This document shows, one piece after another, positions 1-64,000 of a DNA stretch of 64,000 nt. The number at the start of each line of letters is the position of its first letter. Within the stretch, counting starts at the first letter, position 1. The DNA is taken from the NCBI GenBank assembly GCA_046351255.1, contig JAXLYU010000014.1, forward strand, positions 187,730 to 251,729, in the 5' to 3' direction. The notes under the pieces are model-generated. The model saw only the letters and a list, made by a program, of their open reading frames with translations, ran no database searches and was not told the DNA's origin. Origin of the DNA: Labilithrix sp. Its GTDB lineage: Bacteria > Myxococcota_A > Polyangia > Polyangiales > Polyangiaceae. Position numbers and translations under genes: made by a program.

Positions 1-134
1 GAAGGCTGAGCTCGACTCGACGAGCCCGCCGGCCATCCACGCCGGCGGGCTCGCTCGCATTTGGGTCCAGAAATTTCGACGGAAGCGCGTGTCTGGGCTC
101 GCCCGCCGCACCCGCCGAGATTATTATTGGACGT

Positions 135-1112
135 ATGAAAAAGAACTTCCGGGCCGCGCTCGTCGTCCTCCTCGCGCTGGGGTCGGGGTGCGCGCGGAAG
201 CCGGGGGTCCCGCCGGGATATCAGGGGATCGTCGAGCTCGACGAGCGCGTGCTCGCCTTCGAGGTACCGGGCCGCGTCGTCGACGTCACCGTTCGTCGCG
301 GCGACCGCGTGAAGGACGGCCAGGTGATCGCGAAGCTCGATGACGCGCTCGAGCGGCTCACACGCGACGCGCGTGCGAGCGAGGCGCAGTCGGCGTCCGC
401 GGATCTGAAGCTGCTCGAGGCGGGGGCGCGCGTGCAGGACGTGGCGGCGCTCCGCGCGGACGTGAGGGCGGCGGACGCGAACCTCGAGCTCGCTCAGAAG
501 ACGGCGGAGCGGGCGCGCGCGCTCCAGGCGTCGGGCGCGGTCGCGCAGGCGGAGCTCGATCGCGCAGAGGCGGACCTCGGACGCGCGACCGAGCAGAAGA
601 AGTCCGTCGCGGAGCGCCTCTCTTCGCTTCGCTCGGGCGCGCGGCCCGAGGAGCTGGCGCGGGCGCGGGCGCGAGCGGACGCGTCGCGGTCGGCGCTCGA
701 GCTCGAGGACGCGCGACTCGCGCGCCACGAGCTGCGCGTGAAGAGCGAGGGGCTCGTGCTCGACGTCGCCATCGAGCCGGGCGAGCTCGCGGCCGTCGGC
801 GCGCCGGCCGTCACCGTCGCCGACGTCACCCATCCCTTCGTGGACGTCTTCGTGCCGGTGGGCGAGCTCACGGGCCTCGTCGTGGGCACGAAGGCGGACG
901 TGCGCGTCGATGCGTTCGCGGACACGACGCCGGGAGAGATCGAGTTCATCTCCCCGAAGACCGAGTTCACGCCACGCTTCCTCTTCAGCGATCGCGAGCG
1001 CCCGAACCTCGTCACGCGCGTGCGTGTCCGGCTCGCCGATCCGCAGCGACGCCTCCACGCCGGGGTCCCTGCCTTCGCCGTGTTCCAGCGTGGAGCCGTG
1101 CCGGGCTCATGA
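135..1112 (+). CDS. HlyD-family periplasmic adaptor (membrane fusion protein) of an efflux system; lipoprotein signal
   Basis: ATG at 135. N-terminus MKKNFRAALVVLLALGSGC has a lipobox. Long Ala/Glu/Arg coiled-coil middle (AERARALQASGAVAQAELDRAEADL) and C-terminal beta domain are typical of HlyD/MFP proteins. The stop overlaps the next gene's ATG (ATGA). Confidence 0.8.
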   Translation: MKKNFRAALVVLLALGSGCARKPGVPPGYQGIVELDERVLAFEVPGRVVDVTVRRGDRVKDGQVIAKLDDALERLTRDARASEAQSASADLKLLEAGARVQDVAALRADVRAADANLELAQKTAERARALQASGAVAQAELDRAEADLGRATEQKKSVAERLSSLRSGARPEELARARARADASRSALELEDARLARHELRVKSEGLVLDVAIEPGELAAVGAPAVTVADVTHPFVDVFVPVGELTGLVVGTKADVRVDAFADTTPGEIEFISPKTEFTPRFLFSDRERPNLVTRVRVRLADPQRRLHAGVPAFAVFQRGAVPGS

Positions 1113-2041
1113 GCGAAGCCATCATCGTCACCGAGCATCTCTCACGCCGCTTCGGCGACCTCGTCGCGGTGAAGGACGTCTCGCTGCGCGTCACGCCGGG
1201 CGAGATCTTCGGCGTGCTCGGCCCCAACGGTGCCGGCAAGTCGACGACCATCCGGATGCTCTGCGGCATCCTCGATCCCACCGGCGGTCGTGGGACCGTC
1301 GTCGGCTTCGATCTCGCGAAGGACGCGGAGCGCATCAAGCAGCGGATCGGATACATGACCCAGCGCTTCAGCCTCTACGAGGACCTGAGCGTGATCGAGA
1401 ACCTGCGCTTCTACGCAGGAATTTACGGCGTCCCGTGGCGCGAGCAGCGCGCGCGAGTCGACCGCGTCCTCGAGCGGACGGGCCTCACCGGACGCCGGAA
1501 GCAGCTCGCGGGCACGCTCTCCGGCGGCTGGAAGCAGCGCGTCGCGCTCGCGTGCGCGACGATCCACGACCCTCCGCTCCTCTTCCTCGACGAGCCGACC
1601 GCGGGCGTCGATCCCGTGAGCCGGCGCGAGTTCTGGGAGCAGATCCACGAGCTCGCCGCGGGCGGCACGACCGCGCTCCTCACGACGCACTACATGGACG
1701 AGGCGGAGCGCTGCCACCGCATCGCGTTCATCTTCCACGGCGAGCTCCTCGACGTGGGCACGCCGGAGGAGATCATCGCGCGCCGCGGGCTTCGCGTGGC
1801 GGAGCTCGTCGTCGACGAGGCGCGGGTCGCGGCGGCGGCGCTCCGCGCCGAGGCGAACGTGGACGAGGTCGCGCACTACGGTCATGTCCTCCGTGTCGCG
1901 GTGAAGTCCGAGGCGCCGGCCGACTTCGCGCGCCGCGTGCTCGCCGCGCGCAGCATCCCCGTGCGCTCCGCGGTCGAGACGCGCGTGACGGTCGAGGACG
2001 CGTTCGTCTCCATGGTGCGAGCGGAGGGCGCCGCGCAATGA
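1109..2041 (+). CDS. ABC transporter ATP-binding protein
   Basis: Walker A GPNGAGKSTT, Q-loop, ABC signature LSGGWKQRV and Walker B LLFLDEPT are all present. The stop overlaps the permease ATG (ATGA at 2038-2041). Confidence 0.9.
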   Translation: MSEAIIVTEHLSRRFGDLVAVKDVSLRVTPGEIFGVLGPNGAGKSTTIRMLCGILDPTGGRGTVVGFDLAKDAERIKQRIGYMTQRFSLYEDLSVIENLRFYAGIYGVPWREQRARVDRVLERTGLTGRRKQLAGTLSGGWKQRVALACATIHDPPLLFLDEPTAGVDPVSRREFWEQIHELAAGGTTALLTTHYMDEAERCHRIAFIFHGELLDVGTPEEIIARRGLRVAELVVDEARVAAAALRAEANVDEVAHYGHVLRVAVKSEAPADFARRVLAARSIPVRSAVETRVTVEDAFVSMVRAEGAAQ

Positions 2042-3171
2042 GCTTCGGCTTTCGCCCGCTCGTGATCGCGCGGAAGGAGCTCCAGCAGCTTCGTCGCGAT
2101 CGCCTCACTCTCGCGATGATGATCGTGCTGCCGATCGTCCAGCTCCTCCTCTTCGGCTACGCCATCAACACGGACGTCCGCCATATCCCGACCGTCGTCT
2201 GGGACCAGAGCCACAGCGCCGCCTCGCGAGACCTGGCACGGAGCCTCGAGGCCACGCGCTTCTACGATCTCGTCGGCGAGGTGAGCTCGTACGACGAGAT
2301 CGAGCGCGCCTTTCGCCGCGGCGAAGCGCGCGTCGCGCTCGTCGTCCCGCCCTCGTATGCCGTCGATCTCGTGCGCGGTCGCCGCGCCCAGGTCGAGCTC
2401 GTGGTCGACGGCTCCGATCCGCAGGTCGTCGGCAGCGCCACGAACACGGCCGCCTCGCTCGTCGCCGCGCGCTCGGGGGAGCTCCTCGCGCGGCGGCTCT
2501 CGCGGCAGAGCGGCGGCACGGACGCCGTGCCGCTCTCTCTCGAGCCGAGCGTCCTCTACAACCCCGACCTCCGTACCGCGGTGTACATCGTGCCGGGCCT
2601 CGTGGGCGTCATCCTCACCATGACGATGGTCATGCTCACGGCGATGGCGATCGCCCGCGAGCGCGAGCGCGGCACCCTGGAGCAGCTGATCGTCTCGCCG
2701 GTCTTGCCCATCGAGCTCGTGGTCGGGAAGATCGTGCCGTACGTCGGGATCGGCTACGTGCAGATGACGCTGATCCTCGCGCTCGGTCGCTTCGTCTTCG
2801 ACGTGCCCATCATGGGCTCGCTTCCGATGCTCTACGGTCTCGCGTTCGTGTTCATCGCCGCGAACCTCGCCATCGGGCTCTTCTTCTCCACCCTCGCCAA
2901 GACCCAGCAGCAGGCGATGCAGATGTCCTTCTTCTTCCTCCTGCCGAACATCTTGCTCAGCGGGTTCATGTTTCCGTTCGAGGCCATGCCGCGCCCGGCG
3001 CAGTGGCTCTCGAGCATCCTGCCGCTCACGCACTTTCTCCGTGTCGTTCGCGGCATCGTGCTGAAGGGCGCCGCCTTCGAGGATCTGCGCGGCGAGCTCG
3101 CGTGGCTCGTCGCGATCGTCGCCGTGCTCGTGCTCTTCTCCTCCCTCCGCTTTCGAAAGAAGCTCGTCTGA
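2038..3171 (+). CDS. ABC-2 family transporter permease
   Basis: Starts MSFGFRPLVIARKELQQLRRDRLTLAMMIVLPIVQLLLFGYAIN, a typical ABC-2 N-terminus, followed by multiple transmembrane segments. The 5' part of track ORF 910..3171 is a frame artefact overlapping the ATPase gene. Confidence 0.85.
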   Translation: MSFGFRPLVIARKELQQLRRDRLTLAMMIVLPIVQLLLFGYAINTDVRHIPTVVWDQSHSAASRDLARSLEATRFYDLVGEVSSYDEIERAFRRGEARVALVVPPSYAVDLVRGRRAQVELVVDGSDPQVVGSATNTAASLVAARSGELLARRLSRQSGGTDAVPLSLEPSVLYNPDLRTAVYIVPGLVGVILTMTMVMLTAMAIARERERGTLEQLIVSPVLPIELVVGKIVPYVGIGYVQMTLILALGRFVFDVPIMGSLPMLYGLAFVFIAANLAIGLFFSTLAKTQQQAMQMSFFFLLPNILLSGFMFPFEAMPRPAQWLSSILPLTHFLRVVRGIVLKGAAFEDLRGELAWLVAIVAVLVLFSSLRFRKKLV

Positions 3172-3842
3172 TGCCTCGCCCCAGGAGCGACATCGATCTC
3201 CGGATCGTCCACGCCGCGCGCGCCGCCTTCCTCGCAGAGGGGGTCGACGGCGCCTCCCTGCGCGCCATCGCGAAGGGGGCGAAGACGAGCGTGGGGATGG
3301 TCTCGTACTACTTCCCCACGAAGGACGATCTCTTCCTCGCCGTGGTGGAGGAGATCTACGCCGCGCTCCTCCGCGAGCTGGACGCGGTCCTCGCCCAGCC
3401 CCTCTCTCTCGCGAAGCGCCTCGAGAAGGTGTCCGTCCGCATCGGCCGCATGACGGACCACGAGCTCGACGTCGTGCGCATCGTGGTTCGCGAGGCCTTG
3501 CTCTCGCAGCAGCGGCTCCGCCGCGTCTTCGAGCGCTTCAAGCGCGGGCACATCCCGATGCTGGTCGGCGCGCTAGGCGCGGCGATCGCCGCCGGCGAGA
3601 TCGATGACTCGATCCCCATCCCGGTGCTCATCGGCGCCACGTTCGGCGCGATCGGCATTCCGCAGGTCATGCTGCGCGCGGTCGGAAGCGAGCTTCCGTT
3701 CCCGGTGCCCACCCCGGAGGCGACCGCGGCCGCCGCGACCAGGATCCTCTTTCGCGGCGCCCGGAAGCGGCGCAGGCGAGGAGATCACTCGCGACCGCGG
3801 AAACCACGAAGAATTTCCGAGCCCCCGTCTCATCAGCGGTAA
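3171..3842 (+). CDS. TetR-family transcriptional regulator
   Basis: ATG at 3171 overlaps the permease stop (TGATG). The N-terminal HTH RIVHAARAAFLAEGVDGASLRAIAKGAKTSVGMVSYYFPTKDDLF is a TetR_N signature. The C-terminal 40 aa are Arg-rich, so the true end is uncertain. Confidence 0.7.
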   Translation: MPRPRSDIDLRIVHAARAAFLAEGVDGASLRAIAKGAKTSVGMVSYYFPTKDDLFLAVVEEIYAALLRELDAVLAQPLSLAKRLEKVSVRIGRMTDHELDVVRIVVREALLSQQRLRRVFERFKRGHIPMLVGALGAAIAAGEIDDSIPIPVLIGATFGAIGIPQVMLRAVGSELPFPVPTPEATAAAATRILFRGARKRRRRGDHSRPRKPRRISEPPSHQR

Positions 3843-3936
3843 CACGCCTCCACCGCGAGCATCTTGGAGCGGCTGGTCGCTCCGGCGACCACGTGCAATA
3901 CGTGCGCTCGCCGCGCGCGGTCGATACGATCGACGA

Positions 3937-4998
<1,062 letters not shown>

Positions 4999-5047
4999 AC
5001 CGGAACGAAGAGGGGGCGAGGCCAGAGGAGCCCGCACGGCTCGGACG

Positions 5048-6103
5048 TCAGGGTGGGGGCGGGCAGGCCGTCGTGGCGTTGATCCAGCGGTCGACGAGGT
5101 CGGTGCCGATCGGATCGACGATGGCCGTGCCGAGCGCGGGCATTCGCTTGTAGTCGAGCGCGTGCATGCGCTGCGAGATCACCGACGTGGCGCTGGAGCC
5201 CGGCGCGAAGAGCACCGCGTTCGGACCCGTGTGCGATTCCGCGTTGCAGATGCCCATCGCCGCGAACGGGGTCGAGAAGCGGAAGTACGCCGTGCCGTAT
5301 CCGGGACCGCCGGGCCGGTGGCAGTGCGCGCAGTTGCCGTGCAGATACGAGCGCGCGCGATCCTCGAGCGACGCCGCAGGATCGTCGTAGCGCGGGAGGC
5401 GCTGGAGCGAGGTCACGGGCGGGAGGGGCGCGTCGAGGTAGCCGGCCGCGGAGAGCGTCTCGAGCTGGTTCTCGGGCCGCGTGCCGATGGGACCATTCAG
5501 CTGCGCGAGCTCCGGTCCGATCGTGAAGGCCGCGTTCGCGTTGTGGCAGCGGAAGCAGTCGCGCCGCGCGGGGAACGACCAGGTCGTGGTGCCGACCGTC
5601 TTCTGCTTGCTTCCCTCGAGGAGGGTCGCGTCGGTCTGTGCGTCGTTCCATTCGTACGAGTAGCCGCCCCACGTTCCGCTCGCGTAGCGGAAGAAGACGC
5701 GCGTCTCGACGAGGCGACCGTCGAGGATGAACGACTTGAAGAGGACCGTCCCGTTCGGAAACGTGAAGTGACCGTCGGGCTCCACGTGAATGGAGGTGCC
5801 GTCCGGGATCGCGAAGTAGCGCGGCTTGCCCGCGCCGTCGGACCAGAGTGCGGCCGCCGGCTCGTACTCGACGACGCCCTTCGCCATGACGTGGGGGTCG
5901 TTGGTCTCGAAGCAGCCGAGCTGCGAGAGCAGCGCGGGCGCGCCTTCCGCCGGCGCCACGCAGCGCGCGTTCGACGGGCGGGACGTGATGGCCGCGTCCG
6001 TCTGCGGCGGGGTCTCCGTCTCCGAGCACGCCGCGACGAGGGCGAGGGTCAACGACGCCGCAAGGACCAGTCGGGTGTGCTTCACGAGCCGAGCCGGAGG
6101 CAA
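5048..6103 (-). CDS. Lipoprotein with two CxxCH haem-binding motifs (putative c-type cytochrome-like protein)
   Basis: N-terminus PPARLVKHTRLVLAASLTLALVAAC has a lipobox. The apparent start is TTG at 6103; no in-frame ATG lies nearby. Motifs CFRCH and CAHCH are present. I cannot name the family without a search. Confidence 0.55.
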   Translation of the reverse strand: MPPARLVKHTRLVLAASLTLALVAACSETETPPQTDAAITSRPSNARCVAPAEGAPALLSQLGCFETNDPHVMAKGVVEYEPAAALWSDGAGKPRYFAIPDGTSIHVEPDGHFTFPNGTVLFKSFILDGRLVETRVFFRYASGTWGGYSYEWNDAQTDATLLEGSKQKTVGTTTWSFPARRDCFRCHNANAAFTIGPELAQLNGPIGTRPENQLETLSAAGYLDAPLPPVTSLQRLPRYDDPAASLEDRARSYLHGNCAHCHRPGGPGYGTAYFRFSTPFAAMGICNAESHTGPNAVLFAPGSSATSVISQRMHALDYKRMPALGTAIVDPIGTDLVDRWINATTACPPPP

Positions 6104-6181
6104 TGCATGTACCGCCTCGTTAAATCCGAGGTGGTGCGCCCGGCAGAGGCGCAGGCTCTGCGTCGTTCGGCAGGCTTTGCG

Positions 6182-6589
6182 TCAGGCGGCGCCCAGGACT
6201 GTGGGCGAGAGCGAGGTCTCCTCCTGGGCCATGTCTTCCCGGAGGGCGGCGACGATGTCGTTCGCGCGGGCGCGGAGCTCGGCCTCGGTGCCGGCGTCGC
6301 GCTCGGCGTCCTCGATGAGCTCGCGCAGCACGCGTCGCTGCTCGTTGTGCTCGAGGATCATCGCATTCGCGCGCTCGGGCGTCGGCCCGGCACGAAGCAG
6401 CGGCGCGATCCGCATCTCCTCCATGTCGAGATGTCCGTTGAACGTGAGGTAAAGGTCCCAGAGCGCGGCCCGCAGCTCGCGCGCGTCACGTGTGAGGGCG
6501 AGCGCGTCGAAGAGCGTGCGGAGGAGGGCGTGGTCGCGGTGCACGCGCTCGATGAGCGGCGCGGCGGGGGTCTGGCATCCGGTGGTCAT
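6182..6589 (-). CDS. Hemerythrin HHE cation-binding domain protein
   Basis: ATG at 6589 (MTTGCQTPAAPLIERVHRDHALL...) gives 136 aa. The H...HxxxE spacing (HRDH..., HLDMEE, LEHNEQ) is characteristic of hemerythrin-like domains. The rest of track ORF 6182..7690 is upstream extension. Confidence 0.65.
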   Translation of the reverse strand: MTTGCQTPAAPLIERVHRDHALLRTLFDALALTRDARELRAALWDLYLTFNGHLDMEEMRIAPLLRAGPTPERANAMILEHNEQRRVLRELIEDAERDAGTEAELRARANDIVAALREDMAQEETSLSPTVLGAA

Positions 6590-6670
6590 CACGGGGCTCC
6601 GGCGTCCGGCCGAGCAAGAAGCGGCCCAGACGCAAGGCTTGCGCCTTCGTGGGCGAGGGAGCCTCGTGCG

Positions 6671-7741
6671 ATGATGCGGCCGCCGGTGCCCCCGCATTCC
6701 GATCATCTCGACCGCGCGCGCTTCCCGTCCTTCGACGGCCTCCGCGCGCTCGCGATCTTGCCGGTCGTTCTTCATCACTCCACGTCGGGGCCGATGCCGG
6801 GGATCCTCGGGCGCGGGCCGCTCGGGGTGGACCTCTTCTTCGCGCTGAGCGGCTTCCTCATCACGAACCTTCTTCTCCGCGAGAAGGAGACGACAGGCGC
6901 CGTCCGGCTCGGCGCGTTCTGGGCCCGGCGTGCGCTCCGGATCATGCCGCTCTACTACGGCGTCCTCGCCGTCTTCGCGCTGCACGCCGTCTTCCTCCGC
7001 GAGCCCGGGCCGGTGCGTGACCACTTCCTTCACAGCCTGCCGGTCCATCTCACCTACACGTCGAACTTCCTCCTCGATACGAACGTCCCCCACGCGATCG
7101 TCTTCGGCTTCGGGTGGTCGCTCGCGACGGAGGAGCAGTTCTACGCGTTGTGGCCGCTCGTGCTCGGCTTCGCGCGGCGCACGCGCGCGGCGGCGGCGGG
7201 CTTCATGATCGTCCTTCTCGTGGTCGACCAGCTCACGGAGCGCGGCTTCCTCGACGCCTTCGTGAGCGGCGTGCCGTTCCGCGTGCTCCGCAGCATCTCC
7301 ACGCCGATCGTCCTCGGCTCGCTCCTCGCGCTCGCCCTGCGGGTCCGCGCCGGCTACGCGCTCTTCGCGCTCGTCCTCGCGCGCCGCTGCTCCTCGCTCG
7401 TTGCCTTCGCGGTGGTCGCCTATCTCGCGTGGAGCGGCGGCTCTCTCTTGCTCGCCCACGTCGCGATGGTCGGGCTCGTCGGCGCGTGCGCGCTTCGCCC
7501 CGACCACCTGCTCGCGCCGATCCTCGAGCACCCGATCGCGCGCTTCATCGGCGACCGCAGCTATGGCCTGTATCTCCTGAACATCGTCGCCACCGTGCTC
7601 GTGAAGCGGCACCTCGGAGAGGACGCTCCGCTCGCGCTGATCTTCGCGCTCGCGCTGGGGCTGTCGCTCCTCATGGCGCACGTCGCGCACGTGCTCGTGG
7701 AGCGTCCGCTCATGGCCGCGCGCGCGAGGCTCCGGCGATGA
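6671..7741 (+). CDS. Acyltransferase family 3 (OafA/OpgC-like) membrane protein
   Basis: ATGATG at 6671 (MMRPPVPP). The N-terminal motif FDGLRALAILPVVLHH, about 10 transmembrane segments and RSYGLYLLN near the C-terminus match Acyl_transf_3. This is the only real part of the 1026-aa track ORF. Confidence 0.8.
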   Translation: MMRPPVPPHSDHLDRARFPSFDGLRALAILPVVLHHSTSGPMPGILGRGPLGVDLFFALSGFLITNLLLREKETTGAVRLGAFWARRALRIMPLYYGVLAVFALHAVFLREPGPVRDHFLHSLPVHLTYTSNFLLDTNVPHAIVFGFGWSLATEEQFYALWPLVLGFARRTRAAAAGFMIVLLVVDQLTERGFLDAFVSGVPFRVLRSISTPIVLGSLLALALRVRAGYALFALVLARRCSSLVAFAVVAYLAWSGGSLLLAHVAMVGLVGACALRPDHLLAPILEHPIARFIGDRSYGLYLLNIVATVLVKRHLGEDAPLALIFALALGLSLLMAHVAHVLVERPLMAARARLRR

Positions 7742-9291
7742 TGGACCTCGTGATCCGAGGGGGGAGGCTCGTCGACGGCACGGGCTCGCCGCCGCGGCGC
7801 GCCGACGTGGGCGTCCGCGGCGACCGCATCGTGGCGGTCGGGGACCTCGAGGCCTCCACCGCGCATCGCATCATCGATGCGCGCGATCGCGTCGTGACGC
7901 CCGGCTTCATCGACATCCAGAGCCAGTCGGTGTTCACGCTGCTCGCGGACGGGCGCGCCGAGAGCCACGTGAGGCAAGGCGTGACGACGGAGATCGTCGG
8001 GGAGGGAGGCTCGCCCGGTCAGCTCACGCCGAAGATCCTCGCGCAGGATCCGCGCTACCGCGAGTGGCTCGCCGCGCTCGGGCTCGAGCTCGACTGGACG
8101 GGGTTCGACGGATGGTTCGCGCGCCTCGCGGAGCGTGGGACGAGCGTGAACGTCGGCGCGTTCGCCTCCGTCGATCTGCTGCGCGCGGAGGCGGTCGGCC
8201 TCGCCGAGCGTGCGCCCTCCGCCGAGGAGCTCTCGCAGATGCGCGCGCTCCTCGACGCGGCGATGCGCGAGGGCGTCTTCGGCCTCGCGACGGCGCTCGC
8301 GTATCCGCCTGCCTCGTACACGACGACGGACGAGCTGGTGGCCCTCGCGGAGGTCGCGGCCGCGCACGGCGGACGCTACGCCTCGCACGTCCGGAGCGAG
8401 AGCGGGCAGGTGAGGGAGGCGATCGACGAGGCGATCGCGATCGGCGAGCGGGCGAGGTTGCCGGTCCTCGTCTACCACCTCAAGATCGCGGGGCGCGAGA
8501 GCTGGGGCGGCATGACCGAGCTCGGGGCGCAGATCGAACGCGCTCGCGCGCGGGGCGTCGCGATCTCCGCATGTCAGTATCCCTATGCCGCCGCGGGGGC
8601 CGGGGTGCTCGCGCCGATCCCGTCGTGGGCGCACGACGGCGGGCCGTCCGCGCTGATCGATCGGCTGCGCGACCCGCCGCTGCGCGCCCGCATTCGCGCG
8701 GAGATGGAGTCACGCGACATCTTCCTCGGTCGCGTCGACTTCGAAGGCCTCCGTGCCGGCGAGCACACCATCGCGGAGCGGGCGCGCGCGCGCGGCGAGG
8801 ATCCGTTCGACACGTACTTCGATCTCGTGATCGAGCACCGCACGAACCTGTTCGTCATCTACCACGCGATGAGCGAGGACGACGTGCGCACCGCGATGCG
8901 GTTTCCCTGGGTGAGCGTGGCATCGGACGCGGAGGCCACGTCTCCTGCGCAGGGGCTGACGGTGCATCCGCGGGCCTATGGCACCTTCCCGCGCGTGCTC
9001 GGCCGCTACGTGCGCGAAGACCACGTACTCTCGCTGGAGGAAGCGGTACGCAAGATGACCTCGCTGCCGGCGTCGCAGCTCGGCCTCACGGATCGCGGGA
9101 TCGTGCGAGAAGAGTCCTTCGCGGATCTGGTGGTCTTCGATCCCGCGCGCGTGATCGATCGCGCGACGTTCGACGCGCCGCACGCCTATCCACTAGGGAT
9201 CGAGCACGTGGTCGTGAACGGCGTCGTCACCGTCGAGAGCGGCGAGCACACGGGCGCTCGCGCGGGTCGTGCGGTCTTGCGTTCGAGCTGA
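7738..9291 (+). CDS. N-acyl-D-amino-acid deacylase (D-aminoacylase) family amidohydrolase
   Basis: ATG at 7738 overlaps the previous stop. MMDLVIRGGRLVDGTG...RGDRIVAVGDL...VTPGFIDIQSQS is the D-aminoacylase N-terminal signature, and length and metal-binding residues are consistent. Confidence 0.8.
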   Translation: MMDLVIRGGRLVDGTGSPPRRADVGVRGDRIVAVGDLEASTAHRIIDARDRVVTPGFIDIQSQSVFTLLADGRAESHVRQGVTTEIVGEGGSPGQLTPKILAQDPRYREWLAALGLELDWTGFDGWFARLAERGTSVNVGAFASVDLLRAEAVGLAERAPSAEELSQMRALLDAAMREGVFGLATALAYPPASYTTTDELVALAEVAAAHGGRYASHVRSESGQVREAIDEAIAIGERARLPVLVYHLKIAGRESWGGMTELGAQIERARARGVAISACQYPYAAAGAGVLAPIPSWAHDGGPSALIDRLRDPPLRARIRAEMESRDIFLGRVDFEGLRAGEHTIAERARARGEDPFDTYFDLVIEHRTNLFVIYHAMSEDDVRTAMRFPWVSVASDAEATSPAQGLTVHPRAYGTFPRVLGRYVREDHVLSLEEAVRKMTSLPASQLGLTDRGIVREESFADLVVFDPARVIDRATFDAPHAYPLGIEHVVVNGVVTVESGEHTGARAGRAVLRSS

Positions 9292-9298
9292 ACGCCGC

Positions 9299-9958
9299 TC
9301 AGTCGCCTTTACCGCCGCACGTGGCGAAGGTCCGAGGGAGGCGCCACTCGCGAATGTTCTCGCTCGAGCAGGGCTGGGCCGCGCTGCAACCCGTCGTCGC
9401 CGCGCTGGGATCGCAGAGCTGCGCCTGCTCGCCGGTGCACGACGCCGCGCATTGCGCCACCACGCCGGTGTCCGTCTTGTTCACGCAGCACACGGTCCCC
9501 GGTCCGCAGTTCGCCTGGGCGGTGCACTTCAGGGTGACGCCGTTCTCGTTCTGCTGTCCGCCGCCGGGTGTGGGGCAGGTCGTTCCCGTGACACACGAGG
9601 AGGTCGCGGCCTGGCCGCCGCCCGCGCCGTTGCCACCCGCGTTGGTCACACAACAAACCTGGGTGGCGAGAGAGCACGAGGCGGTCCCGCAGGGGATGGC
9701 CGTCGTGTCGCCGCCCGGCCCGGTTCCGCCGTCCCCGCTGCTCGTCGTCCCGCCACCGTCGGTAGACGAGCCACTCGATCCGCTCGAGCTGGAGGTGCTC
9801 CCGCCGTCGTTCCCGCCCTGATTTGCCGTGCCCCCATCCCCTCCGCCGTCGGCGTTGGTGAAGAGATCGATCCCGGACGAGCCGCCACATGCAGTGGCGG
9901 AGAGGAGGGTGGCAACGGCACAAGCCAGGGCAAGGCGAGAGGCGCTCATCGACTTCAT
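9299..9958 (-). CDS. Cysteine-rich secreted lipoprotein
   Basis: ATG at 9958 (MKSMSASRLALACAVATLLSATACGG) has a lipobox, then a Gly/Ser-rich linker. The C-terminal 110 aa carry about 16 Cys, including two VCCV motifs. The upstream 66 aa of the track ORF are extension. Confidence 0.6.
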   Translation of the reverse strand: MKSMSASRLALACAVATLLSATACGGSSGIDLFTNADGGGDGGTANQGGNDGGSTSSSSGSSGSSTDGGGTTSSGDGGTGPGGDTTAIPCGTASCSLATQVCCVTNAGGNGAGGGQAATSSCVTGTTCPTPGGGQQNENGVTLKCTAQANCGPGTVCCVNKTDTGVVAQCAASCTGEQAQLCDPSAATTGCSAAQPCSSENIREWRLPRTFATCGGKGD

Positions 9959-10021
9959 GCTCGCGTATAGTGCCGGCGGCATTCGCGCCCCAGGCACGCG
10001 GCGCGTCGATTTCTCCCACCT

Positions 10022-10957
10022 ATGGCCTCTCCGCTCATCGTCGTCGTCGTCGTGGCCCTCGCGGACTCGAGCGATGAAGCGAGCCGCGCCATGACGCGCA
10101 CGGTACAGGACGCCCTCGCGGAGACGGCGCTGGTCGTGGTGCGCGAAGAGGCGCATCCCGACGACAACGCGCTACTCACCAAGCTCGGTGATACCATGCA
10201 CGCCAGTGCCGTGGTGGCCGTGCATTGGAGCGACGACGGCCACGCGCAGGTACGGGTTTACCGCATGGCGCTGCATGCGTGGGCGGCGCGGGACGTCGCG
10301 TTCGGGGCCGACGATCCGCCGGCCGAGCGAGGGCGCTCCCTCGGCTACGGAATCGCGAGCATGGTCCGCGCCGGGGTCGAGGAAGACCATCCGGCGGAGC
10401 CGAAGCCGACGCCTGCGCCCCCGGCGGAGCCGTCCGCGCCGCCGCCGCCGTCCCTTCCGCGCTGGGACGTCGAGCTTGCAGGGCAGGGCGCGGCCGCCTC
10501 CTCGACGACGAGCGCGGGCGCGTCGCTCGGGGCTGGATTCCGCGTCGTGGATCCGCTCCTCGGCCGCGACCGACTCGTCGTTCGCGCCAGCTTCGCCGGG
10601 CGAGGCGGGTCGATCGACTCCGCGGCCGCCTCCTCTCTCTATCTCCGCGCCACCGTCGGCGCGGCGTGGGCGTTCGCGTTCCAGCGGTTCACCGTCGGAC
10701 CGCGCATCGAGGCCGGCACGATCCGGCAGGGCGCGTCTCGCTCCGACACCGACGCCACCGGCGCTCGCTGGTCGGGCGTCTTCGACGTCCGCGCCGAGGC
10801 CACGGCGGCGCTCATCCCGCGCCTCTCGGTCGTCCTCGGCGTGGGCGCGGAGGTCGCGCTGGAGCGTGTTCCGATCCGGGTCGATCGAACCCAGGTGACC
10901 ACCCTCGCGCCGGTGCGCGGCCTCGGAATGGCTGGTCTGCGCCTCTTTCTCGACTGA
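10022..10957 (+). CDS. Hypothetical protein (possibly first gene of the ECF sigma operon)
   Basis: Codon usage is GC3-rich and the composition is protein-like with a Pro-rich linker. No recognisable motifs. The competing frame 10188..10898 is Arg-rich and rejected. Confidence 0.4.
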   Translation: MASPLIVVVVVALADSSDEASRAMTRTVQDALAETALVVVREEAHPDDNALLTKLGDTMHASAVVAVHWSDDGHAQVRVYRMALHAWAARDVAFGADDPPAERGRSLGYGIASMVRAGVEEDHPAEPKPTPAPPAEPSAPPPPSLPRWDVELAGQGAAASSTTSAGASLGAGFRVVDPLLGRDRLVVRASFAGRGGSIDSAAASSLYLRATVGAAWAFAFQRFTVGPRIEAGTIRQGASRSDTDATGARWSGVFDVRAEATAALIPRLSVVLGVGAEVALERVPIRVDRTQVTTLAPVRGLGMAGLRLFLD

Positions 10958-11109
10958 ACCTGCCTGCTAGGCGACCCGGAGAGATACTGTTCTGCATGGC
11001 GCGACTTCTGCCCGACCCCGAGCTGGACCGCGTCCATGCCGGCGGCACGGCGCAGCCGCCGGCCTCGAGACTCGAAGCCGAGCGACCGATCGATAGCTCG
11101 ACCGGGACG

Positions 11110-11688
11110 ATGCCGCTCCTCGACGACGCCGAGATGATCGCGAAGGTGCGTCGGGGCGATTCACGTGCCGCGACCGCTCTCTACGAGCGCGCGCGACCGA
11201 CGGTGCGGCGGATGGTGTGCCGGCTCCTGGGGCGATCGGATGCGGAGCATGACGATGTGGTCCAGACCGCGATGATTGCGATCGTCGATTCCATCCACCG
11301 CTTCCGCGGAGAGTCTTCGCTGGATACATGGTTTGCGCGGATCACCGCCAACACGGTGTGGCGGGTGTTCCGCCGCCGGACGAGCGAGCGTCGTCTGCTC
11401 GATACGAGAAGGGAGCCCAGCATGGTCGAGTCGGCGCAGGAGGGCTACGAAGCACGCGAGCTCCTCGCTCGCGTCCGCGACGTGCTGAACTCGATGGATC
11501 CGATCAAGGCGTATCCCGTCTTGCTCTTCGACGTGTGCGGCTACGATCTGAAGGAGGTCGCCGAGATCACACAGTCGAGCATCGCGGCGGCGCAGACACG
11601 CCTCGTACGCGGACGCGCCGAGCTTCACGAGCGCATCGAACGAGACCCGGAGCTGGCCGAGCTCCTCGCGCGGAGGGAACGACGTTGA
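11110..11688 (+). CDS. RNA polymerase sigma-70 factor, ECF subfamily
   Basis: Region 2 (DDVVQTAMIAIVDSIHRFRGESSLDTWFARITAN) and region 4 (DLKEVAEITQSSIAAAQTRLVRGRAEL) are present. ATG at 11110 (MPLLDDAEMIAKV) gives a canonical 192 aa. An in-frame ATG at 10996 would add a 38-aa low-complexity extension. Confidence 0.8.
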   Translation: MPLLDDAEMIAKVRRGDSRAATALYERARPTVRRMVCRLLGRSDAEHDDVVQTAMIAIVDSIHRFRGESSLDTWFARITANTVWRVFRRRTSERRLLDTRREPSMVESAQEGYEARELLARVRDVLNSMDPIKAYPVLLFDVCGYDLKEVAEITQSSIAAAQTRLVRGRAELHERIERDPELAELLARRERR

Positions 11689-12989
11689 GCACACCTCGCT
11701 TCGCGAAGCTCGCAACCGATCTCATCGCCGAGGAGGGGGAGCCCCGCGCCCCGTCGAGCGAGGCCGAGATCAAGGCCGTCGCCGCGATCGAGGACGCGCT
11801 CGCGCGCCGTCGTCGTGCGCGTCGCACATCGCAGATCGTCGGTGTGATGGCGGCCGCGGCCATGATCGCGGCCGTGTTCGGCGGGTGGCTGTCGCGACGT
11901 GAGCCGCACGCGCATGTCGCGCCGGGCCCCTCGTCCGCGCCTGCCCCCACGCCCTCGCCCTCCTCCTCGCCCACGCCCGCGTCGACACCGGAGACCGTGA
12001 TCGCGGCCCAGGCGATCGAGCCCGCGGAGGGCGCCGTCGTGGCGCGCGATGGTCGCACCGCGAGCCTCGCACCGTCGATGAGCCTCGCGAGCGGTGACCG
12101 CATCGAGTCCTCGCCGAAGGGGGGCACGGGCATCGCGCTCGCCGACGGGTCGCTCGTCCGGATCGATCCGGGCTCCGAGATCTCGGTGAAGGCGCTCTCG
12201 GACACGCGTCGCTTCCTCTTGAGCCGGGGCTCGCTCCGCGCCGACGTGGCGAAGCTCGGGCCCGCGCAGCGCTTCATCGTCGAGACGGAGGACGCGGAGG
12301 TCGAGGTGCACGGCACGTCCTTCCGCGTCGCGATCCGCGAGGGCTCGAGCGCGTGCCCGGCGCGAACGCAGGTCGAGGTGACCGAGGGTGTCGTGAGCGT
12401 GCGCTCGGCCGGCGTCGACGTGCGGCTCGGCCCGGGCTCGAGCTGGCCGGCGTGCGCGGCCCCCGCACCCCGACCGGACCTCACCACGATGCGCGCCTCG
12501 GAGCGCGCTCCGGACTCGTCGCCCCGCGTCTCCGACACGGGCGCCCGCCGGGGATCGTTGCCCCCGTCGTCGCCGCTCCCGGCGGCCGGTCCGGTTGCCG
12601 GCCCGGCAAGCGGGAGTGCCACCGGCTCGCACGCTCTCGCCGAACAGAACGAGCTCTTTGCGAAGGCGTCCGCCGCGCGTCGCGCCGGGGATGGCCCGGC
12701 CGCCGTCGCGGCCTACGATCGACTCATCGCGACCCACCCGGACGGCTTCCTCGCGGAGAGCGCCGCGGTCGAGCGGATGCGCGTGCTCGAAGGGATGAGC
12801 CACGCGCGCGGGCGCGAGGCGGCCGCGGCGTATCTCGCGCGCTATCGAACGGATTCGCGCGCGTCGAGGCCCAGCGCCTGGCCCAGTGACGCCACGCCCT
12901 CATGGGCTCCGACCAAATCGACCTTCGGTCTGCCTGATCTCCGCGGCGAGAGGGCACAGCGGACGAGAACTTCCGCGAGGTGCTCATGA
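11685..12989 (+). CDS. FecR-family anti-sigma factor (single transmembrane segment)
   Basis: TTG at 11685 overlaps the sigma stop (TTGA). A transmembrane helix IVGVMAAAAMIAAVFGGWL is present. The FecR domain reads GSEISVKALSDTRRFLLSRGSLRADV...VEVHGTSFRVAI. Confidence 0.7.
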   Translation: MSTPRFAKLATDLIAEEGEPRAPSSEAEIKAVAAIEDALARRRRARRTSQIVGVMAAAAMIAAVFGGWLSRREPHAHVAPGPSSAPAPTPSPSSSPTPASTPETVIAAQAIEPAEGAVVARDGRTASLAPSMSLASGDRIESSPKGGTGIALADGSLVRIDPGSEISVKALSDTRRFLLSRGSLRADVAKLGPAQRFIVETEDAEVEVHGTSFRVAIREGSSACPARTQVEVTEGVVSVRSAGVDVRLGPGSSWPACAAPAPRPDLTTMRASERAPDSSPRVSDTGARRGSLPPSSPLPAAGPVAGPASGSATGSHALAEQNELFAKASAARRAGDGPAAVAAYDRLIATHPDGFLAESAAVERMRVLEGMSHARGREAAAAYLARYRTDSRASRPSAWPSDATPSWAPTKSTFGLPDLRGERAQRTRTSARCS

Positions 12990-14827
12990 GCCGCTTCCGT
13001 CTGTCTGCATGGATCTCGATCTCGGCTTCGATGGCCCTCGTGGCCCTCGCGGCCATCGGCGCCCCCGCCTGCGGTAGCTCCGATGCTGGCGACATACCGC
13101 CCGTGACTACGGCGGACGGAGGCGGCGGGACGTCGACCTCGTCCGGCGCGGCCTCGAGCTCGGGAGCCTCGAGCTCGGGAGCCTCGAGCTCGGGAGCCTC
13201 GAGCTCTGGTGCCTCGAGCTCCTCCTCCTCGAGCTCCGGCTCGCTCGACGCGTCGTCTGACGCGCCGAACGACGCAGCGCTGGCCTGCGGTGACCTCGGC
13301 CAGACGTGCTGCGCGACGGGTACGGCGTGTACCAACGGCGCGTGCGTCGGCGGTCTCTGCCAGCCATGCGGCGGACCGGGTCAGACGTGCTGCGCCGGTC
13401 GCTCGTGCGTCGACGGACAGGCGTGCACCGGAAACGGACGAGGCCTCTGCACCGCCTGTGGTGGCAACGCGCAGACGTGCTGCGCTGGGAACTCGTGCGG
13501 CGCCGGCGGCTGTTGCGTCGGCAACTTCTGCACGTCCTCGGGCAACACCTGTCCGACGGTGGGCGGCACGTGCGGCGCGGGCAGCTGCGGGACCTGCGGC
13601 GCTCTCACGCAACCGTGCTGCGCTGGAAACACGTGCACCGCGGCCGGCGCGACGTGCAACCCAGGCACGAATACCTGCGTCGCTTGTGGTGGCGCCGGGC
13701 AGGCCTGCTGCGGTGGAAATACGTGTACCGCGGCCGGCACGACGTGCGCGGGCAACCAGTGCGTCGCGTGCGGCGGCCCTGGTCAGCCTTGCTGCGCGGG
13801 CAACGCCTGCGGCGCGGGCAACGCCTGCAACGCGGCTCGTCTCTGCGAGGCTTGCGGCGGCAGCGGCGAGATCTGCTGCGCCGGCGCGACGTGCGGCGGG
13901 GGCGGCTGCTGCGACCCGGCCAACGATCACTGCGTGACCGCTGCCTCCACGTGCTCCTTCGGCGGCGCGTGCACGGGCGGCAAGTGCTCCGTCTGCGGCG
14001 CGGCCCACGAGGCGTGCTGTCCGGGCGACACGTGCGGCGGCGGCGGCTGCTGCAGCGGCGGTGTCTGCTACGCGTCGGGCGAATCGATCCCCGGCACGGC
14101 GAACGTCTGCAATGCGGGCACGGCCACCGCGTGTGGTGTCGATGGTCAGGCGTGCTGTGGAGGCGGCGCGTGTACGACGGCCACGTCCTGTTGCGTGGCG
14201 GGCAAGTGCGTGGGCACCGGCACGACCTGCGGCGGTGCGCTCGGCACCTGCTCGAGCGGCAGCTGCTCCACGGGCGGCGGCGCGGGCAACCAGTGTGGCG
14301 CGGCAGGTCAGAACTGCTGCCCCGGCGGCGCGAACAACGCGGCCGACTTCTGCACGGGTCCGGGCCTGACCTGCGGCGACAACGGAAAGTGCGCGTCCTG
14401 CGGCGCTCCGGGCGAACCGTGCTGCGGCGGGTCCGCCTGCAACGGCGGCGGCTGCTGCAACCAGGACACGAACCGCTGCATCGCCTCGGGCGCCGCGTGC
14501 CCCGGCGCCCTCGGCACCTGCTCGAACGGCGGCTGCGGCGCGTGCGGCGGCTTCGGCGAGCCGTGCTGCGGGGGCGACGTCGAGTGCACGGCGCCGTTCA
14601 CGCGCTGCGGTAACAACAACGTCTGCCTCGCGTGTGGCGGCAGCGGCCAGCGCTGCTGCCCGTCGCAAGGCGATGGTGACTTCTGCGGCGCAGGCTTCGT
14701 CTGCCGCGGCGGCGGAGGCAATCCCTCCTCGTGCGTCGCGTGCGGAGGCCCGGGCCAGGCGTGCTGCGCGGGCAACCTCTGCAAGACTGGTAGCTGCACT
14801 GGGGGCACCGGCCTCTGCCCGCCGTGA
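12986..14827 (+). CDS. Secreted cysteine-rich tandem-repeat protein, family A (~20 repeats)
   Basis: ATG at 12986 (GTG at 12980) overlaps the FecR gene end. Signal peptide MSRFRLSAWISISASMALVALAAIGAPAC, then a Ser-rich linker and about 20 copies of CGGxGQxCCxGNxCxxxGxxC. It is a paralogue of 3937..4998. Confidence 0.75.
   Translation: MSRFRLSAWISISASMALVALAAIGAPACGSSDAGDIPPVTTADGGGGTSTSSGAASSSGASSSGASSSGASSSGASSSSSSSSGSLDASSDAPNDAALACGDLGQTCCATGTACTNGACVGGLCQPCGGPGQTCCAGRSCVDGQACTGNGRGLCTACGGNAQTCCAGNSCGAGGCCVGNFCTSSGNTCPTVGGTCGAGSCGTCGALTQPCCAGNTCTAAGATCNPGTNTCVACGGAGQACCGGNTCTAAGTTCAGNQCVACGGPGQPCCAGNACGAGNACNAARLCEACGGSGEICCAGATCGGGGCCDPANDHCVTAASTCSFGGACTGGKCSVCGAAHEACCPGDTCGGGGCCSGGVCYASGESIPGTANVCNAGTATACGVDGQACCGGGACTTATSCCVAGKCVGTGTTCGGALGTCSSGSCSTGGGAGNQCGAAGQNCCPGGANNAADFCTGPGLTCGDNGKCASCGAPGEPCCGGSACNGGGCCNQDTNRCIASGAACPGALGTCSNGGCGACGGFGEPCCGGDVECTAPFTRCGNNNVCLACGGSGQRCCPSQGDGDFCGAGFVCRGGGGNPSSCVACGGPGQACCAGNLCKTGSCTGGTGLCPP
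13151..13225. repeat. 15-bp tandem repeat (gcctcgagctcggga) x3 perfect plus 2 variants, encoding (ASSSG)n linker
   Basis: Read directly from the sequence. Lies inside the Cys-rich gene 12986..14827. Confidence 0.8.
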
Positions 14828-14878
14828 TGTGACGACCGCGCCCCGACCACGAGCCGCCGAGCCCGGGGCGCGGCTGGG

Positions 14879-15622
14879 TCAGTCACACCCTGACATGACG
14901 GACGTGCTGGTGCCCGTGGTCGAGTTGGGGATGGACACCCAGCTGCAGCCCGGGCCGCTCCCCCCGCTCGCGCCGCTCTTCGTCTGCCACGTGTTCACGG
15001 ACTGCGATTGCGCGGCCTTTGCGCGCTGCACGACGTTTCCGAGCGGAGCGCCGTTCTTGCTCAGGTTCCCCTTCGCGTCGAGGTCGTAGGCGCCGACGTA
15101 CTGATAGACGTTGCCCGGATCGCCGCCGAAGATGCGGATCAGGTAGTCACGCTCCACGCGCGTGATCTCGCGCCCGTTGACGAGGATCGACGTGTCACCG
15201 TTCGAGGCATCGCGCGCGAGCGGCGCGGCGTTGAGGCCGGCCTTGGCCACGCCACCGGCGCCATGGCCGACGAGGCCGTAGAGGCCGGAGCGCGCGTCGT
15301 ACCAGTAATTCCCGGGCACCGGACGTGTGCCGAGCATCGCGGCGAGCTCCTTCATCTCCGCGTCGTCGAGCGTCTTGCCGTTGATGACGACGGCGGTCGG
15401 CGCAGGCGCGGGGGCCGGCGCAGGCGCGGACGCGGACGTCGACACGGACGCGCTCGCCGGCGCGGCCGACCCGGACGCGCTCTCCGCCGGCGCGCTGGAC
15501 GTCGGATTCGAGCTGTTCGGCGGAGAGCCGGGCGTTTGCATTGGCTTGTTCAGGCTCTGCGCCGCCTCGTTCATCGCCGCGCAACCCGTCATGACCAGGA
15601 CGATCGCTATTCGACCTCTCAT
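14879..15622 (-). CDS. Lipoprotein, hypothetical
   Basis: ATG at 15622 (MRGRIAIVLVMTGCAAM) has a lipobox, then a Pro/Ser/Ala-rich linker and a C-terminal globular domain. It lies downstream of the SMI1/KNR4-like gene. The first 55 aa of the track ORF are extension. Confidence 0.55.
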   Translation of the reverse strand: MRGRIAIVLVMTGCAAMNEAAQSLNKPMQTPGSPPNSSNPTSSAPAESASGSAAPASASVSTSASAPAPAPAPAPTAVVINGKTLDDAEMKELAAMLGTRPVPGNYWYDARSGLYGLVGHGAGGVAKAGLNAAPLARDASNGDTSILVNGREITRVERDYLIRIFGGDPGNVYQYVGAYDLDAKGNLSKNGAPLGNVVQRAKAAQSQSVNTWQTKSGASGGSGPGCSWVSIPNSTTGTSTSVMSGCD

Positions 15623-15806
15623 CGTTACCCCGCGCGCCGAGCATACGCCCATTCGTGGCCCCACGGACCAGCTCGACCGCCTTGGTTGGTGCCCTCCTTG
15701 GCGGAACGTGCTCGCGCTGCAGCGCATCGACGAGCCTCTCGACCCACGCCGAGAAGCACGGGGCTTCCACCGCGCGGCGGTTGTCATCGTGAGGCCAGTC
15801 GATCAC

Positions 15807-16283
15807 CTAACCCTTCACGCCCGCCTTCGTCGGCGCGAGATCGAGGCACTTGTAGTCACCGCCGCCGCTGTCCGAGGAGGGGAACCAGCCCTTGTCCCAG
15901 AAGACCGGACGCACGCGCTCGTCGTCGTCCTCGACGCGGTAGCCCTTCATCATCTTCGCGAGGTCCTTCTGACGATGCATCGCCTGCGCCGACCTTGCGA
16001 GTGAGAGCACACCCCACGGAAACGGCCCGCCGCCGAGATCGCCTTCGCCCCCGTCATGCAGCGCGCGCCAGGCCAGGTAGTCGTCCGGCAGCTTCCGCTC
16101 CAAGGCCGCCTTCAGGTCGTCCTTCGACGCGATCGTGTCGACGTAAGCGGCCCAGCCAAGACGAAGCCTCTCCACGGGCTCGGCGCTCGGCTTCACGCCG
16201 AGCGCTCGGCCGATCGCAGCCAGGCGTGCTTCATCCAGCTTCGAACCGGTGCTCCGCGTGACGCGATAGATCTTCGTCGCCAT
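15807..16283 (-). CDS. SMI1/KNR4 (SUKH-1) family protein
   Basis: LPDDYLAWRALHDGGEGDLGGGPFPWGV and FPSSDSGGGDYKCLDLAP match the conserved SMI1/KNR4 blocks (...GGG.Y.CLD). Confidence 0.55.
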   Translation of the reverse strand: MATKIYRVTRSTGSKLDEARLAAIGRALGVKPSAEPVERLRLGWAAYVDTIASKDDLKAALERKLPDDYLAWRALHDGGEGDLGGGPFPWGVLSLARSAQAMHRQKDLAKMMKGYRVEDDDERVRPVFWDKGWFPSSDSGGGDYKCLDLAPTKAGVKG

Positions 16284-16303
16284 GAGCCGGGTGTATCACG
16301 AGG

Positions 16304-17839
16304 CTAAGACGCGATGTAGGCCGCCACCGCGTCGTGATCGAGGTGAACGAGCAGGATCACGAAGTCGCCCGGCTCCGCCTCGGACAGCGCGACGCGTAGA
16401 GAGTCGACCTCGGAGTCGGCCGCGCGTAGCTCCGTGAAGCCTCGGCGGGCGAACGCGCCGCGAAAGAACGCGGTGACGTCGCCGAGGGCGCGGCCGCGGA
16501 GATAGTCCGGCATCTCGCGCAGGATCACGCTCCTGGGCTGCGCCTCGACGACATGGCGCGCCATCTCGTCGAGCTCGTGGTCCGTGCGATCTCCCGCGCT
16601 GCCGAGGCAGACGAAGAGGCGTCCTGCGCCGCGGAGCTGGCGTACGAGCCCCATCACGGCGCGAATGCCGTCGGGGTTGTGCCCGAAATCGAGGAGCACG
16701 CGGACGCCGTTCTTCTCCGCGAGCGCGGTGCGGCGCGGGTTCTCCGCCGTCGTGAAGCCGGTGAGCGCGCGACGGATGGCGTCGTCCGGTAGGCCGAGCG
16801 CGGTCGCCGCCGCCGCGACGCCGAGCGCGTTCGCGACGTTGAAGCGCGCCGCGCCGCGAAAGGTGAGGGGGATCTCGTCGACCTGACCGAGCTCGATCTC
16901 ACCGCGCCGGATGCGGCCGTTCTCGGCCACCACGGACTCGCCGCGGTGTCCGCGGTGGCCCTCGACGACGGCGCGCGCCTCGGGGGCGGTGTCGAGATCG
17001 GCATAGAGGAGCACGCGTCGATCCGCGAAGCGCTTCGCGAGCGCGGCGAGGCGCGGATCCGCCGCGTTCAGCACGACCGCCTTCGCCGCCTCCGCGATCA
17101 CGGCCTTCACGTTCGTCATCGCGTCGAGATCGTCGATGCCGTAGGAGCCGAGGTGGTCGTCGCTGATGTTCGTCATGAGCGCGACGTCGCAGCGATCGAT
17201 CGCGAGCCCGCGCCGGAGGATCCCGCCACGCGCCGTCTCGAGCACGGCGAGGTCCACGTCGGTCCGGCGCAGGACGACGCGCGCCGCCTGCGGTCCCGTC
17301 CAGTCGCCGGCGGAGATGACCTGGCCGCCGATCGCGATCGCGTCGCTCGACGTCACGCCGACGGTCCGGCCGGCCTCCATCGCCACGCGCGCGAGCCAGC
17401 GCGTCGAGGTCGTCTTCCCGTTCGTGCCCGTGACGAGGGCGATCGGGACGCGACCGAGTCGATCCCACGGCACCTCGGCGACGTCCGGCACGGCGTGGCG
17501 CGGCCACGTCGCGGAGGAGCCGGTCCCATAGCCGACGCTGACCTCCTCGTCGTCCCACAAGAAGGGCAGATCGCGCGCGCGCGCCTCCGCCTCGAGGCGC
17601 CGCAGGCCTGGGCTGCGATCGCGCGCGAGGATCGCGTCGATCTCGGTCCGCTTCGGCTCGAGCTCGAGCGGCGCCGCGCCGGACATGCGCGCGCAGGCGC
17701 TCATCGCCGCCCACTCCGTCATCTCCGTGCACGCGAGCATCACGTCGATCGGCTCGACGTACGCGATCACGATCCCGCCGTGATGCGGGCGCTGGAGGAG
17801 GCCGGAGACGGCGGGCGGAAACCCGAAGGCCTCCCGCAT
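16304..17839 (-). CDS. Stand-alone Mur-ligase-type protein, paralogue of the cyanophycin synthetase M domain
   Basis: IPIALVTGTNGKTTSTRWLA (P-loop), AVLETARGG and DHLG align residue-by-residue with the M-domain of the adjacent CphA (IPIAAITGTNGKTTTARMLA...AVLETARGG...ADHLG). No ATP-grasp domain is present. Confidence 0.8.
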   Translation of the reverse strand: MREAFGFPPAVSGLLQRPHHGGIVIAYVEPIDVMLACTEMTEWAAMSACARMSGAAPLELEPKRTEIDAILARDRSPGLRRLEAEARARDLPFLWDDEEVSVGYGTGSSATWPRHAVPDVAEVPWDRLGRVPIALVTGTNGKTTSTRWLARVAMEAGRTVGVTSSDAIAIGGQVISAGDWTGPQAARVVLRRTDVDLAVLETARGGILRRGLAIDRCDVALMTNISDDHLGSYGIDDLDAMTNVKAVIAEAAKAVVLNAADPRLAALAKRFADRRVLLYADLDTAPEARAVVEGHRGHRGESVVAENGRIRRGEIELGQVDEIPLTFRGAARFNVANALGVAAAATALGLPDDAIRRALTGFTTAENPRRTALAEKNGVRVLLDFGHNPDGIRAVMGLVRQLRGAGRLFVCLGSAGDRTDHELDEMARHVVEAQPRSVILREMPDYLRGRALGDVTAFFRGAFARRGFTELRAADSEVDSLRVALSEAEPGDFVILLVHLDHDAVAAYIAS

Positions 17840-17976
17840 CCGTGCCAGCTCGGCGAGGTACAGCTCGCGCGCGCGCGCGGGCTCTTCTCCCGGATCGAGC
17901 TCGAGCTCGACTTGAACGAGCGGATGCCCCGCGAGGAAGTTCGGCCCCGTGAGCCGGCGCGCGGTCTCCAGATACC

Positions 17977-20787
17977 TCAGTCGTCGCTCTCCCTCGCGAT
18001 GCGCACGCCGCGCTCGTCCTGGATGACGGTGGCGCCGTCGAGCATGACCTCACCGACCGCGACCGAGGAGCCGCGCGCCGCCGGCACCGCCGCGTGTGAG
18101 GGCGCGGGCGGAGGCGTGGAGCCCTCGTGACTGTCGGGCTTGAAGTAGATGACCTGCTTCCAGGAGCGAGAGACCTTGTCCGCGAAGAGGAGGAGGAGGT
18201 CGCCGCGGCGGGCCATGCGGAGCGCGGCGTCGATCGCGGCCGGCTCCTCCACCACCATCTGGATCTTCTCCTTCGGGAAGCCGCTCGCGACGAGCTCGTC
18301 GTGGAGCATCTTCGGCACCTCGTCGGGCTGGCGCCCGCGCGGATCGTCGTCGCGGCGCACGATGACGTGATCGAAGGGACCACGAGCCACCGCGCGCGCG
18401 ATGTTGCGGATGTCCTCGTCGCGGCGATCGCCAGGGCCGGCGACGACGCAGATGCGCCGGCCGCTGCACTCGAGGCGCTGCACGAGGTCGACCATGGCCT
18501 GCACCGCGGGCGCGTTGTGTCCGTAATCGAGGACCACCTTGAACGGGTGATCGTTGAACACGTTCGTGCGCCCCGGCACCTGGAAATACGAGTTGTCGAA
18601 GGTGCGGAGGCCCTGGCGGATGTTCTCGATGCGAACGCCCATCGCGTAGGCCATGGCCGCCGCGAAGAGTGCATTCTGCACGTTGTGCATCGCCTTGCCC
18701 TCGATGGTGGCCGGGATGAGGTGCGTCCAGAGCAGGGGCGTGAGCGCGCCCTTGTCGTAGAGCGTGATCATGTGCCCGTTGATGCCCTCCTCGAGGACGA
18801 CGGCGAGGCCGCCCGCGCGGATGTGCTTGCGCACGAGGTCGTGCCGCGGGTTCATGGTGACGTACGCGATGCGCTCCGCCTCCGTGTGGTCTGCCATGCG
18901 GAGGCACTGGATGTCGTCCGCGTTGAGCACGGCGCAGTCGGTGGCGACCTCCACCACGATGCGCTTCACCTCCGCGAGCTGCTCGATCGTCTCGACGCCG
19001 CGATCGCCGAGGTGATCGGCCTGGACGTTGAGGACCGCGCCGACATCGCACTTGCGATAGCCCATGCCCGCGCGGAGCAGGCCGCCGCGCGCGGTCTCGA
19101 GGACGGCGAGGCTGACGGACGGATCGCGAAGGACGATCTGTGCGGACGCGGGGCCGGTCATGTCACCGGTCACGGTGCGCTCGCCGTCGATGTAGACGCC
19201 GTCGGTCGTGGTGAGGCCGACGGTGTGGCCGTTCATCTTCTGGATGTGCGCGAGCATGCGCGCGGTCGTCGTCTTGCCGTTCGTGCCCGTGATGGCGGCG
19301 ATCGGGATGCGTGACGGCGTCCCTGGCGGGAACAGCATGTCCATGACGGGCGCGGCCACGTCACGCGGCTTTCCTTCGGTGGGCGCCACGTGCATGCGGA
19401 AGCCGGGGGCCGCGTTCACCTCGCAGATGCCACCGCCGACCTCGCGATAGCTCTGCGTGATGTCGGAGGTGATGAAGTCGACGCCGCACACGTCGAGGCC
19501 AATCGCCTTCGCGGCGCGGATCGCCATCTCGCGGTTGTCGGGGTGGACGGAGTCGGTGAGGTCGATCGCGGTGCCGCCCGTCGAGAGGTTACCGGTGCCG
19601 CGCAGGAAGAGGCGCTCGCCGTCGGGGAGCACGGTCTCCTTCGTGACGCCCGCCTTCGCCATGAGGCGCGCCGCCTGCTCGTCGAGCTCGAGGCGCGTGA
19701 GGACCTTCTCGTGCCCGATGCCGCGACGCGGATCCTGGTTCACGATGTCGACCAGCTCCGCGATCGTGTGCTTGCCGTCGCCGACGACGTGGCCCGGCAC
19801 GCGCTTCGCGACCGCGACGAGATCGCCGCCGATGACGAGCATGCGGTGATCGAAGCCGGCGAGGAAGTTCTCCACGACCACGCTGCGCGCGTGCTCTCGG
19901 GCCTTCTCGAACGCGACCTTCACCTCGTCCTCGGTCTTCAGATCGAGCGAGACGCCCCGGCCGTGGTTCGCGTCGAGCGGCTTCACCACGACGGGGAAGC
20001 CGAGGCGCTTCGCGGCGGCGACCGCGCCCTCGGGCGAGCGCACGAGGCGCTGGCGCGGCACGGGCAGGCCGAGGTCGCCGAGGATGTGGTTCGTCTCTTC
20101 CTTGTCGGAGGCGATCGACACTGCGATGTGGCGCGTCTCGGACGTGACCGTGGCCTGGATGCGCTTCTGGTACTTGCCGTGTCCGAACTGGACGAGGCTG
20201 TAGTCGTTGAGGCGGAGCCACGGGATGCCGCGGGCCTCTGCGGCGCGGACGAGCGAGCCCGTGGACGGGCCGAGCTGACGCCGCTGCGCGTAGTCGATGA
20301 GCTCGACGAGCTCGGTCTTGAAATCGAAGGGCTCTTCCTTCTCCGTCGCCTCCGCGTTCACGGCGGGCCGGAGATCGGCGGGGAGCAGGTGGTGCAGCAG
20401 CTTCAGCGCGAGATCGGCCGCCGCCTCTCCGACGCGCTCTTCCTCGTACTCGTAGACCACGTGGTAGCGGCCCTTGGTGCCCTCGCTCCGCGTCTTGCCG
20501 AAGGTGACCTGCGCGCCCGTGAGCTGCTGGAGCTCGATCGCGACGTGCTCGAGGACGTGCCCGAGCCAGGTGCCTTCCTCGAGGCGCTGGAGGAAGCCGC
20601 CCTCGACGCCGACGCTGCACGTGTGCGACTTCAGGCTCGGAAGCGCGGTGGTGAGCGCGGCGTTGAAGCCGGGGATCTTCGCGCTCGGCCAGTCCTCGAG
20701 CTTTCCAAGGTCGACCGTGAGGCGCATGACGGGGAAGTGCGCGTAGAGGCTGGGACCTCGGTAGACGCGGCGTTCGAGCAGCTCCAT
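17977..20787 (-). CDS. cphA: Cyanophycin synthetase CphA
   Basis: 936 aa with an N-domain (MELLERRVYRGPSLYAHFPV), an ATP-grasp G-domain and a Mur-ligase M-domain (ITGTNGKTTT, VLETARGG). An AGGAGA-like RBS lies upstream. Confidence 0.9.
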   Translation of the reverse strand: MELLERRVYRGPSLYAHFPVMRLTVDLGKLEDWPSAKIPGFNAALTTALPSLKSHTCSVGVEGGFLQRLEEGTWLGHVLEHVAIELQQLTGAQVTFGKTRSEGTKGRYHVVYEYEEERVGEAAADLALKLLHHLLPADLRPAVNAEATEKEEPFDFKTELVELIDYAQRRQLGPSTGSLVRAAEARGIPWLRLNDYSLVQFGHGKYQKRIQATVTSETRHIAVSIASDKEETNHILGDLGLPVPRQRLVRSPEGAVAAAKRLGFPVVVKPLDANHGRGVSLDLKTEDEVKVAFEKAREHARSVVVENFLAGFDHRMLVIGGDLVAVAKRVPGHVVGDGKHTIAELVDIVNQDPRRGIGHEKVLTRLELDEQAARLMAKAGVTKETVLPDGERLFLRGTGNLSTGGTAIDLTDSVHPDNREMAIRAAKAIGLDVCGVDFITSDITQSYREVGGGICEVNAAPGFRMHVAPTEGKPRDVAAPVMDMLFPPGTPSRIPIAAITGTNGKTTTARMLAHIQKMNGHTVGLTTTDGVYIDGERTVTGDMTGPASAQIVLRDPSVSLAVLETARGGLLRAGMGYRKCDVGAVLNVQADHLGDRGVETIEQLAEVKRIVVEVATDCAVLNADDIQCLRMADHTEAERIAYVTMNPRHDLVRKHIRAGGLAVVLEEGINGHMITLYDKGALTPLLWTHLIPATIEGKAMHNVQNALFAAAMAYAMGVRIENIRQGLRTFDNSYFQVPGRTNVFNDHPFKVVLDYGHNAPAVQAMVDLVQRLECSGRRICVVAGPGDRRDEDIRNIARAVARGPFDHVIVRRDDDPRGRQPDEVPKMLHDELVASGFPKEKIQMVVEEPAAIDAALRMARRGDLLLLFADKVSRSWKQVIYFKPDSHEGSTPPPAPSHAAVPAARGSSVAVGEVMLDGATVIQDERGVRIARESDD

Positions 20788-20794
20788 CTCTCTC

Positions 20795-21622
20795 CTAGCT
20801 TTCGGAAGGTGCGCTTGCGCGGCGCGTCTCGAGGTCGAAGGTGCCGCCTGCGGTGAGGACGTGCAGGCGAATGTTGGTGAGGCTCACGGGGCGCCCCTCT
20901 TTCGTCTCGGCGATCGACGAGTGCGTCAGCTCCGATGCGTCGACGATGGTGAGCGCGCCGGTGCCGACGACGGTGAGCTTGCGCGCGTGATCGATGAAGG
21001 CGGCGGTGTCCTCGTCGAGCCCGACGCCGACCGCGAACGGGTTGTACGCGAGCGCGGTGAGCAGGCGGCCGAGGCGATCGCGCTGGCGGAAGTGCTGGTC
21101 GATCATGATGCGGTTGGTGAGCCCGAACCCGGGCGCGAGCGACACCTTGCCCGCCTTCGGCGTGTGCCCCTCCTCGCCGTACGCGATCATGTGCTCGCTG
21201 AGGATGGCGGCACCGGCGCTCGTACCGCCGACGGTCGCGCCGCGCGCGTTCGCGCGCCGGATCGCCTTGGCCATGGGCGTCCCGCCGATGATGGTGGAGA
21301 GGCGGAGCTGGTTGCCGCCGGTGACGAAGATGCCGTCCGCCTCGCTGATGTACGTCAGCCACTCGTCGCGCGTGCAGTCGTCGCGCTTGAAGAGCGGGAG
21401 CGCCTTCGCCTCGTCGGCGCCGAGCTTGCGAAAGAGCTTCTCGTAGCGGCGCCCGGTGTCCTCGAGCTTGGAGGCGGTGGGGATCACGACGATGCGCGAG
21501 CCCTTGCCGCCGGAGACCTCGAGGAAGCGACGCAGAATATCGGACGGCCCGTCCTTGTCCTCGGCGCCGCCGATGGGGACGATGAATCCGCGCTTCTTGT
21601 CCGGCTCTACCTTTGCTGGCAT
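20795..21622 (-). CDS. cphB: Cyanophycinase CphB (peptidase S51)
   Basis: 275 aa. Carries the GGTSAGAAI serine motif and VIPTAS... blocks typical of cyanophycinase. It is immediately upstream of cphA on the same strand. Confidence 0.85.
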   Translation of the reverse strand: MPAKVEPDKKRGFIVPIGGAEDKDGPSDILRRFLEVSGGKGSRIVVIPTASKLEDTGRRYEKLFRKLGADEAKALPLFKRDDCTRDEWLTYISEADGIFVTGGNQLRLSTIIGGTPMAKAIRRANARGATVGGTSAGAAILSEHMIAYGEEGHTPKAGKVSLAPGFGLTNRIMIDQHFRQRDRLGRLLTALAYNPFAVGVGLDEDTAAFIDHARKLTVVGTGALTIVDASELTHSSIAETKEGRPVSLTNIRLHVLTAGGTFDLETRRASAPSES

Positions 21623-21847
21623 TCGATTGCTCTCGTCTCGTGATCTAGCGGTTACGGCTCGTTGCGAACACCGAAACGCGCTTCGCTAACACGTCTCCCG
21701 GGTCGCTGTCCTCGTCAAGGCCCAGTGACGGTTTCGAGCCAGAAACATGGGGCGAACGGCCCGGGGAGCGCCCGCGGAACGCCCACTTTCCCTGGCGACG
21801 CCGGGGCGGGGCTGTTCTATACCGGCGGTCAACCAGGGGGGCTCGAT

Positions 21848-22627
21848 ATGAAGCGCATCGGACTCGCGATCGTAGGCCTGCTCGCGGCCGGCTGTGCGGC
21901 GCTGAACGGCTCATCCGGCCCGGCCGTCGCGTCCCCGGTGGAGAAGACCTCTCCGTCGAGCGCGGCCGCGACGGGGGAGGAGGCCACGGCCACGGCCACG
22001 GCCACCGCCGCCGCAGAAGCGGCGGAGCCCGAGCCGATCCCCACCTCCTGTGGCGGCGAGCAGCCGATCAATGACGTGAAGGCCTGCCTCGTGCCGGAGG
22101 ACTTCGTGAAGAAGCTCTGCACCGGCTCGTACCCCGACGTCACGCTGTGGCTCTTCGCGAAGGGCACCCCGTGGACGCGAGTGTGGCTCTCCGGCGACGT
22201 CGAGGCGTGGAGCGCGAGCGGAGGCTTCACGAGCCGCACGAAGCTCGCGTTCGACGAGGAGGTGCTCGTGCTCACGCGCCACGCGGCGCCGAGCGGCGCG
22301 AACGGCATCGTGGTCACGAGCGCGGGCGCTAGCTTCGACGTCCTCCGCTGGGACGGCACGTGCGTCTCGGTGCAGGAGGGTGAGGTGACGGCCAAGCGCC
22401 CGCCGGCCCCCAAGCAAGCGCTCATGCGGTGGGCGAAGCTCGAGGAGGCCACGCGCGGCGCGCTCCTCGCGTCGGCGGCGGTGAAGACGAGCCAGGGCGC
22501 GCTCGAGAAGGCGTGCAGCGGTGACAAGACCTCGTGCGAGCGCGCGGAGAAGGACCTCTCGCTCGCCATCGCGAACGCGGTCCGCGCGGGCGGCACGGAG
22601 CTCCCGGCTCCCACGCGCCGTCCCTGA
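21848..22627 (+). CDS. Lipoprotein, hypothetical
   Basis: ATG at 21848 (MKRIGLAIVGLLAAGCAAL) has a lipobox. It is divergent from cphB. The 62-aa upstream part of the track ORF is extension. Confidence 0.55.
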   Translation: MKRIGLAIVGLLAAGCAALNGSSGPAVASPVEKTSPSSAAATGEEATATATATAAAEAAEPEPIPTSCGGEQPINDVKACLVPEDFVKKLCTGSYPDVTLWLFAKGTPWTRVWLSGDVEAWSASGGFTSRTKLAFDEEVLVLTRHAAPSGANGIVVTSAGASFDVLRWDGTCVSVQEGEVTAKRPPAPKQALMRWAKLEEATRGALLASAAVKTSQGALEKACSGDKTSCERAEKDLSLAIANAVRAGGTELPAPTRRP

Positions 22628-22708
22628 AAATCGAGGGCGCGGCCGCTCCTGGCGGGCGCTTCAGGGTGTCGTCTTCGGAGGGCCGATGCGCTAGAGGGGC
22701 GTTCACGC

Positions 22709-23917
22709 ATGGCCGACCCTCTTCTTCTTTTGCGGAATGCCGATGTCCATGCGCCGGAGCCGCTCGGACGGCGCGACGTGCTCGTCGGCGGCGGGCGCGT
22801 GCTCGCCATCGAGGAGCGCATCGGGGAGCTGCCGAGCGTCGGCGTCGCGGGCATGGCCACGCTCGATGTGGCGGGACAGCGGCTCGTGCCGGGGTTCGTC
22901 GACGCGCACGTCCACCTCACCGGCGGCGGCGGCGAGTCCGGACCGGCCTCGCGCGTGCCACGGCTCCCCTTTCGCGTGCTCGCGGAGGCGGGCGTCACCA
23001 CCGCCATCGGCGTGCTCGGCACCGACGGGACCACGCGGACCGTCGCCGCGCTCGTGTCCGCCGTCCAGGCGCTGCGCGAGGAAGGGCTCTCGGCCTGGTG
23101 CTGGACCGGGAGCTACGAGGTGCCGCCGATCACGCTCACCGGCGATGTGCGACGGGACATCGTCTATGTCGATCCCATCATCGGGGTAGGGGAGCTCGCC
23201 ATCAGCGACCACCGCTCTTCGCAGCCCACGTTCGACGAGATCGCGCGGCTCGCCGCGGACTGCCACGTCGCCGGCATGATGAGCGGCAAGGCCGGGCTCC
23301 TGCATCTGCACCTCGGCGATGGGCCGCGCGGGCTCTCGCTCGTGCGCCGTGCGCTCGACGAGACCGAGCTCCCCGCCGCCACGTTCTATCCCACGCACGT
23401 GAACCGCAAGACCGCGCTCTTCGCGGAGGCGCTCGAGCTCGCGCGGCGGGGGATGCCCATCGACGTGACCGCGTTTCCCGTCGAGGACGGCGAGGACGCG
23501 TACGACGCCGCCGACGCCATCACGCGCTACCTCGCGAGCGACGCGCCCCGCCACCTGCTCACGTGCAGCTCCGATGGCGGCGGCTGCTTGCCCAGGTTCG
23601 ATGCGAGCGGTCGGCTCTCGGCGATGGATATCGGCCGCCCGGCGGCGCTCTTCGACACGTTCGCCACGCTCCTCGCCCGCGGCGCCGCGCTCGGCGACGT
23701 CCTGCCCGTGTTCACGCGCAACGCGGCCGAGGTCTTGAGGCTCGGACGCAAAGGCCGGATCGCGGTGGGCGCCGACGCCGATCTGGTCGTGCTCGATGAC
23801 GGCGGCCGTCCGAGAGAGGTGCTCGCGCTCGGCCGACCGATCCTGCGTGACGGCGCCGTCGTCGTCACCGGGACCTTCGAGACGGCGTTCTCGCGGATCT
23901 CGAAGAGTCGGGGGTGA
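22709..23917 (+). CDS. iadA: Isoaspartyl dipeptidase (beta-aspartyl dipeptidase) IadA
   Basis: GFVDAHVHLTGGGGESG and the amidohydrolase fold over about 400 aa match IadA. It would hydrolyse the beta-Asp-Arg dipeptides released by cyanophycinase. Confidence 0.8.
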   Translation: MADPLLLLRNADVHAPEPLGRRDVLVGGGRVLAIEERIGELPSVGVAGMATLDVAGQRLVPGFVDAHVHLTGGGGESGPASRVPRLPFRVLAEAGVTTAIGVLGTDGTTRTVAALVSAVQALREEGLSAWCWTGSYEVPPITLTGDVRRDIVYVDPIIGVGELAISDHRSSQPTFDEIARLAADCHVAGMMSGKAGLLHLHLGDGPRGLSLVRRALDETELPAATFYPTHVNRKTALFAEALELARRGMPIDVTAFPVEDGEDAYDAADAITRYLASDAPRHLLTCSSDGGGCLPRFDASGRLSAMDIGRPAALFDTFATLLARGAALGDVLPVFTRNAAEVLRLGRKGRIAVGADADLVVLDDGGRPREVLALGRPILRDGAVVVTGTFETAFSRISKSRG

Positions 23918-24029
23918 AGGGGGCTTGGTGCCGCGGGGTGGTGGCGCGGGCGGCTGACGAGAAGGAGAAACTCGCCGACCGGTGCGCTACACCTCCGGGG
24001 TGGGAACGGGGCAACGCCGGGCGTGGGGG

Positions 24030-25478
24030 ATGGTCGTGGCGCTCGTCGCGGGGGGAACCTTCGGCGGTTGCGGGTCCGGGGACGATGACGCGAGCACGGG
24101 AGGACAGAAGGCGCCGCCCAACGTGCCCGCATGGAGCCCGCTGACACCGGCGGAGCTCCCCGCCACGTGCGGCGCGCTCCTCGCGACGGCGATCGCGCCG
24201 CCGCGGGCTTCGTCGCTGCGTCGCGGGAGCTGCGACTTCGGCGAGATCGCCGACAGCGTGCGCTACGATCTCCTCTGCGCTCCCGGCGCGCCATGCGCCG
24301 GGCAAGAGTCCGGAGATCAGCTCTGCCATCGCCTCTGTGACGATGGGCAATGCAGCGACGGCGAGGTCTGTCAGGACCGGACGGTGTACGTCAGCGACAC
24401 TCCCTCGAAGTCGGCCATGCTCTGCATGTGCAAGGGCGGCGCTTGCGTGGAGAAGCCGCCTGCGCCATCGGCGGCGGCGGGCGGGCTCGACGCGTGGCGA
24501 GAGGAGTCTCCGATGCCGTCGGATCTCTACTATCACGCGGCCGCGGCGGACGACCGACACCTCTTCATCTCCGGCGGACTCAAGGCGATTGAGCGGGGTC
24601 CCAACGGTTCGGCGACGCTCGAAAAGATGGACGTCGTCTCCGTCGCCGATCTCGACCCCGTGACGGGCGCGGTCTCGGGCTTTCGTCAGGCGGGAACGCT
24701 CGCCGGCCCGACCGTTCATCACGCGATGGCCGTGCTCGGCGATCGTCTCTACGTGGCGGGCGGCGAGGCGCGCGAGGGTCGGGCGTTCGCCGCCGACGTG
24801 GTCTCGTATCCGATCAACGCCGACGGCACGCTCGGCGCCCTCCGCGCGGAGCCCAAGCTTCCGTTGCCGCGCGGCTATCATGGGCTCTTCGTGGACGCCG
24901 CGCGGCGCCGCCTCATCGTGGCGGGCGGATCGAGCGACGCTCTCTACTTCACGCAAGGGTCGCGCGCGGTCGTCTTCGCCGATGTGGACGCGGCGGGGGG
25001 CGGCGTGGTCGGACCATGGGCCTCCATCGATGCGCCCTTCGGCGAGTCTTACTCGGGTGACGTGGGCGTCGCGGGCGGGACGCTCTTCTTCTTCGATACG
25101 GGCACCTACAACGATCGGTCGTCTCGCGCGCTCTACGGCATCCGGCTCTCGAGCGTCGAGGCCGGCGCCCCCGCCTCGGCGTTCGTCCGCAACACGGCGT
25201 GGCCGTTCGATCCGTCGGCGCTCTCGGCGAGCGAGACCGTCGGGCTGGCGGGGACGTGCGACGCTTTCGTCCTCGTCGGCGACCACGGGAGGGTCGCGAC
25301 GGCGCCGGTCGACGGGCGCGGCCACGTCGGCGCCTTCGCCGCGGCCGCGCGCTTCGAAGGCAGCCAGGGCGGCTGGGCCATCGCGTCCTCGCCGTCCGGC
25401 CGCGTCTACGTCACGGGCGGCTTCGCGAGCTCGAGCGCGGAGGGCGCGCGCGTCGTCTCCACGCGGCGCGCTCCTTGA
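24030..25478 (+). CDS. Kelch-repeat beta-propeller lipoprotein with Cys-rich N-terminal module
   Basis: ATG at 24030 (MVVALVAGGTFGGCG) has a lipobox. Repeated Kelch-like motifs (LYVAGG, LIVAGG, VYVTGG) and a Cys-rich segment CDFGE...CAPGAPCAG...CHRLCDDGQCSDGEVC are present. Confidence 0.6.
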   Translation: MVVALVAGGTFGGCGSGDDDASTGGQKAPPNVPAWSPLTPAELPATCGALLATAIAPPRASSLRRGSCDFGEIADSVRYDLLCAPGAPCAGQESGDQLCHRLCDDGQCSDGEVCQDRTVYVSDTPSKSAMLCMCKGGACVEKPPAPSAAAGGLDAWREESPMPSDLYYHAAAADDRHLFISGGLKAIERGPNGSATLEKMDVVSVADLDPVTGAVSGFRQAGTLAGPTVHHAMAVLGDRLYVAGGEAREGRAFAADVVSYPINADGTLGALRAEPKLPLPRGYHGLFVDAARRRLIVAGGSSDALYFTQGSRAVVFADVDAAGGGVVGPWASIDAPFGESYSGDVGVAGGTLFFFDTGTYNDRSSRALYGIRLSSVEAGAPASAFVRNTAWPFDPSALSASETVGLAGTCDAFVLVGDHGRVATAPVDGRGHVGAFAAAARFEGSQGGWAIASSPSGRVYVTGGFASSSAEGARVVSTRRAP

Positions 25479-25738
25479 TCGCGCCCGGCATGGCGGTTGC
25501 TCGACGGCGGGCACCATGTCGACCAAATCACGCGCTCGCGCTCTCCGCCGTCATCCCGAGCTCACGCAGGAGAGAGAGGCGCTCGGAGCCATCGGCGCTT
25601 CGCTCATCGACCTCGTCACGCTCGGAATGCTCTCGTCGGACCCGGACGTTCCCCCGAGCAGCCGCGCACCGGCGACCGCCCGACCGGAGTGACGCGCCGA
25701 GGCAAAGCGTCACGGGCGTCTCGTGGCGGATCGTCGCG

Positions 25739-26167
25739 CTACTTGCACGCGCTCGCGAGATCGAAGAGGTTCTTCGCGAGCGCGGTATTCGCGGCTTCCG
25801 ACGTATCCTTGCATGCCTGGTACGCCGTCTCGTAGGCGTAGATCGCCTTGCGGCAGTCGCAGCTCGCGCACGCCTTGGCCTTGGCGTCCGCCTTGAGCGT
25901 CGGGCTGTCGGCGTTCGTGACGTCGAGATCGCCGTCGAGGATCGCGCACGTCGACTGCACCTTGTTGAACGCGCTCTCGGCGTCTTCCGATGCTGGACAA
26001 CCGGCTGGTGCCGCGCCGAGCGCGGGCGCGCACGCCGTCGACCCGGAGGAGCTCGACGCGCCGCCGGAGGAGCTCGAGGAGCTCGACGACGTCGAATCGG
26101 TCGAGTCGCTGGAGCAGGCCATGAGGAGCGAGATCCCGAGGACGAGCGCGCTTCGAAGCATGAGCAC
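25739..26167 (-). CDS. Small Cys-containing lipoprotein, hypothetical
   Basis: GTG at 26167 or ATG at 26161 (MLRSALVLGISLLMACSS) gives a lipobox, then a poly-Ser linker and an 80-aa domain with 8 Cys. The overlapping 25710..26177 frame is Arg-rich and rejected. Confidence 0.45.
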   Translation of the reverse strand: MLMLRSALVLGISLLMACSSDSTDSTSSSSSSSSGGASSSSGSTACAPALGAAPAGCPASEDAESAFNKVQSTCAILDGDLDVTNADSPTLKADAKAKACASCDCRKAIYAYETAYQACKDTSEAANTALAKNLFDLASACK

Positions 26168-26231
26168 AGTCTGCCACGGTTCTGTGCTCCGTTCGGAGAA
26201 TCCGAGAGGCAGGCGACGAGGGCCGAGTCGA

Positions 26232-27443
26232 TCAGCGCGAGACCCCCGCGAGGAGGGCGACCGCCGCCAGCGTCGTCTGCGCGGCGTTCAGGCCGAGGCG
26301 GAAGTCCCGATCGGAGAAGGCTTCGAAGACGTCCGTCGGTTGATGCCAGTGCGGGTCCCACCCTGCGCCGATCTGCGTGCCGCGCTCGTTCTCCCGCAAG
26401 CTGATGGACGGCGTGACGTCCATGAAGGGCGTCGAGTCGGTATTCGTCATGTGATTACCGACTTGCGCCGGATAATCGGTCGCGAATTTCTCGTTCGCGC
26501 GATGGAAATGCCACGCGAGCTTCGCGGACTCGGCCGCTAGCCGGGAGTCGGCCTGGAATTCGATATTCACGTCCGCCTCGCGCCGCTGGTCGGGATCGAG
26601 AGTGCCGTCGGGGCGGGGCATTCCGTGATCGAAGAGCATCATGTCGTGCTGGATCATCCCGAGCCAGCGCGGCTCCGGATATCGCCTCGAGCCTGGCGGA
26701 TCCTCCTTGCCCTGGAGCGGGGCGCGCTGCTCGACGTAGGCGCGACTCCCATCGAGGCCGGTCTCCTCGTTGTTCCACAGAATGAACCGGATCGAGCGCT
26801 CCGTCTTCACGTCCGGCGCGCTGAAGATGCGCGCGAGCTCCATCACGATCGCCGTGCCGGAGCCGTCGTCGTTCGCCGCCTCGCCGAAGCCGTGACCGTC
26901 CATGTGCGCGCCGACGATGTACATCTCGTCCGGGTGTGTCGCGCCGATCTTGGTGCAGTAGACCTCCTGACGCGGGCCGGGCGCGGAGGGCTCGAGGTCG
27001 AGCGCCCGGACGGCGGGGTCGGGCTGGCGCTCCGGATCGGTGTTCACCCCGGTGGGCGCGACGACCCCGCGGAGCGTGCCTCCGCCGGCCGCCGTCGACC
27101 GCGCGGGCGTCCTGGCGCGCGGCGCGTCCCGGAAGACGTAGTCGAGGCGGCGGACCTCCGCGCATCCATGGTCTCGGAGCTGGGCCTCGATCCAGTCGAT
27201 CGCGCGGCGGTTGCGCTCCGTTCCCTGGCGCCGATCTCCGAATCGGGTGAGCCCTTTGATCGTCGCCTTGTAGGCCTCCAGATCGAGGCGCGCGACGAGC
27301 TGCCGGACGCGCGCGTCGTCGACGGCTGGTGGCGGGCTCGCGCTCGGCGTCGCGCTCGCCGGTGCCACCGCCGCCGGCACGTGCGGTCTCTGACAGGCCG
27401 CGACCACGAGGAGGAAGATCGAAGACACGTACGGCGCTCGCAC
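26232..27443 (-). CDS. M28-family aminopeptidase, lipoprotein
   Basis: HMDGHGFGEAANDDGSGTAIVMELARIF and NNEETGLDGSRAYV are M28 zinc-ligand blocks. The start is uncertain. GTG at 27443 gives MRAPYVSSIFLLVVAAC (lipobox) and avoids overlapping the divergent gene. ATG at 27494 is the alternative. Confidence 0.7.
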   Translation of the reverse strand: MRAPYVSSIFLLVVAACQRPHVPAAVAPASATPSASPPPAVDDARVRQLVARLDLEAYKATIKGLTRFGDRRQGTERNRRAIDWIEAQLRDHGCAEVRRLDYVFRDAPRARTPARSTAAGGGTLRGVVAPTGVNTDPERQPDPAVRALDLEPSAPGPRQEVYCTKIGATHPDEMYIVGAHMDGHGFGEAANDDGSGTAIVMELARIFSAPDVKTERSIRFILWNNEETGLDGSRAYVEQRAPLQGKEDPPGSRRYPEPRWLGMIQHDMMLFDHGMPRPDGTLDPDQRREADVNIEFQADSRLAAESAKLAWHFHRANEKFATDYPAQVGNHMTNTDSTPFMDVTPSISLRENERGTQIGAGWDPHWHQPTDVFEAFSDRDFRLGLNAAQTTLAAVALLAGVSR

Positions 27444-27492
27444 GGCGCCGGGATACCTCGGTCCGCTCCTTCCGGCTAGGCTCTGGTCGAAC

Positions 27493-28020
27493 ATGCGTCG
27501 TCTTGCGCTCCGGGGAGCACTCGTCCTGATGGTCGCCTGCTCCGACGACTCCACCTCCAGCTCGAGCTCCGGCAATCCGACGTCCGGCTCGTCCGGCTCG
27601 TCCGGCTCGGACACCTGCTCCGGCGGTCAGAACATGACGAGCCCGGTCATCTCCGGGCCGGTCGCGCCCGACGGCGACGGGACCCGGGTTCGCATCACCT
27701 GGGAGCGCGGCACGGGGCGCGGGGCCGACCTCCCGGCGAAGTACTTCGACGCGCCCGTCGCGAGCCCCGCCGCCCAGGTGGATCGCGTCGAGCACGTCAG
27801 CGAGCGCGAGCTCGACGTCGTGCTGAAGGGCGCGCCCGCCGCGCAGGCCGGGAAGACGCTCGCGATCGCGCTCGACTTCGGCGACCGCCGGACGGTCCTC
27901 GACTGCAAGCATCCGGGGATGCAGGACCACTACGTCCTCGAGCTCACGCTCACGTTCGGAAGCGATGGCTCGCTCGCCGCCAGCAAGCTCGAAGAGAAGT
28001 TCAGCCCGGGCGACATCTGA
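27493..28020 (+). CDS. Lipoprotein, hypothetical
   Basis: MRRLALRGALVLMVACSDD has a lipobox, followed by a Ser/Gly linker and a 120-aa domain. It is divergent from the M28 peptidase gene. Confidence 0.55.
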   Translation: MRRLALRGALVLMVACSDDSTSSSSSGNPTSGSSGSSGSDTCSGGQNMTSPVISGPVAPDGDGTRVRITWERGTGRGADLPAKYFDAPVASPAAQVDRVEHVSERELDVVLKGAPAAQAGKTLAIALDFGDRRTVLDCKHPGMQDHYVLELTLTFGSDGSLAASKLEEKFSPGDI

Positions 28021-28260
28021 GCCACCTCGCAAGGGGCTCTGGGGCATGTGTGCTCTCGTACTCCGCTGTCGGTATCGGCCTGATCATGGGGTGGTGAGGT
28101 CACGCCGCGCGACGATCGAGCGCGCGCCCTTCCCGACGTGAAGTCGCCCACTTGCACGGGCGCGGAGCTGCCATTTGGCGACACGCCTGGAATCTGGAAC
28201 GAGCAGGCACCCCGAAGGAGGCTCGCCGGCGGTGGTCCGGCGGTTGCTGCATCGTGATGC

Positions 28261-29277
28261 ATGCATTCATCACGAATCGCACTCGCCCTCTTCGTCGCGA
28301 CCTCTCTCTCTCTCGTCGCGTGCTCCGAGGCGTCGCCCTCGTCGCTGTCACGCGCGGGGGATGACGAGTCGGTCAGCGACAAGACCACGACGAAGCGCGC
28401 GCCCATGAAGAAGGCGACGGACGGTGACGAGGCGGTCGGGCCGAGCGCGGTCGGCGGCACGCACCGGCGCGTATACCGCGCGTCGCACGAGGCTCCGAAG
28501 AAGAAGTATCCCACCGGTCTCCTCACGTCGCCGCCGGGCAAGGCCAAGGCCGCGAAGCGCTCCAGCCTGCGCGTGCAGGCAGACGCGAACGAGCTCCCGC
28601 CGTCGGTCGACCTGACCGGCAACGCGCCGGCCGCCGCCAACCAGGGGAACACCTCGGCCTGCGGGACCTTCGCCACGGGCTATGCCCTCATGGGGTGGTG
28701 GGCGAAGACGGTGGGCATGCCGGGCGCGCCGTACGCGCCGATGTTCCTCTATTCGCTTCAAGCGGAGGGCGACTGCGCCAACCACGGGACGTTCATCGAG
28801 GACAACATGGATATCCTGCGCAACTTCGGTATCCCGTCCGACACGGCTTATCAGCCCATGCAGTCTCGGCTCGACTGCGTGACCCAGCCCACCCAGGCCG
28901 CGGCCAACGACGCCGCCGCGCACCGCGTCGCGTCGTATGACGTCCTCGACCTCTCGGGCAGCAAGGCGCTCGCGATCGCGCAATACCTCGCGGCCGGTGT
29001 CCCGGTCGTGATCGGCATGCAGACGTACAACGCGATCTTCAACGCGAGCCAGGAGAACTGGCTCGTCGATCAGCCGATGCCGGGTGAGCAGTCCACGGGC
29101 GGGCACGCGGTCACCGTCTTCGCCTATGACCAGAACGGCCTCTGGTTCCTCAACTCCTGGGGCGAGGAGTGGGGCTGGCAGGGCTGGGCCCAGCTCTCGT
29201 GGGACTTCGTCGACGGAGCCCAGGGCGGCATCGACAACATCAACTCCGCCGCCGCCGCCACCGACGTCCAGCGCTGA
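28261..29277 (+). CDS. Papain-like cysteine peptidase (C1 family), lipoprotein
   Basis: Lipobox MHSSRIALALFVATSLSLVAC. QGNTSACGTFATG (Gln/Cys), GGHAVTVFAYD (His) and NSWGEEWG (Asn-Ser-Trp) reproduce the C1 catalytic blocks. Confidence 0.75.
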   Translation: MHSSRIALALFVATSLSLVACSEASPSSLSRAGDDESVSDKTTTKRAPMKKATDGDEAVGPSAVGGTHRRVYRASHEAPKKKYPTGLLTSPPGKAKAAKRSSLRVQADANELPPSVDLTGNAPAAANQGNTSACGTFATGYALMGWWAKTVGMPGAPYAPMFLYSLQAEGDCANHGTFIEDNMDILRNFGIPSDTAYQPMQSRLDCVTQPTQAAANDAAAHRVASYDVLDLSGSKALAIAQYLAAGVPVVIGMQTYNAIFNASQENWLVDQPMPGEQSTGGHAVTVFAYDQNGLWFLNSWGEEWGWQGWAQLSWDFVDGAQGGIDNINSAAAATDVQR

Positions 29278-29340
29278 GCCGGCTCCGCGCTGGTGTCGGA
29301 CAGCGCCGTCTGGCGCGATACCGGATGGTATCGTCTCCTC

Positions 29341-30738
29341 ATGCGATTCACGAAGGTCGTGGTCCTGCCGGTGCTGATGATGGGCGGGGTTGCCTCTGCC
29401 TGTGGCGGCGACGACAAGGCGGGCTCGAGCGCGTCGGGCGGCTCGAGCACGGGCGGCGCGTCGAACGGGTCGACGTCGTCCGGCGGGAGCAGCGGGTCGA
29501 CGTCGTCGGGGGGGACCTCGAGCTCGGGAGGGCCGGATGACGCGGGGGCGGCGGACGACGGCGGGCTCGCCGTGTCCTTCAAGGCCTACGACATCAATTA
29601 CATCCTCTCCACCGGCCAGAGCCTCTCCGTCGGAGCGCAGGGGTCGCCCGTCCTCTCGACGGCGCAGCCGGACGGTAACCTGATGTGGAACACCGGTGTC
29701 ATCGCCGGTAACGCCAACCTCACGAGCTTCGTGCCCCTCGTCGAGAAGGGCAACGAGACGATGTCTTCCGCGCTCGTCAATCACATTAGCGACGACGCGA
29801 GGACGAGCTTCGGCCTATCGCACGTGCTGCTCCTGAGCGCCCACGGCGTCGGCGGGCAGCCCTACGCCAAGCTGAAGAAGGGCGAGCCGCCGTACGCGAA
29901 CGGCATGGCGCAGGCGAAAGCGGCGGTCGAGCTCGCGAAGGCACAGGGCAAGACGATCGTCGTGCGCATGGTGACCAACGTCCACGGCGAGACGGACCAC
30001 GTTCAGCAGAACAAGAACTACCGCGCGAATATCGCCGAATGGCAGGCCAACTACGAAGCCGACGTCAAGGCCATGACCGGGCAGACGGAGCCGATTCCCA
30101 TGTTGCATACGCAGATGCATAGCTGGACTCGGTATCAGCCCGGCGGGGCGCCGGCGCCATTCTCGTCGACGTCGCGGATTCCGATCGACCAGCTCGCCGA
30201 GCACGTTGCCAGCAACGGGAAGACGGTCCTGGTCGGTCCGAAGTATCAGGTCGAGTACGTCGCCGACGGCGTTCACCTCACGAACCGAGGCTACCGGCAC
30301 ATGGGCGAGTACTACGCGAAGGCGTATCGCCAGATCGTGCTCCGCGGGAAGAAGTGGGAGCCCCTGCGTCCTATCTCGGTGACGCGGAATGGCGCGACCA
30401 TCACCGTGAAGTTCCTCGTCCCCGTGCCGCCACTGAAGCTCGATACGGAGCTCGTGACGAATCCCGCCGACTTTGGCTTCGAGCTCGCCGGTGATGGTCC
30501 GGTACCGAACATCGAGAGCGTCGACGTCGCGGGGCCGGACACGGTGACGATCAGGCTCGACAAGGCGCCCACCGGGAACAACCTGCGCCTCCGTTATGCG
30601 TTTACCGGCACGCCCGGCGCGGACGGTGGACCAAAGACGGGAGCGCGCGGCAACCTGCGCGACTCCGACGAGACCAGGTCGCTCTACGACTTCAAGCTCT
30701 ACAACTGGTGCGTCACCTTCGACGAGGCGCTTCCTTGA
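29341..30738 (+). CDS. SGNH-hydrolase esterase, sialate O-acetylesterase-like (DUF303-type), lipoprotein
   Basis: ATG at 29341 (MRFTKVVVLPVLMMGGVASAC, lipobox). Block I STGQSLSVG (GQSN-like), NVHGETD (compare HQGESD) and DGVHLT (DxxH) are present. Confidence 0.6.
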   Translation: MRFTKVVVLPVLMMGGVASACGGDDKAGSSASGGSSTGGASNGSTSSGGSSGSTSSGGTSSSGGPDDAGAADDGGLAVSFKAYDINYILSTGQSLSVGAQGSPVLSTAQPDGNLMWNTGVIAGNANLTSFVPLVEKGNETMSSALVNHISDDARTSFGLSHVLLLSAHGVGGQPYAKLKKGEPPYANGMAQAKAAVELAKAQGKTIVVRMVTNVHGETDHVQQNKNYRANIAEWQANYEADVKAMTGQTEPIPMLHTQMHSWTRYQPGGAPAPFSSTSRIPIDQLAEHVASNGKTVLVGPKYQVEYVADGVHLTNRGYRHMGEYYAKAYRQIVLRGKKWEPLRPISVTRNGATITVKFLVPVPPLKLDTELVTNPADFGFELAGDGPVPNIESVDVAGPDTVTIRLDKAPTGNNLRLRYAFTGTPGADGGPKTGARGNLRDSDETRSLYDFKLYNWCVTFDEALP

Positions 30739-30791
30739 AGTCGCTCTTGGCATTGGCCGCGGGTGGCGGATGACGCGCTGAGCCGCTCTCG

Positions 30792-33209
30792 TCAGGTGTC
30801 ACGAGCATGCTCGGCGGCGCCGTTGCTCTTGAGGACCGCGGCGACCTTCGTGCCCGCGAGGAGGCGCGCGAGGACGTCGCGGACGCTCTCGCCGCCGAGG
30901 ATCGCGAGCGGCGCCATGCTCTCCGCCATGCGCTCCGCGAGCGCGCGATCTCCGAAGGCCTGGAGGGCCGCGATGAGGTCAGGCGATACCGCCTTGGCCT
31001 TCTCGGAGACGGCCTGCACCTGCGCCGCGATCTCCTGCAGGTCGAGGGAGAGCTCCGCCTGCTTGCCCTCGATCTCCACCGCCTTGGAGGCGCGCTGGCG
31101 CTCGCGCTCCGCCTGGGCGACGGCGTCGATGCCCTGCTGCTCCGCCTGCTTTGCCGAGAGGCGCGCCTTCTCGACCGCGTGCTCGCCCTCGATGGCCGCG
31201 ATGGCGAGCTCGCTGCGCTGCTTCGCGGTCCGTGCCTGCACCTCCGCGATCTCGCGCTCGATCGCCTCGCGCTCGCGCACGAGCTCGAGGCGGCGCTTCT
31301 CGCCGTCGAGGGTCAAGGTCTGGCCGACCACGGCGTGCTGCGCCTCGACCAGGAGGGCGTCGATCTTCGCGTCGCCGATCGCGACATCGAGGACCTCGAC
31401 GTCGTAGACGCGCATGCCGTTCTCCTCGAACGCTCGGCCGGGGCGCTTGCCGCCTTCACCGGGAACGCCGAGCACCACGTCCCGCACGAGCGGCGCGACG
31501 CGCGGATGCAGCTCCTGCACGCGGTGGGACTTCACGGCGGCGCGCACGAGCGAGCGCAGGTGCTCGGTGAGGAACTTGACGTAGTTCTCGACGGAGAACC
31601 ACCGGCTCGGGTCGCCCTCGAAATTCACGCGGTACGACAGGCGAATGCGGATCGAGACGAGGTCCGCCGTCTCCGCCTCGATGAGGTCGGAGACCTTGTT
31701 GTAAAGTACACGCAGGTAGACGGTGCGTTCGACCTTGGCGTCGCTCTTCGGCGTGCCGGTGGAGAGCTCCATCGCCTGGAGGACCTCGTCGTACTCGAGG
31801 AGGTGGGTGGCGGGCGAGACGATGACCTTGCGCATGCCCGTCTTGCTCACGACCTCGACCGCGTAGCCCGTGTGGGGCGCGATGGAGACCGCGCCGTCGT
31901 AGCGGGTGTCGAGGACGATCGTGCGTGGTTGCGTGAAGCTCTGCTTGCGGTCGAAGTCGTCGCCGACGAAGGCCGGGGGCTTGGCGGCGGCCGGCTCCGC
32001 GGGCGGCGGCACCGGAATATTCTGTTTCGTCTCGGGGACGAGATCGCGATGTCCGTTCTCGCGCAGCGCGGCGAGGCTCTCGTTGTGCTTCAGCGCGACG
32101 GGATTGCCCGGAAACCACAGCTCGACCTGCCGGCGATCGAGGATGCGGCGCACGATGACCTCGCGGCGCGGGTCCGGGAGGAAGATCTGCGGCCCGCGCT
32201 CGAGGCGGACGTGTCCGGCCTGACGGTCGAGCACGTAGCGCGCCTCGCCCGCGGGGATCGCCACCGCGTGGTGAATCGTCTGCTCGCCATATCGAACGAT
32301 CGCGTGCTCGGGCCGCGGGAAATAGATCATCTGCTCGCGGCCGGTGATGAAGACCTCATCGCCGACCTTTCGCGGAGCGCCGTCTTCCTCGATGTAGGGC
32401 GCGATGACCTTGACGTAGATGCCGCTGTTCTCGTTCAGCTCGATGGCGCGGAACTTGTGGACCCCGCCGCGCTCCACGAAGGTCTCCGTGGGGCTCGGAA
32501 AGACGACCGCCGGCCCGCGGAGGAATTTCTTGTCGCCGTTCTCGTCGAGCAAGATGGCATATTCCAGGCGCTCGAGCGTCACCGCGTCACGGACGTAATT
32601 GCCTTTCTCGTCCGGGACCACCTCGATGCCCGTCGGCGGGATGTAGAAGGAGACGACGGTGCCGCGAATGACGAGGAGATTCCCCATCGTCAGGTCCGGG
32701 AGCGGCGGCGGCTGGGGGTCGCCGTCGGCGCTCGCGGTCTTGATGACGGCGTTCCCCCAGTTCGCGCGCGCCGCGTCCTCGTCGTAGACGCGCACGACGA
32801 GGTACTGATTCGAGCGCAGGTGGTGGCCCTGGATGACACGGACGAGCTGGCCGGGCCACAGCGCGAAGGAGACGGGGCCCGCGATGGTGCGCTTCCGCCC
32901 GACCTCGAGCTCGACGAGGTTGTTGATGGCGCCGGTCTTCGGGTGCGTGCCGTCGCGCGCGGGGTTCTTGAGGAGCACGTACCAGCCGACCGGCGCCACG
33001 GCAAAGGCGTTGATCGCCTCCTCCAGCGTCACGCGGTCGAAGCGCTTCGTGTTCTCCGTGAAGACGACGGGCTGGTCCGTGTTGGCCAGGCTCGTCTTGT
33101 GTGGTCCGACGTAGACATTGATGTTTCCCTTCGTCTCGTCGGAAATGAAGGCAAATTCGTTCGGAGCCAGGACCAAGTCCCGCTCGCGCGCCCGCTCCCT
33201 CTCGCTCAT
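30792..33209 (-). CDS. Major vault protein (MVP) homologue
   Basis: ATG at 33209 ([50 protein letters not shown]) aligns with the eukaryotic MVP N-terminus ([38 protein letters not shown]). Successive ~55-aa vault repeats follow. The shoulder region [21 protein letters not shown]...[31 protein letters not shown] matches MVP [20 protein letters not shown]...[31 protein letters not shown]. A long C-terminal cap-helix coiled coil is present. The 94-aa N-terminal extension of track ORF 30792..33491 is rejected. Confidence 0.8.
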   Translation of the reverse strand: [805 protein letters not shown]

Positions 33210-33357
33210 GGATGCGACGTAGAGTCGGAGTTGCCTCCGGTCCAGTAGTGGCCGGAGCAGCGGTTGGCGCTCCGACTTCGCGTCGCTGGGACGCAAGCAC
33301 CCGGCGCCCGCGATGGTGCGGATGTTGCGTCGGGCGGCGCACCCATGGAGGGGACTC
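33210..33357. promoter_or_regulatory. Divergent intergenic region (MVP gene versus BON-domain gene) with nested inverted repeats
   Basis: The sequence agtcggag-ttgcctccgg-(14 nt)-ccggagcagcggttggcg-ctccgact contains an outer 8-bp and an inner 6-bp inverted repeat. This is a candidate operator or hairpin. Confidence 0.3.
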
Positions 33358-33759
33358 ATGAACACTCGATTTGCCATCCTTTCGCTCGCGCTCGCGCTCG
33401 CGCTCGTGGGCGCTGGCGCCTGCAACAAGGACAAAGACACTCCGCACGCCAGCGACACGACCACCACGAACGCCGACAACACGCAGGTCAACGAGCGTGA
33501 TCGTCAGCCCACCGTCACGCCCGTCGATCAGGGCAACAGCAAAGACGAGCTCGCGATCTCGTCCGCGATCCGTCAGTCGATCATGTCGAAGGACGGTCTC
33601 TCGTTCGATGCCAAGAACGCGAAGGTCGTGACCATCGGCACGAAGGTGACCTTGCGCGGCCCGGTGAAGTCGGAAGAAGAGCGCATGACGCTCGAGAACA
33701 TTGCCAAGACCACGAAGGGTGTGACCTTCGTCGACGATCAGCTCGAAGTGAAAAAGTAA
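33358..33759 (+). CDS. BON-domain lipoprotein (OsmY-like)
   Basis: ATG at 33358 (MNTRFAILSLALALALVGAGAC, lipobox). The BON-like C-terminus reads AKNAKVVTIGTKVTLRGPVKSEEERMTLENIAKTTKGVTFVDDQLEVK. Confidence 0.7.
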   Translation: MNTRFAILSLALALALVGAGACNKDKDTPHASDTTTTNADNTQVNERDRQPTVTPVDQGNSKDELAISSAIRQSIMSKDGLSFDAKNAKVVTIGTKVTLRGPVKSEEERMTLENIAKTTKGVTFVDDQLEVKK

Positions 33760-33771
33760 GAGGAACAGACC

Positions 33772-34299
33772 ATGAAAAAAGCAGTCATGTGCATCGTGTC
33801 GACGCGTCCGCAGGCCGAGACGATCGTCGCCCAGCTCCAGCAAAGCGGCTTCTCGGACAACGACATCTCCGTTCTCTTCCCCGATCAGAAGGGGACGAAG
33901 GACTTCGCGCACGAGCACAACACCAAGGCGCCCGAAGGCGCGGTCGCAGGCGCGAGCGCCGGCGGCGTCCTTGGCGGCACGGTCGGGTTGCTCGCCGGTA
34001 TCGGCGCGCTCGCGATCCCCGGGCTTGGCCCCTTCATTGCGGCCGGTCCGCTCCTCGCGGCCCTCAGCGGCGCCGCAGCGGGCGCCACCCTCGGCGGCGT
34101 GACCGGGGCGATGGTCGGCATGGGCATTCCCGAGATCGAAGCGAAGCGCTACGAAGGCAAGCTTCGTCAGGGCAATCTCCTCATCGCCGTTCACACGGAG
34201 AACGCCGAGGAGCAGAAGCGCGCGGAGCAGATCTACAAGGCCGCCTCCGCGAACGACGTCTTCTCGCAGACGGAAGCCGCCGTCCCGTCGAGCGCCTGA
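33772..34299 (+). CDS. General stress protein 17M-like (YflT-type) protein with Gly-zipper
   Basis: An AGGAA RBS lies 8 nt upstream. The N-terminus CIVSTRPQAETIVAQLQQSGFSDNDISV matches the GSP17M N-domain. The central GxxxG glycine-zipper segment is typical. Confidence 0.6.
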   Translation: MKKAVMCIVSTRPQAETIVAQLQQSGFSDNDISVLFPDQKGTKDFAHEHNTKAPEGAVAGASAGGVLGGTVGLLAGIGALAIPGLGPFIAAGPLLAALSGAAAGATLGGVTGAMVGMGIPEIEAKRYEGKLRQGNLLIAVHTENAEEQKRAEQIYKAASANDVFSQTEAAVPSSA

Positions 34300-34323
34300 A
34301 CACGGACCGTCGCTCGATCGCAC

Positions 34324-34362
34324 GAACGCCCGGGACCACGGACTCGGGCGTTCTGCGTTTGT
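34324..34362 (+). terminator. Putative rho-independent terminator
   Basis: gaacgcccgg-gaccacggac-tcgggcgttc has an 8-9 bp GC stem and is followed by tgcgtttgtgg (T-rich for this genome). It lies 25 nt after the stop at 34299. Confidence 0.4.
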
Positions 34363-34987
34363 GGGGCGGTCGCGTGGGGTGTGGCAGAAGGATGCGAGCT
34401 CGCGCATCGCGGGACCGGAGGCGATGTCGCTGCGTCACGGAGCGCGAAACACGAGCAGCGTCGCGCTCATTGCCGGGGCGCGGTAGGCATACGCATGGTT
34501 CTTCGTCAGCGCCGACGTGGCGGCGTGGGACGGATCCGCGTGCGCAGCGATGAAGGGACCTTCTCCGGATGCTCGACCCGCACCGCCGTGTCGGCAAAGC
34601 GGAGCCCGTTGCCGTCCGCGTTTCGCACGAGCCGGAAGCCACCGAACGTCGTGGGAGCGGCATCGACGAGGTAGCGGAACGGCGCCGTGCGCGCCGCGCG
34701 TCCGCTGGTATCGACCGCTCGGAGCACGACGCTCGTTCCGGTCGCGATCTTGGGCGTCGAGCCCGCCCATTTGCCCCACTGGGTCGAGAGCGAGATCGTG
34801 CCCCCGCCGACGACCTCGAGCGAGGCGGACGCGACGCTGCCGGAGATGCTGAACTCGACCCACCAGTTGTTCGCGCCCGCGGGCCGAGCGCGAGCATGGC
34901 ACTCACGACGATCGTGCTGCGCATTGCGAAGCTCCCTTCGACGGGGAAGTTGCACTCCGTATGCCGCGCAGGCGTCCTCCGCGCGGG

Positions 34988-35864
34988 TCACGGATCGAAC
35001 AGCACGATCGGAAGCCGAGGTTCGGACGCCGGACGCAGCTTCGTCCGCCGCACGTGCAGCGCACGTCGCGAGCGCGCGCCCTCGAGCCACTCCGCGAGAT
35101 CGTCGGGCCAGCCCCCCTCTCGGAGAACGAGCAGCTCGGTGGCGTGTCGCTGCGTCACCTCGCGAAGGACGTGCACGTCCCAGGGCCGGACATCGGCACT
35201 CGCGATCACGAGGTCGACATCCCCGCGCCGGAGGAGATCGCAGGCCTTGTGGACGTATCGCGCCGGCGTCACGCGCCAGGCGGCCGGCGTGAGAGCCTGG
35301 CAGGCGTCAATCGCCGCTTCGCCGATGCGAATCGCAACGACGTTCAGGGGCGGAATGGCAGGGCGACTCGTGCGGGGCTCCGGACTCACGGGGCCGCGTG
35401 TGCAACCCGCGCGCCGCTGCGACCAGCGCGAATTGCGCCCATTTCCGGTCGTGGTCTCGCAGATCGCCAGGCGCGATTCGCACGATGCGCATTTCGCGCG
35501 TTCAGCTGTCCGAGCGCACGAACATCGCGCCGGCGCCGTAGCCGTTGCTGGCGCCGTAGTGGAGGTGACCGTGAACGTGATGCACCGCGTGTCGCGCGCA
35601 CCAGAGCTGCGCGCCTCCGGTCGCAAATCGGATATCCGTGCACGCGGGACAGGCGGGCTCGATCTCGGGCACCGCTTCGCTGCGTGGCCGCGCCAGGAGC
35701 ACCGCGCACGGCGCGCGTCGCACGAGCTTCCGCGAGAGAGAGCCGCTCAGCCACGCGATGCCGCCCGACGCCGGCGCTCCGACGACGAGATAATCGGCTC
35801 GGAGCTCGGCCGCGCTCTGCAAGATGCACCTCAACGGGCTTCCGGTCTCGAGGTGTCCGGCCAC
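34988..35864 (-). pseudogene. Disrupted tandem universal-stress-protein (UspE-like) gene
   Basis: Two Usp C-terminal halves sit in different frames: ADYLVVGAPASGGIAWLSGSLSRKLVRRAPCAVLLARP at 35864..35700 and DVDLVIASADVRPWDVHVLREVTQRHATELLVLRE at about 35300..35060. No intact N-terminal halves or single ORF exist. Confidence 0.4.
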
Positions 35865-36096
35865 GCGGGCTGTCGTGAGATCCCTGGCTCTGGCGACGAG
35901 CGTTCATGGCGGTCTCCCATCCGGGGGAGTGCACCGCGCGTGCCTATCCGCGGCAGTACTCGATTGAGGATGGCAGCAAGCACGACGGTGTGAGCGGCGA
36001 CATGAGCGCTCTTCTGCTATTTGCGATTTGCGAGAGCGTGCCTCCTGCGAAGGCCCGGCGGTGGACGGGAGCGGGAGCTCGGGATAGTCGTCGCCG

Positions 36097-36492
36097 ATGG
36101 GTGGTTCATCGAAACGAGCCGCGCGCGTGCGGCGCCTCGTGGTGATCGGGGCGTCGGCGGGCGGGTTCGACGCGATCGGAAGGCTCTTCGAGCAGCTACC
36201 GTCGCGCTTTCGCGCGGCGGTGTTCGTCGTCCTGCATTCGGCGCCGAGCTTCGATGCCGCCTCGTGGGTGAGCCGGCTCCGCAAGCGGTGTCCCCTCGAC
36301 TGCAAGCTCGCCAGCGACGGGGAGCGCTTCCATTCGGGGGTCATCTACATCGCGCGACCCGACGCGCATCTGCTCGTGAAAGGGAGCTCCGATCGCGGGA
36401 GCCCAGGGGACGCACGGCCGAGCGGGGCACGGGCTCCTCGCACGGGTTCGCTCGATTTTCCCCGACCTCGGGCTCCGGCAGCCTGGGCGTGA
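36097..36492 (+). pseudogene. CheB-type methylesterase fragment (N-terminal ~100 aa of catalytic domain only)
   Basis: LVVIGASAGGFDAIGRLFEQLPSRFRAAVFVVLH...CPLDCKLASDGERFHSGVIYIARPDAHLLV matches the CheB_methylest N-terminal half. The ORF then runs into Arg/Pro-rich sequence with no second half. Confidence 0.45.
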
Positions 36493-36531
36493 GCACGATG
36501 GCCGCTCGCCGCTCCTCACTCGCGCGTGGGG

Positions 36532-37937
36532 TCAGCGGGGCTTTCGCCTCTTCGGTCCGCGATGGAGCCAGCGATAGAGCGTCGAGACGTCGACCTCGAG
36601 GATGGTGGCGGCGGCGACCTTGTCGCCGCCCGTGTGCTGGAGGACGCGCGCGACGTGGCGCATCGTCATTTCGCGGATCGAGGTGTTCAGGGCGTCGGGC
36701 GGGAGAGGGTGGACCGCGGGGTCGCCCGTGACGGACGGCTGGGCGTCGCGGCCTCCGCTCGCCTGCATCGCGGCCACGTCTGCCTCCTCGACGCGCGTCG
36801 TCTTGCCGAGCACCACGAGGCGCTCGATGGTCGCCTGGAGCTCGCGGATGTTGCCGTGCCACGGTAGGCGCAGGAAGAGCTCGTGGGCCTCGGGCGCGAT
36901 CGACTCGACCTGCGAGCGCGGATTGCGTGCGCGCGCGTCGTCGAAGAAGTATTGAATCAGCGAGGGGAGGTCGTCTCTCCTTTGGCGGAGCGCCGGGACC
37001 TCGATCGCGAGGACGTTGAGGCGGAAATAGAGTCCTCGCGGAACTTGCCGGCGCGCACCGCGACGGAGAGATCGCGGTGCGTCGCGGCGACGAACCGGAC
37101 GTCGACCGGGCGCTCGTGATCGCCGCCGACGGGACGGATGCCTTTTCCTTCGAGGACGCGGAGCATGCGGCCCTGGAGCTCGATTGGCAGATCCGCGATC
37201 TCGTCGAGGAAGAGCGTGCCGCCCTCGGCCTCCGCGATGAGGCCGCGGCGGGCGCGGGTCGCGCCCGTGAAGGCGCCGGCGACGTGGCCGAAGAGCTCGC
37301 TGTCGAGGAGCGTGGAAGGGATCGCGCCGGCGTTGACGACGACGTAAGGACGATGACGGCGCGGGCCGCGCGCGTGGATGCGCGCCGCGAGGAGGTCCTT
37401 GCCCGTGCCGGTCTCACCGATGAGCAGCACCGGCGCCGTCGAGTGCGCGACGCGGTCGGCGGACTCGAGGGCGAGCGCGAGGGCGGGGGACGAGCCCACG
37501 ATGGTCCCGGGCGAGAACGGGCGCGGCGGGACCACGCTGCGGCCGCCTTCGAGACGGATGCCCTCGGTTTCGGACACCGCTCGCTCGACGCTCGACTGGA
37601 GCAGCCCGCCGTCGATCGGCCAGAGGAGGTAATCAGAGGCGCCCCGGCGACCGGCTTCGAGGAGGTTCGTCGCGCTGGCATCGCTGCCGACGAGGATGAC
37701 CTTGGTCGCGGGGCTCTGCTCGCGCGTCGAGCTCAGGAGGTCGAAGCCCGCTGGATCTGCGAGCTCGTGGCGGGCCACGACCACGTCGACGGGCTGCTGC
37801 GCAAGAGCGGCCATGGCCGCATCGCCGGTCGAGGCCACCTCGCATGCAAAATGCGGCGCGAGCGCGGTCTGCAGGTGAGCAGCCGCGTGGTCGTCCTCGT
37901 CGACGATCAAGACACGGAACCGGCGTCGCGTGACCAT
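36532..37937 (-). pseudogene. Sigma-54-dependent response regulator (NtrC/Fis family) interrupted by a 1-nt frameshift
   Basis: Receiver domain (VLIVDED...), AAA+ sigma-54 domain (VLLIGETGTGKDLLARAIH, ESELFGH, GGTLFLDEI) and C-terminal Fis HTH (MRHVARVLQHTGGDKVAAATILEVDVSTLYRWL) are all present. The frame breaks in FRED|LYFRLNV (observed GAGGACTCTATTTCC, expected GAGGACCTCTATTTCC) near 37032. Confidence 0.65.
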
Positions 37938-37968
37938 GAGGCTCCTTCGTTCTACTCCTGAAGCGTGG

Positions 37969-38576
37969 CTACGGCGGCTTTCTCTTTCCCGCTCGTTCCT
38001 CTTTCGACTTTCGTCGCGACTTCAGCGCAGAGGAGAACGCTTGTCGCAGCGTCGCTGCCGTGAATGGCTTCGTCACGAAGCCATCCGCGAGCGCGAGCAA
38101 CTCCGGCGGGACCCCCTCGGGCGCATCGCCGCTCATCAGCACCACGGGCACCTTCGAGTGCTCTCGAATCCGCTGGAGCGTGGCGAGGCCATCGAGCCGC
38201 GGCATCGTCAGATCGAGCAGGACGGCGGAGATCTCTGCGTGCCGGTCTTGCAGGACGGCCAGTCGAGATCGAGCCGCGCGAATCGAATCGGGCTCTGCCC
38301 CGCATACGACAGCATCTGCTGCGAGAGCGTACCGAGGCTCTGGATCCGATCCGCCTCCGCCACGCGAGCCTGGCTCTGCATGCGCTTGGCCTCCACCTCG
38401 CGGCGCTGGCTCTCGTCGGTGACGCAGAGGATGCACTCACCGCCCGCGAGACGCCCACCCAAAAGAGATGCGGCCTCGATGCGAACGGGGCGCAGGCCAC
38501 GCACCGTGACGAGCACGCTGTCGTGCCCAGCAGCGCGGCGCCGGATTTTCTTTGTCCAGGGCAGCGGCATCGGCAT
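37969..38576 (-). pseudogene. Remnant of a PAS/hybrid histidine kinase (PAS end plus HisKA stub, then receiver C-terminal half in another frame)
   Basis: Frame B (38576..38208) reads ...VLVTVRGLRPVRIEAASLLGGRLAGGECILCVTDESQRREVEAKRMQSQARVAEADRIQSLG (PAS C-terminus plus HisKA start). Frame A (38436..37969) reads ISAVLLDLTMPRLDGLATLQRIREHSKVPVVLMSGDAPEGVPPELLALADGFVTKPFTAATLRQA (receiver C-terminus). The catalytic core is missing. Confidence 0.4.
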
Positions 38577-38790
38577 CGCGCCCGACGAGATCGCGCACGT
38601 CTTCGAGCGGCACTACCAGGCGCCTTCGAGCGGCCCCGTCCGCAAGCTGGGCTCGGGCCTGGGGCTCTCCATCTGCAAGTCGATCGTCGAGCTCTCCCGC
38701 GGGCGGATCTGGGCGACGAGCCGGCGCGGGAGGGGCACCACGATGATGTTCTCTCTTCCGGTCGCGACGGGGGATGGTCTGCCGGAGTAG
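38540..38790 (+). pseudogene. Histidine-kinase HATPase_c C-terminal fragment
   Basis: VQGSGIGIAPDEIAHVFERHYQAPSSGPVRKLGSGLGLSICKSIVELSRGRIWATSRRGRGTTMMFSLP covers the G1/G2 boxes. No upstream N-box or HisKA lies in frame. Confidence 0.4.
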
Positions 38791-38842
38791 CGAGCTTCGA
38801 TGCGTCGCCGGCGGCTTCGTCTGGTGGTATTCCAAGCGCGCC

Positions 38843-40438
38843 ATGGTCCCCCGTCGCCAGCCGCCCCGGGGGACACCATGGGCGCTCTTGCTCGCGGCGC
38901 TCCTCGCTTGCGCGCCGCCGCGGATGGCGCCGAGCTCCGCGCCGGGCCACGCGCGCACCCTCGTCCTCTACGACGACACGGGGCCGTACGCGTGGCTCGG
39001 AGAGCTCTACGCCGCCGGCGCGGGCGTGCTCGCGAGCCATTTCGGGTCGTGGCGTCCGACGGCGATCTCGGCCTACCAGCGCGGCGCGATGAGCGGCTTC
39101 GACGCCGCCGTATACATCGGGTCGAGCTACGGTCAGCCGCTTCCGCAGGGGTTCATCGACGATGTCATGGCCGGGAAGACGCGCGTCGTCTGGGTGGCGC
39201 AGAACCTGTGGCAGCTCGCGCAGCGAACGCCGGACTTCGACGCGCGTTACGGCTTCCGGCCCGGGCCGGTCGATCGCGGGCCGTTTCACGCCGTGACCTA
39301 CAAGGGCGTCCGTCTCGCGCGTGCGGCGGACGCGGCCGAGGGGCTGACCGCCATCGACGCGATCGCGCCCGACACGGTGAAGGTCCTCGCGCGTGCGGAG
39401 CGGGACGACGGCTCCTCCGTGCCGTGGGCGGTGCGGAGCGGCCATCTCACGTACGTGGCGGAGAACCCGATGGCGTACGTGACGCCCGGCGATCGGTTCC
39501 TGGCGTTCTCCGATCTCCTCTTCGACGCGCTCGCGCCGAGCACGCCGCCGCGGCATCGAGCGGTGGTGAGGATCGAGGACGTCACGGCTCGCTCCTCACC
39601 GGCGGCGCTCCGTGCGGTCGCGGATGCGCTCTCCGCGCGCCGGGTCCCATTCGCGATCGCGCTCATACCCGTTTACGTGAATCCGAGGAGCGGCGAGCGA
39701 CTCTCCATCGCGGACGCGCCGGAGGTGCTGGAGGCGCTCCATTACATGCTCGATCACGGGGGCACGCTCGTGCTTCATGGGTATACGCACCAATACGAAA
39801 TAGAGAAGAATCCGTTCTCGGGCGTGACCGGGGACGACTTCGAGTTTTATCGTGCCCACGTCGACGCGAGCGGCGTCGTGCTGGACGGACCGGTGCCGGG
39901 CGATTCGGCGGCGTGGGCAGAGGATCGCGTCTCGCGCGGGCTCGAAGAGGTGACTCGTGCCGGACTGCCACGGCCGGGGGTCTTCGAGTATCCCCATTAC
40001 GCAGGCTCGCCGGTGGACTCCCGCGCCATCGCGCGGAAGATCGATATCGCATTTCAGCGCGAGACGATCTTCGCCGGCGCGCTCCGCGGCAAGGACGAGG
40101 ACACTTCGCGCTCGCTCGGGCTGCCGCTGCCGTACGTGGTCGACGATCTCTACGGCTGGAGCGTGGTGCCCGAGAACCTCGGGAATTACGCGCCGACGTC
40201 CATTCTCGGCCGCGCCCCCGAGACGCCCGAGCTCATCGTCGAGCGCGCCCGCTCGCTCCTCGTCGTCCGCGACGGCGTGGCGGGGTTCTTCTTTCACCCG
40301 ATCTACGACCGTTCGATCCTCGAGCGCATCGTCGACGACATCACGGCCGTGGGATACACGTTCGTGTCGGTGGAGTCCTTGAGCGCCTCGTCCGCCACCG
40401 CCGCGCGAGCGAGCCGCGGGCCACACGCCGCTCGCTGA
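38843..40438 (+). CDS. DUF2334-type protein (polysaccharide deacetylase superfamily), secreted
   Basis: ATG at 38843 (MVPRRQPPRGTPWALLLAALLACAPP) gives a signal peptide. TLVLHGYTHQYE is the characteristic DUF2334 motif. Total length is 531 aa. Confidence 0.6.
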   Translation: MVPRRQPPRGTPWALLLAALLACAPPRMAPSSAPGHARTLVLYDDTGPYAWLGELYAAGAGVLASHFGSWRPTAISAYQRGAMSGFDAAVYIGSSYGQPLPQGFIDDVMAGKTRVVWVAQNLWQLAQRTPDFDARYGFRPGPVDRGPFHAVTYKGVRLARAADAAEGLTAIDAIAPDTVKVLARAERDDGSSVPWAVRSGHLTYVAENPMAYVTPGDRFLAFSDLLFDALAPSTPPRHRAVVRIEDVTARSSPAALRAVADALSARRVPFAIALIPVYVNPRSGERLSIADAPEVLEALHYMLDHGGTLVLHGYTHQYEIEKNPFSGVTGDDFEFYRAHVDASGVVLDGPVPGDSAAWAEDRVSRGLEEVTRAGLPRPGVFEYPHYAGSPVDSRAIARKIDIAFQRETIFAGALRGKDEDTSRSLGLPLPYVVDDLYGWSVVPENLGNYAPTSILGRAPETPELIVERARSLLVVRDGVAGFFFHPIYDRSILERIVDDITAVGYTFVSVESLSASSATAARASRGPHAAR

Positions 40439-40474
40439 GAGACGCGATCAACGCGATCTGCGCGCGCCTGTCCC

Positions 40475-40972
40475 TCAGGGCGGGCAGGGGCCGCAGTCGC
40501 GGACGCCGCCACAGCCGTCGTTCATGAGGCCGCACGTGACGCCGGCCTGCGCGCACGTCATCGGTGTGCACGTCGGAGGCGAGCCGCACTGGCTCGGGAC
40601 GCCGCCTCCGCCGCAGGTCTGGCCCGCCGGGCACGTGCCGCAGCTCATGAGGCCGCCACAGCCATTCGACTGCGGGCCGCAGCCGGCCCCGAGCTGGGCG
40701 CATGTCATGGGCGTGCACGAGGACTGACGCACGCATCGCCCCGCCACGCACGTGAGGCTGCGCGAGCACGTGCCGCACAGGAGGAGCCCGCCGCAGCCGT
40801 CCGCGGACGTACCGCACTGGACGCCGAGGCCTGCACACGTGCGCGGGACGCAAGCGGAGAGTCCGAGGTCGGTCTCGACCTCGACGCTCGGCGTGGTCGA
40901 CTCGCTGGGTGCGGTCGCGCACGCGCCGACCGCCAGCATCGCCGCGATGATCGAGATGGATGAACGGATCAT
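40475..40972 (-). CDS. Cys-rich repeat lipoprotein, family B
   Basis: ATG at 40972 (MIRSSISIIAAMLAVGAC, lipobox). Three repeats of T-C-A-x-x-G-x-x-C-G-x-x-x-D/N-G-C-G-G-x-x-x-C-G-x-C. The upstream 43 aa of the track ORF are extension. Confidence 0.6.
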   Translation of the reverse strand: MIRSSISIIAAMLAVGACATAPSESTTPSVEVETDLGLSACVPRTCAGLGVQCGTSADGCGGLLLCGTCSRSLTCVAGRCVRQSSCTPMTCAQLGAGCGPQSNGCGGLMSCGTCPAGQTCGGGGVPSQCGSPPTCTPMTCAQAGVTCGLMNDGCGGVRDCGPCPP

Positions 40973-40988
40973 GTCGTCGTCTCCTTCT

Positions 40989-41393
40989 TCAGGCGCCGCA
41001 CTGAAGGTTGCCGCCGCAGCCGTCCGGCACGAGGCCGACCCGCCCGGCGCACGTGTTCTTGACGCACGTGCACGTCCCCTCGTCGCGAAGCGAGTCGCCA
41101 TTGCACCGGTTGTTCGTCTTTCCGCCCGCCTGGCTGCACGGACAGGCGAAGCGCGTCCCGTTGCCCGCCGGATACACGGCGTTGTCGTTGCATGGGCTGC
41201 CGATCGCGCCGGTCCTTCCCAGGCTGCGGCACGTGTTCAGCGCCTGCTCCTCGAGCGGCGCCGCCGCGGGCGCGACGAGGACGGGCTCGCTCGGCGCCGG
41301 CTCGTCGTCCGCGATGGCGCAGCCCGCCGCCGGCGCCAGCGCCGTCAGAGCAATCACCAGACCGAGGGGCCTCACGCGCGTCCGCTTCGTCAT
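40989..41393 (-). CDS. Cys-rich lipoprotein, family B (one repeat unit)
   Basis: MTKRTRVRPLGLVIALTALAPAAGC has a lipobox. The C-terminus TCAGRVGLVPDGCGGNLQCGA carries the same unit as the downstream gene. The two genes are tandem with a 17-nt gap. Confidence 0.55.
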   Translation of the reverse strand: MTKRTRVRPLGLVIALTALAPAAGCAIADDEPAPSEPVLVAPAAAPLEEQALNTCRSLGRTGAIGSPCNDNAVYPAGNGTRFACPCSQAGGKTNNRCNGDSLRDEGTCTCVKNTCAGRVGLVPDGCGGNLQCGA

Positions 41394-41431
41394 GCTCGAG
41401 CGCTAGCAGCCGACGCTGCGGGCGCCGATGG

Positions 41432-42427
41432 TCATTTTTCTAGAGCCGCGTCTCCCGGGGCCGCCTGAAGGCCCCCCGCGAGGAGCCGGATCAGCTCGCC
41501 GCGCGAGCAGAGGCCCAGCTTTCGCAGCGCGGACTTCAGGCGGACCGCCACCGTCGCGAGCGGGACGCCGAGCTCGTACGCGATGTACTTGAAGGAGTGG
41601 CCGAGCGCAGCGTAGGTGGCGATCGCCTGCTCGTGGGGGGAGAGGAGGCGAACGGGGCTCACGCGCGGATCGTTGCGATGAGCGAGCAGCATGCGCTTCC
41701 CGTCGGCGTCGACGCGCTCCAGGATCGACCAGCGACCCTCGACGAGCGCGGTCCAGATCTCGACGCGCTCCTCCGAGGTCGCGCGCCGGAGCTTCGCGCC
41801 CTCGAGCCGCCGCACGGCGTCGATGAGCGGCGCGCGCACGGCCTCCTCCTTCGTGTCGCCCCGTGCATCGAGGACGCGCCCGTCCGGCGCGAGCACCGCG
41901 TCGACGGAAGGATGCTCCGCCGTCGGCTCGGTCCGGAGCAGCGCGCGCAGCCGCAGGGCGGAGCCGAGATGAGCGCCGATCGCGTCGAGGTGCGCGCGAT
42001 CCCGGGGCGTGGGCGCCTGACCGCGCTGGCAGTGGAAGACGAGCGTCGTCGTCTCGAGGCCGACATCGCCGCCAACGACCGCCCAGGCGTCTGGGGGCTC
42101 GGGAATCGCGCCGGCGTAGGAGCTTCCAAGCTCGCGATGGAGGCGCGGAAAGAAGTCCTGCGCCGACGAGAGCGGCATCGGCGCGTGGATGCGCCCGAAG
42201 TACGGGGCGGGCAGGAGCTCGGCCATCGCGTAGACCGCTCGTGTGGGTAAGCGCGTCCGGTTCGCGACCGCCTGGATCGCCGGCTTCGCGCCCACGTCCG
42301 CCGTGTACGCGGCGATGCCGTCGCCGAAGTCGTAGCCCTGCACCGCATCGACGATGCCCTCGAGCCATGGCTCGTGGTCCTTCGAGAACGCGTAGATCGC
42401 GTCGAGGGCGAGCAGCGGATCCTTCAT
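41432..42427 (-). CDS. LuxR-family transcriptional regulator with a 250-aa uncharacterised N-terminal domain
   Basis: The C-terminal HTH reads LSPHEQAIATYAALGHSFKYIAYELGVPLATVAVRLKSALRKLG. Confidence 0.7.
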   Translation of the reverse strand: MKDPLLALDAIYAFSKDHEPWLEGIVDAVQGYDFGDGIAAYTADVGAKPAIQAVANRTRLPTRAVYAMAELLPAPYFGRIHAPMPLSSAQDFFPRLHRELGSSYAGAIPEPPDAWAVVGGDVGLETTTLVFHCQRGQAPTPRDRAHLDAIGAHLGSALRLRALLRTEPTAEHPSVDAVLAPDGRVLDARGDTKEEAVRAPLIDAVRRLEGAKLRRATSEERVEIWTALVEGRWSILERVDADGKRMLLAHRNDPRVSPVRLLSPHEQAIATYAALGHSFKYIAYELGVPLATVAVRLKSALRKLGLCSRGELIRLLAGGLQAAPGDAALEK

Positions 42428-42431
42428 CCGA

Positions 42432-42731
42432 TCACGACCGGGCCGGGCGACGCGACATCGCGAGCACGAGCTCGTGGCGCGACCCGACGCCGAACTTCTC
42501 GAGGAGCGCCGCGACCTGATTCGCGACCGTGCGCGGCGACGTGCCGCGCTTCTTTGCGATCTCCGCGTTGGTCTTTCCGAGCGCGATTCCCCGAAGGATT
42601 TCCTCCTCCGACGCGCTCAGCGACGGCGGGGGCACGACGGGCCACGTGAGGATGGCGAGCCGTTCTCCTGCGACATCGGCGACCTCGATCTCGACGTCGT
42701 CTGGAACGACGATCTGCGGGGAGCGCTTCAC
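42432..42731 (-). CDS. Small LuxR-type HTH protein
   Basis: LSASEEEILRGIALGKTNAEIAKKRGTSPRTVANQVAALLEKFG is a classic LuxR/GerE HTH. The stop overlaps the start of the downstream LuxR gene. Confidence 0.55.
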   Translation of the reverse strand: MKRSPQIVVPDDVEIEVADVAGERLAILTWPVVPPPSLSASEEEILRGIALGKTNAEIAKKRGTSPRTVANQVAALLEKFGVGSRHELVLAMSRRPARS

Positions 42732-42828
42732 AGCAAGGTCAAGTGTTCACGTGGTCCCCACGAGCGCAATAGTCATTTTTCCAGCGGCACTTTGAAGCCG
42801 ATCGTCCCATCGCCGTAGGATCGGAGCC

Positions 42829-43863
42829 GTGGGGACACGCATCGAGCGGATCGTGGAGGCAGTGTACTCGTTCGGTGCGAGCGAGGAAGCATGGCTCGAA
42901 GGGGTGGTCGACGCGCTCGAGCCGTATCGACTGAGCGGCGGAGTCGTCGCGTACACCTCCTCGCTCGGCGAGGCGACGTCGCTTCGGACGCTCGTCAATC
43001 GTAGCGACGTGTCGTCGGCCGACGTGCGCGCGAACGCGCATAGCCAGCCACCGCCGCTCTACCGGCGCTTCCATTCGCCCATGCCGGTCAATTACAGCCC
43101 GCGCTTCTTTCCCCAGGTCGCCGACGAGTTCGGTATCGACTACGAGCGGGTCGTGCGGGAGCTGCCGTACGAGCTGCCCATCATGTGGGGCGTCTGCGGA
43201 GGCGACGCCGGGATCGAGAGCGCGCTCGTCACCTTCTCGTGCAAGGCGGGCGAAGAGCTCGCCGCGCGCGACCGCCGCACGCTCGACGCGGTCGGCGCGC
43301 ATCTCGGGTCGGCGCTCCGGCTGCGATCCGTCTTCTCGGGTTCGATCGCTCCTGCACGGTCCCCCTCCGGCGACCATCCCGCGGTCGAGGCCGTCCTCGC
43401 GCCCGACGGCAAGGTGCTCGAGGCGCGAGACGAGCTCCGTGACGCCGACGCGCGCGCGCCGCTCATCGACGCGCTCCGGCGGAGCGAGCGGGCGAGCCTG
43501 CGTCGCGCGACGCCCGAGGAGCGCCTCGACGTGTGGACGGCGCTCATCCAGTGCCGCTGGTCGATCGTGGAGACGGTCGAGCGCGACGGCAAGCGCATGC
43601 ACCTCGTCTGCCGCAACGATCCGCGCGGCGGCTCCCTTCGTGCGCTCACCGAACGCGAGCGCCTCGTCGTGAGCCTCGCCGCGCTCGGGCATCCGTACAA
43701 GTACGTCGCGTACGAGCTCGGGATCCCGCTCTCGAGCGTGGCCGCCACGCTGAAGACCGCGCTCGCGAAGCTCGGCCTCGCCTCGCGCGCGGAGCTGATT
43801 CGCCTCTACGCACGGGTCGTCGCGCAGGGGCCGGTGGGCGGACCTACCGAGCCGCCAGGCTGA
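42829..43863 (+). CDS. LuxR-family transcriptional regulator, paralogue of 41432..42427
   Basis: GTG start at 42829. The N-terminal blocks (AWLEGVVDALEPY..., DAVGAHLGSALRLR, APLIDALRRSE...RRATPEERLDVWTALIQCRWSIVE) are shared with the divergent paralogue. The C-terminal HTH reads LTERERLVVSLAALGHPYKYVAYELGIPLSSVAATLKTALAKLG. Confidence 0.7.
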   Translation: MGTRIERIVEAVYSFGASEEAWLEGVVDALEPYRLSGGVVAYTSSLGEATSLRTLVNRSDVSSADVRANAHSQPPPLYRRFHSPMPVNYSPRFFPQVADEFGIDYERVVRELPYELPIMWGVCGGDAGIESALVTFSCKAGEELAARDRRTLDAVGAHLGSALRLRSVFSGSIAPARSPSGDHPAVEAVLAPDGKVLEARDELRDADARAPLIDALRRSERASLRRATPEERLDVWTALIQCRWSIVETVERDGKRMHLVCRNDPRGGSLRALTERERLVVSLAALGHPYKYVAYELGIPLSSVAATLKTALAKLGLASRAELIRLYARVVAQGPVGGPTEPPG

Positions 43864-43884
43864 ACGCGTCTCGGTCGCGCGCGG

Positions 43885-44235
43885 TCAGTTCGAGCACGTG
43901 TGCGACTTGCACCCGTCGCTGCAACACTCGTCGTTGTCGTCGCAGGTCTCGCCGTTCGCCTTGCACGTCGGGCTCGGCGTCTTGGCGTCCTCCGGATCGT
44001 GCCGCGCATCCGTGGCGGACGCCTCCGTCGAGGCTTCGACCGGCGGCGGTCCCCCCGACGACACGTCGACCTCGTCCCCGCGAAGGGTCGCGCCGGACGA
44101 GCTGGCGCCGTCGGCTCGTCCTCCGTCGTCGGTCGCGGGAGAAGACGTGCCCGCGAGGTCGCCGGTGTCGACGAGCAGCGTGCATCCAGCGAGGAGGGCA
44201 CAGACGCACCATCCCGCGAGCAACGCTCTCCGCAT
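43885..44235 (-). CDS. Small lipoprotein with C-terminal knottin-like (inhibitor cystine knot) motif
   Basis: Lipobox MRRALLAGWCVCALLAGC, acidic and Ser-rich linker. The C-terminus CKANGETCDDNDECCSDGCKSHTC has C-x6-C-x5-CC-x3-C-x4-C spacing. Confidence 0.55.
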   Translation of the reverse strand: MRRALLAGWCVCALLAGCTLLVDTGDLAGTSSPATDDGGRADGASSSGATLRGDEVDVSSGGPPPVEASTEASATDARHDPEDAKTPSPTCKANGETCDDNDECCSDGCKSHTCSN

Positions 44236-44370
44236 TCGAACAGCGTATCCGTGTAACGACGATGAGCAACGAATGCGTGGATGGCGATCCAGATCGCCCT
44301 CGGCGCGTCTCGAAATGGCGGCCTACCGCGGTCGTGTGCGAAATGGTGCGGGCATTGCTGCATGCCGGGA

Positions 44371-44776
44371 ATGAAGCTCTCGCTCGCTACGCTGTCGGCA
44401 GCAATTTCGGTAATGACGCTAGGGGCTTGCGCCACCGCCGCCGCCGAGGACAGCGGCTCGACCGAGGAGCGTCACCGTCACGCAGCGCGCCTCGCCGCCG
44501 TCGGCGGGCGTCTCCGTCATTCACGTCTGCGTCGATGACGACCTCGACGCGTGCGCGACCAACACGGGCGCGCCCCCGATGCCCTTCACCGTCGACGTGC
44601 CCGCCGATGGGCGCGAGTCGGTCTACGAGATGAACCTGCGCGCTTCACGGAGCAGCGCGCCCGTGCGCGTGCATCGGTTCGTGCTCGGCGACGGCGCGCC
44701 TCGCATCGAGACCGATCTCGACTCCGCTCACGCGACGCCGTTCGTGGCGCGCGCGTCGTGGTCGCCGCCGAAGTAG
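44371..44776 (+). pseudogene. Possible frameshifted small secreted lipoprotein
   Basis: ATG at 44371 gives MKLSLATLSAAISVMTLGACATAAAEDSGSTEE, then Arg-rich nonsense to a stop at 44538. The +1 frame from about 44470 reads ...VTVTQRASPPSAGVSVIHVCVDDDLDACATNTGAPPMPFTVDVPADGRESVYEMNLRASRSSAPVRVHRFVLGDGAPRIETDLDSAHATPFVARASW to 44776. Alternatively only the 65-aa ORF 44579..44776 is real. Confidence 0.3.
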
Positions 44777-45633
44777 ATCCGCTTCATCAACCTCCGGTTG
44801 TGCACGAGCGGAGCGTCGAACTTGCCGAGGCGCATGCCCGTGAGCTCGAACGGTGTCTCCGCCACGTGGTGGATGAAGCGCTGATCGTCCATGACCTCGC
44901 TCGCGCCGATGCGCGGCACCACGGCGTGGACCACCGGCGCGAGGAAGCCGAAGGGCGCCTCGATCTTCGCATAGGCGATGACGTGGAGCACCGTCGTCCG
45001 CTCGTCGAGCGGGACGAAGTAGATCGCGAAGCGGCTCGTGACGGGGCGCCGGCGTCCGTCCGGGCTCTCCCAGTGCAGCGTGTACACCGTGCGCACCGGA
45101 TCGAGCGTCGTGACCCAGGCGTTGTGAAACGTGTCGCCCCATCGCACGAGGATGAGCGGCGTGAGCACGTGCGGGCGCTGGATGCCGCGGTAGCGCACCT
45201 TCGTGCGGTCCTCGAGCTTCTCGTACTCGAAGTCGACCTTCGCTGCGGCCGACTCCTGCCAGCCGAGGAAGGAGTGCACCCAGGGCGTGTGCTCGTCCTC
45301 GCTGAAGTTGTCGAAGGCCACGTGCTGCGGCGCCGGGAAGACGACGCGATCCGTGCCCGCGCGCTCGAAGCCCTCCGCGCGAAAGTCGACCGCGGGGCGC
45401 TCGGGCTCGGGGAAGCGCGCGTCCGCGAGCCAGATCGTCCCTTCGTGCTCGAGCACGCGGGGCCTTCGGTGCGCGGCCTCGCACTCCGCGCGCACCGCGG
45501 TCCCCGCGCGGCGGACACGATAGGTCTCGCCCGCGAGCTTCGTCGTGAGCTCGTCGCGCAGCTCCGTCGAGGTCGCGACCGGGTGATAGAAGCGCAGCAC
45601 GCTCTCCGGCGTCTTCGTCGTCGCGGTCATCAT
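44728..45633 (-). CDS. Hypothetical 301-aa protein, probable catalytic or partner subunit of the upstream Rieske-reductase fusion
   Basis: ATGATG at 45633 lies 33 nt after the upstream stop, so the genes are translationally coupled. Conserved His are present (HTPWVHSFLGW, HNAWVTTLDP, HWESPDG). No family could be named from memory. Confidence 0.55.
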   Translation of the reverse strand: MMTATTKTPESVLRFYHPVATSTELRDELTTKLAGETYRVRRAGTAVRAECEAAHRRPRVLEHEGTIWLADARFPEPERPAVDFRAEGFERAGTDRVVFPAPQHVAFDNFSEDEHTPWVHSFLGWQESAAAKVDFEYEKLEDRTKVRYRGIQRPHVLTPLILVRWGDTFHNAWVTTLDPVRTVYTLHWESPDGRRRPVTSRFAIYFVPLDERTTVLHVIAYAKIEAPFGFLAPVVHAVVPRIGASEVMDDQRFIHHVAETPFELTGMRLGKFDAPLVHNRRLMKRIYFGGDHDARATNGVA

Positions 45634-45666
45634 CGCATCACCTCAGGCATCACCTCACCCATCACG

Positions 45667-47052
45667 TCACGCATCGAGCACCACGTCTCCTCGCGGGACC
45701 GACACGCAGACGAGGCAGCCCGGCTCACGCGTGCGCGAGGTGCCGCTCTCCATCGTCTCCCCGCGCGTGACCGGGACGCGGCACGTCCCGCAGCTCCCGA
45801 CGCGACAGCCGTGCTCGAGGTCGATGCCGTGACGGTCGGCGAGCTCGAGGAGCGAGCCTTCGTTGGGGCTCCAACGAACCGTGCGCTGCGTGCGCGCGAA
45901 GGTGACGTCGCACTCGGGGAGGGCGGCCACCTCCGGGCCGAGCGTCGCGCGAAAGCGCTCGTAGTGGATGCGCTCGCGCGGGACCCCGCAGCGGACGGCG
46001 GCCCCGGTGAGGTCGTCGATCATGGCGCCGGGGCCGCAGAGGAGGAGGTGCGCCTCGGGCGAGGTCTCGAGCGCGCTCCGGAGCGCGGCCTCGTCGATCC
46101 GACGGCCGACGAAGAGGTGCGCGCCCTCGAGCTCCGCGCGCCGAAAGAGCTCGCGCTCGTGGCGGACGCCGTAGAGCAGCGTGACCGGTCGCTTCGCCGC
46201 CTTGCGCATGGCGAAGAGCGGCGTGATGCCGACGCCGCCCGCGACCAGCACGAGCGGATGGTCGCCCTTCGGGAGCACGAAGTCGCCGGCAGGATCGCCG
46301 AGCATGACCTGGTCACCGACCGCGAGCGCGTGCACGTGCGTCGAGACGAGCCCGGCGCGCTTCACGCTGATGCGTAGGCTCTCGCCGTTCGGCGTGTCGG
46401 ACAGCGAGTACGAACGTACGAGCATGCGGCCGTCGCGCTCGAGGCGGAGCGACACGTGCTGTCCGGCGCGAAAGGGCGGCACGTCGTGCGCGTTCGGATC
46501 GACGGGGACGAAGGTGAAGGACGCGATCGCGTCCGTCTCCGGCTCCACGCGCGCGACGCGATAGGGCCGATAGCGGGTCAGGCCGGGGAGCGCCGGCGAC
46601 ATGCGCGCGAGCTGCATCTCGCCCGCGCGCTGGCTCGTGAGGAAGCGGCGCTCGGCCGGGCGCACGTTCCACACCGCCTCGGGCGGCGCTCGCGTCGGCT
46701 CCGACTCGTGGTCGCCCGGCGGCGCGACGTGCACCACGCCGTGCTCCTCGCGCGCGACGAACGCGATCGTATCGCAGTCCGTGCGCTCCGGCTCGGACGG
46801 GCTCCGGCCGCGGCCTTCGCCGTCGAAGTTCCAGCCGTGATACGGACACGCCAGGCGTCCGTCCTCCCGCACGCGCCCCGCGCTGAGGGGCGCGAGGCGG
46901 TGCGGGCAGCGGTCGAGGAGCGCGGCCGCGCGGCCGCCCCTGTCGCGGAAGAGCACGAGCGCCGTGTCGTCGAACGAGACGCGCACGGGGATCGTCCCGA
47001 GCTCGCGCGACGCGACCACCGGGACGAAGCCCACCCACGCCCGTCGCTTCAT
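45667..47052 (-). CDS. Rieske [2Fe-2S] / FNR-type reductase / plant-type ferredoxin fusion oxidoreductase
   Basis: N-terminal Rieske motifs CPHRLAPLS...CPYHGWNF. Central FAD/NAD-binding region RSYSLSD, GGVGITP. C-terminal 2Fe-2S motif CRVGSCGTCRV. Confidence 0.8.
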   Translation of the reverse strand: MKRRAWVGFVPVVASRELGTIPVRVSFDDTALVLFRDRGGRAAALLDRCPHRLAPLSAGRVREDGRLACPYHGWNFDGEGRGRSPSEPERTDCDTIAFVAREEHGVVHVAPPGDHESEPTRAPPEAVWNVRPAERRFLTSQRAGEMQLARMSPALPGLTRYRPYRVARVEPETDAIASFTFVPVDPNAHDVPPFRAGQHVSLRLERDGRMLVRSYSLSDTPNGESLRISVKRAGLVSTHVHALAVGDQVMLGDPAGDFVLPKGDHPLVLVAGGVGITPLFAMRKAAKRPVTLLYGVRHERELFRRAELEGAHLFVGRRIDEAALRSALETSPEAHLLLCGPGAMIDDLTGAAVRCGVPRERIHYERFRATLGPEVAALPECDVTFARTQRTVRWSPNEGSLLELADRHGIDLEHGCRVGSCGTCRVPVTRGETMESGTSRTREPGCLVCVSVPRGDVVLDA

Positions 47053-47111
47053 GCGTTCCAGTCTCGCACGAGTCGGTGCGGGTCAGGGAGCGGCCGCACG
47101 CCGAAATCGCC

Positions 47112-49658
47112 TCAGTTCGGGCAGAGGTCGAAGCCGCTGGGGAGGGCGATCTCCGGCGTCGTCGCGTCGATCGACTCGATGAACGCGATGAGGTCGGCGC
47201 GATTCGTTTCCTTGCTCGGGTCGAAGTTCGGGGCGCCGGCCTTCCAGTGGCTGCCGAAGCTCGACGTCGAGAAGAGCGCCTCGAGCGTCGCCGCCTGGCC
47301 GTGGTGGAGGAACGGACCGCCGAGCGTCATGCCGTACAGCGAGGGCACGTTGTAGCCGCGGAAGCCCTGCGCGCGCGTCGGGGCGCCCGGACGCGCCTCG
47401 AGCGGCAGCGTCGCCGTCGCGTCGAGCGCGCCGTTCGCCTGGCGGATGCCGAACGTGCCGACGTTGCGGATGACGCACGAGAGCTGCAGCGGACGCTGCG
47501 CGACGTTGTCGGGATCGCCCTCCGCGCCGGGCTGCTGGAGCTGGATCCACGTCGTGTTCTTCGAGACGACGTCACCGGAGCTGAACTCCGGCGGCACCGG
47601 GTTCGCCGGGTTCGGGAAGATCGTCGTCGCGAGCGCGGTGTTGGTCGTCTCCGACGGCGTGAAGCCGCGGCGCGAGACGGTCCAGCCGGAGCCGCCGTGA
47701 CACTTGTCGCAGCGCGCGGTGGTCTTGAAGAGCTCGAGGCCGCGGGCGATGGCGGCCGCGTCACCGAAGCGCTTGCCAAGCGGCGGGCGCACCGTCTTCG
47801 CGTACTCGTTGATGTCGTCCCAGTCGGTGCGGAGGCAGTGCGCGCCGGTGGTGACGCCCTTCAGGCCGTCTGCGATCTCCTTGACCGCGGGAGCGCCGAG
47901 CGCGCCGGGGAGCGCGCCCGCCGCGTCGGTGCCGCGCCGCGTCTCCTTCGAGGGATCGGTGCAGTCTCCCGTCGCGGGCGCGTTCGTCACCGCGCCGAGG
48001 CCGCCGGACACACCGCGCGTGTTCGCCTCGAAGTCGTGCATCTCGTCGATGATGCCGGTCCAGTTGAAGAGGCGCTGCTTCTGCGTGCCGGGGCCGTGCG
48101 AGAACGACCCGTCCACGGAGGTGCTCTGGCGCGGGCCGGCCGCGAAGATCCAGGTCATGTTGTCACTGAATGCGTCGGGGTGACACGAGCCGCAGCTCGA
48201 CCACGCCTGACCGTTCGCGGTCGGTGCGGTGGTCGCGTTGCCGTTGCCCGACCAGCGGCCGCGACCGGTGAAGAAGAAGTGACGGCCGCGATCGATGTTG
48301 GTGGTGGCCGGCGCGGTGGACTCGACGACCGCGGCCACGTTCTGGCTGGTGAGGTCGAGGACAGCGAGGCGGTGCGAGCCCCAGCAGTTGACGTACGCCT
48401 TCTGCAGCTTGCTCGCGAGCGCGATGCCGTTCGGGTTGTGACACGCCTTCACGTCGCTCGCGACCGGCGCGCCCTGCACGTCGATCTGCTTCGCCTGCGG
48501 CGCGCCGATCGCGACCGCCGCGCCGCCGTAATCGACGCGCTCGATGACGTCCGCCGCGCGCGAGACGGTGTACGCGATCTTGGTCCCGGGGACGAAATCG
48601 ATGTCGACCGTGTCACCGAGGAAGAGCTTCGGGCCGGCGGGCAGCGCCTGGACGAGCTGCGTGAGGTTCGCGGAGCCGAGCGCGCCCGTGACCTCGGTCT
48701 TCGCCGTGAGGTCGCCGACGTACACGACGGCGTAGAGGTTCTTGTCGAAGCCGAGCGGCAACGCGGGGGACGACGAGATCGACGTGACGAAGACCTGGCT
48801 GCCGGAGACCGCGACGGAGAAGAGCTGGTTCGGCGAGGTCTTCTGCTCGAACGACGGCTCCGTGTTGGTGAACGGATTGAAGTCGATGGCGCCCTTCGCG
48901 GTGCCGTCCACGCCGAAGAGGCGCACGTGACCGATGCGTCCGTCGTTCTGGGCCTCCTTGCCGGCGACGGGCGAGCCGTAGAACTCGGTCACGACGACGG
49001 TCTCGTCGCTCTCGCTCGTGTCGCCGTTGTTCGTGACGAGCACCGCGCGGGGGTTGCGTACCGCGCCGCCCGACGTGCGGGTGAAGGTCGCGACGTCGAT
49101 CACGCCGAGGGTGCTCTCCGCGAACTCGGCCACGAAGAGCTTCGTGCCGCCGGGAGAGATCGCGATGCCGGTGGGCTCGGAGCCGACGGCCACCGTCTTC
49201 GTGATGCTTGGCGTGGCGGTGTCGATGCCGCTGATCTGGACGACGGTGGCGTCGCCGCGGTTCGCGACGAACGCGGTCTTGCCGTCGGCCGCGATCACGA
49301 TCGACGAGGGCTCCTTGCCGGTCTTGAACGCGGAGAGCCGCGTGTTGTCGGACGTCTTGAAGAAGGAGACCGAGCCGTCCTCCGGGTTGACCATGCCGAC
49401 GATGGCGTCGTCCTCGCTGATCGCGATGGTGCCGGACTTCGACGACCGCTTCGCGAAAGGCAGCGTGGTCGTGGCGTCCGTGCCGGCGTCCACGGGCGGG
49501 GACGTGCTGTCCTGGTTCCCGTTCGCGTCGGTGCCTCCCGCATCGACGCCAGGGGTGACGGGTGCGGTGTCGTCATCACCGCAGCTCGCGGTCGAGGCGG
49601 TGACCGCGCCGGCCATGGCGGCGGCGAGGAGGAGGGAACGATTAAGGATTCGACTCAT
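47112..49658 (-). CDS. Beta-propeller (YVTN-type) fused to di-haem cytochrome c peroxidase/MauG-like domain, lipoprotein
   Basis: Lipobox MSRILNRSLLLAAAMAGAVTASTASC. Repeated blades (TAFVANRGDATVV, KLFVAEFAESTLGV, KAYVNCWGSHRLAV). Two haem sites, CGSCH and CDKCH, are followed by a peroxidase-like C-terminus. Confidence 0.75.
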   Translation of the reverse strand: MSRILNRSLLLAAAMAGAVTASTASCGDDDTAPVTPGVDAGGTDANGNQDSTSPPVDAGTDATTTLPFAKRSSKSGTIAISEDDAIVGMVNPEDGSVSFFKTSDNTRLSAFKTGKEPSSIVIAADGKTAFVANRGDATVVQISGIDTATPSITKTVAVGSEPTGIAISPGGTKLFVAEFAESTLGVIDVATFTRTSGGAVRNPRAVLVTNNGDTSESDETVVVTEFYGSPVAGKEAQNDGRIGHVRLFGVDGTAKGAIDFNPFTNTEPSFEQKTSPNQLFSVAVSGSQVFVTSISSSPALPLGFDKNLYAVVYVGDLTAKTEVTGALGSANLTQLVQALPAGPKLFLGDTVDIDFVPGTKIAYTVSRAADVIERVDYGGAAVAIGAPQAKQIDVQGAPVASDVKACHNPNGIALASKLQKAYVNCWGSHRLAVLDLTSQNVAAVVESTAPATTNIDRGRHFFFTGRGRWSGNGNATTAPTANGQAWSSCGSCHPDAFSDNMTWIFAAGPRQSTSVDGSFSHGPGTQKQRLFNWTGIIDEMHDFEANTRGVSGGLGAVTNAPATGDCTDPSKETRRGTDAAGALPGALGAPAVKEIADGLKGVTTGAHCLRTDWDDINEYAKTVRPPLGKRFGDAAAIARGLELFKTTARCDKCHGGSGWTVSRRGFTPSETTNTALATTIFPNPANPVPPEFSSGDVVSKNTTWIQLQQPGAEGDPDNVAQRPLQLSCVIRNVGTFGIRQANGALDATATLPLEARPGAPTRAQGFRGYNVPSLYGMTLGGPFLHHGQAATLEALFSTSSFGSHWKAGAPNFDPSKETNRADLIAFIESIDATTPEIALPSGFDLCPN

Positions 49659-49763
49659 GGCCGCCCGACGGCAACGTCCGTGCCCGCGATCCCCCCCGCT
49701 AGACGCGCGAAATGCTGGGCTTGGCCGGTGGTCGACCGGTGGTCGGCCAGTGGTCGACCAGGC

Positions 49764-52700
49764 TCACCCGCGCGGGGCGAGGCCTGGCGCGAGGACGCGC
49801 GCGAGCGGGGCGTCGAGGTCGTCGCCGAGGCGCGCGACCCCGCCCTCGACGGACGCGGCGAGCTTCGCGTAGCCGAGGAGGCCTCGCTCCGTGAGCGCCG
49901 GCGTGGCGGCCCGCGCGATGCGATCGGCGAGGGCCGGCGCGCCAGCGGCGGAGGCGAGTCCGGCGAGCGCGAGGCGCGCGAGGGGTGAAGCGAGCGGCGA
50001 GGGATCGAGCGCGAAGAGCGCGATGATGCCGAGCGCGGTGCTGAACGCGGCCGGCGAAGGTCGATCCGCAGCGCGCGCCACCGCGGCGCGGGCGAGCGTG
50101 TGCAGCATGTCCGCGCGCAGGCCCTCTGCGACGAGCAGCGGCGCGCCCGTGAACACGCGCGGATCGTCGGCGATGGTGCGCCAGGCGCCCGCGTAGTCGT
50201 CCTCCCACAGCGAGACCGCGATCTCGGAGACCGCCGCGTAATACCGCTGGACGTTAGGGCCTACGGAGCTCCAGAAATGGAGCGCGGCGCGCGCACGCTC
50301 GCGCGCGACGGCGGGTCCGTGGGAAAGGAGCCACCCCGTGGTGGCGTGGTTCAGGCTGACGTCGCTCATGCGATGCCGGTTCCGTCGCACGCTCGCGTCG
50401 CGGTACTCCCCCTCGACGTGCAGCGTGAGCTCGCGGAAGCTGCCGAGATAGTAGAGCGCGTACATGTAGAAATGCCGGATCGACATGAGCTCCCAGCCCA
50501 CCGTCTGCGAGGCGGCGAAGAGGCGCTCGAGCGCGACGGGCGCGAGCGCGACGCCTTCGCGGAGATTGCCGCGCTGGAGCTCGATGATGGCGCGCGTACC
50601 CATCGCCATCGCGCGATGATGGTCGTCGAGCTCCGTGGCGAGCGCGTCGACCTGCGCGAGCAGGCGATCGGTACGACGGCGTGACCAGCCGCCGTAGAGG
50701 CCCGAGTAGGTCGCCTCCGCCAGGAGCGCACGGAGCGCACGCACGTCGTCGCCGATGCCGAGCGCCTGCGTGAGGCCGAGCGCGTGCACCGCGCCCGCGC
50801 GAAACGGGTCGATGAGGAGGAAGCACCCCGCGATCGTCCAGGCTAGATCCACGCGATTGCGCGTCGAGGTGGGGGCCGGCTCGCGCGTGTCCTTCTCGCG
50901 CACGAGCTTCGTCCCACGGAGCCGCAGGCGAAGGCGACCGCCGATGAAGTCGAGGACGCCGTGGCGATCGACGCGATAACCATCGAGCTTCCCGGCGGTG
51001 GAGAGCTCGCGGAGCATCGCGAGGCCGCGCTCGAGCTCGCCCGCGGTGAGCCACTGCTCCGCCGCGCGGCGACGGGTGTCGATCGCCGTCGCCGCGTCGT
51101 CGAGCGAGGCCGCGCGCTCGAGCTCCTCCGCTGCGGCGACGTGATCCTCGGCCCGGCGATGGCACTCGGCGAGCCGCTCGCGGAGGGCACGCTCCTCCGT
51201 CGGTCCCGCGAGCGCGAGCAGATGGCGGAGCCAGCCGGCCGCACGATCGAACGCGAGCACGAGCTCGGCCTCGCTCGCGGCGGCCTCCACGTAGGCGCGC
51301 GCACGTGGGTCGCGGGCGCCGAGCAGGTGCCGCGCGACGTCGTCGTCCGGCATCTTCGTCTGGAGCATCGCGTCCGCGAGCGCGGCGTGCGTCGCCCGGC
51401 GCTCCTCCTCGCCGAGCCGCTCGAGCAGATGCTGGCGAAGGACGTCGTGGTAGACGTCGAAGCGCTCGATGCCGGGGCCGACCTCGCGATCGATGCGGCA
51501 CAGGCGCTCCGCCACGAGCGCGTGGAACGCGGAGCGACCGGTGCCGCGCGCGACGTGCACGAGGACGCGCGTATCGAGCGGCGCCTCGTTGACGGCGAGC
51601 AGATCGAGCACGCGCCGCGCGGCGGGCGCGATCGCATCGAGGCGCGCTCCGAGGAGCTGCGTGGGATCCGCGCTGGGGTTGGTCCCCGCGGACCAGGCGA
51701 GCGTCTCGATGAGGAACGGAACGCCGTGGGTCGAGCCGAGCGCGCGCGTGTCGACGTCGAGCGACTGTGCGAGCGCGAGCACCTCGTCGTCGCGAAGCGG
51801 GCCGAGCTCGATCTCCTCGATACGCCGGCCCGCGGCGCCGAGGCGGCCGATGAGGCGCTGGCTTCGCGCGTCGGGACCGCGCATGGCGACGACGAGCGAG
51901 ACCTCCGGATCCTGCGCGAGGAGCTGCGTGAGGAATCCGAGCGAGTCCGCGTCGGCCCACTGCAGATCGTCGACGACGAGTAGCGTTCGCCCGCACCGGC
52001 GCAGCACCGCGCCGAGCTCACGCGCGGCGCGGCGCACCTGCTCGAGCGCGGTCAGGAGCGTCGGCGTCGCGCTCTGGCCCGGCGCGCGGAGAGCGGGGAA
52101 GAGCAGCCCCAGCGCCTCGTGCGTCTCGTCGGTCGCGATCGCGTCGGTCGCGACGAGCTCGTCGATGACGGCATCGATCGCGTTCCACCGGATCGACTCG
52201 CTGACGTAGCAGCGCGATCGTACGACCCGCGCTCCTTCCTCGCCGCAGAAGCGATCGAGGACGGAGGTCTTGCCGAGGCCCGGCGCGCCCACGAGCACGG
52301 CGATGGACCGCGCCGCGCCGCGCAGCCGACGGAGCTCCTCTTCGCGCCCGACGAAGGTGCCGCGCTTGCGACGTCCCGCCTCGATCGCGATCGGATCGGG
52401 CGTGGCGCGTTCTTCCTGGAGGATCCGGCGAACGTGCTCGAGGTCGGGTCGTCCGTCGGGGGACGGCGCGAGGAGCTCGACGGCGAGCCGGGCGAGCGGC
52501 TCCCCCGCCGGCTCGTGCGGCGCGAGCCCCAGCCGCTTCGCGCGGCGCACCTGCTCCGGCGTGCCGACGAACGGGAGGTAGCCGTGGAGCGCCTGGAAGA
52601 GCAGCACCCCGAGCGCGTAACGGTCGGCGGCGGCGCCGATCGTGCCCCCGAGCTCGAGCTGCTCCGGCGCCATGTACGCGAGCGTGCCGATCGGCCGGGC

Positions 52701-53345
52701 GTTTCGGCCCCCCGTGATGCGCGCGATGCCGAAGTCGAGGATGACGACGCGGCCGCTCCCGTCGACCATGACGTTCTCCGGCTTGAGGTCGCCGTGGACG
52801 AGGCCTTCGCGCTCGAGGAAGGCGAGCGCGTCGACGATCTGGAGCGCGGCCTCGACGAGGCGGCGGCGATCGCACCCGAGAGACGGATCGCACCCGAGAG
52901 ACGGATCGCACCCGAGAGACGGATCGCGCTCGGGCGCTTCGGTCGGCTCGTCGGAGCGCTCGTCGTTCGACACGTCGAGGTTCGTTGGGCTCACCGTGCG
53001 CGTGTGCGTGATGGTGGCGTGCGCCTCGTCCGCCACGCCGACCCAGCGGAGGACGTTCACGCCATCGACGTGCTCGAGGAGGATGCACTCGAGCTCTGGC
53101 GCGAGCACCAGCTCCAGCATCGTGACGAGGTTCGGATGCGAGAGGTCGCGGATGACGCGGAACTCGCGCTTCAGATCGTTCGGGTTCTTCCGCGCCCCCA
53201 CGAGGAGCTTGAGGGCGACGCGCACATCCCGCATGCGGTCGTGCACGAGCTCGACCCGGCCGTGACCGCCGCGACCGAGATGGCGGATCCACTCGAAGCG
53301 AGCCCCGAGGTCCGGCGCGAGGTCGTCGTCGCGCTTCGGATGCAT
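49764..53345 (-). CDS. Ser/Thr protein kinase fused to AAA+ NTPase and helical repeat domains
   Basis: Kinase motifs: HLGRGGHGRV (G-loop), VALK, HGDLKPENV, DFG, TLAYMAPE. The kinase insert carries ERDPSLGCDPSLGCDPSLGCD. The Walker A motif is VLVGAPGLGKTS, the Walker B motif is LLVVDDLQWAD, and a long helical C-terminus follows. The start is either ATG 53345 (MHPKRDDD) or ATG 53411 (MQAVG...). The further 5' part of the track ORF is rejected. Confidence 0.8.
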   Translation of the reverse strand: MHPKRDDDLAPDLGARFEWIRHLGRGGHGRVELVHDRMRDVRVALKLLVGARKNPNDLKREFRVIRDLSHPNLVTMLELVLAPELECILLEHVDGVNVLRWVGVADEAHATITHTRTVSPTNLDVSNDERSDEPTEAPERDPSLGCDPSLGCDPSLGCDRRRLVEAALQIVDALAFLEREGLVHGDLKPENVMVDGSGRVVILDFGIARITGGRNARPIGTLAYMAPEQLELGGTIGAAADRYALGVLLFQALHGYLPFVGTPEQVRRAKRLGLAPHEPAGEPLARLAVELLAPSPDGRPDLEHVRRILQEERATPDPIAIEAGRRKRGTFVGREEELRRLRGAARSIAVLVGAPGLGKTSVLDRFCGEEGARVVRSRCYVSESIRWNAIDAVIDELVATDAIATDETHEALGLLFPALRAPGQSATPTLLTALEQVRRAARELGAVLRRCGRTLLVVDDLQWADADSLGFLTQLLAQDPEVSLVVAMRGPDARSQRLIGRLGAAGRRIEEIELGPLRDDEVLALAQSLDVDTRALGSTHGVPFLIETLAWSAGTNPSADPTQLLGARLDAIAPAARRVLDLLAVNEAPLDTRVLVHVARGTGRSAFHALVAERLCRIDREVGPGIERFDVYHDVLRQHLLERLGEEERRATHAALADAMLQTKMPDDDVARHLLGARDPRARAYVEAAASEAELVLAFDRAAGWLRHLLALAGPTEERALRERLAECHRRAEDHVAAAEELERAASLDDAATAIDTRRRAAEQWLTAGELERGLAMLRELSTAGKLDGYRVDRHGVLDFIGGRLRLRLRGTKLVREKDTREPAPTSTRNRVDLAWTIAGCFLLIDPFRAGAVHALGLTQALGIGDDVRALRALLAEATYSGLYGGWSRRRTDRLLAQVDALATELDDHHRAMAMGTRAIIELQRGNLREGVALAPVALERLFAASQTVGWELMSIRHFYMYALYYLGSFRELTLHVEGEYRDASVRRNRHRMSDVSLNHATTGWLLSHGPAVARERARAALHFWSSVGPNVQRYYAAVSEIAVSLWEDDYAGAWRTIADDPRVFTGAPLLVAEGLRADMLHTLARAAVARAADRPSPAAFSTALGIIALFALDPSPLASPLARLALAGLASAAGAPALADRIARAATPALTERGLLGYAKLAASVEGGVARLGDDLDAPLARVLAPGLAPRG
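52868..52927. repeat. 18-bp tandem repeat x3.3 (gatcgcacccgagagacg) inside the kinase gene
   Basis: Three perfect copies plus a partial fourth. Encodes DPSLGC x3 on the minus strand. A near-identical 26-nt copy, gatcgaacccgagagacggatcgcgc, occurs at 60379..60404. Confidence 0.8.
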
Positions 53346-53489
53346 GAAGCGGCGATCATAAACCGAGCGTTCTCCGATCCCCAGTGCGTGATACGTTCCC
53401 ACCGCTTGCATTCGGGGACCCGCACGGCCCCTCTCTCGGAGGGCGCGGAGGAAGACAGCTTCGACGACGCCGCTCCGCCGGAGCCGGGG

Positions 53490-54710
53490 GTGGTCGCTGT
53501 GTTTTCCGGGCGCGCGATCGGGGTGCCGTTCGTGCATGGTCGTCCGGTCGGACGCGAGGCGCTCGCGGAGCTGGGCGTCAAGGACGACCAGATGAGCCGC
53601 GAGCATTTCGAGTTACGCGCGGACAAACGCGGGCTCACCCTCGACGACCTGAAGAGCCGCAACGGGACGTTCTTCGGAGGCGCTCGGATCTCGAGCCCGG
53701 TCCCGGTGACCGCAGGCGACGTGGTAAGGGCCGGTCGCACCCTCTTCGTGGTGGTGGACGACGCCCGCTCGTTCGAGCGCGCGCCCCCGCGGCTCGATGG
53801 GGACGAGGTTCGGGGGCCCGAGCTCACCAAGGTGCTTGCGCGCGCGCAGGCGATGAGTCAGCTCGAGCAGCTCCTCGTGGTGGGGGAGAGCGGAAGCGGC
53901 AAGGAGCACGTGGCGCGCGCGTTCCACGGCGGGGACGCCAAGGCGCCCTTCGTCGCCCTCAACTGCGCGTCGCTCCAGGGCGGCATCGTCGAGCGCCTAC
54001 TCTTCGGCGCGCGAAAGGGCGTGTACACGGGCGCAGAGGCGGACGCCGAGGGCTACGTACGGGCGGCGGAGGGCGGGACGCTCTTCCTCGACGAGATCGC
54101 GGAGCTCGACGCCGCGGTGCAAGCGAAGCTCCTTCGCTTCGTCGAGACGCGCGAGTACTTCCCCCTCGGCGATACGCGCCCGCGCACGGCGAAGGTGCGC
54201 ATCTGCTTCGCGACGCTGAAGGGCCTCGAGGTCGAGGTCGAGGCGCATCGTTTTCGCGAGGACCTCTTCCACCGCATCGCGACGCCGATCGTGCACGTGC
54301 CGCCGCTCCGCGAGCGCCGGGCGGAGATCCCCTTGCTCATCGAGCTCGAGGTGCGCCGTCACGGCGGCCGCGTGAAGCCCACGATCGGCTTCGTCGAGAG
54401 CGCGCTTCGCTCACCGTGGCCGGGGAACGTCCGCCAGCTCCGGCGCACCGTCGTGGCGGCGCTCGTGGCAGCGGAGCTCGAAGGACGCGCGACCGTCGGC
54501 GCGAGCGATCTCCCGCTGGTGTCCGCCAACCCCGCGCCCGCACCCGCGCCCGAGCCCGCGCCCGAGGCCGAGGCCGCGATCCGTGCTCAGCCGACCGACG
54601 AGGAGATCGAGCGCGCGGTCGAGGCCGCGGCCGGCAACGTCTCGGTGGCGGCGCGCGCGCTCGGCATCCATCGCAGCAAGCTCCGTCGCTGGCTCGAGCG
54701 GAAGCGGTAA
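53490..54710 (+). CDS. Sigma-54-dependent transcriptional regulator with N-terminal FHA domain
   Basis: FHA (VVAVFSGRAIGVPFVHGRPVGRE...SREHFELRADKRGLTLDDLKSRNGTFFGG), sigma-54 AAA+ (LVVGESGSGKEHVARAFH, GAFTGA-like, GGTLFLDEIAEL) and C-terminal HTH (AAAGNVSVAARALGIHRSKLRRWLER). The start is uncertain. GTG at 53490 is preferred because ATG 53340 would overlap the divergent kinase start. Confidence 0.75.
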   Translation: MVAVFSGRAIGVPFVHGRPVGREALAELGVKDDQMSREHFELRADKRGLTLDDLKSRNGTFFGGARISSPVPVTAGDVVRAGRTLFVVVDDARSFERAPPRLDGDEVRGPELTKVLARAQAMSQLEQLLVVGESGSGKEHVARAFHGGDAKAPFVALNCASLQGGIVERLLFGARKGVYTGAEADAEGYVRAAEGGTLFLDEIAELDAAVQAKLLRFVETREYFPLGDTRPRTAKVRICFATLKGLEVEVEAHRFREDLFHRIATPIVHVPPLRERRAEIPLLIELEVRRHGGRVKPTIGFVESALRSPWPGNVRQLRRTVVAALVAAELEGRATVGASDLPLVSANPAPAPAPEPAPEAEAAIRAQPTDEEIERAVEAAAGNVSVAARALGIHRSKLRRWLERKR

Positions 54711-54721
54711 CCGTGGCGGGC

Positions 54722-55552
54722 TCAGAGCCTCTCGTGGAGGTAGTCGTCGACGAAGATCTTCGCCGCGGTCGTGCTGGCGCCGGCGAAGGTGAGCCCGGCG
54801 AGGAGCTCCGGGATGCCCGCCCTGATCACGGTGAGCGGCGCGTTGCGTGCGTTCCCGTCCACGATGAACGTGACCTGCTTGGCGTCGAAGTCGACCTCGA
54901 TCGACACCTCGATCCAGCGCTGGAGCGGGACCTCGATCGGGGCGAGGAGGAGCCTCGTGTCGGCCGTCGCCATGACGAACTGCTCGTAGAGGGCGAAGCC
55001 GTCCGGTGAGAGGTGGGCGTAGAGATCACTGGCGGTGTCGCCAGCGCGGAACCGCCACATGTTGATCTCGATGGCGCCCGCGGTCGGGGCTCGATCGACG
55101 TAGAGCGAATAGGAGAGCCGCGCGTGGTGCACCAGCTCGGAGCCGATGGGGCCGTTCCGCCAGTATGCAGCCCGTACGCTGCCCTTTCCCGTGATCTCGC
55201 CCGAGAGCGATCGCGGCGTGGAGCGCGCGACCGCCGAGGAGAGGGTGACGACCGAGCCCTCTCCCGCGACCTCCGTGGCCCACGTGCTCCCTTCACGGTC
55301 GAAGTCCTCGCACACGCTCGCGGTGGTCGTCGGATGGGCGGCGCAGAACGTCAGCGGCCCTGCGTCGGCGGCGTCGCTCGTGCTCGACGCCGGCGCGTCG
55401 GCCGCGGCGTCGACGCCTCCTTCGCCGGCGACCGAAGACGTCGGCCCGCCGTCCGCCGTGAGCGGCCCACCCGAGAGATCGTCGAGCGACGTGACGAGGC
55501 TGCACCCGGCGAGCAGCGGCCCCACGAAGACGGCGACCCGGCGTAGCAGCAC
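54722..55552 (-). CDS. Lipoprotein, hypothetical
   Basis: MLLRRVAVFVGPLLAGCSL has a lipobox, then an acidic/Ala-rich linker and a 200-aa beta-rich domain. Confidence 0.5.
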   Translation of the reverse strand: MLLRRVAVFVGPLLAGCSLVTSLDDLSGGPLTADGGPTSSVAGEGGVDAAADAPASSTSDAADAGPLTFCAAHPTTTASVCEDFDREGSTWATEVAGEGSVVTLSSAVARSTPRSLSGEITGKGSVRAAYWRNGPIGSELVHHARLSYSLYVDRAPTAGAIEINMWRFRAGDTASDLYAHLSPDGFALYEQFVMATADTRLLLAPIEVPLQRWIEVSIEVDFDAKQVTFIVDGNARNAPLTVIRAGIPELLAGLTFAGASTTAAKIFVDDYLHERL

Positions 55553-55604
55553 GACGGGAAGGATAGACGTCCGGGCGCGGGAGGAGGTGATCAGGATGGG
55601 ATGC

Positions 55605-56096
55605 TCACGGTCCGACCTGGAATCGCACGGTGTTGCTCTCGATCTCCGCGGCGCGCACCGTGGTGGAGTAGGCGCCCGGAGGGAGCGGCGGCGAGAACAC
55701 GTCGAGCCGGAGCCTGCGCGCGAGGCGCTGGCCCGGCGCGATGGTGGTCGTCTCGGGGCGTGGTGTCGGAGGCGGCCCGCTCGCGACGTCCTTCCCGTCG
55801 CCGTCGCGCACGCGCAAGAACAGCGGCGCCGACTCGAGCACCTGAACCGGCAGGTCGACCGCCGCCGCGCCCCGATTCACGAGGACGACCTCGACCTCGA
55901 CGCTCGCGGGGTCGACGTACCGCTCACGCGCGACCGAGAGGGTGGCGACGAGGGCCGTCGCGCGCGGGCTCGGGGTCGAGGTCGGGGTCGGGGTTGGGGT
56001 CGGGCTTGGCGCGGGGGTGGGGGCCAACGAGGAGGGGCTGCACGCCATGGCCGACATCAAGACCGTCATGGCGAGCGCCTTCATCCCGATGCGCAT
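55605..56096 (-). CDS. Lipoprotein with Pro/Thr linker, hypothetical
   Basis: MKALAMTVLMSAMACSPSS has a lipobox. The PTPAPSPTPTPTPTSTPSP linker is encoded by a ggggtc hexamer-like repeat. Confidence 0.5.
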   Translation of the reverse strand: MRIGMKALAMTVLMSAMACSPSSLAPTPAPSPTPTPTPTSTPSPRATALVATLSVARERYVDPASVEVEVVLVNRGAAAVDLPVQVLESAPLFLRVRDGDGKDVASGPPPTPRPETTTIAPGQRLARRLRLDVFSPPLPPGAYSTTVRAAEIESNTVRFQVGP

Positions 56097-56227
56097 CGTA
56101 GCCCGAGCGGGCGGGCGCCCGGAGCCTCGGCGCCCGTCGCCCCGGCCCCGGCCCAGCCCCAGCCCCCCTTGACAACGGCGGGCGCGGATTTATCGGTCGA
56201 TGAGAGGTACCAAGCAAGGGGATAACG

Positions 56228-56536
56228 ATGGCGTGTTCGTCGACCGATCCGGCCGCAATTTGGATCGATCAGGCGGAGCGGAGCTTGTTCGCCCTCGCGA
56301 GCGAGCTCAGGCGTGTTCCGCTCGGGGAGAGCACCAGGCAGCTGCACGTGCGCGCGCTCGAATTGAAGCGAGAGATGGTCCGCTGGCGCGAGCACCCGCC
56401 GGACCAGGACGTCCTCACCCGAGCGCTCGAGGAGATCGAGCGTCTCGCGCGCGAGGCGCGGCGCCATCAGACCCCGGTCGATCGGAGCCGTTCGGCGGCC
56501 CTCGCCGTCGTCAGCCGCGCGCGCTTCGGCGCGTGA
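56228..56536 (+). CDS. Hypothetical small helical protein
   Basis: An AAGGGGA Shine-Dalgarno sequence lies 6 nt before ATG 56228. Coding is GC3-rich and the ORF is 102 aa. Confidence 0.4.
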   Translation: MACSSTDPAAIWIDQAERSLFALASELRRVPLGESTRQLHVRALELKREMVRWREHPPDQDVLTRALEEIERLAREARRHQTPVDRSRSAALAVVSRARFGA

Positions 56537-56828
56537 AGGGCGACCGCGATCACGCGAAGCTGAAGCTCGGCCCGACGCTCGAGACCCGGTCCGCGTTCGC
56601 GGTCGCGCGAAGCTCGGCGTGGTGTGGCGCGGCGCGGACGCATCGAGGCGTCGAGGCGCCGAAGCGTCGCGGCCGGGGCACGCATGGGACCGTCCGGGCG
56701 AGCGCCCCGCACATGACCGCCACCGATCGCGGCCAGCGCACGCTCGACACGGCAGCGCGCGGCTCTCTTCAGCCTCGAGCGCTCGAACAGACCTGGCCGA
56801 TGACATCGACCAGGACGCTCCCGTGTAG

Positions 56829-57320
56829 CTAGTTCGCTTGGTTCTTCTTGCCGGTGCCGTCGGCGCGGATGGTGACGGTCAGGTCGCCGAGCGAGGTGCC
56901 GCTCTGGTTGTGATCGTGCCAGCGGACGCCGGCGATGATCTGCTCGTTCGCCGCCTCCGTCGTGCCGGCGTTGACCGGCGTACCGATGAGGCCCATCGAT
57001 TCGAGCGTGATGCCCGGCGCTGGCGTCTCGACCTCCCACTGCATCGACACGATGTACTTGTGAGGTCCTTCCTCGAACGTGCGCCACGCCAGCTTCGCCT
57101 TCACGCCGTGCACGTCGACGGGGAGCTCGGCGCGCTTCGCCTTGTCGTCGGGCGGCGCGTGGGCGCGGGCGCCTGGCTCGACGTGGGAGCGCAGGTCGGT
57201 CGGGGTCCCGACGGGGCCCGCGGGCGTCGTCTCCTTGCTGCAGGCCGCGAGCAGCAGCGCGAGCGCGAGCGTGAGCGCGGGCGCGACCGAGGGGGTGAGA
57301 GGGCGTCGGGGAGTGGTCAC
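56829..57320 (-). CDS. Lipoprotein, hypothetical
   Basis: MTTPRRPLTPSVAPALTLALALLLAACSKE has a lipobox. Confidence 0.5.
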   Translation of the reverse strand: MTTPRRPLTPSVAPALTLALALLLAACSKETTPAGPVGTPTDLRSHVEPGARAHAPPDDKAKRAELPVDVHGVKAKLAWRTFEEGPHKYIVSMQWEVETPAPGITLESMGLIGTPVNAGTTEAANEQIIAGVRWHDHNQSGTSLGDLTVTIRADGTGKKNQAN

Positions 57321-57329
57321 GACGGAAGC

Positions 57330-57743
57330 TTACTCGAGGCGCGCCTCCCACGTGATGGCGACCTCGTCCGCGAGCGTCTCGCTGACGGAGCAGTACTTCT
57401 CCACCGCGAGGGAGACCGCGCGCGTCAGCTTGTTCGTGTCGACGGCGCCGCGCGCGATGAAGACGAGGTGCATCTTCGTGAATGGCGCAGGGACCGCGTC
57501 CCTTCGCGTGCCCTCGATCTCGATGCGGAGGCCCTCGAGCGGCTCCTTCTGCTTGTTGACCAGGATGTGCACCACGTCCATCGCGCTGCAGCTCGCGACG
57601 GCGGAGAGGAGGAGCTCCATCGGGCGCATGCCGCGGTCCGTACCGCCGATGTCCGGCGCGCCATCGACGACGAGCTTTCCGCCCGAGCCGGTCGCCGTCG
57701 CCTCGAAGGCCGCATGACCGACACGCTCGAGGACGACCTTCAC
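57330..57743 (-). CDS. OsmC/Ohr-family protein
   Basis: GTG at 57743 overlaps the cysK stop (GTGA). VKVVLERVGHAAFEA...MRPMELLLSAVASCSAMDVV...HLVFIARGAVD...LAVEKYCSVSETL carries both conserved Cys. The 5' Arg-rich part of the track ORF is rejected. Confidence 0.7.
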   Translation of the reverse strand: MKVVLERVGHAAFEATATGSGGKLVVDGAPDIGGTDRGMRPMELLLSAVASCSAMDVVHILVNKQKEPLEGLRIEIEGTRRDAVPAPFTKMHLVFIARGAVDTNKLTRAVSLAVEKYCSVSETLADEVAITWEARLE

Positions 57744-58645
57744 GGCTTCGCTCCGGTCGAGAACAGCGGAGACGAGAGATACCGGTCTCCGCGGTCGCAG
57801 ATGATGCACACGATCGTCGCGTCGCGGCTCTCGGCGGCGAGCTCGCGCGCGAGCTTCCTTGCCGCCCAGACCGCCCCGCCGGAGCTGACGCCGCCGAAGA
57901 CGCCTTCCTTGCGGGCGAGGTCGCGCGTGGTCGCCTCCGCGTCGGTCTGCGCGATGTCGATGATGCGATCGACGCGCGCCGGCTCGTAGATCTTCGGCAG
58001 ATACGCCTCCGGCCACCGGCGAATGCCGGGGATGCTCGCGCCCTCGGTGGGCTGGCAGCCGATGATCTGGATGGAGCGGTCCTTCTCCTTCAGGAAGCGC
58101 GATGTCCCCATGATCGTGCCGGTGGTCCCCATCGCGCTGACGAAATGGGTGATCTCGCCGCTGGTCTGGCGGACGATCTCGGGGGCGGTGGTCTCGTAGT
58201 GGGCGCGCCAGTTGTCGGGGTTCGCGAACTGGTCGAGCATCACGTAGCCGCCGCGCGCGACCTTCTCACGGGCGTGATCGATGGTCGCCTCCATGCTGCC
58301 CGCGGCAGGGGTGAGGACGACGTGCGCGCCGAACGCCCGCATCACCTGCACGCGCTCCGCGGTCGCGTTCTCGGGCATGACGAGCTCGATCTCGTAGCCG
58401 CGCGCGGCCGCGATCATCGCGAGCGCGATGCCCGTGTTGCCGCTCGTCGGCTCGATCAGCTTCATGCCGGGGCGGAGATCGCCTCGCTCCTCGGCGCGCA
58501 GGATCATGGAGCGGGCGGGGCGGTCCTTCACGCTCCCACCGGGGTTGTTCCCCTCGAGCTTGCCAAAGAGGCGAATTCCCGGGCGATCCGTGCCCGGATC
58601 CAGCTCCACGAGGGGGGTCTCACCTACGAGATCGGCGATCTTCAC
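57740..58645 (-). CDS. cysK: Cysteine synthase (O-acetylserine sulfhydrylase, CysK/CysM family)
   Basis: PLP motifs GGSVKDRPA, TSGNTGIALA and GTTGTIMG. The ORF is 301 aa. Confidence 0.9.
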   Translation of the reverse strand: MKIADLVGETPLVELDPGTDRPGIRLFGKLEGNNPGGSVKDRPARSMILRAEERGDLRPGMKLIEPTSGNTGIALAMIAAARGYEIELVMPENATAERVQVMRAFGAHVVLTPAAGSMEATIDHAREKVARGGYVMLDQFANPDNWRAHYETTAPEIVRQTSGEITHFVSAMGTTGTIMGTSRFLKEKDRSIQIIGCQPTEGASIPGIRRWPEAYLPKIYEPARVDRIIDIAQTDAEATTRDLARKEGVFGGVSSGGAVWAARKLARELAAESRDATIVCIICDRGDRYLSSPLFSTGAKP

Positions 58646-58668
58646 GATGTCGCAGTACGGTAGCGGTC

Positions 58669-59562
58669 ATGGCAACGGAGCCGAAACGTTTTCGCGAGCT
58701 GGAGTCCGCCATCGATGCGGTGGTGGCCAGCTATACGGGCTCGCTCGAGATCGACAACCTCGAGAGCGCGGCGCTTCCCAGCAAGCGGCGCGTGATCGAG
58801 GCGCTCGAGCATCTGAAGTCGGCGCTCTTCGTCGGGTTCTATTCCACGCACGCGCTTCATCGCGACAATCTCCGCCAGGTCATCGCGGAGCACCTCTACG
58901 CGGCGCATCACATCCTCGTCGATCAGATCGAGCGAGCGCTCTCCTACGACCACTGGATGGGCCGGGCGGAGAAGCCGCTTCCTCCAGGATCGGGGGAGGG
59001 CGTGGTGCTCGCGCTCTTCGAGGCGATCCCGGAGCTCCGGCGCCTCCTGAACGAGGACGTACGCGCGGCCTACACGGGGGATCCCGCGGCGAAGAACGTC
59101 GAGGAGATCGTCTTCGCGTATCCGTCGCTCGAGGCGATCGTCGCCTATCGGCTCGCGAACCGCCTCTGTCGCGCCGGCGTGCCGATGATCCCTCGCATCA
59201 TCACGGAGCACGCGCACTCGCGCACGGGCGTCGACATCAGTCCCGGCGCGAGCATCGGTGAGCGGTTCTTCATCGACCACGGCACCGGCGTGGTGGTGGG
59301 AGAGACCACCGTCATCGGGAACGGCGTGAAGCTCTATCAGGGCGTCACGCTCGGTGCGCTCAGCGTCCCGCGTCGCGACGATCAGAAGAAGCGCCATCCC
59401 ACGCTGGAAGACGACGTCACCATCTACGCGGGCGCCACCATCCTCGGGGGCGACACCGTCATCGGCAAGGGCTCGACGATCGGCGGAAACGTCTGGCTCA
59501 CGCATTCCGTTCCGCCAAACTCGAAGGTCTTCGGCCGGCCGCGCGAGGAGGAGATGCCTTAG
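58669..59562 (+). CDS. cysE: Serine O-acetyltransferase
   Basis: SATase N-domain plus left-handed beta-helix hexapeptide repeats (IDHGTGVVVGETTVIGNGVKLYQGVTLGA...IYAGATILGGDTVIGKGSTIGGNVWL). It is divergent from cysK. Confidence 0.85.
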   Translation: MATEPKRFRELESAIDAVVASYTGSLEIDNLESAALPSKRRVIEALEHLKSALFVGFYSTHALHRDNLRQVIAEHLYAAHHILVDQIERALSYDHWMGRAEKPLPPGSGEGVVLALFEAIPELRRLLNEDVRAAYTGDPAAKNVEEIVFAYPSLEAIVAYRLANRLCRAGVPMIPRIITEHAHSRTGVDISPGASIGERFFIDHGTGVVVGETTVIGNGVKLYQGVTLGALSVPRRDDQKKRHPTLEDDVTIYAGATILGGDTVIGKGSTIGGNVWLTHSVPPNSKVFGRPREEEMP

Positions 59563-59596
59563 ACGGCGGCGCCGTCGCTGGTGATACGCTGCAGCG

Positions 59597-60496
59597 GTGG
59601 GGACGAACGAGCGCCCAGCGAGAGGACCGCTCGAGAGCGAGTCCGACGAGATCCCGACCCGGATCCTCGACGGGGCGCCGGATCTCGAGGACGACGGCCC
59701 TACCATCATGCACCGCGACGAGCCCACGATCCGCACCGAGGTGGACACCGAGGACCTCCGCGCGAAGCTTCCTCCGTCGATGCGCGCGCTCGAGGCCGCT
59801 CCCAGGCTGATGCCGAAGCCGCCCGCGCCGGCGGTGCCGGCGGTGCCGGTGGTACCGGTAGAGCCGCCCGCGCCCGACCTCGATCCGGAGCCGCCATCGA
59901 TCATCACCGAGATCGGCGCGGTGCCGCGCATGGTCACGGTGCCGAACATGGTCACGACGCCCAAGAGGGCGCCGCTCGCTCCCCTCATGGAGCGTGAGAC
60001 CGAGAACACGAAGAAGATGGCGGCCGTGTACGTCGCGCCGACGCCGGCGTCGGCCCCGGCCCCGGCGCTCGTCCCCTCCGCGCCGCCGTCGGACGATCTG
60101 CCCTACGAGGTGCCCGGTCTCGAGAAGAGCGGGCGAGGGAAGTGGCTCGCGATCGCGCTCACCGCGATCGTCTGCGTGGGCGCCGGCGGCGTCGCCGTGG
60201 GCCGGGTGAGCGCGCTCAACACGCCCGCCCCGTCCAGGGCACCCAGCGCGACGACGGCGCCCGCCGCCACGCCGCCGCCACCACCGCCCGAGCCCGTGGC
60301 CTCCGCGGTCGAGCCAGCACCGTCGTCGCCGTCGCCATCGCCATCGCCCCCGGAGAGCGTCGCTCCGGCGCCGCGTCCGATCGAACCCGAGAGACGGATC
60401 GCGCCGGCGCCGCGACCGTCGCCGCCGCCTTTCGTCGCGCGGCCTCCTGCGCAAAAGCCGCCGAGCGGGACGATCGTCCGCGACAACCCGTTCTGA
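59597..60496 (+). CDS. Pro/Ala-rich single-pass membrane protein, hypothetical
   Basis: GTG start. A transmembrane helix WLAIALTAIVCVGAGGVAVG sits between Pro-rich segments. Contains the 26-nt copy of the kinase repeat motif at 60379..60404. Confidence 0.45.
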   Translation: MGTNERPARGPLESESDEIPTRILDGAPDLEDDGPTIMHRDEPTIRTEVDTEDLRAKLPPSMRALEAAPRLMPKPPAPAVPAVPVVPVEPPAPDLDPEPPSIITEIGAVPRMVTVPNMVTTPKRAPLAPLMERETENTKKMAAVYVAPTPASAPAPALVPSAPPSDDLPYEVPGLEKSGRGKWLAIALTAIVCVGAGGVAVGRVSALNTPAPSRAPSATTAPAATPPPPPPEPVASAVEPAPSSPSPSPSPPESVAPAPRPIEPERRIAPAPRPSPPPFVARPPAQKPPSGTIVRDNPF

Positions 60497-60527
60497 GCGC
60501 GCGCGAGCGAGGCGCGCGATCGAAAGA

Positions 60528-60824
60528 TCACCCGATCCAGGCGCGGCCGCGACCGAGGCGGTGCCGCGTGAACTGAGCGCAGTCGATCGCGAGCTCCTCG
60601 CTCACGAGGCAATCGGGATGCTCCGCGTCCCGGCAGCGCTCGGGAAGGACGAGCCGCTGGCGCTTCACCGCGACCGTCACGTTCGGGAAGGCGACGGACT
60701 GCACCACCGGACGTGTGCCTTCGAAGCCGACGATCTTGCCGACGCCAGGGAGGAGCACGCAGTCGGGCACGAGCACGTAGTGCCCCAGCTCTGGCGTGAA
60801 GTCGGCGCCCATGACGCGCGACAA
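60528..60824 (-). CDS. Hypothetical small protein
   Basis: 98-aa ORF with ordinary composition (MGADFTPELGHYVLVPDCVLLPGVGKIVGF...). No motifs were recognised. Confidence 0.3.
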   Translation of the reverse strand: MSRVMGADFTPELGHYVLVPDCVLLPGVGKIVGFEGTRPVVQSVAFPNVTVAVKRQRLVLPERCRDAEHPDCLVSEELAIDCAQFTRHRLGRGRAWIG

Positions 60825-60863
60825 CCTGCGTCGCGCGCCGCCCGCGTCAAGCCCATCGGCGCG

Positions 60864-61850
60864 TCAGCGCGCCCAGCGATCCTTCGACACGAAGAGGCCC
60901 TTCTCTCCGACCACCACGACGTGGCTCGGGGCGAGCGCGATGGCGTGGAGCCAGTCGGGGATCTCGATGCGTTCGACCGTCTTGCCGGCGAGGTTCGTGA
61001 TGATGAGGCCGTTGCTGTTGTCGACGGCGTAGATGTGGTCGCCGCGCTGGGCGAGATCGACGAGGTGCTCTCGGTCTTCGTCGCGAAGGCTCTTGGCACG
61101 CGCAGCGCCCGGCGCCTGCTGGCGAAGGCCCCAGCCGCCTGCGGCGTACGTGATGCCGGCCTCGCTCATGATCGCGGCCTTCATCGTCGCCTCGCCGCCG
61201 GCATCGATCTTCGTGCGCTCGGCGCGGGGGATCGACTTCCACTCGTGCGTCGTGCCAGACGCGGGCAGCGGGAACGTCACGACCTCGCGTCCGAGCTCCC
61301 TCTGCGCGAAGGTGACCGTCATCTTCGAGGTGGTCGCGTCGAAGCGGCACGAGAGATCGGGGAGGTCGACGAAGCCGATCGAACCCGAAGAACGGAGCGA
61401 CGGGTTCGACGCGAGGAAGGCCTCGATGTGCAGCTTGATCTCGCCGGTGGCCTTGCGGCTCGCGCCGTCGATCACGGTGAGCACGTAGCTCCGGTCGGGC
61501 GGCGTGTGTCCGTACGGATCGAGCGGCGAGTCATCGCGGAGACCGCACGCGATGACGCGATCGCCCGCGGTCGTGAGCGAGTCGTTCGGAATGCGTCCGG
61601 CCACGGTGGCGGTCTTCCGCATCGTGTCGAGGTCGACCACGTCGATGCGGTTCTGGTTGTCGCCCACGAACGCGACACGGCCGGCGACCGCGACCGACTG
61701 GTAAACGGCGCCTCCCGCCGGCGCCAGGGTGCGGTAGCCGTCCGTCGCCGTGATGTCTGCACCAGTCTCGGACGCCGGGGCGGGGTCCTCCGCGCACCCG
61801 ACCGCCAGCATGATCGCTGAAAATCCAAGCATATAGGCGTTATGCGACAT
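60864..61850 (-). CDS. Lipoprotein, beta-propeller-like, hypothetical
   Basis: ATG at 61850 (MSHNAYMLGFSAIMLAVGCAEDP, lipobox). The signal-peptide codons are unusually AT-rich for this genome. The 915-aa track ORF upstream of this point is a frame artefact. Confidence 0.55.
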   Translation of the reverse strand: MSHNAYMLGFSAIMLAVGCAEDPAPASETGADITATDGYRTLAPAGGAVYQSVAVAGRVAFVGDNQNRIDVVDLDTMRKTATVAGRIPNDSLTTAGDRVIACGLRDDSPLDPYGHTPPDRSYVLTVIDGASRKATGEIKLHIEAFLASNPSLRSSGSIGFVDLPDLSCRFDATTSKMTVTFAQRELGREVVTFPLPASGTTHEWKSIPRAERTKIDAGGEATMKAAIMSEAGITYAAGGWGLRQQAPGAARAKSLRDEDREHLVDLAQRGDHIYAVDNSNGLIITNLAGKTVERIEIPDWLHAIALAPSHVVVVGEKGLFVSKDRWAR

Positions 61851-61979
61851 ATCCCTACGTGTAGCACCGAGGCGCGCGCCGTCGAGCAAGTACGCGCGCA
61901 ATCCGCGCAAAATCAGGGAAGCCACGAGGGCGGCCTCGCCGCGTCGTGTCGCCGGTCGACCTGCAGTTATCATCCATGG

Positions 61980-63377
61980 ATGCGCGTCGCGGCATCGCTT
62001 GCGTTGGGCGCGTTCGTGCTCGTCGCATGCGCCTCCGACTACGGTTCGGACGACCCGAGCGCGTCCGATCCGGGTGCGGACGGCGGCGCGAGCTCGAGCG
62101 GCAACGGCAAGGGTGATGGCGGCAGCAGCGGCAATGGCGAAGGCGGGGTCATCCCCGGCAAGCCCATCACCGTGAGCGGCAAGATCGTCAGCTACGGCGT
62201 CGGCATGCCGAACGTGCCCGTCGTCGTGGGCGGCAAGACCGCCGTCAACACGAGCGCTCTCGGCACCTTCAGCGTGCCCGATGTCACGCCGCCGTATGAC
62301 GTCTCCTTCGCGCTGAAGACGAACGACTCCCAGCCTCGCGTGACCGTCTACAAGGGGCTCACGCGTCCCGATCCGACGCTCATCGCGCTCGGCGCGACCG
62401 CCGAGCTTCGTCCCACGCCGACCCAGGCCACGTCCCTGTCGGGCACCATCACCGGCGCGAGCGGCCCGGGCTGGGCGCGGGCCCCGGTGGTCGGGTTCGC
62501 GGGCCCGAACCGGGCCACCGGCTCCGTGGTCGTCGACATGGCGACGGGCGCGTACACGATGAAGGGGACGGACGGGCCTCTCTGGTTCGGCGCGACCTCC
62601 ATCACGGGAACGCTCCACGCAGGGCTCGTGCTCGACAACGCGAGCCCGGTGACCGCGTTCTACGGCAAGCTCCCCAACGTGAACGTGAGCGGCGGAGCGA
62701 CGATCACGGACAAGACGATCGCGCTTCAGTCCGTCCCCGTCGGGGTGATCAACGCGAAGGTCACTGCGCCGGCGCGCTACACCGACGCGACGAAGATGAT
62801 CCTGCTCGCGGCCATCCGCTACGAGGAGTCGGCGGGATACTTCCTCCGCAGCACGAACCTGCCGTTCCCGGTCGACGTGAAGCGCTTCGTCCCGCTCGTC
62901 AACGGCGGCGTCTTCCAGATGGTCGCCGGCTATCAGGCGGGCGGAGACGGCGAGTCGAGCTTCGCGCGCGCCGCCACGGAGCCGGCGGCGACGGCGGAGC
63001 TTTCGGTCGCGCTCGCGGACCCGCCCCAGCACACCGAGCCGGCCGACGGCGCGAAAGGCGTGGCGCGCTCCACCCCGTTTACCTTCACCGCGTTCGCGAA
63101 CGGCATTCACCGCTTCGTCTTCATCGCCAACAATCAGCCGAGCATCACCATCATCACCGCCAGCACGTCGGTCACGCTGCCCGATCTCGCGCCCTTCGCC
63201 ATCACCATTCCTTCGGATGTAGAATACACGTGGCGCGTCGCGGGCTACCGCCCCATCACCTCGATGGACGCCGACGAGCTCGCGCAGTTCATGTCCCCTC
63301 CGGACGGCGTGCTTCCGAACATCGAGCGCGGCGAGTACGCGCTCTCGGCAGCGCGCAAGGTCACGCTCGCGCCGTAG
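61980..63377 (+). CDS. Lipoprotein, hypothetical (beta-rich, Gly/Ser-rich linker)
   Basis: ATG at 61980 (MRVAASLALGAFVLVACASD, lipobox). It is divergent from 60864..61850. Confidence 0.55.
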   Translation: MRVAASLALGAFVLVACASDYGSDDPSASDPGADGGASSSGNGKGDGGSSGNGEGGVIPGKPITVSGKIVSYGVGMPNVPVVVGGKTAVNTSALGTFSVPDVTPPYDVSFALKTNDSQPRVTVYKGLTRPDPTLIALGATAELRPTPTQATSLSGTITGASGPGWARAPVVGFAGPNRATGSVVVDMATGAYTMKGTDGPLWFGATSITGTLHAGLVLDNASPVTAFYGKLPNVNVSGGATITDKTIALQSVPVGVINAKVTAPARYTDATKMILLAAIRYEESAGYFLRSTNLPFPVDVKRFVPLVNGGVFQMVAGYQAGGDGESSFARAATEPAATAELSVALADPPQHTEPADGAKGVARSTPFTFTAFANGIHRFVFIANNQPSITIITASTSVTLPDLAPFAITIPSDVEYTWRVAGYRPITSMDADELAQFMSPPDGVLPNIERGEYALSAARKVTLAP

Positions 63378-64000
63378 GCACGCGCGCGGCGCCGAGGAGC
63401 GCGGCGAGCTCCTCGTCGTCGGCGACGGCGCTCTGCGCCTCCTGGAAGATGCGGGCGACCGTCTCGCGCGACACCTTCGTCGCTCGTCCCGTCTCCACTT
63501 CGTGCAGGGTCGCGAGGGCGAGCGCCAGCGGCACGGCGCAGAAGAACCGCACGTCGGGCGCGGGCCAGAGGAGCGTGTACTCGCGCGCGCGATCGAGGTG
63601 CTCTCGCGCACGAGCGCAGACGGCGCGAACGACGGCGAGGCTCGCGGTGCGGTGCTCCGGCGCGCGCAGGTCCTCGACCGCGATGCCGTTCGCGTCGAGG
63701 AGATCGAGCGGGAGGAAGCAATCGCCGCGCTCGAGATCGTCTCGCACGTCCTTCACGATGTTCACGAGCTGCAGGCCGAGACCGAAGCTGACCGCGCGCG
63801 CGCGCGCCTCGGCCCGTGCCTCTGGAGCCATCGAGGGGACCGTGACCTCGAAGAGCCCGGTCAGGAGCTCTCCGACCGTGCCCGCGACGAAGTAGCAATA
63901 GCGCTCGAGGTCGGCGAGGTCGCGCAGGCGGAGGCGATCGCCACGGCGGCGGTACTCGCGCATGCCGCGCGCCATCTCGAGGATGTGCGGCCGGCACAGG
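63361..64000 (-). CDS. Squalene/phytoene synthase family protein (partial; N-terminus lies beyond the window)
   Basis: The C-terminal region reads YCYFVAGTVGELLTGLF...GLGLQLVNIVKDVRDDLERGDCFLPLD, matching the Asp-rich motif II region of trans-isoprenyl diphosphate synthases (HpnD/CrtB-like). Confidence 0.7.
   Translation of the reverse strand, partial: LCRPHILEMARGMREYRRRGDRLRLRDLADLERYCYFVAGTVGELLTGLFEVTVPSMAPEARAEARARAVSFGLGLQLVNIVKDVRDDLERGDCFLPLDLLDANGIAVEDLRAPEHRTASLAVVRAVCARAREHLDRAREYTLLWPAPDVRFFCAVPLALALATLHEVETGRATKVSRETVARIFQEAQSAVADDEELAALLGAARVPTARA

Follow-up and report, generated by a model that had tools for sequence, protein, structure and literature searches.

Three LuxR-type regulators and three small Cys-rich lipoproteins are encoded side by side in a myxobacterium, Labilithrix sp., and the locus raises the question of whether they form one regulatory system and whether one of the lipoproteins carries an inhibitor cystine knot (ICK). 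The locus, which lies in the 64,000-nt stretch of DNA that was analysed (the window), comprises exactly six genes from NCBI locus tag U0270_30180 to U0270_30205, ends included. All the elements named in an earlier sequence-only reading lie where that reading had placed them. The two LuxR genes that it described are both present; however, it overlooked a third (99 aa, 42432-42731, minus strand). The locus is a lineage-specific neighbourhood. The explanation that we prefer, with a probability of roughly 0.6 for the whole, is that the locus joins two parts of unequal evolutionary standing, a conserved LuxR module and lineage-specific lipoprotein genes, and that the order of the LuxR and family-B lipoprotein genes is a local accident and not a conserved regulon.

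The LuxR regulator module

LuxR1 (41432-42427, minus strand; 331 aa) consists of an uncharacterised N-domain of ~250 aa and a GerE/LuxR helix-turn-helix (HTH) domain at residues 262-315. The small LuxR, whose gene lies 4 nt upstream of LuxR1, has the GerE HTH only. LuxR2 (42829-43863, plus strand; 344 aa) is a paralogue of LuxR1. The GerE HTH of all three regulators scores above the Pfam cut-off (29.8 bits against 23.5 for LuxR1; E=3.6e-12 for the small LuxR). LuxR1 and LuxR2 are 48% identical across 320 aa (E=5e-107) and are encoded on opposite strands, confirming the divergent paralogy proposed earlier, and their DNA forms a 368-nt inverted repeat (I1). Only the C-terminal ~55 aa of the two proteins match a known family, which is GerE. 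Searches of Pfam, NCBIfam and PDB sequences with 45 members gave no match for the N-domain, and the novelty that the earlier reading had claimed for it is upheld.

The best PDB matches are the DNA-binding domains of NarL, GerE and FixJ, and the 99-aa protein consists of little more than a GerE-like HTH, as in stand-alone GerE. Unlike LuxR/FixJ/NarL-type regulators, with which they share the C-terminal GerE HTH, the large LuxR proteins have neither a receiver domain nor an autoinducer-binding domain. Their N-domain, which is joined to the GerE-type HTH, would presumably serve sensing or interaction.

The LuxR family has at least 66 members and is widespread in Myxococcota, with several paralogues per genome. 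Orthologues of the small LuxR gene lie directly upstream of a large LuxR gene in 12 of 34 cases, mostly overlapping it by 4-23 nt, and the same small-then-large order occurs in the loci L038 and L041, Pyxidicoccus being among the genomes that show it. The closest orthologous module, in L038, retains all three LuxR genes (70%, 76% and 69% identity) and lacks the lipoproteins; a Ser/Thr kinase gene comes next. What is conserved is the LuxR module, in many cases a small LuxR gene with a large one behind it, and the lipoproteins lie outside this unit. With LuxR2 divergent from the small LuxR and LuxR1 following the latter, the genes would constitute a Myxococcota-specific regulator module. To our knowledge, no described system has small and large LuxR genes paired in this recurrent way.

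The region between the divergent small LuxR and LuxR2 genes (42732-42828, 97 bp) is presumed to be a shared promoter/operator. Neither a sigma-70 consensus nor a convincing palindrome was found in these 97 bp, and searches for promoter and terminator consensus sequences in the DNA of the locus (70% GC) were uninformative.

The family-B lipoproteins

All three small lipoproteins (165, 134 and 116 aa) have a type-II signal peptide. Sec would export them, with lipidation of the lipobox Cys and periplasmic oxidation, and they would probably be sorted to the outer membrane because their +2 residue is Ala or Thr and not Lys. The 165-aa protein (U0270_30180, annotated by NCBI as a hypothetical protein; 40475-40972, minus strand) starts at MIRSS..., with AAGGAG 8 nt ahead of the ATG; its lipobox is AVGA|C and its GC3 is 0.89. 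The protein contains three units of a Cys-rich repeat, family B; a unit is ~45 aa long, has at most 8 Cys and follows the motif CxPxTCxxxGxxCGxxxDGCGGxxxCGxCxxxQxCGGGGxxxxCG. Unit 1 (40733-40852, minus strand; CVPRTCAGLGVQCGTSADGCGGLLLCGTCSRSLTCVAGRC) has 8 Cys in the conserved columns, unit 2 (40583-40717, minus strand; CTPMTCAQLGAGCGPQSNGCGGLMSCGTCPAGQTCGGGGVPSQCG) is a canonical full unit of 8 Cys, and unit 3 (40478-40570, minus strand; CTPMTCAQAGVTCGLMNDGCGGVRDCGPCPP) has 6 Cys and ends the protein.

The 66 homologues of family B come chiefly from Polyangia metagenomes. Alignment of 36 sequences showed that 21 of the 22 Cys columns are either invariant or conserved to 90% or more, which bears out the proposed Cys-rich module. 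Polyangia lipoproteins carry 1-6 copies, and each full-length homologue inspected begins with a lipoprotein signal of its own, behind which comes a linker. The window protein and 36 members match nothing in Pfam or NCBIfam, and there is no PDB counterpart. The structure prediction that the sequence-only reading had called for gave a confident AlphaFold2 model, with a pLDDT of 89-98 within the units of the 165-aa protein and a pTM of 0.44, a combination that fits independent beads. Each module would be an independently folded mini-domain with one short helix and two β-hairpins predicted, three of them strung like beads after a short linker. On the argument of architecture, family B most likely acts as a rigid scaffold outside the cytoplasm, for binding or as a spacer. 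Its general kind is that of the myxobacterial surface repeats of TIGR02232 (Myxo_disulf_rpt), as in the TraA stalk, which are likewise tandem disulfide-rich modules on cell-surface proteins. However, family B has a different motif, does not match the TIGR02232 model and, unlike the repeats of TraA-type proteins, sits in small lipoproteins that contain little else.

The 134-aa lipoprotein (40989-41393, minus strand) has 11 Cys, the lipobox AAG|C and a GC content of 0.65/0.62/0.91 by codon position. Tandem lipoproteins with three copies and one copy of the repeat had been described here. The three units of the 165-aa protein stand, whereas the single unit that ends the 134-aa protein (40992-41066, minus strand; CVKNTCAGRVGLVPDGCGGNLQCGA) is truncated and degenerate, without the third Cys ('CG') and the last Cys of the motif as first given. 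On residues 75-133 of the protein the family-B HMM gives a score of 12.4 bits, and in the DNA repeat families D1-D3 this unit is 68-79% identical to other family-B units; judged by sequence, it is still related to family B. The 134-aa protein would thus combine a different Cys-rich region with a decayed family-B unit.

Regulators and lipoproteins as neighbours

The 99-aa LuxR, LuxR1, the 134-aa and the 165-aa lipoprotein genes run in this order on the minus strand with gaps of only 4, 38 and 13 nt, so in this genome a single transcript probably covers all four. Such operon-like spacing favours a wider reading, in which the three LuxR proteins serve specifically to control the three lipoprotein genes and all form one functional regulon. 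Several other loci also have a secreted, Cys-rich or lipoprotein gene after the LuxR pair, namely RCC1 and PLL lipoproteins in L001, a MopE-like Cys-rich lipoprotein in L041 and a similar case in L008. A crude count with the window included showed a weak enrichment of Cys-rich neighbours beside these LuxR genes (9/64 vs. 17/298, p=0.03). However, the enrichment is gone when the window is excluded (7/62 vs. 14/239, p=0.16). Family B is found at none of the 34 related LuxR loci, none of the 5 other family-B contexts has a LuxR gene, and what comes after the LuxR genes in L038, the nearest orthologous module, is the kinase gene. A common operator was looked for at the locus and not found. LuxR2 and the 116-aa lipoprotein gene are convergent with 21 nt between their stop codons, so that a common transcript of these two is impossible. 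The LuxR control of the lipoprotein genes suggested earlier is therefore not borne out, as among the loci compared the adjacency was seen in this genome only, and we regard a single regulon as unlikely. The LuxR family may nevertheless have a loose functional link with secreted Cys-rich proteins.

The orphan lipoprotein and its six-Cys tail

The 116-aa lipoprotein (U0270_30205; 43885-44235, minus strand) lies beside the end of LuxR2, as had been noted. It consists of a signal peptide with the lipobox LLAG|C, a ~72-aa linker rich in D/S/A/T/G/P and a 24-aa C-terminal tail with the six-Cys motif CKANGETCDDNDECCSDGCKSHTC (43894-43965, minus strand), spaced C-x6-C-x5-CC-x3-C-x4-C. A search among 5.8 billion clusters recovered only the protein itself, and an exhaustive HMMER search of 1.84 billion representatives found no homologue of the tail and only spurious matches of the linker; at the level of sequence the protein is a strict orphan. 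This lack of homologues, together with the lack of an obvious Shine-Dalgarno sequence and the many long ORFs that overlap in the region, would suit a chance ORF in high-GC DNA. However, GC3 is 0.855 in this frame compared with 0.62-0.75 for five overlapping alternative ORFs, which supports the gene as coding, and the frame plot agrees over the stretch between 43880 and about 44120. The n-region, h-region and lipobox are all canonical, and the NCBI, ENA and Logan pipelines made the identical call on 12 contigs. A chance ORF is thus very improbable, and the protein would be a young orphan in which a disordered linker of ~70 aa tethers a strongly acidic six-Cys mini-domain to the membrane.

The sequence-only reading had seen knottin spacing in the tail and suggested a protease or channel inhibitor. 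Spelled out, this view makes the protein a genuine knottin tethered to the membrane, with disulfides I-IV, II-V and III-VI and an inhibitory role towards proteases or channels. The loop lengths of the tail are 6, 5, 0, 3 and 4. Among published toxin sequences, omega-hexatoxin-Hv1a has the same loops 1-4 (6, 5, 0, 3), and omega-conotoxin MVIIA, with loops of 6, 6, 0, 3 and 4, shares loops 1, 3, 4 and 5. The two best PDB sequence matches of the protein are omega-atracotoxin-Hv1, the better one, with 11 of 23 residues identical to SPTCKANGETCDDNDECCSDGC (E=0.23), and a venom peptide. All four Pfam families that match the tail at E<=10 (Conotoxin, Conotoxin_I2, Toxin_29 and Toxin_18) are knottin toxin families, and neither of two fully shuffled controls matched any ICK family. 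However, every similarity is below the curated thresholds (17 bits at best in Pfam vs. a gathering score of 25.1), and three of four Cys-preserving shuffles still matched Conotoxin, indicating that the signal is mostly that of the Cys framework. A loose ICK regular expression also matched 13 family-A units in the window; Cys spacing alone is thus not discriminating. AlphaFold2 modelled the tail with low confidence (pLDDT 58.6) and no β-strands, and Foldseek found no match for this model in the PDB. The tail has no homologues in which conservation of the Cys pattern could show, its net charge of about -4 is unlike that of most channel-blocking knottins, and nothing points to any inhibitor target. 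Thus, the ICK-type spacing is present as claimed, but it does not discriminate and all the toxin matches are sub-threshold. An ICK is plausibly the single most likely fold of the tail, as a candidate only, and the tethered inhibitory knottin as a whole is doubtful.

Somewhat better placed, though still tentative, is a non-knotted disulfide-rich or metal-binding mini-domain on a recent, fast-evolving accessory lipoprotein, with a coincidental likeness to the ICK. The strict orphan status and the 13 matching family-A units are consistent with it, and unrelated Cys-rich lipoproteins abound in the window and the lineage. An 82-aa lipoprotein in L001 has the equivalent position, convergent on a LuxR paralogue, and the same architecture with a different framework (C-x8-C-x6-C-x7-C-x4-C-x-C). 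The Asp-rich loop DDNDE of the tail could bind cations. Against a coincidence stand the framework, whose loop lengths lie within one residue of the canonical O-superfamily and hexatoxin values, and the matches, which are to ICK families only. A family-A unit as the identity of such a tail is excluded by a score of -2.1.

Comparison with O-superfamily conotoxins (Pfam PF02950) and omega-hexatoxin/atracotoxin-Hv1a (PDB 1AXH) showed the same C-C-CC-C-C order of six Cys and loops that differ by at most one residue. Unlike these toxins, which are released from a propeptide, the tail is bacterial, acidic and lipid-anchored through a long disordered linker, scores under the family thresholds and has a fold predicted at low confidence. 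The predicted bacterial knottins of the KNOTTIN database, which were put on the knottin scaffold from sequence alone without an experimental structure, offer a precedent for a knottin (PMC5753296); the 116-aa protein, which has no detectable relatives, is set beside these entries by description. The bacterial defensins, which are secreted peptides of a family with homologues, have a CS-αβ fold and a Cys framework other than that of the tail of this orphan lipoprotein (PMC8819291). They are sporadic eukaryote-type disulfide-rich mini-proteins of myxobacteria and actinobacteria, and thus provide a precedent for such mini-proteins in myxobacteria (PMC8819291).

Gene organization and lipoprotein signals

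Six genes were mapped in the region 40475-44235 from open reading frames, codon-position GC and translation, all encoding hypothetical proteins of the Labilithrix sp. MAG (class Polyangia, Myxococcota). Four of them lie on the minus strand with gaps of 4, 38 and 13 nt among them, and encode a 165-aa lipoprotein with three units of the cysteine-rich family-B repeat (40475-40972), a 134-aa lipoprotein with a partial unit (40989-41393), the 331-aa regulator LuxR1 (41432-42427) and a 99-aa small LuxR (42432-42731). The gene of the 344-aa LuxR2 (42829-43863, plus strand) is divergent from the small LuxR gene across 97 bp (42732-42828) and converges on that of a 116-aa lipoprotein (43885-44235, minus strand), the two stop codons being 21 nt apart. 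In a window of ~70% GC, GC3 is 0.86-0.91 in all six genes, and five alternative ORFs overlapping the 116-aa gene reach only 0.62-0.75. The spacing of the NCBI locus tags U0270_30180 to U0270_30205 agrees with exactly six genes. All the elements described in the sequence-only reading are present where it placed them, including the three family-B units and the six-cysteine tail of the 116-aa protein, which were located by a motif scan. LuxR1 and LuxR2 are paralogues as proposed (48% identity over 320 residues, E=5e-107), but the third regulator, a 99-aa GerE-only protein, had been overlooked. The observation is thus confirmed, and its interpretation is partly supported.

All three cysteine-rich proteins begin with a basic n-region, a hydrophobic core and a lipobox, in which the Cys is preceded by MRRALLAGWCVCALLAG, MIRSSISIIAAMLAVGA and MTKRTRVRPLGLVIALTALAPAAG, the last forming a weaker lipobox. 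Read from the sequence with the pattern [LVI][ASTVI][GAS]C, these features mark all three as predicted signal peptidase II substrates, in line with the earlier assignment. The three are canonical lipoprotein precursors, whose mature cysteine-rich parts are either conserved (family B) or orphan (the 116-aa protein). They would be exported through Sec, lipidated at the lipobox Cys and oxidized to disulfides in the periplasm. In Myxococcus, lipoproteins are sorted by the +2 residue (Lys versus other residues). Since this residue is Ala or Thr and not Lys in the three proteins, they would probably be sorted to the outer membrane.

Cysteine-rich lipoproteins are very frequent across the 64-kb window. 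Two large ones (4186-4977 and 13343-14608, plus strand) carry another repeat, family A (CxxCGxxGQxCCxGxxCxxGxxC), with at least 18 units and 63 and 103 Cys in total, and a further one lies at 9299-9982 (minus strand). Converging on the family-B genes is the gene of a 554-aa DUF2334 protein (38774-40438, plus strand), which is polysaccharide-deacetylase-like (E=5e-49) and has a possible lipobox; upstream of it, a 326-aa ORF (36957-37937, minus strand) has the sequence appearance of a sigma-54-type response regulator. On the other side, an apparently frameshifted small lipoprotein gene lies at 44371-44776 (plus strand). Its signal, MKLSLATLSAAISVMTLGA followed by CATAAAEDSGSTEE after the cleavage site, is in one frame, and the high-GC3 frame from ~44455-44470 (containing VTVTQRASPPSAGVSVIHVCVDDDLDACATNTGAPPMPFTVDVPADGRESVYEMNLR and ending in SWSPPK and a stop) overlaps the 3' end of a 301-aa gene (44728-45633, minus strand). 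The frameshifted gene is either a pseudogene or an assembly error of the MAG.

The family-B repeat

Searches with the 165-aa protein retrieved 66 homologues at E<=1e-3, with E values down to 7e-58. Nearly all are metagenomic (from soil and other sources), the two with organism names being from Labilithrix and Polyangia, and one carries the wrong name 'tryptophan synthase alpha chain'. A typical full-length member consists of a lipoprotein signal, a low-complexity linker and two to six units of ~45 aa with the consensus CxPxTCAxxGxxCGxxxDGCGGxLxCGxCxxxQTCGGGGxPxxCG. Membership was defined by CxPxTCxxxGxxCGxxxDGCGGxxxCGxC(xxxQxCGGGGxxxxCG) with conserved Cys, a pattern present in the three units of the 165-aa protein and in part in the 134-aa protein. 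The latter had been described as carrying a single copy; a family-B unit is indeed there (HMM score 12.4 bits; DNA repeats D1-D3), but it is truncated and lacks two of the motif Cys. Of the 22 Cys in the mature 165-aa protein, 21 prove invariant or at least 90% conserved in an alignment of 36 sequences. Neither this protein nor any of the 36 family-B members is matched by a Pfam or NCBIfam model. The myxobacterial disulfide repeat TIGR02232 (Myxo_disulf_rpt) is distinct in that its model matches neither these members nor the window proteins at E<=1. Because of the homologues, the conservation of the Cys and the lack of a Pfam or NCBIfam model, family B is a genuine, conserved and uncurated module, presumably disulfide-rich. 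Two related proteins on an ENA contig of 74,298 nt (P0015 and P0133) are garbled fused translations of the 134- and 165-aa lipoproteins and LuxR1, evidently from a poorer assembly, rich in indels, of this organism or of a very close one.

The AlphaFold2 model computed from the 36-sequence alignment shows each unit as a short helix and two β-hairpins, with pLDDT values of 89-98 in the units and a pTM of 0.44. This combination fits a chain of independently folded beads with no defined mutual orientation, which would probably serve as a rigid binding or spacer scaffold. Comparisons with the PDB returned only a spurious spike-Fc fusion by phmmer and matches to TNFR, EGF-like and hirustasin-like structures by Foldseek, all with E>1. 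As an uncurated repeat whose structure is confidently predicted but has no solved counterpart, family B is one of the modest novelties of the region. It is common in Polyangia, yet covered by no curated database. It thus lends itself to structural genomics at low cost, and to the correction of misannotations such as tryptophan synthase alpha chain.

The LuxR regulators and their gene neighbours

GerE domains were detected by Pfam in the three regulators with 29.8, 46.2 and 29.8 bits (cut-off 23.5); the small LuxR is GerE-only (E=3.6e-12). In the large proteins, matches to known families are confined to the C-terminal ~55 residues (Pfam GerE; the DNA-binding domains of NarL, GerE and FixJ in the PDB), and the NCBIfam matches are to the HTH only and far under the cut-offs. 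In neither the window proteins nor 45 family members does the ~250-aa N-domain match a Pfam or NCBIfam model or a PDB sequence, and neither the autoinducer-binding domain PF03472 nor the receiver domain PF00072, which define quorum-sensing LuxRs and NarL/FixJ response regulators, respectively, was found in the same proteins at E<=1. The large LuxR proteins thus belong neither to the response regulators nor to the autoinducer-binding LuxRs. The N-domain, which had been called novel, is so in lacking a curated or PDB match; however, the sequence family is not new, with at least 66 members of 33-70% identity across Myxococcota (among them Pyxidicoccus, Archangium, Anaeromyxobacter, Kofleriaceae and Haliangiales), often as several paralogues per genome.

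Of the 34 large LuxR genes in the fetched loci, 12 have the gene of an HTH-only LuxR of ~90-110 aa immediately upstream, usually with an overlap of 4-23 nt. The arrangement recurs in the window (42432-42731, minus strand), in L008, L009, L011, L013, L014, L022, L025, L027 and L030, and also in L038 and in Pyxidicoccus (L041). In L038, the closest relative, the whole arrangement of LuxR2 divergent from the small LuxR and LuxR1 is kept (69%, 76% and 70% identity). The three GerE-HTH regulators form a conserved module, and it is this module itself that is the conserved part of the region. The recurrent order suggests that the small and large LuxRs may act as a two-protein regulator, possibly as a heteromer or with the small one as a competitor. 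To our knowledge such a pairing is undescribed, a further modest novelty beside the orphan knottin-like lipoprotein, and its recurrence offers a lead, open to testing, to the mode of action of this Myxococcota-specific family of regulators.

The regulators had also been proposed to bracket the lipoproteins. The adjacency is present in the window; however, no conserved LuxR-family-B synteny was found among the loci compared. The family-B motif occurs in none of the 34 related LuxR loci, and no LuxR gene lies beside family-B genes elsewhere in the contexts examined, which are mixed (RHS and reverse transcriptase, LigD/Ku, phage integrase, T4SS coupling protein and PQQ propellers). In L038, the place after LuxR1 is taken by a convergent Ser/Thr kinase gene instead of lipoprotein genes. 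Various genes for secreted or Cys-rich proteins or for lipoproteins do adjoin the LuxR pair elsewhere, for example in L001, L008 and L041. Counted with a crude gene caller, Cys-rich neighbours of LuxR genes seemed enriched with the window included (9/64 vs. 17/298, p=0.03), but the enrichment is not robust, as it drops to 7/62 vs. 14/239 (p=0.16) with the window excluded. A search of the 97-bp divergent region and of the sequences preceding the lipoprotein genes gave no convincing shared operator or palindrome, and no promoter consensus was found. The two family-B genes would probably share a transcript with those of LuxR1 and the small LuxR, but in this genome alone, and the bracketing most probably reflects a lineage-specific accident in gene order.

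Several neighbourhoods have features of their own. Four large LuxR paralogues and one small LuxR lie within 7 kb in L001:319-8321 (a JGI contig of 826 kb), interleaved with a gene for an RCC1-repeat protein whose N-terminal region is Cys-rich (28 Cys) and one for a PLL β-propeller lipoprotein. In the cultured Pyxidicoccus xibeiensis (JAJVKV010000004.1, L041:3685-7273), the gene of a 735-aa lipoprotein lies 40 nt beyond the pair of small and large LuxRs; its product has coiled-coil, transmembrane-like and Cys-rich, MopE-like CNGxDDDCDG repeats. In L002:4392-7319, the gene of the family-B lipoprotein P0040 lies immediately downstream of one for a reverse transcriptase (RVT_1), with a large RHS/YD-shell toxin gene nearby. 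A search for direct repeats of at least 40 nt found none there, so that a diversity-generating retroelement is not supported.

The six-cysteine tail of the 116-aa lipoprotein

The 116-aa protein consists of a signal peptide ending in LLAG before the lipobox Cys, a ~72-aa linker rich in D, S, A, T, G and P, and a tail, CKANGETCDDNDECCSDGCKSHTC followed by SN (residues ~88-116 read SPTCKANGETCDDNDECCSDGCKSHTCSN). The tail (43894-43965) has the framework C-x6-C-x5-CC-x3-C-x4-C, with loops of 6, 5, 0, 3 and 4 residues in the knottin range for C-C-CC-C-C. No relative of the protein but itself was found in 5.8 billion clusters by a word-indexed search, and no homologue of the tail in 1.84 billion representatives by exhaustive phmmer. 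Two candidate remote homologues (P0134 and P0135) are repetitive proteins that align over the signal and linker region only, and were rejected as spurious.

Inhibitor cystine knot (ICK) toxins are the only proteins that the tail resembles in sequence. Pfam returned Conotoxin at E=0.011-0.019 with 16-17 bits (16.4-17.1), below the gathering score of 25.1, and Conotoxin_I2, Toxin_29 and Toxin_18 at E values of 0.11-0.62, which do not place the tail in a curated knottin family. A PDB search with the 116-aa protein gave ω-atracotoxin-Hv1 (E=0.23, 11 of 23 residues identical) and a venom peptide (E=0.99). When the tail was shuffled with its Cys preserved, three of four sequences still matched Conotoxin with 11-15 bits, whereas neither of two full shuffles matched an ICK family, showing that the match essentially reflects the cysteine framework, with a few extra bits from other residues. 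The spacing alone is weak evidence for a knot, since 13 family-A units elsewhere in the window likewise fit a loose ICK pattern. Scores of -2.1 bits against a family-A HMM from 18 window units and of 3.9 bits against family B, the latter aligned mostly over the signal peptide and linker, show the tail to be a unit of neither repeat.

A knottin is defined by the connectivity I-IV, II-V and III-VI, with III-VI threading the ring. The loops of ω-conotoxin MVIIA are 6, 6, 0, 3 and 4, so that those of the tail are within one residue, and loops 1-4 of ω-hexatoxin-Hv1a (1AXH alignment) equal those of the tail. Because of these near-identical loop lengths, a cystine knot is sterically plausible. Structure prediction, which had been proposed as a check on both the family-B unit and the tail, was confident for the former and uninformative for the latter: the single-sequence AlphaFold2 model of the tail has a pLDDT of 58.6 and no strands, and Foldseek found no match to it in the PDB. 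Thus, in the claim of a knottin-like protein, the six-cysteine framework stands; however, all family scores are sub-threshold, and the knottin assignment itself is plausible. The tail would form a tethered mini-domain, for which an ICK would be the most likely single fold, and the probability of a true cystine knot is estimated at about 0.25-0.3.

A knottin on a bacterial lipoprotein had been regarded as unusual, which holds, but it is not without precedent. The KNOTTIN database lists predicted bacterial knottins, none with an experimental structure (PMC5753296), and eukaryote-type defensins are known in myxobacteria (PMC8819291). A literature search for knottins in myxobacteria found nothing relevant. 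The wider reading, in which the 116-aa protein is a true lipid-anchored knottin and, secondarily, family B is a new fold and the small and large LuxRs are a new two-protein regulator, is rather unlikely. If it held, an ICK mini-protein, either convergent in origin or transferred from a eukaryote, would be displayed on the myxobacterial outer membrane through a flexible tether, where it might be used for predation, for kin discrimination or to capture metals or ligands; family B would be a new disulfide-rich fold without a solved analogue. The 116-aa protein would then be the first knottin from bacteria to be amenable to structure determination. Knottins are prized as ultra-stable scaffolds, and a membrane-tethered bacterial one would widen the known distribution of the fold and give a new display format. 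Current understanding would change only if the knot or a function were demonstrated.

An 82-aa lipoprotein encoded at L001:1381-1629 (minus strand), in which LVAG and the lipobox Cys are followed by an acidic linker and a tail with six Cys, CPPVQPIPSCWPYNTRCTTTVILGCRRRTCVC, has no Pfam match and a cysteine framework unrelated to that of the 116-aa protein. Its gene converges on a LuxR paralogue, and the two proteins share the same position and architecture.

Follow-up and report, generated by a model that had tools for sequence, protein, structure and literature searches.

A young in-frame tandem repeat in a kinase gene of Labilithrix and its probable origin by copying from a nearby proline-rich gene

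The presence of a short sequence in several tandem copies within one gene, and once more within an unrelated gene a few kilobases away, raises the question of whether the two loci are related and, if so, by which route the tandem copies arose. This is the situation in Labilithrix sp., in a stretch of 64,000 nucleotides (the window in what follows, G+C content 70.5%), where an 18-bp unit is repeated within a Ser/Thr kinase gene and a nearly identical copy lies in a gene coding for a Pro-rich protein. On balance, we think it probable that the array is a young in-frame VNTR whose unit was copied from the Pro-rich gene and was then amplified, the copying itself being a step that we infer from the comparison of the sequences.

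An in-frame array in a variable kinase loop

The array is located at 52868..52927 and was delimited by Tandem Repeats Finder as 3.3 copies of an 18-bp unit (period 18, 100% matches, no indels, score 120). The unit is GATCGCACCCGAGAGACG in its plus-strand spelling, the gene that carries it being encoded in the minus strand, and a pattern search of the window found three exact units in the array. Read in the kinase frame, its codons are GAT CCG TCT CTC GGG TGC, i.e., DPSLGC, which appears three times at residues 141–158. The partial fourth unit, GATCGCGC (52922..52929, minus-strand gene), codes for part of E-R-D in the kinase. An earlier reading of this DNA, made from the letters alone (the sequence-only reading), had described three perfect copies and a partial fourth that encode DPSLGC three times in a kinase loop, and both Tandem Repeats Finder and the translation confirm this description. 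Since 18 bp correspond to six whole codons, the reading frame of the kinase is kept; alleles with three and with two copies (see below) both stay in frame through helix alphaE and the catalytic loop.

The gene (49764..53345, minus strand) codes for a protein of 1193 aa that was identified as a PknK-like Ser/Thr kinase by Pfam and by its homologs. Pfam found the domains Pkinase (7e-32), AAA_16 (6e-16) and AAA_22, arranged as a non-RD kinase domain (HGDLKPEN) at the N-terminus, then the AAA_16/AAA_22 ATPase and a long helical C-terminal region. The protein fits a PknK-like STAND Ser/Thr kinase, with a catalytic Pkinase domain, an AAA_16 ATPase and a C-terminus of helical repeats. Among its homologs, the best are long kinases of the PknK type from Polyangia and other Myxococcota, seven of them (P0001–P0007) with full-length identities of 42–47%, and one homolog from Chondromyces crocatus (P0051) carries the name PknK. 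The catalytic residues K46, E61, D186, N191 and D204-F-G were invariant in our alignment of the kinase domain (A1, 13 homologs). The GC3 of the gene is 0.90. Divergent from it is a gene for an FHA-sigma54 enhancer-binding protein (53406..54710, plus strand; Pfam FHA, Sigma54_activat and HTH_8), whose start is 479 bp from the array, and this divergent pair of kinase and activator is kept in three distant relatives (L036, L037 and L038).

Within the kinase domain, the array falls in a surface insert of about 50 residues (108–159; 52869..53024, minus strand) that extends from the hinge/alphaD to helix alphaE, as delimited from the AlphaFold2 model, the alignment and Pfam. The DPSLGC repeat forms the C-terminal end of this insert and stands directly ahead of alphaE, which begins at residue 160 in the AlphaFold2 model. 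The Pfam Pkinase match is split in two around the insert and resumes at residue 161 (profile position 98). In the model the pLDDT is below 50 at residues 108–147 and 149–154, against 85–96 in the kinase core, and in the alignment the insert is the most variable segment of the kinase domain in both length and sequence. The DPSLGC motif was not found in any of the 13 aligned homologs. The low pLDDT and the variability of the alignment indicate that the repeat lengthens a poorly predicted, non-conserved insert just before alphaE. With each unit the flexible loop gains six residues, with an effect on kinase function that is probably neutral or nearly so, neutrality being an assumption here; as the change is limited to a non-conserved loop, the biology of the kinase is probably little affected.

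The number of units differs among strains. Copy numbers were read from short-read metagenome assemblies of three strains, i.e., that of the window, with 3.3 copies, and those of two contigs, L039 (Logan SRR13867564, 99.1–99.5% identical to the window) and L044 (ENA DRR046817, activated sludge, 98.8–99.9% identical), both with 2.3 copies in the same place and with identical flanks. At the array locus the two contigs differ from the window by exactly one 18-bp unit and by nothing else, and the three strains are roughly equidistant from one another. This is the copy-number variation among strains that the sequence-only reading had proposed to look for. A one-unit difference in two independent, near-identical assemblies indicates that the array is a strain-polymorphic in-frame VNTR, and the identity of its units together with the polymorphic copy number indicates that it is young. 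With identical units in head-to-tail order, a unit that stays in frame and a copy number that varies among strains, the array is a coding VNTR, or mini-satellite, in every respect tested. Only two allele states were seen in the three strains, and neither a zero-copy nor a one-copy kinase allele was among them. Exact look-ups of the kinase and activator proteins of the window gave no further strains for the kinase locus. The contigs reached through a neighboring protein of 163 aa all end within the activator gene.

The copy in the proline-rich gene and the search for others

The dispersed copy, GATCGAACCCGAGAGACGGATCGCGC, is located at 60379..60404 (plus strand) and consists of one unit followed by GATCGCGC, so that the same 8-mer that makes up the partial fourth unit of the array also terminates this copy. 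Compared with the array 26-mer, GATCGCACCCGAGAGACGGATCGCGC, it is identical at 25 of 26 positions, and the unit alone (60379..60396) at 17 of 18, with one mismatch. The sequence-only reading was thus correct in reporting a 26-nt copy with a single mismatch inside an unrelated Pro-rich gene of opposite coding orientation. The two loci are 7.5 kb apart on the same DNA strand, and ungapped extension of the array against 60379..60404 found no similarity past the 26 nt in any of three registers.

The gene that contains this copy (59597..60496, plus strand), which we propose as the donor of an 18-nt patch, was recognized as an open reading frame for a Pro/Ala/Ser-rich protein of 299 aa with a single hydrophobic segment, WLAIALTAIVCVGAGGVAVG. 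No Pfam family was found in the protein, which is 100% identical to MFO0740225.1, a hypothetical protein of a Labilithrix sp. MAG; the GC3 of the gene is 0.89. In its frame the positions 60379..60404 read (P)IEPERRIA(P), with the motif APAPRP on either side. The copy is identical in five contigs of close strains (L039–L043), and in a lineage with 95% identity (L054, SRR14271350) it is found at the same position with two substitutions, GAG AGA having changed to GAA AAA, i.e., ER to EK. Two homologs (P0122 and P0129) partly keep the P-E-R ... A-P of the second copy, with the codons CCC GAG CGC GCG CCG in P0122, a protein whose identity was 37% by BLASTP and about 50% by MAFFT and whose gene stands in another genomic context. 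Next to the distant kinase orthologs, a search for an ortholog of the Pro-rich gene found none. The conservation of position in L054 and the partial conservation in P0122 indicate that the copy in the Pro-rich gene is the older of the two and has been evolving by point substitution.

We have also searched for further copies. A pattern search with the 18-mer at up to three mismatches found no third copy in the 64-kb window. The window matches to the 26-mer fell into two groups, four near-perfect copies and a remainder at the level of the simulated background, over which degenerate copies showed no excess. For the 18-mer common to both loci, ACCCGAGAGACGGATCGC, a scan of 185,579 species genomes (596 Gb) yielded 16 matches, against a chance expectation of about 17, and the JGI metagenome collection yielded another 19. 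These matches, in collections that do not include the source species or its close relatives, were without exception singletons in unrelated taxa with unrelated flanks, and none belonged to Myxococcota. As to RNA-level structure of the unit, which the sequence-only reading had also raised, none was detected by folding against shuffled sequences (z = −0.10 for the RNA in mRNA sense, z = +0.18 for the DNA), Rfam gave no match within 49000..62000, and the surroundings of the array were free of promoter-like and terminator-like sites. The same reading had offered a repeated element or a recombination scar as explanations; the element found no support in the sequence that was searched, while the scar would be the better half of the proposal, in the form reconstructed below.

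Several known classes of repeat were rejected on these data. A phase-variable contingency locus does not agree with an in-frame unit of 18 bp, with two alleles that both encode full-length kinase N-termini or with the lack of a promoter-like site. In a diversity-generating retroelement pair some 60–150 bp and changes mainly at template adenines are expected, beside a reverse transcriptase, and here the likeness is of only 26 nt and one of seven adenines differs. The array has no spacers, which rules out a CRISPR-like reading, and a REP-like or MIRU-like element seems improbable, both copies being intragenic (GC3 about 0.9) and unstructured and only two loci being known from the sequence searched.

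Relationship of the two loci and rival explanations

Two dispersed pairs with 25 of 26 identical positions were observed in the window, against 0.013 expected from 79 fifth-order Markov simulations of it. The other pair, 37189 versus 54085 (inverted), is a motif of paralogous sigma54 activators in which the likeness continues into the flanks. When no more than one mismatch is allowed, this particular 26-mer is expected by chance 1e-7 to 6e-7 times in the window (128 kb) and 2e-5 to 9e-5 times in a 10-Mb genome, so that the sequence-only reading was right to call a chance match very unlikely. Most of the other dispersed matches in the window that reach 22 nt or more can be put down to paralogy that extends into the flanks or to GC-only low complexity, and two shorter ones (21/22 and 22/23) look chance-like. 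In addition, the shared segment uses rare codons in both frames, namely TCT (2.5% of Ser) in the kinase, and AGA (0.7% of Arg) and GAA (6.7% of Glu) in the Pro-rich gene, which indicates that codon bias does not explain the identity. Judged from these comparisons, a copying event probably links the kinase array with its counterpart in the Pro-rich gene.

The kinase without any of its units would read CCC GAG CGC GAT CGC CGC CGC CTC GTC (P E R D R R R L V), which is in frame. This sequence is colinear, codon by codon, with that of the ortholog P0001, GGG CGC GCG GAC CTC GCC CGC CTC GTC (G R A D L A R L V), and also with the D-x-x-R-L found family-wide at the beginning of alphaE. The ancestral empty site, our putative recipient, would have been GGCGGCGGC-GATCGCGC-TCGGG in the plus strand, and a zero-copy kinase allele would accordingly be expected to read GGCGGCGGCGATCGCGCTCGGG. 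As donor we propose the Pro-rich gene, 7.5 kb off on the same strand, with GATCGAACCCGAGAGACG and then GATCGCGC. The reconstructed recipient and the donor share GATCG and GATCGCGC at the junctions, over flanks that are unrelated, and these two microhomologies could have served as anchors, GATCG on one side and GATCGCGC on the other, when the 18-nt patch was copied into the kinase loop. The route may have been a microhomology-anchored template switch or a patch left by break repair or end-joining; as a general precedent, end-joining in bacteria is able to capture DNA at breaks (PMC6379672). The only mismatch, an A in the donor versus a C in the kinase, lies inside the left anchor, and it might represent the sequence of the recipient, a mismatch correction or one later Phe-to-Cys substitution; a one-copy kinase allele that kept the donor A at position 6 would read GATCGAACC.

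Once in place, the patch would have produced an in-frame one-copy allele with direct repeats of GATCGC 18 nt apart, a classical slippage substrate. These direct repeats, bracketing the 12-nt core ACCCGAGAGACG, could have nucleated the first duplication, after which replication slippage or unequal exchange between units may have led to two and three copies. That the copying went from the Pro-rich gene to the kinase is suggested by the copy in the former being fixed and conserved in position, versus a kinase that is colinear with P0001 once its units are removed; this direction is deduced from comparing versions of the Pro-rich locus that differ by 5% and by about 50%. Identity among the kinase orthologs reaches only 46–53% and their loop is hard to align, and an alternative at this point is that DPSLGC was a single ancestral unit that arose in place.

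That alternative belongs to the main rival explanation, an ordinary slippage VNTR whose unit arose in place from the ancestral loop and whose match with the Pro-rich gene at 25 of 26 positions is a coincidence. We consider it possible but doubtful. The likeness does end abruptly at 26 nt, real near-exact short matches exceed the Markov null (9 observed versus 0.15 expected for W = 24), and exact 18-mers, even 24-nt identities to the Pro-rich locus, occur by chance in Streptomyces (L007 and L014, within the 596 Gb). Furthermore, the scan spans many windows, over which a frequency of about 1e-2 per window for any pair is not impossible, and it is this breadth, together with the heavier tails of real genomes compared with Markov models, that leaves coincidence a real minority share. 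However, the expectations given above, both for any pair and for this 26-mer, are low, paralogy or GC-only low complexity accounts for most of the surplus of other short matches in the window, the shared segment holds words that are rare in this genome (AGA/TCT), and the match includes the 8-mer that flanks the array, as fits a microhomology-anchored copy. Far less room is left for a short dispersed family, MIRU-like or REP-like and prone to tandem amplification, i.e., for a lineage-specific element of 18–26 nt that landed in frame in coding regions and then expanded, seeding coding mini-satellites. Such a family could produce what is seen here, namely a near-identical pair of sequences 7.5 kb apart on one strand, with tandem amplification and polymorphism at one of the two, and if it existed the unit would be an intragenic miniature analogue of MIRUs, with our two loci among many across the Labilithrix genome. 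We find it quite improbable, in view of the absence of a third copy or of a degenerate excess in 64 kb, the chance-level singletons, none from Myxococcota, in genome and metagenome collections that lack the source species, the lack of terminal inverted repeats and of structure, the location of both copies inside coding sequence and a copy in the Pro-rich gene that is conserved in position and partly ancestral.

The remaining explanations concern the meaning of the unit or the reality of its variation. Selection at the protein level, by which the number of Cys-containing DPSLGC units would tune the kinase in a contingency-like manner (through loop length, redox cysteines or docking), seems unlikely. 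The unit is in frame and polymorphic, one cysteine is added with each copy and the position is that of the regulatory insert of receptor tyrosine kinases, but the motif occurs in none of the homologs, and the loop itself is non-conserved and predicted with very low confidence. Besides, units identical at the DNA level point to recent expansion rather than to long maintenance, the rare codons speak against long-term optimization, and only two allele states were seen. Even less probable is a cis-acting nucleic-acid signal common to both loci, such as a protein-binding site or a structured RNA; this is in fact the explanation to which we give least credit. It would account for an identity of the DNA itself, which the two genes read in different frames and on different strands, and the sigma54 activator gene begins 479 bp away from the array. 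Against it, folding of the unit was indistinguishable from that of shuffled sequences, no Rfam, promoter-like or terminator-like site was found, the unit is not palindromic, a spacing of 18 bp puts the copies off one helix face and two substitutions that track the protein codons have accumulated at the site in the 95% lineage. As for an assembly artefact, in which the repeat was collapsed or expanded, it is true that every sequence comes from metagenome assembly, but the whole array measures 42–60 bp, below the length of one Illumina read, and two independent assemblies from separate studies agree on 2.3 copies with identical flanks, which makes such an error very unlikely.

If the reconstruction that we favor, copying from the Pro-rich gene followed by amplification, is correct, the locus would record a coding mini-satellite coming into being in two stages, microhomology copying and then ongoing slippage. 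Mini-satellite origins that can be traced are rarely documented in bacteria. For repair by template switching or end-joining in Myxococcota the locus could provide a natural marker, and the array would be a possible strain-typing marker for the Labilithrix population of activated sludge.

Comparison with known systems

The position of the repeat has a counterpart in receptor tyrosine kinases, since PDGFR, KIT and VEGFR have a kinase insert domain between alphaD and alphaE. The Labilithrix insert shares with it the topological position in the fold and the character of a variable, disordered segment. In contrast, it is non-conserved even among the closest orthologs and gives no sign of regulatory phosphosites or docking.

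At the level of DNA, MIRUs are repeats of 46–101 bp, mostly located between the genes of operons and present at dozens of loci. As in MIRU-VNTR, a short sequence is found at more than one locus and one of the loci has a tandem number that is polymorphic among strains. However, the Labilithrix unit is of 18 bp, both of its copies are in coding sequence, two loci are known and no family was detectable in the sequence searched.

Closer to our case are the coding VNTRs. Slipped-strand mispairing, set out by Levinson and Gutman in 1987, reportedly gives rise to in-frame VNTRs or mini-satellites in coding sequence, with bacterial VNTR typing loci as examples. The features in common are the identical units in head-to-tail order, a unit that is a multiple of three, a number that differs between near-identical strains and a part of the protein that tolerates changes in length. 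The differences are that the Labilithrix array is in the loop of a cytoplasmic signaling kinase and not in a surface protein, that it has only 2–3 copies and that its unit has a traceable second copy in a neighboring gene.

The proposed birth of the unit would resemble the microhomology templated insertions (template switching, MMBIR/FoSTeS, filler DNA where ends have been joined), in which, as here, a patch (of 18 nt in our case) matches a nearby sequence of the same strand and lies between microhomologies (GATCG and GATCGCGC), with unrelated sequence farther out. Here, however, the event has been reconstructed from present-day sequences, and the documented cases are mostly eukaryotic or experimental; in bacteria, DNA capture by NHEJ (PMC6379672) and, in a preprint, MMEJ-like repair by a bacterial RT (bioRxiv 10.1101/2022.03.14.484287) are reported. 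The array is a feature of an ordinary kind, a coding mini-satellite in a tolerant loop, with an origin that appears unusually traceable through the 26-nt copy in its neighborhood.

Repeats elsewhere in the window

Two further, conspicuous tandem repeats were found in coding sequence. One, at 13151..13221, consists of 4.7 copies of a 15-bp unit (GCCTCGAGCTCGGGA) with 96% identity, and the other, at 4585..4739, comprises 1.8 copies of an 84-bp Cys-rich unit that has related copies at 4382 and 4667. In the locus-B copy of the 26-mer, i.e., in the 25/26 match to the kinase array unit and its tail at 60379..60404 (+), the first 12 nt are GATCGAACCCGA; these recur exactly at 61377..61388, 1 kb downstream, where the overall agreement with the 26-mer is 18/26, within the background level.

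The sole other dispersed 25/26 match within the window is inverted, between 37189..37214 and 54085..54110. It corresponds to a conserved motif common to the sigma54 activator and a probable opposite-strand paralog near 37.2 kb, and the similarity runs on into the flanks. Several Logan contigs (L050-L052) stop in the activator gene at about 54085..54110, and these ends probably represent an assembly break at the repeated activator motif.

Strain-specific indels next to the activator and elsewhere

An 80-bp segment at 54903..54982 is present only in the window and is missing in five other close-strain assemblies, the metagenome contigs L039 and L044 (ca. 99% identical) and the contigs L050-L052. 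Because of this absence the ORF at 54722..55552 (-), which codes for a lipoprotein-like product of 276 aa, is frameshifted in all five. No obvious direct repeat was found at the junction of the segment. Another strain-specific indel was detected at 44469..44473, where L044 carries ca. 107 nt more than the window (positions 1138..1246 of that contig).

The kinase and its divergent activator

The source-MAG kinase protein (49764..53345) was not found in the protein collection, in which its neighbours MFO0740217.1 and MFO0740225.1, the latter the Pro-rich protein of locus B, were found; in the deposited record the kinase may be differently annotated or entered as a pseudogene. In the alignment of the kinase with 13 homologs, HGDLKP takes the place of HRDLKP in the kinase (residues ~183-190, window region 52780..52800) and in its seven closest homologs, and HRD or HQD is found in the more distant ones. 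Judged from this motif, the kinase and these seven homologs are non-RD kinases.

A spacer of 60 bp separates the PknK-like kinase gene at 49764..53345 (-) from the divergent gene at 53406..54710 (+), which codes for an FHA-sigma54 enhancer-binding protein. The same divergent pair is kept in three distant relatives (contigs L036, L037 and L038) at 46-61% identity, and its conservation suggests that the two genes form a signalling module leading from the kinase to the FHA activator.
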